A program made the position numbers and the translations under genes. A DNA stretch of 40,578 bases from Macrostomum lignano (taxonomy: Eukaryota). The DNA is taken from NCBI GenBank assembly GCA_002269645.1, contig NIVC01004610.1, positions 1-40,578 on the forward strand, in the 5' to 3' direction. This document shows, one piece after another, positions 1 through 40,578 of this stretch; position 1 is the first letter of the stretch; the number at the start of each line of letters is the position of its first letter. The notes under the pieces were generated by a model. It searched no databases and had not been told where the DNA came from. It worked only from the letters and a program-made list of their open reading frames with translations.

Positions 1-581
1 CAACACTGAGTGAGGCGCAGGTGGCTGTCAGACCAGCTTCGAAAGCGATGATTTACGACCCAAAAAGCTGCGCTTATGTTATTATGACTACTAGTATGGC
101 CAGACATTATATCTAGTATAGATTCTATGACTATTCGCAAGAAAAAGGATAAAAATGCCCATTGCCCGCACTGTTAGTAGGCTAGTAAGTTCAGAGCCCA
201 TGTGCTAGCGCGGGATTTGGGAAAAAGTGCGTCCTCATCACTTTCAAATATTATATTTTATACAATTTTGTTATCACCTGATTAATATCTATATAATTTA
301 TTTTTGTAACCTATGGGCTAAACTGTTTTGCGCAATATCGCCAACTACATACATAATTTCACGCAATACTTGTTTAACTCCTTGCTTTTCTTTTACTTCG
401 TTAGTCGTCCAAAATTTCGTCAACAACATTTACGCGTTCTTTCAAAATACCATATTACAAAACTCGTACAATCGTAATTACATGTAAATAACTAATGCTA
501 AAATATTGCCTTCTGTTCCTGAAGTAATCTTAAATACACAGAAATATATTGGCCAAACAGGCTTCTTGCCTGAGCCAAACT

Positions 582-605
582 TACTACTACTACTACTACT
601 ACTAC
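582..605 (+). repeat. (TAC)8 microsatellite
   Basis: Eight perfect TAC units read directly. Confidence 0.9.
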
Positions 606-889
606 AATAGCATATCCAATAAAAATACTACTTAGCAGCTTTAGGACTGATACTATTCTTTCTTATGGTTCAGTTCCAGTCGAATCTGCTTGGTCGCGAA
701 ATTTTAAGGGTTCAAAAAAAAAATAAGTATTTATTTGCGTTTAAGTTTAATCATTGTCCATCTCTGCTGATTTTACACGTACGGATGCACAGATAATTTA
801 TGTACGACATAGATGTAGAATGTACCTTTGAAGCCCCCTTTTTTATCAAGAATTGTTGACTTACATTGACAATTGACTTAATTAATTAC

Positions 890-1420
890 ATACAGGAGGT
901 TCCGAGCAGGATGCAGCGATTGGAGGCGCGCGTTGTTGCCCCCCCCCATAATTAATACCGCATAGTGCTGCGGTGTCGCGCAGGGAGATGCCAATCCGGT
1001 GGTGCCGGTGACGTGCCGCGATCGTCCTAGAGAGTTCCAGTGCAGGAGAATGCACGGATGCATGGTCGCTCGCCCTCTGTAAGCTTTGGGATCAGACGAG
1101 CTGCATGCAGCCATAGGCAGAGAGATTCTCTAGTCTGAAATTTTTAACGTCGGAGAGGTCTGGTTTTGGGCCGAGGTAGGTGAGCCAGTCCTGAGTAAAG
1201 CCGGGCATTCACAGACGAAGTGCTTCGCATTCTCGACACCGGAGAGGCAGAATGGGCATTCCTCGCTACACATTTTTCCCTAGAGGTGGCGATGCGCGGG
1301 CAAAACAGCCATGACCCGAGAGGCGGGCCATGGGCCGGTCACCGCTCTTGATGTCCCTATGGTTGAGACCAAGCAAGGCCCTGCGAAGGGCGGGGGGAGG
1401 GCAGGGGACAGAGGACAGGA
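890..1420 (-). mobile_element. Degenerate 3' end of a non-LTR retrotransposon (C-terminal CCHC zinc knuckle plus 3' UTR)
   Basis: Frame-hopping translation gives LLGLNHRDI...LSGHGCF... then CPFCLSGVENAKHFVCECPA (C-x2-C-x8-H-x4-C), typical of R1/I/Jockey-group LINE ORF2 C-termini; stops and frameshifts present. Confidence 0.65.
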
Positions 1421-2851
1421 TTGCCGGCAGTCGGGGCGTTAGCCCACCTGATCTCCGGTGCTCTGAATTCACCGGCCGTAGGGCAACCAGTAAAAAATCC
1501 GGCCGAGCCAGTCTTGGCCAAGCGATCGGCCAACAAGAATGTTGTATACGCGACTTTAAGTGTTAAGAACTTAACTTACGGTTTAAAGAATGTACATGAG
1601 TAGTATTTGAATCCTTTCTTTTGGACGCCTAGGACTTCCTTCATTTCAATACACGCACGTACATACGATTTGTACAGCTGTCACGTTGTTGATGTAGTGG
1701 CTATGGCTATCGCTAGGACCCTTAAAAGGGCCGTTTTGACGAGAGTTGCCGTAAGTCGTAGTCCCAAAATGAATCGAAGTCAATTCTTGTAAAGCGGGTT
1801 GTGTAGCGGAGCACTTGGCGATAAAGGCAGGAAACTGCCGTAGTTGATTTATTGTTGAGATCAATATTAGGACTGGTTACTGACAATATAAAACTTATAG
1901 CGTTATGGGCACTGGCGGCTGCAACAATGGTTTTGAAGGCAATAGAATATGAAGTCAGTGGCAGACGAAGGATACAATGGCGACGCAACGCGGTGAGTAA
2001 TGGCGTTGAGCACAGTGAAGGCGGTGAGTAGCAAGTAGACAGGCAGATGAGTAGTGGCGAGATTGGCGTTAGCCGTGGTGGCACACAGTGAAGTAACAGT
2101 GTAAACAGGCTGGCCCAAACAGAGGGGCCGTGGCGAGAGATAAGGAGGCTTGAGGCAGCCAGACAGTCTAGACAGGGGGCCGCGAAGACAGAAGGGACGC
2201 GATGGCAAGAAGGTGAAAAACCCCCAGCCCGCCGCCAGGCGGAGGCTAATAAAGGAGCGCAAAGGGTTAGCATAAAACACGGAGAGTTATCATTGGCTGG
2301 CGGGGGAACTTGAAATTATCGATCGTGCAAGTTTTCTACGGTCGCGCGAAAGGATAGCAAAGTACGTGGTGAATTAGCGATTGACACAGATTCGTTGCGC
2401 GCTACTACAAGTAAACGTTAGAATAAACGATTGGAAAATTTAAAATGAGAAACTGCAGAGAAACTGCAATCCAACGGCCCTTTTGAGGACACACCCCAAA
2501 ATGACAACGTCACACAGCGGTTAGGGCTGGTGGAATATATATTTTGTGCTGTGTAAAAGTGTAATAATAATACTAATTAAGACTTTTAACACTGAAAATA
2601 ATTAGAAAAAACAACTAATTACACAAGAGTTTACCCTTTACAATCAGATACATTTTACGAATGTACATGTAAATAGAGAATAAAAAGAATATATATGTAG
2701 TAACTTGTTGAGTATTCAGTACGCACAGGAACGCATCATAGTATATCTACATGTAAATGTGAACGTACTTTAAAGCGCGCACTTAAAATAAATAGACATC
2801 ACTTACAACAACAACAACAACAGAGTACGCTGCCAGTTCACAAAAGCAGCG

Positions 2852-5800
2852 TCAGATGGCGCGCTTCAAAGCTTGGGCGCGAACAAAAGCCGCACCGCCG
2901 GCAGAGTCCGGGGCGCCGGCGTCAGCCAGCAGACAGTCGACGTAGCGCCGAGTCTTCGCCTGTCCCCGCCGGTAGGGTGCCTGCAACGTAAGTAGCAGCA
3001 CCTCCTGCACCGGCTCCGGACAGTAGGCCTCGGCGCGGATGACGTGGCCTGCCAGCTGGAGTCGCCGACGGCGCAGCAGATCGCTAGGACGGGCCAGGCC
3101 GGCGCGATGATAGAGCGCCGTGTTGGTGACTCGCTCGTTGCCGATCTTGAAGGCGGCGCGCAGCAGGCCAGCGTGCGCCGCGTCGACTTGAGCCTCGAGC
3201 GAGTCTGTCAGCGTCCAGGTCTCGGCGTTGTATAACAGGACGGTCTCGATCACCGCCTGGAACAGCGCCGCCCTCTGGCGGTCCGGTAGGGCCTCGGACT
3301 GCAGGACTGACCTTATAGAACGAAAGGCAGCCCAAGCAAGTCCTCGGCGACGCCGCAGATCCTCGCGGACGTCGGGAACCAGACCGCCGAGGTAGACGAA
3401 CTGCTGACATCTTGGAAGCTCACTCGCCTGTCCGTCAGCGCCTCGGCAGAAGATTGCAGCCTCGGTGTCGTCCGGCACGCATAGCACGACGGTCTTCTGC
3501 GTGTTGACCACCAGGCCGACGCTCGCCGCAACGGCAACCAGCCTATCCAGCTGTCGTTGGGCGCCCTCGACGGTCGAGGACAGCAGGGCGAGGTCATCGG
3601 CGTAGCCAAGCACGCTGAGCCGTCTCTCCGGTTGGCGTCGACCCACGCGTCGCCGCAGCAGGAAGCCGTCGTCGTTGGAAGGCAGAGCAGTCCGTAGCAC
3701 CCAGTCAAGCACCAGAATAAATAGGAACGGCGCTAGCGTATCTCCCTGGAGCACCCCGGAGGATGTCTCGAAGAAATCCGATAGGCCGTCCGGTGTTGAG
3801 ACAGCAGCCGTCGTGCCGTGGTACAGCGCCATGACAGCAGAAATCAGCAGCTCTGGCACGTTGTACGCACGGAGCACCTCTGGGAGCGCGTCCCTCACGA
3901 CCGAGTCGAAAGCCTTCCTGAAATCGACGAAGATCAGGATCAGGGTCAACTGGCGGATGCGCGCCTCCTCGATGACTCGTCGAAGAGCCAGGATCTGCGT
4001 CACTGTGCCGCGATGGGGCCGGAATCCGTTCTGCTCAGGTCGCAGGTACGGGTCCAGCACAGGCTGTAACCGCGATAGCAGCATGCGGTTGAACAGCTTC
4101 GCGGCGCAGGACTGTAGGCAGATGCCTCGATGCTCCTCGAGCTTGGTGGTGCCCGGCTTCTTTGGAATGGCGACGATGTGCGCCGTGGTCCATTCGTTTG
4201 GCGCCACCTCACCGAAAAGCACGCGGTTCATCACTCTGGCGACCTCAGTGGCCACGCAGTGGATCCGCAGCGCCTCGGTGGGCACCTCGTCCGGACCAAG
4301 CGCTTTGCCGCCTGGCGACTGCCGAGCGAACTTCACAACGTCGGCTGTGCTGACTGGGGCAACATTGAAGCTCTCCTCCGCCGGCAACGGCGTCTCCGGC
4401 GGCAGCCTCAGATTTTCTGGAAGCGGAGGGGGCGGCGCGTTGACAATGGCGGCGAAGAACTCGCGCAGCTCGTTCCTGCGCTCATCCGGAGTGTCGCCTG
4501 CCAGGTTGAGCGCGATGCGCCGCTTTCGCCCCGTCAGAGTGTTGATGGCGGACCAGGCCACGCGCCCTCTGGCATCGGGCCCTGCGGCAGAGACGGCTTG
4601 GATGGCGTCATCGACAGCGGACTGCTGCCGCTGCAGGTAGACAGCCGCCAGAGCCTCCTCCGCCTCGCGAGTTGGCCGCCCACTCAGTCGGAGCCTCTCC
4701 AGATCTTCCCTCGCTTCGTCGATCGCGGGGTCGTCCTGCCAGACCGGCTGCCCGCGCTGGGCCGGTCGCATCAGCGGGACTGCTTGCTCCGCAGCGGCTC
4801 GAACTGCAGCGCTCACCTCCGCGTACTCGGCTCCTCCACGCTTGTCGCCCAGCGCAGTGACAAAGGCACCGGCAAAGCGACGTCGCGTCTCGGCGTCCCT
4901 GAGCGCGCGGTAGTAGCGCCGCGGTGGCCGCTTTGGCGGACGGTAGAGCGGGTCCCGAAGCCGAAGGTCGCAGATGAGCAGCCGATGGTCGGACCGCAGA
5001 GCCAGCGGCGTAATGGTGTGGCAGTTGGTGACGCGGCGGCGCTCACGAAAGCGCACAAGCACGTGGTCGAGCTGTGCCAGCCTCCGCGTAGCGTTCCGGC
5101 CGCGCGCGTTCCGCCGCCTCCGCTTGCAGCCCACGAAGGTCGCGAGCCTGCCCGGTGACTTGCGGAATCTGGTGTTGGCCGACACCATGTCCTGTCTCTC
5201 CAGGAAGTCCTCTAGCGCTCCGGTGTTGCCGTTCTCGCGCGCTGTCACAAACAGCGATCGCTCGGACCTACGCAGAACTGCGTTCAGGTCTCCGAGAATG
5301 ACCACTGTGTCACGTTGCGCCATCTCCTCCACCCGCACCGAGAGTTGCTCGAAGAAGGCCTGAGCCTCATCGGAGCGGGTAGCAGGCGGCGCATACGCGC
5401 AGAACAGGCGGGTGTTCCGGCCGCGAAGCCGGACGTCGACCCGAAGCAGCCGAGAAGACAGGGAGATGCAGCGACAGCTCTGCTGCAGCCTCGGTCCGAT
5501 CAGCGCTCCAACTCCTCCACGGCCTCGCTCATCCGCTGAGGTGTACCAGAGTGTCCAACCGGCGCCCAGGTCCTCACAGTGAAGTCCGGGGTCGGCTCTG
5601 ATAGACACCTCCTGTAGTGCGATGACATCACAGCTGAGGTCGAGCGCTAGCCTCGCCAGCAGCCCTCTCCGCCATGTGGCCTTGAGAGTGCGGCAGTTCA
5701 GCGTCCCGACCCGAAGCGTGCCCTCTGGTACGGCTGGGGCTCGATGCTGGTGAGCCTCATGGTCCCCGGCGCCACCCGGAAGATCCAATTGGGCCAGCGC

Positions 5801-5968
5801 AGCAGCAGCTCGGCGGGCGGCGCCACGTTGCCGACCTCGCCAGTTTCGCTCGCGACGGCGTTCAACTCGCCGACGCGCGCTCCGCTGCCCTCGCTTGGTC
5901 CTGCCGCATTTGGCCGCCGCAGCAGTTAAGCGCGGCTCTCCACTCTCACCACGAGGAGGTAGCGGCAT
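2852..5968 (-). CDS. APE endonuclease + reverse transcriptase polyprotein (1038 aa)
   Basis: APE motifs GTLNCRTL, IALQEV, YAP, ILGDLNA, LDHVLV, SDHRLL; RT motifs GPDEVP, QNGFRPHRGT, VDFRKAFDSV, GVLQGDTLAPFLF, YADD. Confidence 0.95.
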   Translation of the reverse strand: MPLPPRGESGEPRLTAAAAKCGRTKRGQRSARRRVERRRERNWRGRQRGAARRAAAALAQLDLPGGAGDHEAHQHRAPAVPEGTLRVGTLNCRTLKATWRRGLLARLALDLSCDVIALQEVSIRADPGLHCEDLGAGWTLWYTSADERGRGGVGALIGPRLQQSCRCISLSSRLLRVDVRLRGRNTRLFCAYAPPATRSDEAQAFFEQLSVRVEEMAQRDTVVILGDLNAVLRRSERSLFVTARENGNTGALEDFLERQDMVSANTRFRKSPGRLATFVGCKRRRRNARGRNATRRLAQLDHVLVRFRERRRVTNCHTITPLALRSDHRLLICDLRLRDPLYRPPKRPPRRYYRALRDAETRRRFAGAFVTALGDKRGGAEYAEVSAAVRAAAEQAVPLMRPAQRGQPVWQDDPAIDEAREDLERLRLSGRPTREAEEALAAVYLQRQQSAVDDAIQAVSAAGPDARGRVAWSAINTLTGRKRRIALNLAGDTPDERRNELREFFAAIVNAPPPPLPENLRLPPETPLPAEESFNVAPVSTADVVKFARQSPGGKALGPDEVPTEALRIHCVATEVARVMNRVLFGEVAPNEWTTAHIVAIPKKPGTTKLEEHRGICLQSCAAKLFNRMLLSRLQPVLDPYLRPEQNGFRPHRGTVTQILALRRVIEEARIRQLTLILIFVDFRKAFDSVVRDALPEVLRAYNVPELLISAVMALYHGTTAAVSTPDGLSDFFETSSGVLQGDTLAPFLFILVLDWVLRTALPSNDDGFLLRRRVGRRQPERRLSVLGYADDLALLSSTVEGAQRQLDRLVAVAASVGLVVNTQKTVVLCVPDDTEAAIFCRGADGQASELPRCQQFVYLGGLVPDVREDLRRRRGLAWAAFRSIRSVLQSEALPDRQRAALFQAVIETVLLYNAETWTLTDSLEAQVDAAHAGLLRAAFKIGNERVTNTALYHRAGLARPSDLLRRRRLQLAGHVIRAEAYCPEPVQEVLLLTLQAPYRRGQAKTRRYVDCLLADAGAPDSAGGAAFVRAQALKRAI

Positions 5969-5984
5969 TTATCTGCACCGTGGT

Positions 5985-6063
5985 GCAAATAAATTAAGAC
6001 GCAAATAAATTAAGACGCAAATAAATTAAGACGCAAATAAATTAAGACGCAAATAAATTAAGA
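5985..6063 (+). repeat. 16-bp tandem repeat GCAAATAAATTAAGAC x ~5 at the 5' end of the RTE
   Basis: Four perfect units and one 15/16 unit read directly. Confidence 0.9.
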
Positions 6064-6317
6064 AATTATCACTTAAAATGTAAGCATACAGTACATATAG
6101 AAATTAAGAAATTTCATTTCATCTCCAAGGTGCATGCATCAGCGCGGAAGGATTTATTTGGCTTGCAGGTTAAATTCTTCCAGAAATTTGCCCTTAAGTT
6201 TGCGCTTCAGACTTGACTGTGGATGCGAGAAGAATTTTTTGCTTGCTTTTACGTACATGCATATTACGCCAACGCTGATGCCTGTACAATGTACATGTAA
6301 CTAAATTGCATTGCACT

Positions 6318-6853
6318 AGAGGCGCCAGCACCAGAGGCGCCAGCACCAGAGGCGCCAGCACCAGAGGCGCCAGCACCAGAGGCGCCAGCACCAGAGGCGC
6401 CAGCACCAGAGGCGCCAGCACCAGAGGCGCCAGCACCAGAGGCGCCAGCACCAGAGGCGCCAGCACCAGAGGCGCCAGCACCAGAGGCGCCAGCACCAGA
6501 GGCGCCAGCACCAGAGGCGCCAGCACCAGAGGCGCCAGCACCAGAGGCGCCAGCACCAGAGGCGCCAGCACCAGAGGCGCCAGCACCAGAGGCGCCAGCA
6601 CCAGAGGCGCCAGCACCAGAGGCGCCAGCACCAGAGGCGCCAGCACCAGAGGCGCCAGCACCAGAGGCGCCAGCACCAGAGGCGCCAGCACCAGAGGCGC
6701 CAGCACCAGAGGCGCCAGCACCAGAGGCGCCAGCACCAGAGGCGCCAGCACCAGAGGCGCCAGCACCAGAGGCGCCAGCACCAGAGGCGCCAGCACCAGA
6801 GGCGCCAGCACCAGAGGCGCCAGCACCAGAGGCGCCAGCACCAGAGGCGCCAG
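6318..6853. repeat. 15-bp minisatellite (AGAGGCGCCAGCACC) x ~36
   Basis: Homogeneous tandem array starting ~20 bp past the stop codon of the Ank-cGLR gene. Confidence 0.95.
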
Positions 6854-6872
6854 TGATATGTGATACGTGAAA

Positions 6873-7292
6873 CTAATTGAGAAAAACAGTTTGCATCGAT
6901 AGGTTTCTTACCGATGTACTTATCACGCCAGCCAACTTGCAGTGCACTGTTCTCGACTGCACCAGCGTATCCTTGTGCTCGATAACCAATCGGACTAGCA
7001 GATCTTCACGGTCCTCTCGCGCCTTGCAATGCTCAATTAACAAGTCAATCTCGCTAGCGTCCATCTCAGCGTCCAGCATGTCCGTGAACCAGCCGCGAAT
7101 GCGTTTCTCTTGATTTTCGTCCGGCACTTCTTCGGACAGGCCACAGTCGCTCAGCAGCTGCAGATAGAGACTCTTGGCTAGAGCGTCGAAGTTTGCAGCG
7201 TAGAAGTCGTCGTACCGGAGCAGACGCCTCGGAAACTGGATGACGCCAGTTGGCAAAAAGTCAAATCGGAACGGCAGGGCGTGTGGTGCTTC
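6873..7292 (-). CDS. Ank-cGLR putative last exon
   Basis: Acceptor TTTCATCACAG|GAA (phase 0) into ORF 6873..7331; protein-like composition. Less certain than the other exons. Confidence 0.6.
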   Translation of the reverse strand, partial: EAPHALPFRFDFLPTGVIQFPRRLLRYDDFYAANFDALAKSLYLQLLSDCGLSEEVPDENQEKRIRGWFTDMLDAEMDASEIDLLIEHCKAREDREDLLVRLVIEHKDTLVQSRTVHCKLAGVISTSVRNLSMQTVFLN

Positions 7293-10200
7293 CTGTGATG
7301 AAATATTGGTTTTGATGGTGTTGAGCATCAACCATGTAGCGCATCAACTCACTGTACGGCACTGAACTACTCTGTAAGGCCCTGTTTGGACTGAACCGCT
7401 GGGACGGCTGGGCGGTCACCATGGCGCTCACCATAGCGCTCACCAGGCTATTGCTGCTTCGCTAGGCATCGCTACCTCCAGGGAAAATCCTTAGTGAGGA
7501 ATGAGGAAATGCCCTTTTTACCTCCCCGGTGCTGAGAATGTCGAGCACAATTCTTCCGTGAATGCCCTGCCATTAGCTCGGCCCAAAACCGGATCTCTCC
7601 GACGCGTTCAGATCAAAGAATTTCTGCCAGCACCAGCACTGCGGACACAGGACCTACCGGATCTTCCCGCGCGACACCACAGCACCAGCTTCAAGTTGTT
7701 ACCATGCAGGGGTTGGCGGAATAGGCGTCAACCACCCCGCTGCTCATACGAGCGTAGCCCCTGCAGCTACGAGTATGTAAGATGAAGCATTTACTCTAGC
7801 TCGAAAAATAGCCTTGAACGTTTTATGGCCTAATCTCAATAATGACATGTCAATAAGGCATGTAGCTTTGTAGCATGTAGCATGTAGCATGTAGCTTTGT
7901 AGTAATAAGGCATGTAGCATGTAGCTTTCCCTCTTAAGCGTACATGTAAAAAACAATTTCAAGATTAATTCGTGACTACTTAGGCTCTAAACAATGAATG
8001 GTACACTGAATGGCAACTAAAATTTTGCTTGAAATTAATCACCTGGACAAAGCAGAACCGCCACGCCGAGTCATTTTTTAGCAGACAGTGCTGCACAGAC
8101 GATTCGCTGTGCATGCTAAAGCTGCTGTAGTGCAGAGGAATGCCACGCAGCGGCCGATGACCAGATAGAAGCAGCTGAGACAGTTTCTGCAGCGCCTCGC
8201 CTGGCTGATTGAATCGCATATAGGCCAGGGCGGCGAGGCATTCGCGCGTCGTGCGAGCATAGTCAGGCAGTTGCTGGATGTCGTTCAGTAGCGCGTTCAA
8301 ATTTATCCGACAGTGGACTCCAGCCCCGACAGATAATTCGCGAAGGAAATGCCGCACACGCTCGTGCAGCTCGTGGTACTTCGGCTGGGCGGTAGGCTTA
8401 GATTGTGGCGGCTTCTGTCGGGCGGAGTCCTTAGAGCCGAGAATCTGTTTAATCTGCTTACTGCGAGGTAGCAGCATAAACGGATGATAATCTAGTGCCG
8501 CGTTGGGCCTCAGCGGCTGCAAGTGACCTAAAAACTCAGTGAGAACTTGGTCAAGGCTATTCCTGACATCTAGAACCGCTCTCAGAGTAGGTCGCTTGTC
8601 ATCTGCGCTGCTCGGTAAATTGTTCGACCGCTTCAGGTACAGTGGTGAATCGTTGAAGAAGAAACTATGCATGCCGATTCCAGGACCAGTACGTCGCAGG
8701 TCCTCAGCTAGCTTGTCCAACGCCTCAGCCGTTAGTTCCGGAAGTCGTTCCGGTCGCCATTGGTCCGGCGGTGTCTCCCGCAACATGCGAAATGCGAGAG
8801 TCTTGGCGTGGAATGATTTTAATTGTCCGCCACGTTTGTTGATGACCCGTTTGAATAGGTACTTCAGAATTGTGTACAGTTGACCCTGCATAAAGTACAG
8901 AGATTAACTGCCTAATTTCAGGAATTTAGAGAGCATAACTTTATGCACTGTTAGACAGAACATGTACTTTAATTTTTACCTGTACATCGGTAAAGCTGCG
9001 TACTAACAACAGTTCCAACCATTTAGTGCTGATCCGCAACTGCTTGCCTTCCATATCCGGTAGGGATGCACCAACAAGTGGACAAGCGTTGGGCAGCTCT
9101 GTCGCTTCTCTGAGCTGTTTAAGTAGCTGGGGAGATAGGTAGCCTGGAGATTCAAAAATGTCTACTTTGGGATAGGCGCAACAGCAGTACATCAGAGCCA
9201 TGTCCATCGCGGGACGCCCCAGACAGCCGTATTGGGTGCGTGCCGGATGAGCCGCTGCAATGATAATTAACATTTCTTCTAAGGTATTTAATAATGTATA
9301 TACTTGCTGTTAATTTTGGTTTAAGTATTCAAAAGTACAAGCTGAACTTTAGTTCAGAAAATTATAGAGCAACTCACCGTAGCCAGAAAACCAAACGTGC
9401 CCCTTTTCGTACTTAAGAGTTGTCTTATCCTCGTTTTCAGTGTTTGCCGCTAACTCATCAGCCCTTTCGTCGCTAGTTTCAGCAGCTGATTTGTTAATGC
9501 TCTTCACACCGACATCACTGTTGCATTGGCACTTTCCCGATAAATGATACAACCGATCGTCCACGTATTCCGATATGTCGATATCCGAGTCTTCGTCCAC
9601 TCGACCACCCAGTCGACAAACTGAGCTGCCCCAGCCTTCGGCGAAGCTGCCGCACAGATGCAACCGCTTGGACGATTCATTATTTGAATAGTTACTTATG
9701 AGTCCTTGCAAGTGATCGGCAACGGCAGCTTGTAGCGAGGCTCGACCATAAACGAATCCAGAATCGACCAGAGCTTTGTGAAGGCGAAGACCGCTTTGTA
9801 AAGTAGAATTTTGGATGCAGAATAAAATTTATTATTGAAGTGATTCATGTAGTTTATCATGTGGCTAGATAGAAAAGAGGTTGTAAATACACATATAAAC
9901 AATTAAATGCGTCAACGCATTTGATAAGATACGAGCGTTGAAATCTTGTATCAAGATATGTACATGTGTGACGGTGTCCCTTCGGTCGTTATTATATTTG
10001 GGGGTTAATCACTTTCTGTAATCATTCGGGACATCTATTAAAGTGTAATTTAACATCTGCTCACGCTGCTTAAGAAAGGTTTGTAAGAGTAGCGTAGGAA
10101 ATTGGCTGACATTTGTTTTACCATTTAAGTTTTGCAACTATACGAGCTATAAACATTGAATTAGAACTCAAATTGCATTAACCTGAGTCATTTAGGCTTC

Positions 10201-11841
10201 AAGTGCTACAGCCCTACGATCGCTGGAAGTTCAGATAGTCACATTTAGCGTTAACTTCCCAAGTCATTCTTGCCTATGCGTTGGCTTTGTTATTTCGGTA
10301 TTCGTCACACATGTACTATACACAATTCTAAACATTGCTCTTACTTGACTTTGGTGCCAGAAACGGATGTGAGTTGCTTTGGTTGAGATATTCTGTCTAT
10401 TGGGTCGCCGTTATTTGACGGGTAATCGTCTGCTTCTTGAAAGCATTTCAATAAGGGTGCCATGTAGCTGCTGGGAAAGTCGAAGCAATGTTTAACAAGT
10501 CGTTGCGCGCAATCCATGTGCTGGAACAGGACAGCTACGTCTAGCGACGTCAGCTGATGCCGATGCTCTATTTGCAAAGGATCTGCCCCTTCCGACAGCA
10601 GTACACCGAGCGCTTCCGCGCGTCCGCACATTGCCGCCAGGTGGAGCGGCGTCCAGCTGTCTGCCAGTGGTGGAGCGACCATCGCTCCGGCTTTCAGCAG
10701 GCAACGCACGACTTCGGCGTCTCCAGTCCAAGCCGCGGCGTGCAACGGCGTCTAGCCACGGCGAGCTTTGGCCTGCACCGGAGCGTCAGTTTGGGCCAAT
10801 AGGACTTTAACAACGTCTAGTCGGCGAAGCCGACAGGCAACATGAAGCGGAGTCCAGCCGTCGTTGGACATTATAGATTGGGAGGCGCCATGCTCAAGTA
10901 GCAAGCGTACAACACCTAAATGGCCGCGGTGCGATGCGTAATGAAGCGGCGTAACTCCCTGAACGCTATCGCGAAGATTTACAGTGGCTCCAGCTTCTAT
11001 CAGCGCCTTAGCAGCGTTGCCATGACCGCTGTCTGCCGCGTGATGCAACGGTGACCAGCCCTTGGTATCCTGCAGGTCCAGATTGGTGCAAATGGACTTC
11101 TTGGCCAGTTGCGAGACCACCGACTCGTGACCGCGACGGGCTGCGGCGTGAATTGGTGCCTGAAATGTACTTTAAGATAAGGTACATGTATCAGGTACCT
11201 GCAAGTTATGGAAACTCACAATCAAAACTGACCCATCCTAGTAGATTGCGAATGTTGACGTCGATGTCTTCTGTTTTGAGTAAGATGCGCACTGGCTCCG
11301 GGAAGCCCCAGTGGGCTGCGACGTGCAGCGGGGTAGACTGTCGATCATCCACCGCACTGACCGTAGCTCCGCCGGACTTCAAGAGTTCACTAACCAGATC
11401 GGCTTTGTTTTTCTTGCATGCTGCGTGTAGCGGAGTTCGACCATCTCGATTTGACAAGTCCACGATTGCGCCAGACTTCAGCAACAGTTTTGCTGGAGTT
11501 AGCTGGCCTCTCAGAGCTGCAAGGTACAATGGAGTGGCTCCGTCCTTGTCGCGGGCGTTCACCGCGAAGGCTCTGTTGATTCCATCGCGTTGAAACAGTT
11601 CAAGCAGCTCCTTGACTGCTTCACTGTTGCCTAGTAGAGCTGCTTCGTGTAACGGCGTGCGATTATTGAAATCATTGCGACACTTCTGCAGCTGCCGAGG
11701 GTTTAACATAGGCAGAAGGTTTTTCAGCTGGCTAATTTGATTCTGTTGAATGGCTTTTAGTATGGCCTTACAGATGGACATCGAATGCAAAATGTCGTGC
11801 TTCATACTTTCGCGCCTTTTTTCAGAGCATTCTGCATTCAA
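6873..11841 (-). CDS. Ankyrin-repeat / Mab-21 (cGAS-like receptor) nucleotidyltransferase fusion gene, 6 exons, ~1125 aa, one in-frame TAG
   Basis: Model join(11841-11233, 11159-10345, 9793-9378, 9254-8980, 8885-8043, 7292-6873); all introns GT-AG with matching phases 0,2,1,0,0. About 11 TPLH-type ankyrin repeats, then GSFAEG...DSDID, MDMALMYCCCAYP, LRISTKWLELLL and LKSFHAKTLAFRML...W motifs. Confidence 0.8.
7460..7750 (+). mobile_element. Second degenerate LINE 3' fragment, same family as 890-1420, intronic
   Basis: Clear nucleotide similarity to the reverse complement of ~960-1300 (e.g. CTCGGCCCAAAACC.GA.CTCTCCGACG; GCGCGACACC.CAGCAC). Confidence 0.65.
7856..7925. repeat. Imperfect 7-bp repeat (GCATGTA)n
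   Basis: Read directly, in the last intron of the Ank-cGLR gene. Confidence 0.7.
8043..8885 (-). CDS. Ank-cGLR exon 5 (Mab-21 C-terminal helical domain)
   Basis: Acceptor TTTATGCAG|GGT; YTILKYLF...LKSFHAKTLAF..W..L...HSFFF resembles the Mab-21 LKSYHLKT..W..HYF pattern; donor CAG|GTGATT. Confidence 0.8.
8980..9254 (-). CDS. Ank-cGLR exon 4
   Basis: Acceptor CATTGCAG|CG (phase 1); contains the candidate third catalytic Asp (AMDMALMYCC) and LRISTKWLELLL; donor CAG|GTAAAA. Confidence 0.8.
9378..9793 (-). CDS. Ank-cGLR exon 3 (nucleotidyltransferase core GS...DxD)
   Basis: Acceptor TCTACTTTACAAAG|C (phase 2, matching exon 2); LHKALVDSGF...HLCGSFAEGWG...DSDIDI; donor G|GTGAGT. Confidence 0.8.
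10345..11159 (-). CDS. Ank-cGLR exon 2 (ankyrin repeats 5-11; in-frame TAG at 10752-10754)
   Basis: Acceptor TTTCAG|GCA completes GW|APIHAAA. ORFs 10752..11120 and 10341..10745 are one frame split by RG*TPLHAAA. Donor AA|GTAAGA. Confidence 0.85.
11233..11841 (-). CDS. Ank-cGLR exon 1 (ankyrin repeats 1-4)
   Basis: RTPLHEAA, ATPLYLAA, RTPLHAAC, STPLHVAA; donor TGG|GTCAGT. Start codon uncertain. Confidence 0.85.
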
Positions 11842-13020
11842 TAGTGGGCTTAATATGTTCCTTTACTGCCTGTTCTAGCAGCAAAGCTGCGTACTGAATT
11901 TGTACACACCCTCAAAGCGTTCTCTAATAGCATAGGTCGGACCACACCAACAAGAAGAATGAGCACGTACTCATAATTAATGCACGGCTTTTTGACGTAA
12001 ACCCTACCCCCTGTAGGAATTCTCAACACTTTATAGCCAACTACAAACGTATCACATTGCACTGTACAGGTCAATTTTGATCCACACGGATGCATGACTC
12101 ATACCAAACGAACGGTGTAATTAGGAACGAAAACTATCCTACAACTTGGTGTCTAATATTTTTTTGTAAATCAGCTATAACAAGCAATTAGCCTACCCAT
12201 TGTATTATGAATTACGAATTTGAGCAGAAACTCAGAAAGAAGACGAAAAACTGCTGTTGCTATAGAAAATAATAAACTCTGATTTGATCTCCTTGAATAC
12301 TTGTGCAAGCTTGCCTGTTCCAAAACGAACGTACAATCGTACAATGAGCAGCATATGTTAGAGTTTACATCAGGAAATGAGTGGACAACATGTTGCTGAG
12401 TGTATTAACTTTTGTCAATTATGAGTTGCTTCCTTTAAAATTATTAATATACGAGGAGTGTCCCAAAAGTAGTTTTAACTAGATTTGACTTAACTGGTCA
12501 TTGGTCTCAAGTTCAACGGCTAAAGTGGATTTTATAGCAACAACAGTTAAATAATGATGCGAAGCACCGAAAAATCTTTATTTTTATTTCTACTATAAGC
12601 TTCAAGCCAAAATCGAAGTGTACTTAGTCGTGTGGACAAGAACTTCCAATCTGGATAAATTAAGTAGTTGGAGGTTGAGAATCAAATTAGCAGTGATGTC
12701 ACTGCTAAAATATTCATTGTTAAGCAACGGATCAGTTAATTTGTGAATTAAGATTAAATGAGCGCTTATACCAGTATATTGAGTGATTTCAAACCCTGTT
12801 ACTAGCTAACTTTAATATCGTGCGTTCTACACGGAAGAGGCGAACAAACTACAGAGCTTCCACTGTACATCAGAGGTCAGAATGCTCGGTCATTGGTTGC
12901 TCCCACATCAGCAGTCGGCTTTCAACTGTCTGGTAACTTTGTAAATAAAACTAGGAAGTTTTAAACCTCAAACTTTTGTTTCATCTGTCTGTGATGCGAT
13001 CTGCTACTAACACCAGTCAC

Positions 13021-14185
13021 CATGGCGTCGCCATGGATTTTATGGTGGGGGGACAAAGCCAAGAATTCAAGACGTACATGTACATGACTAAATTTTGGCA
13101 CTCATTGTGGCGCCGTAGGCACTCATTTTAGCGCCGCAGGCACTCATTTTAGCGCTGCAGGCACTCATTTTAGCGCCGCAGGCACTCATTTTAGCGCTGC
13201 AGGCACTCATTTTAGCGCCGCAGGCACTCATTTTAGCGACGCAGGCACTCATTTTAGCGACGCAGGCACTCATTTTAGCGCCGCAGGCATTCATTTTGGC
13301 GCCGCAGGCACTCATTGTGGCGCCGTAGGCACTCATTTTAGCGCCGCAGGCACTCATTTTAGCGCTGCAGGCACTCATTCTAGCGACGCAGGCACTCATT
13401 TTAGCGCCACAGGCACTCATTTTAGCGACGCAGGCACTCATTTTAGCGACGCAGGCACTCATTTTAGCGCCGCAGGCATTCATTTTGGCGCCGCAGGCAC
13501 TCATTGTGGCGCCGTAGGCACTCAGTTTAGCGCCGCAGGCACTCATTTTAGCGCTGCAGGCACTCATTCTAGCGACGCAGGCACTCATTTTAGCGCCACA
13601 GGCACTCATTCTAGCGACGCAGGCACTCATTTTAGCGCTGCAGGCACTCATTTTAGCGCCGCAGGCACTCATTTTAGCGACGCAGGCACTCATTTTAGCG
13701 ACGCAGGCACTCATTTTAGCGCCGCAGGCACTCATTTTAGCGACGCAGGCACTCATTTTAGCGCCGCAGGCATTCATTTTAGCGACGCAGGCACTCATTG
13801 TGGCGCCGTAGGCACTCAGTTTAGCGCCGCAGGCACTCATTTTAGCGCTGCAGGCACTCATTTTAGCGCTGCAGGCACTCATTCTAGCGACGCAGGCACT
13901 CATTTTAGCGCCACAGGCACTCATTCTAGCGACGCAGGCACTCATTTTGGCGCCGCAGGCATTTATTTTGGCGACGCAGGCACTCATTTTAGCGCCGCAA
14001 ACACTCATTTTAGCACCACAGGCACTCATTCAAGCACCGCAGGCACTCATTTTTGCACCGCAGGCATTCATTTTGGTGCCGCAGGCACTCATTTTGGCGC
14101 CGCAGGCATTCATTTTGGCGCCGCAGGCACTCATTTTGGCGCCTGGCGACATAACTCCCCTGCCCCCCCGGGTGGCGACCGCCTA
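13021..14185. mobile_element. Non-autonomous hAT-like DNA transposon filled by a minisatellite
   Basis: 8-bp direct repeat CCAGTCAC at 13013-13020 and 14186-14193; imperfect short TIRs CATGGCGTCGCCA / TGGCGACCGCCTA. An 8-bp TSD with YA..TR ends fits hAT. Confidence 0.7.
13097..14143. repeat. 21-bp minisatellite (GCAGGCACTCATTTTAGCGCC) x ~50 with variant units
   Basis: Read directly; variant units recur in blocks. Confidence 0.95.
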
Positions 14186-14851
14186 CCAGTCACAAATATG
14201 AGTATCTACTCTGCCGTTTACCCCCCTTGAGGAAGACACGCCCTTCGTATGCCTTTATTCATTAATGCATGTGGGGTTAAAAATAGATGATATACATATG
14301 TAAACTCCACCAAAGAACAGGAAATGGACAAATGAGTACATTTAGGCTGGATTAAAAACAAAACATAAATAAATAGGATTAGTGACCAGCCCGACACAAA
14401 TAGACACCAAGAAACAATTGGCGAGCAACGCGCGGGAAGCGCACAGCGAAAAAGCGACCTCCAAGCTATGTATTTTACGAGTATAACGAGTTACAAGCAA
14501 AAAAATTGGATAAAAGCAGAAATTGAATTAAAAAAAACTCAAGCGGAGAGCTGCGCGCAAATTGAGTCAGAAAACGCGGTGAGAGGCTCACCTAAAAAGG
14601 CTAGCAGGCGGAGGGGGGGTGGGGGCCAGCCCCCACCCCACACAGATGCACAGAGACAGCAAAGGGGGCGGGCTGATCACTAAAGCCGGTTTGCACAGGC
14701 GCAAGCACCCATGCAAACCAAAGCATTAGTGACCAGCCCGACACAAAGAGACACCAAGAGACAATTGGCGAGCAACGCGCGGGAAGCGCACAGCGAAAAA
14801 GCGACCTCCAAACCCAAAGCGAGCAAGCGAACAAAAGCAGAAGGCGAGGAG

Positions 14852-15908
14852 CTAAAATAAAGCAGAGACACCACCGGCAAAAGTCACAGCAGCCTCTGCT
14901 GCCTGGTGAAACTGGGGGAGATAACGCTGCACAGCCCCACTTCTCCAGTCACCAATGCGCATGATATCAGACACTGGGAGGCCTAACACAGACGCCCAGG
15001 TAGCTCCTCCTCGTCGCAGACTGTGCGCGGAGTAAGATCCTGGTCGAACGCCGGCTGCGGCAAACTTGTCACGGAGGAAGCAGTCCAGGTGCCTCCCAGT
15101 CAGCAGGCGCAAGCCGCCACTTCCGTCGGCGTAGGACCAGAGCGGTGACTCTGCTGACTTCAACCCGTTGGCGCGGATGTGTCGCTCAACTGCGCTCACC
15201 GGGCACAGGGCTGGCTGCCGCGCCAATCTCGGCAGCAGTACCCGGTGGCAGCGCTCCTTAAATTGGATGGTCTTGCCGAACTCGCAACGCAACACCAGAC
15301 CCTTCGGATGCTGAAGCAGGTCGGCGCGCCGGGAAAGGGCCGGGCCTTTGCCAGTTCGTGGCAGAAGGCTGGACTTTCGCAACATTCCCCACCAGCAGCA
15401 GATGGTCACAGCCCAGCAGGCCAGCTGCAGCCTGTCGGTCTCGTCAACTAGTCGTCGCATCTCCGTCAGCATTGTAGGCGACACAGGCCGCTTTCGGTTC
15501 ACGCGCAGTCCGAGGACCCGTTTAGCGCCGCGTAGAAGGAACCGCTGAAGCGTGCTTAGTCAGGTCCGGCGACGAGTTTATTCGAAACCCGAGCGACAGA
15601 GAGCTGCAGGCTGCCGAGATGCTGCTGTAGGCATGTAGCCGTGTGCCGATCAGACTGGCCAAATAGTTCAGCAGGCTCGTGACGTTGCAGGACACTGGAT
15701 CGCAGCCGGTATGGCGGCAGAACTCCTGCCACTCACGGATGTGTCTGTTGACTGCCTGCGCCGACCGCGGTGCGTACGCAGCGCTCAGCAGCGATGTGGC
15801 GCGGCTGCTAAGAGAGTCTGACGCAGCTGGGCGGCCTGAAAATGAAGAAAGGAGGCGGTCGCCAAGCCAAAAGCATGCTGATGCAGTGATTGTAGAATGC
15901 TTGGGCAA
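14852..15908 (-). CDS. Tyrosine recombinase, frameshifted near 15555
   Basis: Catalytic set R (GMLRKS), K (FGKTIQF), HxxR (AHSLRRGGAT), W (GDWRS), Y (VQRYL). The N-terminal part (15522..15908) is in a different frame from ...LQRFLLRGAKRVLG onward. Confidence 0.85.
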
Positions 15909-17431
15909 ATAAAACCATAACAGCGGAGTAAAAAGTTTAACAGCTGGCCTCGCTCGTGCAACCGCGAGGCAGCGTCAGCAAAAATTTGAAAATCACCAGG
16001 CACATGAAACGCGCGAATGCTCATTCCAAAACGCAAACACATCAGAGCCACCGTCTGCAGCAGCCGCTGCAACGCAGGACACTTTGAAACGCCTTTGTTG
16101 ATGATGTGACAGGCCGTCTGGTTGTCGCAGTAGATGCTCACCTTGCAACCTTTGAGCACATCCCTCCACCTCATCACTGCCAGCAGAGGGGCCAACCCTT
16201 CCTTGTAGTTGATCGGCAGGTCAGCGGAGACAGATCCTGCATCCTTCTCCCATTCCAGGTAGCACCAGTCAAACAGACCATCCTGGTCACGCAGCAGCGC
16301 CGCACCACCTCTGCCGCACGCATCGGATTCCATCGCCACAACTCGATTGTAGCTCGGCCACAGCTGCACCCATCGGCACGCCTGCAACGCCACCTTCCAC
16401 CAGTTCAGCTGACTGCGTAACCCGGAGTCGACCAGCGTTCGCTGTCCACGCCGTAAGATGTTGCACCGCTCAATCAGCTCACGCAAGAAGGTCCTTCCGC
16501 AACTGATGACCTGCGCTGCCCACCCCAACTTGCCAATGACCTGTTGGAGGGCCAGCTGACTAATCCTCACCTTGGCCGACTCGACACCAAGCAGGTTGAT
16601 CAACTTCCTTGCCTTCTCATCCGGCAGCTTCTTGATTTCTTCCACAGTGTCGAACTCAATTCCAAGGAATGACATCCGCTGCGCCGGCAGCTGGCACTTG
16701 GCCGGATTGACGGTGAATCCCAGCCGAGTCAGCAAGTCAATCAGATCGACGTAGAAGCACTGGCAGTTCTCCTGCGTCCCGCAGTAGGCAAAGTCGTCCA
16801 GGTAAGACTCGGTGTTGATGAAGCCTCTACGCACCATCATCAGATGAATCGCATTGCTCAGGCGTTGGAAGCACGTGACCGAGGCTGCCGCCCCGAACGG
16901 CAGGCGCGTATCAAACATGTAGGTGGGAGTGGCGCAGCCAGGAAATTTGAACTTGAGGCCGGTGTTGACGAAGTCTCCTGGGTGCACTCCACATGCGCGG
17001 TATGCTTCACTCAGGTCAACTTTAGTCATGTAGCAGCCTCTCGTTAACTTCCTTGCGAAGTTTTCAGCGCTTGAAAACCGCAACTTCTTATTGCTCTCCC
17101 AGTGCGCGTTCACCGACAGATTGTCCGGCCGACTGCAATCGTGAATTAGGCGTACCCGACCGTAATCATTCGGCAGGGCACCCAGCGCACTCACAATCCG
17201 AGGCCGCCACCCATCCGAGCACCGACGGTAGCGGTCAAGGCGAATTTCTCTCAGAATTTGCATTTGAACAGCTTCAGCGTACTCGTAAAGATTCACAGAC
17301 TCGTAGTTGCTGACCTCGACAGACTTCAGGTTTTCTCGCTGCACATTCGTAATCCGAAATCCCTCAGACACACCATCAAGAATAAACTGCTTTCTGTACA
17401 GCGGCAGATCAATCGACTCCAACTCTTCCAT
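15785..17431 (-). CDS. Reverse transcriptase + RNase H of the Ngaro element (548 aa; frame is open further upstream)
   Basis: RLIHDCS, KVDLSEAYR, DTRLPFG, YLDD; RNase H SDAC, INYKE, CDN, ADAASR. Confidence 0.93.
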   Translation of the reverse strand: MEELESIDLPLYRKQFILDGVSEGFRITNVQRENLKSVEVSNYESVNLYEYAEAVQMQILREIRLDRYRRCSDGWRPRIVSALGALPNDYGRVRLIHDCSRPDNLSVNAHWESNKKLRFSSAENFARKLTRGCYMTKVDLSEAYRACGVHPGDFVNTGLKFKFPGCATPTYMFDTRLPFGAAASVTCFQRLSNAIHLMMVRRGFINTESYLDDFAYCGTQENCQCFYVDLIDLLTRLGFTVNPAKCQLPAQRMSFLGIEFDTVEEIKKLPDEKARKLINLLGVESAKVRISQLALQQVIGKLGWAAQVISCGRTFLRELIERCNILRRGQRTLVDSGLRSQLNWWKVALQACRWVQLWPSYNRVVAMESDACGRGGAALLRDQDGLFDWCYLEWEKDAGSVSADLPINYKEGLAPLLAVMRWRDVLKGCKVSIYCDNQTACHIINKGVSKCPALQRLLQTVALMCLRFGMSIRAFHVPGDFQIFADAASRLHERGQLLNFLLRCYGFICPSILQSLHQHAFGLATASFLHFQAAQLRQTLLAAAPHRC

Positions 17432-17494
17432 CCATGCCTCCAGCTTTAGGTCAGTTGATAAAACAGAGGAAGTTAAAACAGGATCGACGCGCAG

Positions 17495-18594
17495 TCAGTG
17501 CAGAGGCCTGCTGACCTCAGCACCATCATCCCTGTGCGCCATCGCCGCTGAGTGGCCAAGTCCACAACGCCGGCACCGATGAGCGAAACGGCAGTTCCGC
17601 CTTGAGCATCCAGATTCCTTGTTGAAATCAAAGCAGGGTGGCTGCAGGCTTTGTCTTGGCCCCCGGTCAACTCTGGCAGTCGGTGCACTCTGTGGGGCCA
17701 TCAGATAGGTGGCAACTCGGCCAAGGTCAGATCCGCGCGACTCCCATGACGTCTCACCATCTTCACTCAGTCTGCACTCGTCATCAAACCTCATGACTCG
17801 AGCCTTGTCGAACCCGAAGTCAAACAGCTCGCCAATGCGCGCAGTGTAACGCAGGTAGTCTCACAACTCTGACACATCAGGCTGGCCGCCCAGCCCGCTC
17901 TTCACCAACCTGCCATCATCCAGCAACTTAAGCATGATTCGAGCATTCGCCGAGATCCAGTCTCCAAACGTCAGCGACTCAACAACAGCTTCCTTCACTC
18001 TGAAGGTGACTCTCCCTGATTTGTCAATGGACTGAGTCACTCCGGCCTCCTGCTGCTTCCGCTTGTTAATAAACTCAGGGATTCGGTACACCTTGCCTAC
18101 AGACCGACTGGGCTCTTGCTGGGCAGCATCTTCATCGTCAGACCACAGGTTAATGAGCAACTCACCGGGATTCTTTGACGTCGCAGGCCTTCGCTGAAGT
18201 TGGCTGACTTCCGCCTGAAGCAGAGCTGCCTCCTTGCGTAGCTTTAGCAGTCGGAGCTGCTTCTCAGCCTCCACCAGCTCGTCGTCCAGGCCTCCAGCCG
18301 CGTCAGACTCTTGACCATGTTGTACCGACTCGTTCGCGATAAAAGGCAGTTGCCTCTCCGCCGTAGCGCCGTTTCTTATTTCATGCGTCGTCACTGTGGC
18401 AGCTTCATCTTGCTCCTCGTCCTCGTCGTCTGCATTCTCAAGATCGGAGGCGTGCCCTCGAAGTGCGCCCTCAGCCGCAATAAAAGTTCACATTTTCTGT
18501 CTTGTGTTGAAAGCCCTAGGCTCTGAAGCTTCTCACGTAGCGCCCTTACAGTGCTAGGCGCTTCGGATGCAACTGGCTCGTTAGGGTTTGGCAT
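17495..18594 (-). pseudogene. gag-like ORF of the Ngaro element (frameshift ~18395, in-frame TGA at 17861-17863)
   Basis: N-terminal SAP-like motif, central DYLRYTARIGELF...RFDDECR block, C-terminal CFDFNKESGCSRRNCRFAHRCRRCGLGH zinc finger typical of DIRS-order gag. Confidence 0.7.
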
Positions 18595-18681
18595 GATTGT
18601 GCAAAAAACTTAAGCGGAGAGCTGCACGCAAATTGAGTCAGAAAACGCGGTGAGAGGCTCACCTAAAAAGGCTAGCAGGCG

Positions 18682-18856
18682 GAGGGGCCCCCACCTGCAT
18701 CTGTGAGGGGCCCCCACCTGCATCTGTGAGGGGCCCCCACCTGCATCTGTGAGGGGCCCCCACCTGCATCTGTGAGGGGCCCCCACCTGCATCTGTGAGG
18801 GGCCCCCACCTGCATCTGTGAGGGGCCCCCACCTGCATCTGTGAGGGGCCCCCACC
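18682..18856. repeat. 23-bp tandem repeat (GAGGGGCCCCCACCTGCATCTGT) x 7.6 inside terminal repeat A1
   Basis: Read directly; absent from the A2 copy. Confidence 0.9.
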
Positions 18857-19348
18857 CCACACAGATGCACAGAGACAGCAAAGGGGGCGGGCTGATCACT
18901 AAAGCCGGTTTGCACAGGCGCAAGCACCCATGCAAACCAAAGCATTTTCACGCAAATTTTACATTCCCAGAGCGACTCTTTAATTTCTTGACCGCCTTAA
19001 AAGTAGCGGTCGATTTATTTAGCAAAATAAAATTCCTAACAATTTTTTGAGTACTTGAGGGCTACTGATTTGCTAAATTCGGATACAGAGAAAAGCTGCG
19101 ATCAGAGACCGCGCCATAATATGTAAGCGGCTGCTTACTGTATAAGTAAGTGAGAAGAGAAAATGCAGTACATTGTGTGCAAACAAGCTAAAAAAGACAC
19201 GCTCAATTTAATTGGCACAGAGTAAAAACCCTCAAGCCAGTGTGGTGGCAGTGACAAACTACCAGAAAGCATTTATTGTTGTAATTACAGAAGGCATTAT
19301 CTTGGCATTGCAACCATGATAGCTTTTAATAGTAAACTTGGCTGTTAC

Positions 19349-19476
19349 CTACTTATGTCGAAACCTAAGTAGCGTGTAACGACATAAGACCTACTTATGT
19401 TTCGAAACCTATGTAGCGTATAACGACATAAGATCTACTTTTCGAAACCTAAGTAGCGTGTAACGACATAAGACCT
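19349..19476. repeat. ~43-bp imperfect tandem repeat x3 (CGAAACCTAAGTAGCGTGTAACGACATAAGA core)
   Basis: Read directly. Confidence 0.8.
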
Positions 19477-20198
19477 TATTTCGTTATACAGTAAGTGGTG
19501 TACGCAGCAAGTTTTGGTGTCTCTTGGTGAGCGCGCGTTCCATTAGATGATAAAATTTGAGCTCCTGTCAATTGAACCCACATTTGTTAACAACAGTTTG
19601 AAAAAAGAATACAAACGCAATTGAAAACTTTATGGGGCATTGCCTGTGTGAACTGGGGTACTAGCTACTCAGAGGCTTGATAAGAGCTCTACCCCCATTC
19701 AAAGTATTACCTAGTTGTAGGGTCCGAACTCTGAGCCTTAATTAATCTCGTGTGTTGCGAGTTTCAATGCAGCGAATTTGCTCGACAATGTCATTGTGTG
19801 GATAGGTTAAGAGAGAGTTACACGTTTAAAGAAGCTAGTGGTATGGTCAGCTTTCTACGAGTATAATTGCATTCCACACCCAGAGAACTCACGCACACGC
19901 ACGCTCACGCACGTGTCAGAGGTCAGAATGAGACACGTGAATGTCATTAAAAAATAGAATTACAACAATCATACACTATATATAGTCACGAATTTATTTG
20001 AAACCTGCTGCTATAGAGCTCAAGCAACAGAACAAGCGAGAACCTTAATAAGTAAAGAGATTGTTGGAGCTCTTCATTTCTACTATAGCTTTTAATTTTC
20101 TCAAGCTGGGATTAGTGTCTACTGCAAGTAACTCCGTTCACAAATATCTTACAGTACTATTCAGTTTACTCACTTCAAAGGAGCATCAAAGCTTAGCA

Positions 20199-22672
20199 AT
20201 GACAACAATCAGTCATCTTGAAGCCGATGCTGAGTCGGAAAAGTTTCTCAGTCAGTTCACCAACATGCACTACGGTGGCCAGAAGACATCGGAGCTCTAC
20301 AGCGACTGGTCTGATGAGTATGAGAAGGTAAGCACACTCAAGACAGCAAATGCCGCTTTTTTTATTACACCTGACCTAATATGAAGGCTGCATATGGCTG
20401 TTCAGTCCAACGACTGGGGGGGGGGGTCGCCAAGCGCACCCTCAATTACCCCCAGTCCCAGCTAATGCTGGTGCCAATTTTACCGCAATGCAGAGCTAAG
20501 TGTCTTGCTAAATGACATAAAATGTTCCGAGTTGTTCGAGAATAAAACCCCCGACTTTTCAATCGTGAGTCCGACTCCCGTCACTTGACTTGTCTGCGAT
20601 ATCAAATTACCAGTGAAAACACCTTGGCACAATTATGAAAGAATTTAGTTCCGTTATAATATCGCAGATATTTCTCTAAATTGTATTCTGGCAAGAACAT
20701 AATTGATAAAATAAATCTATATATTTACTGCAAACAGAATTTTCTGAACATGACCAGCGGATATGAACACCCGGAGCGCATTGCCGACATTGCCGCGTCA
20801 GTGCTGCCCGACAAAACTTGTCGAATTCTCGACGTCTGCGCTGGCACCGGACTTGGCGGAGCTGCGGTAGGAGTTCTTTGACTATATCCTGCTGATAGAA
20901 CTAATATAAGGCATTCCATCTGCAAAGTTTGAATCTCTTGGGCATTTCAGCTACAATAACCCTGAACAGTAAATATTTTATTTGTGTTTCTCTTGTATAT
21001 ATCTTGTAATTAGGCCAAACTTTATGATCCCACGGCTTGAACATATTTTTGCTACATTTGTACGTCAGCCGTTGTGAGCTGAAATAACTGAAGTAAAGAA
21101 GATAACAAAACCGTTGTATTCTTAGGTCCTTTGTGATATCTATCAATTCACCAATTCATCCCGGTTATATTTTTTATTTTAAATTGATCTCAAACTAATC
21201 TCAAACTGATCTCAAACTAATCTCAAACTAATCTCAAACTGATCTCAAACTGATCTCAAACTAATCTCAAACTAATCTCAAACTAATCTCAAACTGATCT
21301 CAAGCTGATCTCAAACTGATCTCAAACTGATCTCAAACTGATCTCAAACTGATCTCAAACTGATCTCAAACTGATCTCAAACTGATCTCAAACTGATCTC
21401 AAACTCATCTCAAACTCATCTCAAACTGATCTCAAACGACCATCGTTAAGCTGAAGAAGCGCGGCTTCGACAATATCGACGCCTTGGACGGCAGTGCGGG
21501 AATGCTGGAAAAAGCCAGACAGAAAGGCATCTACATCTGCATCGTCCAGGAGGTGATTGGTACCGGGCCGCTTACTAAAGTAGAGAAAGGTGAGCCTGTA
21601 GGTTTTTGTTGTTTGTGTCCTCTAAACGCACCATGAAATAACAGAGCAAACCACAGATACTAAAATAACTAGATGGGCCACTCGGGCATAGATACTTATA
21701 AAACAGCTTTCTACTTTTAGTTCAGTAGCAGGAAGTATATATAAGCTATTTTATAAAAATAAAGGCTGTTGAAATGACTTTGATAAGTTTCGAAGCCCAA
21801 GCTTGCAGCCGTAAACAGCCTAGCTGCTAATTGGTTCGGGAATAATGTACATTGGCCAGTCCACTTAAATGTACAGGCCGCTTTAGGCTGGAATCCCGAG
21901 AAAGGCAATAAAAATTGGGGTGGGGCGGGGCGAGGGGGTAGTGTGGAAAGGCGCGGTTGGAGGTTTAAGTGGGGGAGGGGGGTAAGAGCAATAAATGAGC
22001 CTTGGCTTTAAAAATAAAATAAAATAAAATAAAATAAAAATAAGTACATTTAAAATACTTCTGTTTACGAGCGTAACTTGCTACTGAACTGAAAGTAGCT
22101 TACACGCAAATGTGCTGAGTGGCCCATCTGGTTATTCTAGTATCAGTGGAGCAAACCAAGCAGGGGCAGAGAAGATCAGCAGTAAACCATATTTATTTGG
22201 GACTTGTGCACGAAGTTTGATTGGATCGGGGGGACTGTAGTGCGATCTGCACCCATGAAGGCCAATCCCAAGGCACAGGGTGTGTACGTGCCTTACAACC
22301 CTGTGCGTATGGAGTGGGCTTGTTGTAGCCGTTGCGTTAGGGTGCTCACAGCCTTTCTGTGAACTTTTATTTTACCAAGCAGAATCCGAACGAATTTCAG
22401 GTGCCTACGATGCCATAGTGACATCCGGTTCATTTGTTCCGGGTCATCTGGGCCCTGGTCAACTGCGAGTCCTGGCTGGCACGCTCAAACCCAACGGCCT
22501 GTTCTGCATGGCAATGCGAGAGGCCTACCTGGAGACCGACTACCTGCGCGACCTTCAACCCGAGATGGAGCGCATGCAACAGGAGGGAATTTGGAAAATC
22601 GAGCGCTGCGACCGGATGGATAATTATCACAACGGTCTGTCTGGTCGAGTTTTCATCTGCAGGCGTCTCTGA
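20199..22672 (+). CDS. METTL27: Class I SAM-dependent methyltransferase, METTL27/WBSCR27-like, 4 exons
   Basis: join(20199-20327, 20738-20866, 21451-21589, 22401-22672); GT-AG introns, phases 0,0,1 consistent. Motifs YSDWSDEYE, ILDVCAGTGL, IDALDGSAGMLEKAR, YDAIVTSGSFVPGHL, LKPNGLFC. Orthology is by motif recall only. Confidence 0.8.
20384..20590 (-). mobile_element. tRNA-derived CORE-like SINE (degenerate) in methyltransferase intron 1
   Basis: Shares AAGGCTGC.TA.GGCTGTTCAGTCCAA.GACTGGGG...CTAATGCTGG...AGTGTCTTGCT with 32365-32495; the distal part resembles a reverse-complemented tRNA head. Confidence 0.55.
21185..21437 (+). repeat. 11-bp tandem repeat (TGATCTCAAAC / TAATCTCAAAC) x 23
   Basis: Read directly; ends 13 bp before exon 3 of the methyltransferase. 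Confidence 0.92.
21668..22132. mobile_element. MITE-like element with TA TSD in methyltransferase intron 3
   Basis: TIRs ACTAGATGGGCCACTC / GAGTGGCCCATCTGGT flanked by TA on both sides; additional subterminal inverted match (CTACTTTTAGTTCAGTAGCA / TGCTACTGAACTGAAAGTAG). Confidence 0.65.
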
Positions 22673-23376
22673 AACAATCGTTTTCGTTATGTGCTACTTA
22701 AAACAATATATTACTTCTAGATGCCTCTAATCTTCAAAATGACGTCACTTTCCGAAAACTTATCAATTCTGTCAGCCATTTTAACCTTAGAAAGTTCAAT
22801 AAAACGGCTGCTAAGACTATCAACAATAAAATTATTGCGAACCCAACTCGCCGAACTTAGTCAATTCTGCGATCTAAATTGCATGCATGCATGCATACGC
22901 GACGAATTTCCGTCAGCTTAATCTGTCAACAAGCATCTGCTTGCGAAAAACTGCCGAGGTATGAGTAAACAAAAGAAATTGGACTCTCTATTTGACTCTG
23001 ACTTTGTATGAAATGCCTAATTGCTTATTATAGACACTACAATGGTGAGCTTGTCAAATGTTGACTCAACGTTGATCAAACAATGCCTGACAATGATAGC
23101 AACTGCAGCTATATGCCCACTGTGCAAGAAAGTCTTGCGTATACAGATGCTCAGTCCCTTATTACACTCACTCATATAATGCATTAGTATTATTAATACT
23201 GGAACACACATAAGTATATAACTAGATTATTGGTTGCCTCACTTTTCGTGTAAGCTTACTTAATTTATCGTAATTATGATGAATTGTAAGTTAAAGCTAA
23301 TTGTCGAAAGTGACGAAAATAACAAGCACAACAAAAGCAACAAAAGACGTAACCCAGAAAATTAAGATCAAACGGT

Positions 23377-23694
23377 CGTCAGATGAGGGTGCATCAGATG
23401 AGGGTGCGTCAGATGAGGGTGCGTCAGATGAGGGTGCGTCAGATGAGGGTGCGTCAGATGAGGGTGCGTCAGATGAGGGTGCGTCAGATGAGGGTGCGTC
23501 AGATGAGGGTGCGTCAGATGAGGGTGCGTCAGATGAGGGTGCGTCAGATGAGGGTGCGTCAGATGAGGGTGCGTCAGATGAGGGTGCGTCAGATGAGGGT
23601 GCGTCAGATGAGGGTGCGTCAGATGAGGGTGCGTCAGATGAGGGTGCGTCAGATGAGGGTGCGTCAGATGAGGGTGCGTCAGATGAGGGTGCGT
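23377..23694. repeat. 15-bp minisatellite (CGTCAGATGAGGGTG) x 21
   Basis: Read directly; possibly coding (see findings). Confidence 0.95.
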
Positions 23695-24315
23695 TCACGT
23701 ATCGACGAGTTCGCGCGTGGCCGTGCCTATATAGGCCGGTAGAAGTCAGAAACTACTATGGACGCATTTATAGCTTGATTTTGGAGGTGAGGTGGGTGTC
23801 AACCCTCCTCGCCTCTCATTGGCTGGCGCCCCGATCACTAGGTGATCGATACCCGTATCGATATCGGCGCTCGGCGCGCGCGCGCGCCGCAGGCGCCAAG
23901 CGCCGCAGGCGACCCTCCCCAGCCGCAGGCGCACCTACCGATATTAGATCCCAATAAATCAATCAGATCCCAAATCAATCAGATCCCAAATCAATCAGAT
24001 CCCAAGCGCACCCTCGCGAGCCGCAGGCGCCCATGCAGCAGGCGCCCCTCCCCGCCGCACGCGCCCTCCCCCGACATGTATGCCGCAGGCGCCCTCCCCA
24101 CCTCAGGCGCCCCTCCCGATATGTATGCGCACTCTCCCTATATGTACACCGATATGTATGCAGCAGGCGCCCGAGTGTACACTCTCCCGATATGTGTGTA
24201 CACCGATATGTAGTCATCGATACGGGCCTCTTCCCCTCTCTCACCTACATCTCAACTAGCGAAATCGAACCCAGGTCGCGCCCATACTAGGACACTACAC
24301 GGTTGTGGGGTATAG

Positions 24316-24730
24316 GGAGCGAGAAGTTTCAACCCTAACGCTGACGCAGCCCTGTACAATGAGCGTGTACGGGCAGAAAGGGGGGGTGGACAGAGAGACG
24401 GCCACTAGGTTATTATACTGTTGAAGCATAGAGAGCGAGAAGTTTCAACCCTAACGCTGACGCAGCCCTGTACAATGAGCGTGTACGAGCAGAAAGGGGG
24501 GGGTGGACAGAGAGACGGCCACTAGGTTATTATACTGTTGAAGCATAGAGAGCGAGAAGTTTTAACCCTGATGCTGACGCAGCCCTGTACAGTGAGAGTG
24601 TACGGGCAGAGAGGGGTGGGTGGACAGAGAACCAGCCACTAGGTTGTTATACTGTTGAAGCATAGGGAGCGAGAAGTTTTAACCCCGATGCTAACGCAGC
24701 CCTGTACACTGAACGTGTACGGGCAGAGGG
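24316..24730. repeat. ~115-bp tandem subrepeat x ~3.6 in the left arm (mirrored at ~31075-31490)
   Basis: GAGCGAGAAGTTT.AACCC...GCAGCCCTGTACA...CCACTAGGTT.TTATACTGTTGAAGCATAG recurs, diverging inward. Confidence 0.85.
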
Positions 24731-27700
24731 TGGGTGGAAAGAGATGTGAACAACACAGCCTGCTACAGGAGCCGGATAGAGAGGCGCATGCTAGGACAGA
24801 GAGGTAGTGTGAGTCACACACACCCCACAGAGAAAGCCATACAGAGGATAGAGAGCTCCCTCCCCAGTTGCAGGGGACAGAGAGGCAGGCAGGGTATGCA
24901 GGGGCATGCGAACCGTCAAGGGGCCACGCGAGGATAGAGTGGAGGAGCAGAGATGTGTTTGGACAGAGAGCCAGCCACGTGTGCGTAGTGTGAGGGAACA
25001 GAAACATATCGAGCAGGAGGGAGATGGGGAGCAAACGCGCAGGGTAAGGGAGCCACACAGGGCGGTACAGTGAGACACGGGCAGGGGTGGAGCCGTGCGT
25101 GGACAGAGCTGAACGGCACGGTCAGCTGCAGGAATAGGATGATAGAGAGGCGCGGAGGGGGACAGAGAGCAGTGTGCAGGGGTAGGCAGCCACGCAGGCT
25201 GGGGAACAGAGAGGCGCGTGTCAGCCAGTTGCAGCCCGGGACAGAGAAGTATGAAGGGGGGCCTGGGACAGAGTTGCGAGCAAGGCACAGAGAGAGGTAG
25301 GGTCTGGTAGCTATGTATAGACAGGGACCCACGCGAGGGCAGGACAGGGGAGTAGACATGCAAGTTGCATGCAAGGGCAGAGAGGTGTGCGCGGAGGGAG
25401 ACAGAGAGCAGTGTGTAGGGGTAGGTAACAGCAAACTTTAGTAGAGGCGCGCGGGGACGGAGAAACCAGTCTGAGCGTACAGAGACGTTACAGAGAGGTA
25501 CACAAACAGAGAATATTAAAAAGCACATGTGTAGGGACAGAGACGTGAGGGAGAATCCACCAAAACACGCTATGTATTATCAAAAGTTGGTTTTAGTGCC
25601 GCATATTTAATAGTGGGTAGTATAATAGTATGTACATAGTAGGTATAATAGTAGTAATAATAGTAAGCATATTAGCCCAAAAGGTAGGCTAAAACTGCTA
25701 AACAGTGTACACATCCTCATCATCCCACAAGCCCCCTCTCCCGCCAGACTCACTCTTCCAAACCTTCCTGTATTGCTGTATGTAAGGAAAATATAGTGTA
25801 AAAATTCAGATGTTAACCTCTAGACCGCTGAAATCAGGGCACACTAGAGGGGTTTCGAGGGTCTGCAAGCTCTATGTAAGCTGCTCGAGGAGGTTCCAGG
25901 GGTGTCGGGAGGGTTTCCATTATGATTTTGAAAAAAACTGGAGGCTTAAATACAACGTTTTATTCAAAAGCAGGTTATTTTAATGAAATAGCCAACACAA
26001 CCATCGTCGAGAGTAGATTTTTATAAGAAACTAGGTATTACAGCAAAATAAACCTTCAAACCATATAAAATTGAATAAAAAGCAGACATAATAAATGGCA
26101 AGTATTTTAATAGAAAAGTAAGCGAATTAGTCACCCGGGGTGTACATCCGGCAGGGTGGGCGTCCAGCGAGTGTACATCTGACAGGATGGGTGTTCAGCA
26201 AGTGTACATCTGACAGGGTGGGCGTTCAGCAAGTGTACCTTCAGCGTCGAGTAGGTGTACACCCGTCAGTGGGGAACTCCACCCCTCCCACCAATGTCGT
26301 GTGCACGCGGTTAGTGTTGGGGAACCCCGATGCTGACGCAGCCCTGTACACTGAGCAACCAGCCCCCCATGCGAGGGACAGAGAGCAGCCCCTGTAGCAG
26401 GAGGGGTAGTGCGTGGAGAGCCGCCATCCCCCCTGTAGCAGGGGACAGATAACAGGCGGCCCCTGTAGCAGTATGAGGCGGGGTACAGAGAGACACGGGG
26501 TGCTGGGACAGAGAGTGCGTGGAGGCACCCTGCGCCGCCCCGGCATGTCGCAGCACGCGGCGCGGGACAGAGAGGCAGTGTGTAAGTCACCCCGCGGAGG
26601 GACAGAGAGCTGCCCAGGCAGGAGGCGCGGGACAGAGAGGCGGTGAATCACACCCCACGGAGAGAGCCGTACAGCGAGCTTCCCCACCCGAGTCCGGTAA
26701 ATATTACAGAGTATTACGTGCACACGCCAGCCCTGAATACCAAGCCATACTAGTCTACCTGCAGTGCTCCCAGAGGGATCAGGGATGGTCAGGAGTTACA
26801 CACCAAGAATGCATTCATACAAAGAGTACACAACTCGAGCCCAGACACCAAGTCACAGTCTACTTACAGTAGAGATGGTAGATTAATAGCAAGATTATAT
26901 TACAATTAGACCTCCCTAGCACATGAGGAGTGAAATTCAATAATAATTGAATTCAATAATAATACAACATTTAGACGTAGTAATTTAATTACAAAATACC
27001 ACTAACACTGAGCCAACGAATTGTAGGTTACAAAGGAGTTGCCACTCATATGGAAAGCCAGTATAATGCAGGTGTATATTATTAAAACATAGACAAAAAC
27101 GATGCAGACGTATATACACACTATTGATTTTGTACATGTACATTTCGGCATATTACCACACATCGCGGGCACATATTATATATCGGGGGATAGGTTAAAA
27201 TACACACATCGTAGATGTAGAAGCAGACACAATGCAGGAAAATTATGATACGAGTGTACATATTAGTGCGTAAAAGTATCATATTATGACACCCTGTAGC
27301 ACATATTGACATAATGCAGGGGAAAATATTGACAGAAATAGTACACAATTGTAGAGGTAACAACCCGCCAACTAGTAAGGGCATCCAGCACTTGTTCAGG
27401 TTTTTATTATTTCGAGACGAGTGTCATGCCCCCGCAAGAGATCTTATCAGAAATTTGTTGAACTCCACTGCAACTCTCCCCAGAGCCTCCAAATGTGAGT
27501 TTTTAACCCAGGGTCGAGTACAAAGGACCCGCCCACTCTTAACCCCAAGGGGTGATCCTAGCGGAGACCAAGTACAGTGCGGACGGAGAGGGGTAACAGA
27601 AAGCGCTGCATCAGACCGCGGGGCTGCATTCCTCCCCCGAGGTAGGCGCGTCAGCTCCCACTCCTCATTTAACCATCAAGTAAACTAAAGAAGTCAAGCA

Positions 27701-28059
27701 GAAAGCCTTACAATCACCCGCAACCAGCACAAGTAAGAGTACTTTCCACTAGAGAGCCATAGTGCAAGATTCAGTTGAAGAAGCACACCAAATTACACTA
27801 AAGACATATGTATTAAAAAGCATACCGGCACCTCTACAAAAACACAGTATGTACCGATTAAAGTTGCTTTTGGTGCAGTGTATTTAATAAAAAGCAGGTA
27901 CCTAACACAAAAGTAGGCATCAATGCAGTGCACGGGCTAAACTGTATTTACAAACGCAGGGCAACGAACTACACACAATGTAGCGCATAGACATAATTGT
28001 ACGCATAAATGTACGCAATTTCCGGTATATAGGACCAAATGTACGCAAATGTACACAAT

Positions 28060-28205
28060 GTACACACACACACACACACACACACACTCAGGTGTATTCA
28101 CAGCAAGAGCTTCCTGCTGATGGCGCCATCGCCTGCGGCGATCGGTGCTGCAGGATGCGCTGCAGGATGCGCCTGAGTGTGTGTGTGTGTGTGTGTGTGT
28201 GTACA
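28060..28205. repeat. Small hairpin: TGTA(CA)nCTCAGG ... CCTGAG(TG)nTACA at the spacer/right-arm junction
   Basis: Inverted (CA)n/(TG)n arms with matching flanks around an ~80-bp GC-rich loop. Confidence 0.85.
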
Positions 28206-31200
28206 TTACCCCTCTCCGTCCGCACTGTACTTGGTCTCCGCTAGGATCACCCCTTGGGGTTAAGAGTGGGCGGGTCCTTTGTACTCGACCCTGGGTTAAA
28301 AACTCACATTTGGAGGCTCTGGGGAGAGTTGCAGTGGAGTTCAACAAATTTCTGATAAGATCTCTTGCGGGGGCATGACACTCGTCTCGAAATAATAAAA
28401 ACCTGAACAAGTGCTGGATGCCCTTACTAGTTGGCGGGTTGTTACCTCTACAATTGTGTACTATTTCTGTCAATATTTTCCCCTGCATTATGTCAATATG
28501 TGCTACAGGGTGTCATAATATGATACTTTTACGCACTAATATGTACACTCGTATCATAATTTTCCTGCATTGTGTCTGCTTCTACATCTACGATGTGTGT
28601 ATTTTAACCTATCCCCCGATATATAATATGTGCCCGCGATGTGTGGTAATATGCCGAAATGTACATGTACAAAATCAATAGTGTGTATATACGTCTGCAT
28701 CGTTTTTGTCTATGTTTTAATAATATACACCTGCATTATACTGGCTTTCCATATGAGTGGCAACTCCTTTGTAACCTACAATTCGTTGGCTCAGTGTTAG
28801 TGGTATTTTGTAATTAAATTACTACGTCTAAATGTTGTATTATTATTGAATTCAATTATTATTGAATTTCACTCCTCATGTGCTAGGGAGGTCTAATTGT
28901 AATATAATCTTGCTATTAATCTACCATCTCTACTGTAAGTAGACTGTGACTTGGTGTCTGGGCTCGAGTTGTGTACTCTTTGTATGAATGCATTCTTGGT
29001 GTGTAACTCCTGACCATCCCTGATCCCTCTGGGAGCACTGCAGGTAGACTAGTATGGCTTGGTATTCAGGGCTGGCGTGTGCACGTAATACTCTGTAATA
29101 TTTACCGGACTCGGGTGGGGAAGCTCGCTGTACGGCTCTCTCCGTGGGGTGTGATTCACCGCCTCTCTGTCCCGCGCCTCCTGCCTGGGCAGCTCTCTGT
29201 CCCTCCGCGGGGGTGACTTACACACTGCCTCTCTGTCCCGCGCCGCGTGCTGCGACATGCCGGGGCGGCGCAGGGTGCCTCCACGCACTCTCTGTCCCAG
29301 CACCCCGTGTCTCTCTGTACCCCGCCTCATACTGCTACAGGGGGCCGCCTGTTATCTGTCCCCTGCTACAGGGGGGATGGCGGCTCTCCACGCACTACCC
29401 CTCCTGCTACAGGGGCTGCTCTCTGTCCCTCGCATGGGGGGCTGGTTGCTCAGTGTACAGGGCTGCGTCAGCATCGGGGTTCCCCAACACTAACCGCGTG
29501 CACACGACATTGGTGGGAGGGGTGGAGTTCCCCACTGACGGGTGTACACCTACTCGACGCTGAAGGTACACTTGCTGAACGCCCACCCTGTCAGATGTAC
29601 ACTTGCTGAACACCCATCCTGTCAGATGTACACTCGCTGGACGCCCACCCTGCCGGATGTACACCCCGGGTGACTAATTCGCTTACTTTTCTATTAAAAT
29701 ACTTGCCATTTATTATGTCTGCTTTTTATTCAATTTTATATGGTTTGAAGGTTTATTTTGCTGTAATACCTAGTTTCTTATAAAAATCTACTCTCGACGA
29801 TGGTTGTGTTGGCTATTTCATTAAAATAACCTGCTTTTGAATAAAACGTTGTATTTAAGCCTCCAGTTTTTTTCAAAATCATAATGGAAACCCTCCCGAC
29901 ACCCCTGGAACCTCCTCGAGCAGCTTACATAGAGCTTGCAGACCCTCGAAACCCCTCTAGTGTGCCCTGATTTCAGCGGTCTAGAGGTTAACATCTGAAT
30001 TTTTACACTATATTTTCCTTACATACAGCAATACAGGAAGGTTTGGAAGAGTGAGTCTGGCGGGAGAGGGGGCTTGTGGGATGATGAGGATGTGTACACT
30101 GTTTAGCAGTTTTAGCCTACCTTTTGGGCTAATATGCTTACTATTATTACTACTATTATACCTACTATGTACATACTATTATACTACCCACTATTAAATA
30201 TGCGGCACTAAAACCAACTTTTGATAATACATAGCGTGTTTTGGTGGATTCTCCCTCACGTCTCTGTCCCTACACATGTGCTTTTTAATATTCTCTGTTT
30301 GTGTACCTCTCTGTAACGTCTCTGTACGCTCAGACTGGTTTCTCCGTCCCGCGCGCCTCTACTAAAGTTTGCTGTTACCTACCCCTACACACTGCTCTCT
30401 GTCTCCCTCCGCGCACACCTCTCTGCCCTTGCATGCAACTTGCATGTCTACTCCCCTGTCCTGCCCTCGCGTGGGTCCCTGTCTATACATAGCTACCAGA
30501 CCCTACCTCTCTCTGTGCCTTGCTCGCAACTCTGTCCCAGGCCCCCCTTCATACTTCTCTGTCCCGGGCTGCAACTGGCTGACACGCGCCTCTCTGTTCC
30601 CCAGCCTGCGTGGCTGCCTACCCCTGCACACTGCTCTCTGTCCCCCTCCGCGCCTCTCTATCATCCTATTCCTGCAGCTGACCGTGCCGTTCAGCTCTGT
30701 CCACGCACGGCTCCACCCCTGCCCGTGTCTCACTGTACCGCCCTGTGTGGCTCCCTTACCCTGCGCGTTTGCTCCCCATCTCCCTCCTGCTCGATATGTT
30801 TCTGTTCCCTCACACTACGCACACGTGGCTGGCTCTCTGTCCAAACACATCTCTGCTCCTCCACTCTATCCTCGCGTGGCCCCTTGACGGTTCGCATGCC
30901 CCTGCATACCCTGCCTGCCTCTCTGTCCCCTGCAACTGGGGAGGGAGCTCTCTATCCTCTGTATGGCTTTCTCTGTGGGGTGTGTGTGACTCACACTACC
31001 TCTCTGTCCTAGCATGCGCCTCTCTATCCGGCTCCTGTAGCAGGCTGTGTTGTTCACATCTCTTTCCACCCACCCTCTGCCCGTACACGTTCAGTGTACA
31101 GGGCTGCGTTAGCATCGGGGTTAAAACTTCTCGCTCCCTATGCTTCAACAGTATAACAACCTAGTGGCTGGTTCTCTGTCCACCCACCCCTCTCTGCCCG

Positions 31201-32364
31201 TACACTCTCACTGTACAGGGCTGCGTCAGCATCAGGGTTAAAACTTCTCGCTCTCTATGCTTCAACAGTATAATAACCTAGTGGCCGTCTCTCTGTCCAC
31301 CCCCCCCTTTCTGCTCGTACACGCTCATTGTACAGGGCTGCGTCAGCGTTAGGGTTGAAACTTCTCGCTCTCTATGCTTCAACAGTATAATAACCTAGTG
31401 GCCGTCTCTCTGTCCACCCCCCCTTTCTGCCCGTACACGCTCATTGTACAGGGCTGCGTCAGCGTTAGGGTTGAAACTTCTCGCTCCCTATACCCCACAA
31501 CCGTGTAGTGTCCTAGTATGGGCGCGACCTGGGTTCGATTTCGCTAGTTGAGATGTAGGTGAGAGAGGGGAAGAGGCCCGTATCGATGACTACATATCGG
31601 TGTACACACATATCGGGAGAGTGTACACTCGGGGCGCCTGCTGCATACATATCGGTGTACATATAGGGAGAGTGCGCATACATATCGGGAGGGGCGCCTG
31701 AGGTGGGGAGGGCGCCTGCGGCATACATGTCGGGGGAGGGCGCGTGCGGCGGGGAGGGGCGCCTGCTGCATGGGCGCCTGCGGCTCGCGAGGGTGCGCTT
31801 GGGATCTGATTGATTTGGGATCTGATTGATTTGGGATCTGATTGATTTATTGGGATCTAATATCGGTAGGTGCGCCTGCGGCTGGGGAGGGTCGCCTGCG
31901 GCGCTTGGCGCCTGCGGCGCGCGCGCGCGCCGAGCGCCGATATCGATACGGGTATCGATCACCTAGTGATCGGGGCGCCAGCCAATGAGAGGCGAGGAGG
32001 GTTGACACCCACCTCACCTCCAAAATCAAGCTATAAATGCGTCCATAGTAGTTCAGAACAACCGCATAAGTGGTGAACGGGCTGGGTCCTCTAATACAGG
32101 GCCTCGGTCCCAACGCTCTCATCAGCTGGAAAAGACGCCGCCGGATGTCCTTCTCTACGTGAGGCACCAGAGCAACGAGGCAGATGAGCCGCTGGAAGCG
32201 AATGAGCATGGTCTTCTGTACGTCTGCATGTTAGGTTCCTATTGGCACTTACTGAACCTCGACTTTGGCTGAATTGTACATGTAAATAAATAATTGATTA
32301 CACCTGCCCATAGGGCCAGATGTGCAACCGACAGCTCAGCCGCAGCTATTGCGCGGCGCATCTG

Positions 32365-32495
32365 AAGGCTGCGTACGGCTGTTCAGTCCAAGGACTGGGG
32401 GGTTGCCACACACACCCTCAATTACCACCAACTAATGCTGGCACCCAATTTACAGATGAGTGAACTGAAGCAAAGCAGAGTTAAGTGTCTTGCTT
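32365..32495 (-). mobile_element. CORE-like SINE fragment
   Basis: AATTTACAGATGAGTGAACTGAAGCAAAGCAGAGTTAAGTGTCTTGC closely resembles the recalled MIR CORE antisense (ATTTTACAGATGAGGAAACTGAGGC...GGTTAAGT.ACTTGC); homologous to 20384-20590. Confidence 0.6.
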
Positions 32496-32746
32496 ATTAC
32501 ATGTTATTACATGTCGCTTGCGTTTTTTGATGGTCTCTAGGCTTGTGAGACTTAAGAGACGCTGCTGTTTTAATATTTGATCAGATAGATCAGTTTGAAA
32601 AGTTTTATAAAATCTAGCTCTCATTGCAATCGAATTTCAAAAAGAGTCGTGAAGTTTGAAAAATAGTTCAAAGATTTGAATGAATTTAAAAATACATTTA
32701 TAATGCAAATTCATGCAAAAACCATGACAGCAAAAAACGAATCTAA

Positions 32747-34402
32747 TTACAAATTTACGTCCAGACTGTACTTCAGCAGAGCCTGCCAAAGTTTTACCCA
32801 CAGGGAATCGAAAAATGCGCTGTCAAAAGCCGTCAGAAAAATGTAATTGACGATGCCCTCAGAAGCCAGGCTGGGTACTATGGTTGTATATCCGTGACCT
32901 CTCCAAAACCCTGCGATTGGAATGTCTAGCGAGGCTGCTAAAACTCCGGCCACGTAAACATCGTCAATCCAGAAGAACTGCTTGAACAGAGAGCACAGGT
33001 AGATGCTGGCGACGTGCTTGGCGTTGAGAATGTAGCCGAAGCCCTCGCAGTAGGTTGGGTAGAAACTGCCGGGAAACTCGTCGTAGCTTACCAACCATTT
33101 TGACATGTAAGGCAACGGAGATCTCTGCGGCTTGGCGCCTCGGGTGGCGGAGCAGTAGAAACTGGATGGAGCGCCCTGGCTCAAGAAGGTCGCCAAGTGT
33201 GCAACGTCCGTGAACGTGTCGTCGTCGACCTTGACGAGATACTTGGCCGACTGGCAGTGTCGCAGGACCCACTCGTACACAGCCAGGTGCTTGATGCTCA
33301 TGTTCCTGTAGTTCTCGGTGTAGTTCAGCTGCACGATGTCGCCGAACCGGTCGCTCTCCGCATCGATCAGAGCCTCGAGCTGCGCTCCGGTCGCTCCGGA
33401 CTCGTCCGAGTCTCCCGACGCTGGTCGGCCGAGAAAGAAGGCCACCTCGATGCGGTACCGTCCGATGTACCTGAGTGATCCCCACGTTCTGCGGATGGTC
33501 GCTCGACGACCGAGGTTCTTCGCGTTGCTGTGAACCGCCACCAATGCCAGCAGGTCGCCCGCGGTGCACAGGTGATCCGCCATGCGCACAAAGTCGTAGG
33601 TTTGCACGTAACGAAGTGCCGGACTCTGGAGGCCTCCGCACTTGCCGGCTGCGCTCTGCAGCTGCTGCTGGGTGACCGCCGAACCCAGCGACTTGAGTTT
33701 AGTCAGCAGCTTTGAGTACAGGCGCGAGTCGCTCGTTCGCTTAATTCGCTCCATGAGAGTTTGTGGCTCAATCGTTTTGTTTTGCTGCGGTTGTTGAGCT
33801 TCTATTTCTTTTGTTGGATTGACGCCTTCGTGTATTGTAGTTTCTTTGTGATCTTTCTGATCAGTGAATGAACCTTTTTGGAACTTTTTTACGTGTTCAC
33901 GACCGTCACTGCTTCCTTTTTGAGACTTCACTTGGGCAACTGGGCCGTCGAATGGATCTTCAAGGATGAAATGTTTTCTATCAGCCAAAAAGTAACCTAT
34001 GTGTTGGGAATCGGCCCTTGCTTCTTTAAACAAATCTTTTCCCATCTCGCCAGTAGTTTTTAGTGGCGGCTTGGGTTTTAAATTATCAAACCTTTTCGGT
34101 GGCTTGTTATAAGTGGTGCCACTGAGTTCAGGCTTCGGTTCTGCTGAAATGCTCTTTAATGATTTACCTTTGTTTAACGATGGTTCTGTCTCAATGACTG
34201 GAGCGCTGAATTGTTTTCTAGGCCGGCCAAGAAATAACTTGCTTCCAAATGACAGCTGCGCAGACAGGGTCAGGGAAATCATTAACAGAAGAAGTAAGTT
34301 CCAATGTCGAAGGCTTAGCTGGAGCAGTAAAGCTGTCCATCGTTGCAGACGGTTGAGCATAGTGAACCGAGAAATAGCTGACACACTCTTTATAAGCTTC
34401 AT
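32747..34402 (-). CDS. GT31-family beta-1,3-galactosyltransferase (B3GALT/brainiac-like), intronless type II membrane protein; start may be Met at 34360
   Basis: N-terminal hydrophobic anchor; RRATIRRTWG, FFLG, ESDRFGDIVQLNYTENYRNMSIK, YLVKVDDDTF (DxD), YPTYCEGFGYIL, IDDVYVAG. Confidence 0.92.
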   Translation of the reverse strand: MKLIKSVSAISRFTMLNRLQRWTALLLQLSLRHWNLLLLLMISLTLSAQLSFGSKLFLGRPRKQFSAPVIETEPSLNKGKSLKSISAEPKPELSGTTYNKPPKRFDNLKPKPPLKTTGEMGKDLFKEARADSQHIGYFLADRKHFILEDPFDGPVAQVKSQKGSSDGREHVKKFQKGSFTDQKDHKETTIHEGVNPTKEIEAQQPQQNKTIEPQTLMERIKRTSDSRLYSKLLTKLKSLGSAVTQQQLQSAAGKCGGLQSPALRYVQTYDFVRMADHLCTAGDLLALVAVHSNAKNLGRRATIRRTWGSLRYIGRYRIEVAFFLGRPASGDSDESGATGAQLEALIDAESDRFGDIVQLNYTENYRNMSIKHLAVYEWVLRHCQSAKYLVKVDDDTFTDVAHLATFLSQGAPSSFYCSATRGAKPQRSPLPYMSKWLVSYDEFPGSFYPTYCEGFGYILNAKHVASIYLCSLFKQFFWIDDVYVAGVLAASLDIPIAGFWRGHGYTTIVPSLASEGIVNYIFLTAFDSAFFDSLWVKLWQALLKYSLDVNL

Positions 34403-35550
34403 TGGGCTCTACGAATCACTAAAAATCTTTTTCTACGCCTCTTTTTATACATCTTTTCTACCTTATGCTCAGCATTATTGTTTGGTTTAAGGTTCGCATT
34501 GTGAGCAAGAAATTTAGTCTCTGCTGTATATTATTCTCAGACAGAGTTTCTGCACGCCAAGCGCTGGGTTCTATTCACCGTGCAAACCTCTCGAGTTCAC
34601 TGGCTGTTGTCCACTGGTGACATAGTTTGTGTTCTCACTCTCTCAAGAGGCTGCATCTGAAGAGTTTGAAAACCTCAAGAGAGTTTTGGCCTTTATTTGA
34701 TGACAGAAAATGTCTTATCTGTGAGATTATTATTAATTACGGCCTGTGCTTGAAGACAGTCAACTCATGTTTTGCGGAAAATGACTTGATTTACCAGACC
34801 TTTCGGAATAATAGTTTGCGATAGCCGAGACTGAATATCAGCCTTTAAGTGAAGTAAGCAAAAATTGAACTTCTGCTCTTACTTTTACCTGCTTTCACAC
34901 CCGCTGTCACTGTCTATGGCAAAACACCTTCATTTCCACTGACCAAGGAGTTCTATAATTAGCAACCTGGAGTGGAAACAAGTTTTTCAGCTTTACCTCG
35001 AGGCCAGACTAGCATAGACAGAGTCGGACAGAGCCATAGACATTCAGTGCTGGCTCCTTTTCTTTACAATTGGCGTGGCCTCATGAGGTAAAACTCGCTT
35101 TCACTCCAGATTGCTACTTATAGAACTCCTTGATTCCACCGACTGACTTCATTTCACACTCGCTGTCACTGTCTATGGCAAAACACTTTCATTTCCACTG
35201 ACCAGGGAGTTCTATAATTAGCAACCTGGAGTGGAAACTAGTTTTTCAGCTTTACCTGGAGGCCAGGGGGTCTTTCTTGAAAGCTACTTACGATCGGCCA
35301 TAGACATAAGTTTCGATAGTCGCACCTACGGTTTGCTCAAAAGAGTCGCAGGTTGACTTAGCGTAAGAGCGGTCGCAACTTTGCGATCTCATAATTTTCC
35401 GCGACAGGCTGTTTCTCGAAACGATCGTATGTCTATGGTCTTTCGTAAGGTGGATCGTAAATCTACGACTGCTCGAAACCGTCGTAAGAAGCATTTTAAT
35501 AGCTACTGAAGGGACGCTATACACAAAGATAGCCAGTGACAGCAAAGATC

Positions 35551-35775
35551 ATGGCGACCAAACGTCAACCTAACTTCTTGCCATGAGAAGAAAAAGTTGT
35601 TGAACGACGTGAACAAGTACTTAGATGTTATAAATTCCAAGGACCAAAAGATCGAAATGCAAAGAAAGAAAAAGGCATGTTGGGAGACCATTACAGCTCA
35701 TGTCAACGCCATTGGTGCGAATATGCAGATGGGAGAAGAATGTCGGAAGAAGTGGTTTCTGTTCAAAAAAACATA
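35551..35775 (+). pseudogene. Harbinger Myb/SANT-like DNA-binding protein, disrupted N-terminal fragment
   Basis: MATKRQPNF / LLNDVNKYLDVI...KKKACWETITAHVNA...EECRKKW; early stop at codon 12. Confidence 0.75.
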
Positions 35776-36273
35776 CTCATTGTTGGTTGGCCTCTTGATA
35801 GCGACATGTGTGCAGTCGATAGCACCAGTGACATGTGGCAGTCCGGCGATCAAATGGAACCCGGCCATGGTCTGATTAATTTCAACGTGGCTCCCAAGAA
35901 AACGTTCAAAATTGTTGAGATGGCTGGCTAGAGCATTAGAGAAAACACCGACAGCACGAGAGGCCGACGCGATGCTAGCGTCCAATGTGTCCCCCATGAC
36001 TCTAAGAAAGGCTCCACTTGCAAAGAACCGCAGTGCAATGCAAACCATAATGATGGGAGTCATGGCGTTGCTCCTTCTTGTCGGTCGTTGACATGAGTCT
36101 CGTACAAGTGTCACAATGTCCAAAATGATGACACGAGGAAATCGATAGCGGTCAATTAGTTCGGAATCGCACATATACAACGGATCAGCATAATCCCGAA
36201 GTCGACGATCACGACCCACTGCACGTTCAGCAGCTCTCATCCGGAGTAGCGCAATCGCAAGCATGAAATCCAT
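35698..36273 (-). pseudogene. Harbinger (HARBI1-like, DDE_Tnp_4) transposase, N-terminal fragment
   Basis: LIDRYRF, IALRFFASG, GLPHVTGAIDCTHV (first catalytic Asp); truncated before the rest of the DDE triad. Confidence 0.88.
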
Positions 36274-36530
36274 TTTCTCAGCTTCTTGAATACACGTATA
36301 TGCTTCTATATAACGTTACTACGCGGCACATATCGTCGGAAACGATACCACCATTGACCATAGACAAGTATTTTTTGCTTCCTGTCAACTTGCGACCTGC
36401 GTAAGTTGCGAGAACTCTAAGTTAGCTTCGAGAAACAGCTATACGACCAATCTTACGGTGAGCGCAAAGTTCTGACTTACGACTACACTTACATAGAACT
36501 TACAATAGTTTCGAGAAAGACCCTCGGAGA

Positions 36531-38319
36531 CCCTATGGTAAGTGCAGGCGTAAGTCCGAACTTTGCGCTTGGCGTAAGACCAGTTGTAAAGCTGTTTCTC
36601 GAAGCTAACCTAGGGTTCTCGCAACTTACGCAGTTCGCAAGTTATCGAGAAGCGAAAAAATGTTGTCTATGGCCGAAGTGGGCAACGATTCCAATGGTTT
36701 TTGTCTGCTTCGGTATATATTCTTTTTGTAAGTATATTTTCGGCATATATGATGCAATGGTCCGTAAGAAACATAAAGCAAAAGTGTCTTCAGGAAGGCA
36801 AACATATATTTAGTAGCTCGTACAAAATAGCAAATAATCAAGATAATAGCAAATAACAGTTTAATCAATTAGCTTCAACCAAGGCTCATCGAATTTTTTA
36901 CTACAATCACTTGAAAAACACCACAACCCTCTCATCGATAATCTCCACCTTGTCGACAGAACGTTTTTTCTCAGCACGTGGTACAGCATCCTGACCTGTC
37001 GATCCAAGAGGTTCAAACGCGAACGTCAATCTGTTGAGAGCTGGAGACAACCATGCAGAGACAAAACAGTTCTAGGGATAGTGCCATCACTGAGGAGTCT
37101 CAGCCATAAGTCGAGCCTGGGAACTGGATGCCTTTATATGTCGTCCAGATTTCATTGTAAATCTTCAGCCGTCAGTATTATTATCAAGTGGTCTCGTAGG
37201 TGTGTCATCGTTATTGACTCTTTTCGCATCTTGAGCTGGCTCCATATCCATAAATAATTGGTCGAACGACAAATCGATTTCGTCAAGACCGACGTACAGC
37301 ACGAGTTGAAAAGTGGTTAAAGCCTGCTCCAGCTAGTCAGCTTGTATGTGTCTTAAGTAATTTTCCAATACTGTATACATTTGTATATGGCATTTGAAAT
37401 TTTGGTAAGCGTCCTGCTCATTGAAATCCATGCAGTTTGGCGTAGGTGAAGTTTACATCAAGGACAACTTGATAACTCAGGACCGGAAACGAGCCAATTC
37501 AAAGCGAAAAAAGTATGAGGCTCGTTTAAAAGCATTGTTCTATGGCCCATCCGTATGCGCATGCTTTCAGTTGCCAATGCATACTCGTAAGTTGTCCTTG
37601 GTTTACATACTATAATAGCATTATAATGCAATGTCTATGGCCAGAAAGTCCTCGGCCGCATTCAATGGTCCTCGGACTTTCTGACCACAGAATGGGCATT
37701 ATAAAGTTATTATCTTATACATATTGGTGCTTAAAATTAATTTCAAAGTTAATTAAATGGACTTCATAGCTCGTACTCGCTACTGTCCTACTGCGTCTGC
37801 ATGTTGCTGACCGCGCATTGGTCGAGATCGTACCCTTCGGGACCACGCTGGTCCTTGCATTATGCGCGATTCTGATCTGATCTGATAGCTCCCAAACTGC
37901 TTTCTTTTCCATTGCATCTCGACTTTTTGGTCTTTAGAATCTGATAGTATCGAGGTACTTGTTTACGTAATTCAACAACTCTTCCTTTTCTCCAGGCGAG
38001 AAGTTGGGTTGGCACTTGGTCGCCATGGTCTTTGCTGCTGTCACTTGCAGTATTAAAGATATCGTACCCTGAGATCTCTTCGATAAGTGCTTCTCACGAC
38101 TGATACCGAGCAGTCGTAGGGTTAAGATTAACCTTACGAAAGACCATAGACATACCAACGTTTCGAGAAACAGTCTTTTGCGCACAAAGTTACGAGCTCG
38201 CAAAGTTGCGATCGATCATAAGTCGTTTCAAGTTGCGAGACTTTCGAGCAAGCCAAGAGCACTTCCTCCCCAACTTACGTCTATGGTCCGATCGTAAGTT
38301 GCTTTCGAGAAAGACCCCC
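36531..38319. mobile_element. PIF/Harbinger element B, diverged relative of A in inverted orientation
   Basis: ~37900-38319 is a diverged reverse complement of 35267-35690, including MATKCQPNFSPGEKEELLNYVNKYLD (ATG 38026); 36535-36680 is an inverted match of 36355-36500. Confidence 0.72.
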
Positions 38320-39477
38320 CAGACTAGCATAGACAGAGTCAGACAGAGCCATAGACATTAAGTGCTGGCTCCTTTTCTGTACAATTGGCGTGGCCTCATG
38401 AGGTAAAACTCGCTTCCACTCCAGATTGCTACTTATAGAACTCCTTGCCACCGACTGACTTCATTTCACACCCCATCACTGTCTATGGCAAAACACCTTT
38501 ATTTTTACCTATTTTACACCCGCCGTTACTGTCTACTACACAAACGGCTAGGCTTAAATCGGTACCTTTAAGTACCTTTTCTGCTTCCTTTTTGGTTCTT
38601 ATTGTGTCCCATTTGGTGCCAATTTAGCCCAGTACGTAGAGTTCGCATTTACCATAGGCTAACAACTGAAATCGCCTGGAAATTCAGCTTTTTCGGTATC
38701 AAATTCGGGTTATTTCGTAGACATAAAACTCCTAAAACACCAGTCACGTATGCATTTGGTATCCTCTCTCTGTTTACCAGACTGATTCTATAACGTATAG
38801 TCCTCTTTGCACCATTATTTACTTTAGGCCTCCTTTACTTGAAGTAGTGTTCGCAGTTAAAACCAAATTGATTTCTGTTGTCTGTGGCTTTCTCTGGTTT
38901 GCTGACGTAAAATCTCTTCTAGGACGCTATAACGTCGAACTGCTGGGAGCCGCCCGATTTGAATGAATAAAAAACAAAAAGAACACGAAAGGTATACTGT
39001 CGGTGCATGCTAATGAGTTTAAGGCACAGACATTGGCATTTGGAAATCTCGCACATTCGTAGAGTAAAGATTAAAAAAAAATGCCAACTTCGCAGCTCTC
39101 AGTTGAAGCATGCAATTATGCAGCTTCCCACGCATTTACCTTTTGACCATATAGACAGTGTATAGTTTGGTTTATAATTAGTGTATTTAAAATGCCAACT
39201 ATAATAAAAATGCTTTGTACAAATACATGTATGTTCCGGCTGAAGTATATTGTACATCTTTATTACAGCACTCTCTAGCCTGCCATAATGGCATTTAGCT
39301 TGCCTAATTAGCATTTCATATTGAATCTGATTGCTTAGCCATATTGGGATTTTTTCAAATGAAATTTTGTAAAAATTGCGAATGAAAAATTTAATTTGAA
39401 GTTTTATAATGAAGTTTAGTCTGGCATCCAACCATCTAGGAAGTAGGGGTAGGGGCGCGCACCAGACAGGGCGCTCA

Positions 39478-39705
39478 CCAAGAGATAGGGCGTCCACCAG
39501 AGACAGGGGCGTCCACCAAGAGACAGGGGCGTCCACCAAGAGACAGGGGCGTCCACCAAGAGACAGGGCGTCCACCAAGAGACAGGGGCGTCCACCAAGA
39601 GACAGGGGCGCCCTCTAAGAGACAGGGCACCCACCGAGAGACAGGGGCACCCACAAGAGACAGGGGCGCCCTCTAAGAGACAGGGGCACCTACCAAGAGA
39701 CGGGG
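39478..39705. repeat. ~20-bp minisatellite (AGAGACAGGGGCGTCCACCA) x ~11, degenerate
   Basis: Read directly. Confidence 0.85.
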
Positions 39706-40052
39706 ACGCCATTAAACAAAACTTAACAGACTTAAATTTTACTACCGAAAAAAGTCCATCGTTAAATAAAAGCGGAGGAGAAACAAGAAAGTTCTATTTG
39801 ACTTGAATTTTGCTCAAATCATTGCTCAAAACTGGTGCTACTATACAGTACATATAAATGCGAGTAACTGAGGTGAGTCTTGCCCTTAACAAAATTGCCA
39901 TCAAGTGCGTCTGAACGAGAGGGAGAGTCTATCGAAGTCAAGGATAGGGATAGCGTACTCAAACGTGCTCAAAACAGCTGCATTTAGCTCGTAGAACAAT
40001 AGTGACTTTCAAAGTGCTTATTCGAGAGGCACGCAAGCCTTGCAGGGGAATT

Positions 40053-40578
40053 TTACAACGCCACATTAAGACTGTGCTGCAATACGGAACGCCACAGTTT
40101 GTGCTGAACAACATCAAAAAAGTCGCTGCGCTCTGCGGTCAGAAAATGTAGTCCACTATTGCTTCGGACGCAAGACTCGGCACCAAAGGGGCGTATCCGT
40201 GACCTCTCCAGAACCCGGATATTGGGACACCCGTTGATGTTGCTAAAATTCCGTAACGTAAACATCGTCAATCCAGAAGAACGGCTTGAACAGAGAGCAC
40301 AGGTAGATGCTGGCGACGTGCTTAGCGTTGAGAATGTAGCCGAAGCCTCGCAGTAGGTGGTAGAACTGCCGGGAAACTCGCGATAACTAACAGACCGATT
40401 TTGCTTTGCGAGGAAATCTTTGTGGTCTCGCGCTTCTGGTGGCGGAGCAGTAGAAACCGGATGGAGCACCCTGGCTCAGGAAGGTCGCCAAGTGCGCAAC
40501 GTCCGTGAACGTGTCGTCGTCGACCTTGACGAGATACTTGGCCGACTGGCAGTGTCGCAGGATCCACTCGTACACAGC
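40053..40578 (-). pseudogene. Second GT31 galactosyltransferase paralog, 3' part, frameshifted; 5' part outside the window
   Basis: VYEWILRHCQSAKYLVKVDDDTFTDVAHLATFLSQGAP is nearly identical to the first copy; several 1-bp deletions downstream; distinct C-terminus LQHSLNVAL*. Confidence 0.8.

Follow-up and report, generated by a model that had tools for sequence, protein, structure and literature searches.

The window, a stretch of 40,578 nt from Macrostomum lignano (contig NIVC01004610.1), very probably carries one of at least two near-identical M. lignano copies of a gene from a three-module family, in which an ankyrin (ANK) array, a cGAS-like receptor (cGLR) nucleotidyltransferase (NTase) and a C-terminal domain follow one another, and this copy is damaged. 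Most likely it is not an intact 11-repeat receptor but a member of the family that was damaged recently or is truncated at its N-terminus. The locus is a further member of the M. lignano ANK-cGLR family catalogued in 2023 (Li et al. 2023, Cell; bioRxiv 10.1101/2023.02.22.529553; here and below, statements on this source refer to its available parts). A sister locus, 99.6 % identical to the window, is the source of the transcript-derived GenBank protein PAA83814.1.

The open reading frame (ORF) pieces lie as separate segments on the minus strand, as the preliminary description had noticed, and it had proposed that five phase-matched GT-AG introns join them into an open fusion. The splicing part of that proposal holds, with PAA83814.1 agreeing residue for residue with introns 2-5 (...SGTKVNGLRLHKAL..., ...FSGYAAHPAR..., ...TDVQGQLYT... 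and ...FCFVQEAPHALPF...). With this agreement, the splice model is not a product of chance (Table 1). The open frame fails at the TAG of codon 327, which no intron is able to splice out. The junction between the ANK and NTase modules had been read as GTC AA/C GGT at 10345/9793 in phase 2 (slashes mark splice junctions), and this is exact: codon 463 is Asn, built from bases 10346, 10345 / 9793 and matched by TKV-N-GLRL in PAA83814.1. The predicted number of about 11 ankyrin repeats was also right, the array comprising 10 canonical repeats and one degenerate capping repeat. Both ends of the gene, previously placed at 11841 and 6873, had to be moved. The coding sequence begins at ATG 11805 and not at TTG 11841, and the stop at 6875-6873 is reached by reading through an intron, the sixth, beyond which lie two alternative terminal exons. 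The in-frame TAG and a conserved C-terminal domain of ~260 aa had been overlooked. Intron 6 also harbours a 15-nt minisatellite repeated 36 times (6313-6853), and the variant B terminal exon overlaps the start codon (5968) of an adjacent LINE ORF.

Table 1. Features of the ANK-NTase locus in window coordinates (minus strand; predicted gene model).
Feature	Coordinates	Strand	Description
Exon 1	11233..11805	-	Predicted; ATG start 11805-11803, ~47-aa N-terminal cap, ankyrin repeats 1-4 and beginning of 5; Pfam Ank match E = 7e-30; donor GG/GTCAGT, phase 0
Intron 1	11160..11232	-	73 nt, GT-AG, phase 0; splicing rebuilds ankyrin motif LLGW/APIHAAARRGH
Exon 2	10345..11159	-	Ankyrin repeats 5-11 and ~45-aa linker; in PAA83814.1 from Met288 on
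In-frame TAG	10752..10754	-	Codon 327, x of G-x-TPLH, ankyrin repeat 9, exon 2; TGG (Trp) in sister copy
Intron 2	9794..10344	-	551 nt, GT-AG, phase 2; separates ANK and NTase modules
Exon 3	9378..9793	-	NTase N-terminal spine helix and N-lobe; G511-S512 (9651-9646), D533-I-D535 (9585-9577)
Intron 3	9255..9377	-	123 nt, GT-AG, phase 1; same position and phase in paralogues
Exon 4	8980..9254	-	Remaining catalytic core; third acidic residue D619 (9204-9202)
Intron 4	8886..8979	-	94 nt, GT-AG, phase 0; supported by PAA83814.1
Exon 5	8043..8885	-	Mab-21 C-lobe (HhH/H2TH-like) and first half of family-specific C-terminal domain
Intron 5	7293..8042	-	750 nt, GT-AG, phase 0; splicing rebuilds family motif DSAWRFCF...FLP...FP...NFDAL
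Exon 6	6912..7292	-	C-terminal helical domain, second half
Intron 6	6217..6911	-	Donor TCG/GTAAGA at 6911, phase 0; holds minisatellite and read-through stop 6875-6873
Terminal coding exon, variant A	6154..6216	-	SSLKRKLKGKFLEEFNLQAK then stop; seen in P0143
Terminal coding exon, variant B (alternative)	5946..5972	-	INAATSSW then stop; the one in PAA83814.1

Public models of this gene are fragmentary (405, 379, 155 and 822 aa). A protein search with the ANK query returned no annotated database protein covering residues 1-287, and these N-terminal 287 codons are annotated nowhere. A literature search with the locus tag gave no match, and RNA-seq reads are not assignable between two copies that are 99.6 % identical.

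According to its structural model, the enzyme domain is a nucleotidyltransferase of the cGAS/Mab-21 fold, and its catalytic triad looks intact. The comparison of a predicted structure with cGAS, suggested earlier as a check, gave a cGAS/cGLR1 fold: the AlphaFold2 model has a pLDDT of 82.4 and a pTM of 0.84, and the 50 Foldseek matches listed against the PDB are all cGAS or Cv-cGLR1 (E ~3e-8, probability 1.0). The catalytic motif G[GS]...[DE]x[DE]...third [DE] is filled by G511-S512, D533-I-D535 and D619, so that the GS...DxD and the candidate third Asp noted from the sequence are indeed retained, and they are conserved across the family. In the numbering of P0001, the database self-fragment, G48, S49, S69, D70 and D72 are invariant and D156 nearly so; in the model, the catalytic residues sit on β-strand 44-47, helix 48-52, a further strand that begins at residue 70, and strand 154-163. 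The GS-DxD spacing of 20 residues, which counts against the assignment, is longer than in the oyster cGLR sequences from the available part of Table S3 of Li et al. 2023.

Sequence profiles gave a more divided picture. The profile check with Ank and Mab-21 models proposed in the preliminary description succeeded for Ank; for Mab-21, the NTase family PF03281 had no match to the protein, and the C-lobe family PF20266 (Mab-21_C) scored 19.7-22.0 bits for the window protein, under the gathering cut-off of 24.1, which the paralogues P0017 and P0004 pass with 28.4 and 31.0 bits. A single-sequence phmmer search of PDB sequences returned no matches, and a family profile was needed to reach cGLR1 (E = 3.2e-6) and cGAS (E = 8e-5). 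The C-terminal domain is mainly helical. Neither Pfam nor the PDB gave a significant match to it, the best PDB fold being a TPR-like Rap at E 0.21, and its profile recovered one self-fragment and nothing else in the word-indexed protein search.

A count of paralogues had also been proposed earlier. Using P0001 as the NTase query, exhaustive phmmer against 1.84 billion representatives brought the family to light, with 119 matches, 77 of them at < 1e-10. The ten strong matches looked up all come from M. lignano, span 700-1575 aa and begin with an ANK array. ANK lies upstream of the NTase in 45 family representatives and the C-terminal domain is present in 58. The word-indexed protein search detects next to nothing of this family: it retrieved P0001 alone with the NTase plus C-terminal query, and only generic ankyrin proteins at 33-37 % with the ANK query. 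The family is large and apparently lineage-specific, with an ANK array, a cGAS-like NTase and a C-terminal domain as its layout.

The TAG splits repeats 1-8 from the enzyme and interrupts the frame between start and stop, and for this reason a full-length ANK-NTase fusion is not translatable from the window copy as sequenced. As it stands, the copy would yield no more than a 326-residue ankyrin-only fragment; were translation to begin at the downstream Met351, the product would be a short-ANK enzyme in which ~1.5 repeats precede the NTase and the C-terminal domain. A tiny intron (GTGCAG...CTAG, ~30 nt) that would excise the TAG was considered and rejected, because conserved ankyrin residues would be lost and the sister protein reads through this position with Trp. 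Since the ANK region of the sister locus is broken as well, with two 1-bp deletions (codons 158 and 168) besides a TAG in codon 258, neither sequenced copy encodes the full ankyrin array.

It is highly improbable that the ankyrin and NTase exons are two adjacent genes whose fusion is only apparent, produced by read-through or by gene prediction. One public MAKER fragment, A0A1I8GZY0, does begin exactly at the NTase exon, and intron 2 offers six short ATG...GT mini-exons that would fit phase 2. However, the NTase exon lacks an in-frame ATG 5′ of the GS motif and has in-frame stops 11-12 codons upstream of its acceptor, so an upstream exon is needed. A start supplied by the terminal ATG of the SL, trans-spliced at acceptor 9793, was considered and rejected because this ATG opens an ORF of 34 aa out of frame with the NTase, and the NTase frame runs through the SL without an ATG. 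The RNA-derived PAA83814.1 crosses the junction, and the same ANK-NTase order recurs in dozens of paralogues; transcript-derived paralogue models contain both modules, and three family members, including P0007 and P0004, have a phase-2 intron at the ANK/NTase boundary. Both modules in a single transcript are thus supported by the sister copy's RNA-derived model and by the paralogues. Improbable, too, is an NTase reduced to a non-catalytic Mab21L-type scaffold that acts solely through protein-protein interaction. The Pfam matches are limited to the C-lobe and weak, MAB21L1 appears among the family-profile matches, and the screen of Li et al. 2023 saw no in vitro activity for many cGLRs; yet GS, DxD and the third Asp are (nearly) invariant among family members that are only ~35-40 % identical, and Mab21L1/2/3 have no predicted functional active site according to the same source.

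As for the state of the gene, the TAG may stem from faulty assembly or sequencing, or be a variant present in a single redundant copy, and on this basis the gene may be intact and functional, making a full 11-repeat ANK-cGLR, which we regard as unlikely. The sister locus has TGG at the same position, a single transition suffices for TGG -> TAG, the frame is otherwise open for ~326 codons upstream and ~780 downstream, and the M. lignano DV1 genome has 180 Mb in duplicated blocks at >= 95 % identity. Long-read assemblies, on the other hand, typically err by indels and less by substitutions, and the broken sister ANK region and the absence of any database protein covering residues 1-287 speak against an intact gene as well. 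A somewhat unlikely opposite is that the entire locus is decaying as a pseudogene, a redundant copy that the recent genome duplication left behind and that makes no functional product. Such decay would fit the premature stops in both ANK arrays, the inter-copy substitutions (5 synonymous and 5 non-synonymous, two nonsense changes among them) and the TE and minisatellite insertions at the 3′ end, where the alternative last exon enters a LINE. The differences are unevenly spread, however: the ANK exons of the two copies differ at 9/1388 nt, their NTase and C-terminal exons at only 1/1915 nt (Fisher p = 0.0025), the latter exons retain an open frame and every catalytic residue, and a spliced transcript of the sister copy was assembled from RNA-seq. 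A damaged or N-terminally truncated copy within a three-module family is the reading we retain.

By analogy with established cGLR biology, an intact member of the family would be held inactive until a ligand is recognised and would then make a cyclic nucleotide second messenger, with D533, D535 and D619 presumably serving metal-dependent catalysis. The ankyrin array, possibly together with the C-terminal domain, may act in ligand or partner recognition or in autoinhibition, a role that would replace the nucleic-acid-binding surface of cGAS. A bolder reading, in which the expanded three-module family of M. lignano couples cGLR signalling to a new input and/or a new downstream receptor, is rather doubtful. 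If STING is absent, or if the ANK or C-terminal modules bind non-nucleic-acid ligands, a new input, a new receptor or both would follow; the phylum gives this some context, as the better-studied flatworms have lost cGAS and STING (planarians such as S. mediterranea have neither, which also weighs against the retained reading). If true, an arms-race-type turnover of the sensor module would lie behind the ANK exons diverging faster and breaking repeatedly. To our knowledge, only a handful of animal cGLRs have a known ligand, and what appended ANK or TPR modules do has yet to be studied. Given that M. lignano is amenable to transgenesis and has dozens of ANK-cGLR paralogues, the family, rather than this damaged copy, is the practical study system; it could address whether the repeats turn cGLRs towards ligands other than nucleic acids, such as proteins, and which component receives the signal in a flatworm.

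The novelty once suspected in architecture and lineage does not survive comparison with the literature, since Li et al. 2023 already list and cloned M. lignano ANK-cGLRs. These authors described ANK-cGLR fusions, catalogued among the cGLRs several M. lignano PAA proteins that carry Ank_2 domains (ANK-cGLRs PAA86972.1, PAA45980.1, PAA68676.1 and PAA68216.1, besides those of Stylophora pistillata) and cloned five M. lignano NTase domains. In the searched parts of their tables we did not find PAA83814, the sister copy's protein; M. lignano is not included in Table S5 as available, and the accessible text does not treat the conserved C-terminal domain as a module of its own. The window gene shares with these ANK-cGLRs the order of modules, with ankyrin repeats ahead of a cGAS-like NTase (a single polypeptide were it not for the TAG), besides its species and paralogue family (PAA68216.1 falls in the same 90 % cluster as P0005) and, with the cloned M. 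lignano sequences as far as available, the motifs GSFxEGWGxSL...SDxD and QGQ...K.L.K...LK.YH.K. It differs from them in the nonsense codon within its ANK array.

Vertebrate cGAS and oyster Cv-cGLR1 (PDB 6ct9, 4k97, 8gjw, 8gjy) resemble the window protein in their bilobal Mab-21/cGAS NTase fold (Foldseek E ~3e-8, TM 0.5-0.6), in a C-lobe that is homologous in sequence (profile E 3e-6 to 1e-4) and in GS, [DE]x[DE] and the third acidic residue. Identity to them is only 13-16 %, however, and the window protein has a ~9-residue insertion between GS and DxD, the flatworm model a low-confidence insert (P0001 residues 100-121), and the flatworm protein the added ANK and C-terminal modules. The nearest non-flatworm sequence relatives found are the mollusc TPR-cGLRs (E 1e-4 to 1e-8), for instance Sinanodonta woodiana KAL3855470.1, which likewise follow the cGLR core with a C-terminal helical module; theirs is a recognisable TPR, whereas the flatworm module has no significant Pfam or PDB match, and the mollusc proteins lack an ANK array. 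The developmental proteins MAB21L1/2 belong to the same fold family and give a weak profile match (E 0.032), but in contrast to Mab21L1/2/3, which have no predicted functional site in the available account of Li et al. 2023, the flatworm proteins conserve their catalytic residues.

The gene on the minus strand is real, and its splice structure had been correctly deduced in the preliminary description. In this eukaryotic DNA the ORF list resolves 11841-6873 into three ankyrin-rich pieces followed by four more. The first three match Pfam Ank strongly (E 1e-14 to 1e-30), and the piece 7980-8891 stays below threshold for Mab-21_C, at 22.0 bits against a cut-off of 24.1. Joining the ORF pieces at GT-AG sites seen in the sequence reproduced the five phase-matched introns claimed earlier; the approximately 11 ankyrin repeats were counted as 10 canonical plus one degenerate capping repeat, and the key junction, GTC AA to C GGT, is exact, with codon 463 (Asn) split between 10346-10345 (AA) and 9793 (C), GGT following.

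Features of the gene and of the window (residues and codons numbered from the ATG at 11805)
Feature	Position	Strand	Details
Exons 1-6	11805-11233, 11159-10345, 9793-9378, 9254-8980, 8885-8043, 7292-onward	minus	GT-AG joins
Introns 1-5		minus	73, 551, 123, 94, 750 nt; phases 0, 2, 1, 0, 0
G511-S512	9651-9646	minus	
D533-x-D535	9585-9577	minus	
D619	9204-9202	minus	
Minisatellite, 15 nt x 36	6313-6853		within intron 6; unit GCACCAGAGGCGCCA
Alternative terminal exons	6216-6154 and 5972-5946		each with AG acceptor, phase 0
Codon 327	10754-10752	minus	window TAG, L001 TGG
Codon 258			window CAG, L001 TAG
Codons 158 and 168			window intact; L001 1-bp deletions, short C runs
LINE ORF, intact, 1038 aa	2852-5968	minus	Exo_endo_phos + RVT_1
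Additional minisatellites	13097-14143 and 23297-23957		one with 21-nt unit x 50; the other with ~15-nt units, DEGAS or SSDAP encoded in open frames
Second retroelement	14852-17431	minus	548-aa ORF with RVT_1, then 216-aa ORF (no Pfam match)
Inverted repeat	23751-27596 and 28206-32053		arms ~3.9 kb, 609-nt spacer
Galactosyltransferase, 551 aa	32747-34402	minus	single exon; PF01762, E = 1.5e-38
Partial ORF	40053-40469	minus	near window end

Independent support comes from annotated proteins. UniProt lists a 405-aa Macrostomum lignano fragment, A0A1I8GZY0 ('Mab-21 domain-containing protein'), that matches the NTase part with 100 % identity; its first residue lies one codon past the predicted acceptor. 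This fragment shares a 90 % cluster with GenBank PAA83814.1 (BOX15_Mlig026362g1, 822 aa), from the Mlig_3_7 annotation, for which StringTie, TACO, TBONE and TransDecoder were applied to RNA-seq data and a de novo transcriptome (PMC5730564). PAA83814.1 is continuous over introns 2, 3, 4 and 5 exactly as modelled, has Trp in place of the window TAG and ends in exon 5972-5946. Its locus, L001 (NIVC01000405.1), aligns with window 12644-1 at 99.1-99.6 % identity; judged by this alignment the window gene is its sister copy, which fits a genome containing 180 Mb of duplicated blocks of at least 95 % identity (PMC5730564).

The gene had been closed at stop 6873; its true end lies further on, past a sixth intron with a consensus donor (TCG-GTAAGA at 6911). 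The minisatellite in this intron differs in length by 56 nt between the copies (L001 5787-5842), and a second insertion/deletion of 32 nt is found at window ~6064. The LINE ORF adjoins the gene downstream; since the last exon of PAA83814.1 (5972-5946) runs over the LINE start codon, it seems that one isoform takes its terminal sequence from a TE.

Four observations indicate that the ANK and NTase parts are one gene. Ahead of the catalytic Gly-Ser, the NTase exon lacks an ATG in frame, and its frame is closed by stops 11-12 codons before the acceptor. The 35-nt spliced leader of M. lignano has an ATG at its end (PMC8629364); joined to the 9793 acceptor, this ATG starts an ORF of 34 aa outside the NTase frame, and the NTase frame through the leader is without ATG, so a spliced-leader start for a separate NTase gene was rejected. 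Paralogues carry both modules within single RNA-derived models, and at the genomic loci of two more members (P0007 on L002, P0004 on L003) the boundary intron is also of phase 2, with the next intron (phase 1) likewise conserved. In the window, the frame of this spliced fusion is interrupted by a TAG at codon 327.

This stop, in exon 2, had been overlooked. It occupies the x position of G-x-TPLH in repeat 9, where five other repeats have Trp (TGG), and no plausible intron removes it. A base-by-base comparison shows that L001 has lesions of its own. They account for the start of PAA83814.1 at Met288, which is the next Met beyond the stop at codon 258 of L001; in the window copy the first Met downstream of the TAG is Met351 (10682). 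No protein in the database search covers residues 1-287. Each of the two nonsense changes is a C:G to T:A transition. Of the 10 substitutions between copies, the 1388 nt of ANK exons account for nine and the 1915 nt of NTase and C-terminal exons for one (Fisher p = 0.0025), a per-site divergence ~12x higher in 11805-10345 than in 9793-6912. The ANK exons are also more divergent than introns (9/1388 against 3/1591; Fisher p = 0.078). Selection that is relaxed or diversifying may underlie this pattern, as may gene conversion between ankyrin repeats. Given these lesions and this substitution pattern, the sensor-like ANK array is broken in both sequenced copies, and the enzyme and C-terminal part is intact and almost identical. 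The broken arrays may represent truncated isoforms, recent pseudogenisation or assembly error.

The cGAS-like fold proposed for the NTase was recovered by structure prediction. An AlphaFold2 model of the 405-aa fragment, from an alignment of 40 family sequences (pLDDT 82.4, pTM 0.84), was compared with the PDB using Foldseek; among the matches listed, 50 of 50 were cGAS (human, mouse, pig) or oyster Cv-cGLR1 (E ~3e-8, probability 1.0, TM 0.5-0.6). By sequence, the family profile matched cGLR1 (3.2e-6), cGAS (8e-5) and MAB21L1 (0.03) over the C-lobe only. The GS...DxD motif and third Asp, earlier described as retained, are invariant or nearly so in a family just 35-40 % identical overall, and in the model they map to a strand, a helix and a strand, as expected; D533/D535/D619 would be equivalent to cGAS E225/D227/D319. 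Also invariant or nearly so, in window exons 3-4 (residues 83-92, 132, 164-167 and 196-197 of P0001, the 405-aa fragment), are H83...C90 in 'YHLxGxCxC', H132, C164/Y166/P167 in 'LCCYPP' and C196-H197. The His/Cys residues might form a metal site; their location differs from that of the zinc thumb in vertebrate cGAS.

After the NTase comes a C-terminal domain conserved across the family (residues ~862 to the end, plus a conserved FHPF linker), predicted to be mainly helical with a small sheet (pLDDT 81.1, pTM 0.82). It has no Pfam match, and its best PDB match, to TPR-like Rap proteins, is insignificant (E 0.21).

A phmmer search of 1.84 billion representative proteins with the fragment gave 119 matches (77 below 1e-10). 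All ten strong matches looked up are from M. lignano, named 'ANK_REP_REGION domain-containing' or 'Mab-21-like HhH/H2TH-like domain-containing'. These proteins typically have 900-1575 aa, and in them the same NTase is preceded by arrays that reach at least 13 ankyrin repeats. By locally built HMMs, ANK lies upstream of the NTase in 45 representatives and the C-terminal domain directly after it in 58, many of the others being fragments. Weak matches (E 1e-4 to 1e-8, C-lobe only) from sea anemone, bivalve and further assemblies are true Mab-21 + Mab-21_C proteins, some with C-terminal TPRs; none of them carries the flatworm C-terminal domain. This family, with that domain and its fast-changing ankyrin arrays, is of more interest than the window copy. 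Some models, among them P0002, P0003 and P0059 (M. lignano, ML2 annotation), have two NTase units or ANK on both sides; they are either predictor-merged tandem genes or true multi-cGLR fusions such as Li et al. 2023 mention.

Elsewhere in the window, the inverted repeat was detected as four contiguous pairs, and the complementarity of its arms is essentially 100 %. It is either a genuine palindromic duplication or a missed-adapter-type long-read assembly artefact. The partial ORF has a C-terminal tail like that of the galactosyltransferase, which suggests a tandem paralogue.

Among known systems, the planarian S. mediterranea is without cGAS and STING, and the literature searched yielded no functional characterisation of any ANK-cGLR. 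Li et al. 2023 (bioRxiv 10.1101/2023.02.22.529553) surveys ~3,000 cGLRs, of which 87 % are stand-alone enzymes and some have TPR or ankyrin modules (Fig. 1C, S2A). Ank_2-containing PAA proteins of M. lignano appear in its Table S2, and PAA68216.1 among them clusters with our match P0005; Table S3 gives five NTase constructs from M. lignano (#89-93) that share the motifs of the window gene family. Architecture and lineage, earlier thought possibly new, are therefore already on record in these tables, and the gene is an ANK-cGLR of a kind already catalogued in M. lignano.

What the first reader, a model, noticed from the sequence alone, without database searches (positions are those of the whole stretch)
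23746..32058. 8.3-kb integrated palindrome: 3.85-kb inverted arms, 6-bp TSD, ACTACT...AGTAGT termini, no genes
Seen: arms 23752-27596 and 28206-32052 are reverse complements. The only differences I located are four 1-bp indels in G/C runs (~24170, ~25455, ~26460, ~26590); the comparison was not exhaustive. Unique flanks share the direct repeat TCAGAA. Known: a 6-bp TSD, long TIRs and trinucleotide-repeat termini are hallmarks of Polinton/Maverick elements, but as I recall their ends are AGT..ACT; here the polarity is ACT..AGT. The only alternative parse (4-bp CAGA TSD, AAC..GTT ends) also fits no superfamily I know. The arms are much longer than usual TIRs. Inference: a non-autonomous member of an undescribed large-TIR integrase family, or a snap-back defective genome of a protein-primed virus-like element.
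Basis: partly seen in the sequence, partly recalled or inferred. Interest (0 to 1): 0.85.

Follow-up and report, generated by a model that had tools for sequence, protein, structure and literature searches.

The report
Gene-less foldback transposon insertion in flatworm
The 8.3-kb palindrome is a real, recent insertion of a gene-less "foldback"-type mobile DNA element in the flatworm Macrostomum lignano; this is a known kind of element, and only the enzyme family that moved it remains open.

Summary
The arms 23752-27596 and 28206-32052 are reverse complements with no substitutions. They differ only by four 1-base indels, all in C/G runs. The element is flanked by TCAGAA/TCAGAA.

The window is a whole PacBio contig of Macrostomum lignano (Mlig_3_7). 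A second copy of the locus on another contig matches both flanks over more than 6 kb. At the insertion point it carries one TCAGCA and no element. So the insertion is real, with a 4-6 bp target duplication.

The element has no detectable gene. There is no Pfam, Rfam or tRNA hit, and no protein homologue. Its arms are built from tandem arrays and strand-specific short motifs. A 609-bp non-coding middle ends in a strong 151-nt hairpin that abuts the right arm.

This is the anatomy of foldback-type non-autonomous DNA transposons. A published Galileo copy is 9,021 bp long with 4.2-4.7-kb inverted repeats and no transposase. The palindrome most likely arose by a hairpin-associated template switch and was moved in trans.

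The Maverick/Polinton reading rests only on a 6-bp duplication and doubled-trinucleotide ends. No Maverick gene or relative was found. A genome-wide census of copies was not possible with these tools. Interest is modest.

The parts
23746..23751 (.). Left copy of the target-site duplication, TCAGAA
   Evidence: The homeologous empty site carries a single TCAGCA.
23752..27596 (+). Left arm (3,845 bp), starting ACTACTATGG
   Evidence: 0 substitutions and 4 homopolymer indels against the right arm.
23752..23945 (+). Terminal unique domain of the arm. It is GC-rich, with short internal palindromes and a (CG)n run.
23946..24182 (+). Subterminal short tandem arrays (16 bp x3.1-3.5, 46 bp x2.1, 33 bp x2). 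They overlap most of the six same-strand GCAGGCGC copies, which lie at 23889-24163; two of the six start in the terminal unique domain.
24312..24744 (+). 117-bp tandem repeat, 3.7 copies, 92% matches
24745..25560 (+). Purine-rich block studded with GACAGAGAG-type motifs. The arm holds 25 copies, all on one strand and none on the other.
26140..26238 (+). 31-bp tandem repeat, 3.2 copies
27597..28056 (+). Unique 460-bp segment, present once and only next to the left arm. Non-coding.
28057..28207 (+). Hairpin module: a 41-nt stem containing (AC)13/(GT)13, 95% complementary, with a 69-nt loop. Its 3' end overlaps the first 2 nt of the right arm.
   Evidence: I21.: -68 kcal/mol as single-stranded DNA, z = -10.6.
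28206..32052 (-). Right arm (3,847 bp), the reverse complement of the left arm, ending CCATAGTAGT
32053..32058 (.). Right copy of the target-site duplication, TCAGAA

Best explanation
This is a young insertion of a non-autonomous, foldback-type DNA transposon in the Macrostomum lignano genome.

The element carries no gene. It offers two identical ends, plus arrays of same-strand subterminal motifs, to a transposase or integrase made elsewhere. That enzyme cut the target with a 6-nt stagger (4-6 nt allowing for the parse ambiguity) and joined the element in. Repair of the gaps produced the TCAGAA duplication. These steps are inferred from the anatomy. What is shown is the insertion, the duplication and the absence of coding capacity.

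The palindrome most likely arose in one step from one end of a parent element. A polymerase copied the arm, the 460-bp unique segment and a pre-existing 151-nt hairpin. It then switched template at a 2-nt AA/TT microhomology at the base of that hairpin. Finally it copied the arm back out to the terminus, giving a second, perfect end. This origin is inferred.

The superfamily of the mobilising enzyme is unresolved. A cut-and-paste DDE enzyme of an unclassified family is the default. A Maverick-type integrase is the main alternative.
For: Insertion is shown:
- Both flanks align collinearly over more than 6 kb, at about 89-98% identity, to contig NIVC01001957.1.
- There the flanks abut on a single TCAGCA with no element.
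- Both duplicated copies in the window read TCAGAA, so they were copied from each other.
- A separate small inverted-repeat element 1.6 kb away shows the same present/absent pattern. This validates the comparison.

It is a single element, not two nested ones. The terminal 23-mer occurs only at the two outer ends.

No coding capacity or RNA gene was found.

The architecture is foldback-type:
- A terminal unique domain.
- Tandem arrays of 16, 46, 33, 117 and 31 bp.
- 25 same-strand GACAGAGAG motifs and six same-strand GCAGGCGC motifs.
- A non-coding middle.
- This matches published descriptions of Tetris and of long-repeat Galileo copies.

Evidence for a template switch:
- The right half equals the left half minus the 460-bp segment. 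The junction shows a 2-nt microhomology and lies exactly at the base of a hairpin that folds at -68 kcal/mol, z = -10.6.
- The hairpin stems differ at two CpG/TpG sites while the arms differ at none. The hairpin therefore predates the palindrome.
Against: - No second copy, parent element or transposase was found. The tools cannot scan the M. lignano assembly, so family status rests on a single insertion.
- A 6-bp duplication with ACT/AGT ends fits none of the cut-and-paste superfamilies whose features I could check in the papers read (P 7-8 bp, Mutator-type foldbacks 8-10 bp, IS3EU TA..TA ends).
- Arm identity could be kept up by gene conversion, so 'young' is not proven by the arms alone.
- The internal layout comes from one PacBio assembly and was not checked against reads.
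Confidence: 0.6

Rival explanations
1. It is a Maverick/Polinton-derived defective genome. One end of a protein-primed, virus-like element was duplicated in inverted orientation by strand switching during displacement replication ('snap-back'). This gave a gene-less palindrome with two replication and integration ends, which a Maverick integrase supplied in trans then inserted.
For: - A 6-bp duplication is the Polinton length.
- Each end is a trinucleotide repeated exactly twice and starting with A. That is the format of vertebrate Maverick end motifs, which themselves vary: (AGT)2, (AG)3, (AC)3A.
- The other superfamilies with 6-bp duplications that I could check have TA..TA or TG..CA ends, which are not met here.
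- The template-switch anatomy suits strand-displacement replication as well.
Against: - The end motif is (ACT)2//(AGT)2, which is not one of the published forms.
- No trace of polymerase, integrase, ATPase, protease or capsid genes was found in 4.45 kb of unique sequence. Mavericks are gene-dense and their inverted repeats span 46-1,447 bp.
- The arms are made of minisatellite-like arrays, which is typical of foldback elements.
- No paper held here links Mavericks or Polintons to Macrostomum.
- A doubled trinucleotide has a chance of about 1 in 64.
- The duplication may be 4 or 5 bp rather than 6.
Confidence: 0.22
2. The insertion is real, but the long palindrome inside it is an assembly error of the PacBio contig. 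For example, a simpler element with shorter inverted repeats may have been folded back by chimeric reads.
For: - The assembly is PacBio-based, fragmented and about 1.5 times the measured genome size.
- The only arm differences are homopolymer indels, the typical residual error of such data.
- No reads could be inspected.
Against: - Both outer junctions are exact and end on the same base of the same sequence, next to a proven target duplication. The two ends are therefore truly inverted copies.
- The centre is not a plain fold-back, as missed-adapter chimeras produce. It is asymmetric, with a 460-bp segment present on one side only and a hairpin with a 69-nt loop.
- At 8.3 kb, the element is within the reach of single long reads.
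Confidence: 0.08
3. It is not a mobile element. It is a local fold-back inverted duplication formed by break repair at this site.
For: Hairpin-associated template switching with microhomology is also the signature of repair-driven inverted duplications (one search lists such work).
Against: - None of the 8.3 kb is present at the homeologous site or elsewhere in the 70 kb of M. lignano DNA held here. The material therefore came from elsewhere.
- It is bounded by a clean short direct duplication of the target, with the empty site otherwise intact. This is what transposition leaves and what local duplication does not.
Confidence: 0.05

Closest known systems
Long-repeat, transposase-less copies of Galileo (P superfamily, Drosophila), e.g. 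D. willistoni copy 112 (PMC4168063)
   Same: - Nearly the same size and layout: 9,021 bp against 8,301 bp (23752-32052).
- Inverted repeats of 4.2-4.7 kb against 3.85 kb.
- Tandem repeats inside the repeats, no transposase gene, and identical target duplications.
- Origin ascribed to abortive repair, slippage or template switching.
   Different: - Galileo makes 7-8 bp duplications with a GTANTAC preference. Here the duplication is 6 bp (4-6), TCAGAA.
- There is no sequence similarity.
- The host is a flatworm, not a fly.
- The arms here are identical, whereas Galileo copy 112 has arms of unequal length.
- No autonomous partner is known here.
Foldback elements proper (Drosophila FB, Tetris; mostly Mutator-related) (PMC4079207)
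   Same: - Long inverted repeats built from a terminal domain, a block of tandem repeats and an inner domain.
- A non-coding middle domain.
- Few structurally complete copies, and the mobilising transposase often unknown.
   Different: - These elements make duplications of 8-10 bp.
- Their repeats reach 1.7 kb in Tetris, against 3.85 kb here.
- The ends are unrelated.
Polinton/Maverick virus-like elements (PMC8097293, PMC5499653)
   Same: - A 6-bp target duplication.
- Inverted ends that begin with a short unit repeated in tandem, here a trinucleotide repeated twice.
   Different: - By definition these elements encode a protein-primed polymerase and a retroviral-type integrase. This element encodes nothing.
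- Published ends are (AGT)2//(ACT)2, (AG)3//(CT)3 or (AC)3A//T(GT)3. Here they are (ACT)2//(AGT)2.
- Their repeats span 46-1,447 bp, against 3,845 bp here.
- Their total size is 12.7-24.6 kb, against 8.3 kb here.
IS3EU / GingerRoot DNA transposons (PMC10045372)
   Same: Usually a 6-bp target duplication.
   Different: Their ends are TA..TA, occasionally TG..CA. The ends here are AC..GT. No transposase is present to compare.
Snap-back or inverted-terminal defective genomes of protein-primed linear replicons such as adenoviruses (my own knowledge, not checked with the tools)
   Same: One genome end is duplicated in inverted orientation, which gives two functional termini and loses the genes.
   Different: Those are extrachromosomal replication by-products. 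Here the palindrome is integrated with a target duplication, and no link to any such replicon has been shown.

Membership tests
Foldback-type non-autonomous DNA transposon (a structural class) | Inverted repeats make up most of the element | tested here: met
   Arms of 3,845 and 3,847 bp make up 93% of the 8,301 bp.
Foldback-type non-autonomous DNA transposon (a structural class) | Tandem or short dispersed repeats inside the inverted repeats | tested here: met
   Arrays of 16, 46, 33, 117 and 31 bp. 25 same-strand GACAGAGAG and 6 same-strand GCAGGCGC motifs.
Foldback-type non-autonomous DNA transposon (a structural class) | Middle domain without coding capacity, and no transposase | tested here: met
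   No Pfam hit in the 20 longest stop-free segments, apart from one DUF6299 match far below its cutoff. No homologues.
Foldback-type non-autonomous DNA transposon (a structural class) | Inserted by transposition: target-site duplication and an empty site | tested here: met
   TCAGAA on both sides. The homeologous locus has one TCAGCA and no element.
Foldback-type non-autonomous DNA transposon (a structural class) | Member of a repeated family sharing ends with an autonomous partner | not testable with these tools
   The M. lignano assembly cannot be scanned. There are no matches in the window, in the two homeolog loci, or in the JGI metagenomes. The three IMG/VR matches are chance matches.
Polinton/Maverick | [quoted passage not shown] | tested here: not met
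   No such domains or any ORF homology. A non-autonomous derivative could lack them, so this result lowers membership but does not exclude mobilisation by a Maverick.
Polinton/Maverick | 6-bp target-site duplication | tested here: inconclusive
   A 6-bp direct repeat is present. One extra complementary base at each end allows 4- or 5-bp parses, and the empty site fits all of them.
Polinton/Maverick | End motif 5'-(AGT)2//(ACT)2-3', (AG)3//(CT)3 or (AC)3A//T(GT)3 | tested here: not met
   The ends are 5'-(ACT)2//(AGT)2-3'. Only the format, a doubled short unit starting with A, is shared.
Polinton/Maverick | Shares termini with gene-bearing Mavericks of the same genome | not testable with these tools
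   No Maverick protein seed was obtainable from the tools. TE proteins of M. lignano are absent from the protein collection.
IS3EU / GingerRoot | TA..TA (or TG..CA) termini with a 6-bp duplication | tested here: not met
   The termini are AC..GT.
P superfamily (Galileo) and Mutator-type foldbacks | Duplications of 7-8 bp (P/Galileo) or 8-10 bp (FB, Tetris) | tested here: not met
   The direct repeat cannot be extended beyond 6 bp.

The most novel reading that the evidence does not exclude
The element is a gene-less, snap-back derivative of a flatworm Maverick-like (protein-primed) element with a previously unrecorded (ACT)2//(AGT)2 end motif. This would show that defective palindromic genomes of such elements are integrated into the germline by an integrase supplied in trans.
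Probability: 0.2. Interest if true: 0.6.

Novelty: new member of a known kind. Interest (0 to 1): 0.3.

Why it matters
If the main reading is right, this is one more foldback-type element, and the first I can point to in Macrostomum. It is of local value in three ways:
- It marks a transposition system that was active after the subgenomes of this neopolyploid diverged.
- It is a clean example of how a multi-kb palindrome can be made in one hairpin-associated template switch.
- It is an 8.3-kb near-perfect palindrome that could be a fragile or rearrangement-prone site between two convergent genes.

It would matter more if copies with genes turn out to be Maverick-like. That would extend the range of Maverick end motifs and hosts, and would document integration of a defective, snap-back genome.

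Tried and rejected
1. Coding remnants. Pfam on the 20 longest stop-free segments gave nothing credible: the only match was DUF6299, at E 0.16 and far below its cutoff.

2. RNA genes. There are no Rfam families or tRNAs in the window.

3. Other copies by protein search. The 261-aa arm ORF had no hit among 5.8 billion proteins. The 149-aa terminal ORF had no hit among 1.84 billion representatives.

4. Other copies by DNA search.
- The terminal 23-mer and a 29-mer from the terminal domain are absent from JGI metagenomes.
- The 18-mer gave three IMG/VR matches that do not extend beyond the 18 bases. That number is about what chance predicts, so they were rejected.
- No part of the element matches the rest of the window or the homeolog loci.

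5. Sampling the M. lignano genome through its TE proteins.
- The window's 1,038-aa retrotransposon ORF is not on record.
- The search with the 548-aa reverse transcriptase ORF (15785-17431) returned no M. lignano protein. This route is closed.

6. Getting a Maverick protein seed from paper supplements. None is held as text for PMC10748475, and Kapitonov & Jurka 2006 is not held.

7. Literature on Mavericks or Polintons in Macrostomum or flatworms. Nothing relevant was found.

8. Nested or head-to-head pair of two full elements. Rejected, because there are no internal termini.

9. Simple hairpin-primed snap-back at the (AC)n/(GT)n hairpin. Rejected as the sole event. It would have copied the 460-bp segment into the right half, and that segment is missing there.

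10. IS3EU ends obtained by shifting the boundaries inwards. Rejected, because the AC/GT bases left over are absent from the empty site.
Full report
Where the window comes from. An exact look-up of the 551-aa galactosyltransferase encoded at 32747-34402(-) shows that the window is the whole 40,578-bp contig NIVC01004610.1 of assembly GCA_002269645.1. The closest relatives of that protein are all from Macrostomum lignano. Two papers identify the accession as the PacBio-based Mlig_3_7 assembly of this free-living flatworm. Its genome holds three diverged subgenome copies and is rich in simple repeats and transposons. The rest of the window fits that picture. It holds an intact non-LTR retrotransposon ORF, a reverse transcriptase/RNase H ORF, ankyrin and Mab-21-like fragments and many minisatellites.

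The observation. The repeat finder recovers the palindrome as four perfect blocks separated by single-base shifts. A global alignment of the left arm against the reverse complement of the right arm shows no substitution in about 3,846 aligned bases.

The ends are ACTACTATGG... and ...CCATAGTAGT. TCAGAA lies directly outside both. One further base is complementary on each side (A 23751, T 32053). On sequence alone the duplication can be read as 6, 5 or 4 bp.

The terminal 23-mer occurs only at the two outer ends, even with three mismatches allowed. The structure is therefore one element, not two nested ones.

The insertion is real. Two paralogues of the galactosyltransferase lie on contig NIVC01001957.1. 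Local BLAST shows that this contig also carries a copy of the whole neighbourhood. The left flank of the window aligns at 89-98% identity and the right flank at 92% over 3.2 kb. The two alignments are collinear and overlap by a few bases.

At the junction the other contig reads ...GGCCGGTAGAAG TCAGCA CAACCGCATAAG.... It has one copy of the hexamer and no element. Both copies in the window read TCAGAA, as expected if one was copied from the other at insertion.

The same comparison exposes a second, unrelated presence/absence difference 1.6 kb to the left. This is a ~500-bp element with 33-nt inverted ends and a ~9-bp duplication. That shows the comparison behaves as expected for transposon insertions.

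The empty site cannot resolve the 4/5/6-bp ambiguity, because all parses predict the same empty sequence. The site lies between two convergently oriented genes, about 0.7 kb beyond the 3' end of the galactosyltransferase gene.

Could it be an assembly artefact? The boundaries cannot be, given the duplication and the empty site. Both ends terminate on the same base of the same sequence, so the two termini are true inverted copies. The centre is also unlike the plain fold-back made by missed-adapter PacBio reads. It is asymmetric, with a 460-bp segment present only on the left and a hairpin with its own 69-nt loop. The four homopolymer differences are what imperfect polishing of two indistinguishable arms would leave. 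I could not inspect reads, so I keep a small probability that the inner layout is wrong.

What is inside. No gene was found:
- The 20 longest stop-free segments of one arm plus the spacer have no credible Pfam match at E<=1. The single hit, DUF6299, is at E 0.16 and far below its cutoff.
- There is no Rfam family or tRNA.
- The longest arm ORF (261 aa) has no homologue among 5.8 billion proteins.
- The 149-aa ORF of the terminal region has none among 1.84 billion cluster representatives.
- The public annotation places no gene in the right arm.

Each arm is modular. From the end inwards it contains:
- a 194-bp GC-rich terminal domain;
- short arrays of 16, 46 and 33 bp, overlapping most of six same-strand copies of GCAGGCGC, which run from 23889 to 24163 and so begin in the terminal domain;
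- 3.7 copies of a 117-bp repeat;
- an 0.8-kb purine-rich block;
- AT-rich stretches and a 31-bp array.

The motif GACAGAGAG (at most one mismatch) occurs 25 times in one arm, always on the same strand. It occurs eight times in the remaining 32 kb of the window.

The middle consists of a unique 460-bp segment (27597-28056) followed by a 151-nt module (28057-28207). In that module, 41-nt stems containing (AC)13 and (GT)13 pair around a 69-nt loop. As single-stranded DNA the module folds at -68 kcal/mol, 10.6 standard deviations below shuffled controls.

How the palindrome was probably made. Read from its outer end, the right half is the left half with the 460-bp segment missing. The arm runs straight into the hairpin stem, and the junction shares two bases (AA/TT) with the end of the left arm.

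The two hairpin stems differ at two CpG/TpG positions, while the 3.8-kb arms differ at none. The hairpin is therefore older than the palindrome and belonged to the parent sequence.

The simplest account is a single template switch. A polymerase copying one end of a parent element left its template at, or landed at, the base of the hairpin. It then copied the arm back to the terminus, creating a second identical end. Because of the symmetry I cannot tell which half is the original.

Simple hairpin-primed snap-back does not fit by itself, since it would have duplicated the 460-bp segment.

This kind of event is invoked for defective copies produced during gap repair after excision of cut-and-paste transposons. 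From general knowledge, it also occurs during strand-displacement replication of protein-primed linear genomes. It therefore does not identify the family.

How it most likely works. The element cannot move by itself. It has two identical ends and dense same-strand subterminal motifs, which in foldback elements such as Galileo are secondary transposase-binding sites. An enzyme encoded elsewhere must have recognised the ends and joined them to staggered cuts 6 nt apart (4-6 nt). Shown here are the insertion, the duplication, the lack of genes and the modular arms. Inferred are the binding role of the motifs, mobilisation in trans and the template switch.

Comparison with known elements. The layout is that of foldback-type transposons: long inverted repeats made of a terminal domain, tandem repeats and an inner domain, around a non-coding middle.

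The size of the arms has a direct precedent. Galileo copy 112 of Drosophila willistoni is 9,021 bp long. It has inverted repeats of 4,246 and 4,680 bp, internal tandem repeats, no transposase and identical duplications.

[quoted passage not shown] It is thus a structural class, not a superfamily.

The duplication lengths of the lineages known to produce foldbacks do not fit: 7-8 bp for P/Galileo and 8-10 bp for FB/Tetris.

Among superfamilies with 6-bp duplications, IS3EU/GingerRoot have TA..TA or TG..CA ends. Ginger and LTR-type elements have TG-type ends. None of these is met.

Polinton/Maverick remains as the only described superfamily compatible with a 6-bp duplication. Its vertebrate members carry end motifs made of a short unit repeated in tandem: (AGT)2//(ACT)2, (AG)3//(CT)3 or (AC)3A//T(GT)3. 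The present ends, (ACT)2//(AGT)2, share that format but not the sequence.

Several points count against membership:
- Polintons by definition encode a protein-primed polymerase and an integrase.
- They are gene-dense, and their inverted repeats span 46-1,447 bp.
- Here 4.45 kb of unique sequence shows no gene remnant and looks like minisatellite DNA.
- I found no paper linking Mavericks to Macrostomum.

What could not be done. A census of other copies is the decisive test, and it is out of reach. The available collections do not include the M. lignano assembly as searchable DNA. Its transposon proteins are not in the protein collection. The metagenome and viral scans were empty or gave chance matches.

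Verdict. This is a real, gene-less, long-armed mobile-element insertion, but its architecture is a known one. The link to Maverick-like or other integrase families rests on the duplication length and a doubled trinucleotide alone.

My probabilities are:
- about 0.6 for a foldback-type non-autonomous transposon of unresolved, probably cut-and-paste, family;
- about 0.2 for a Maverick-mobilised snap-back derivative;
- under 0.1 each for an assembly error of the inner layout and for a non-mobile local rearrangement.

Interest is modest (0.3). Novelty is rated as a new member of a known kind.

Noticed in passing
window 21651-22149: A small (~500 bp) element with 33-nt inverted ends (91% complementary) and a duplication of about 9 bp (GAGCAAACC). 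It is present in the window but absent from the homeologous locus, so it is a second, independent insertion difference.
   Followed up: partly
window 2852-5968 (-): An uninterrupted 1,038-aa ORF of a non-LTR retrotransposon with endonuclease and reverse transcriptase domains. This exact protein is not on record in the public gene collection.
   Followed up: partly
window 14852-17431 (-): A 548-aa reverse transcriptase/RNase H ORF, followed by a 216-aa ORF with no Pfam hit. By eye the second ORF carries a tyrosine-recombinase-like HSLRRGGAT motif, which suggests a DIRS-like retroelement. Its nearest protein relatives are in marine metagenomes and cnidarians, at 62% identity or less.
   Followed up: partly
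window 34944-38447: Another inverted-repeat element of about 3.5 kb, with several blocks of subterminal inverted repeats (43-81 nt, 73-94% complementary). It contains a 191-aa ORF (35698-36273, -) with no Pfam hit.
   Followed up: no
window 6313-6853, 13097-14143, 21181-21437, 23377-23694, 39464-39710: Many long minisatellites: 15 bp x36, 21 bp x50, 11 bp x23, 15 bp x21 and 20 bp x12.6. The 15-bp array at 23377-23694 lies 57 bp from the insertion. It is also present, in shorter form, at the homeologous locus, so it is not part of the element.
   Followed up: partly
L002/L003 (contig NIVC01001957.1, 47910-72248): The homeologous contig carries three galactosyltransferase (GT31) paralogues of 552, 516 and 432 aa within 20 kb. 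The window carries one complete copy. A methyltransferase-like gene lies on the other side of the empty site.
   Followed up: no
window 31975-32040 (mirrored at 23764-23829): Each terminus carries, reading outward, a CCAAT-like box (GCCAGCCAATGAG) about 70 bp from the end and TATAAA about 15-20 bp from the end. The layout resembles a promoter pointing out of the element. This was seen by eye only and not tested.
   Followed up: no
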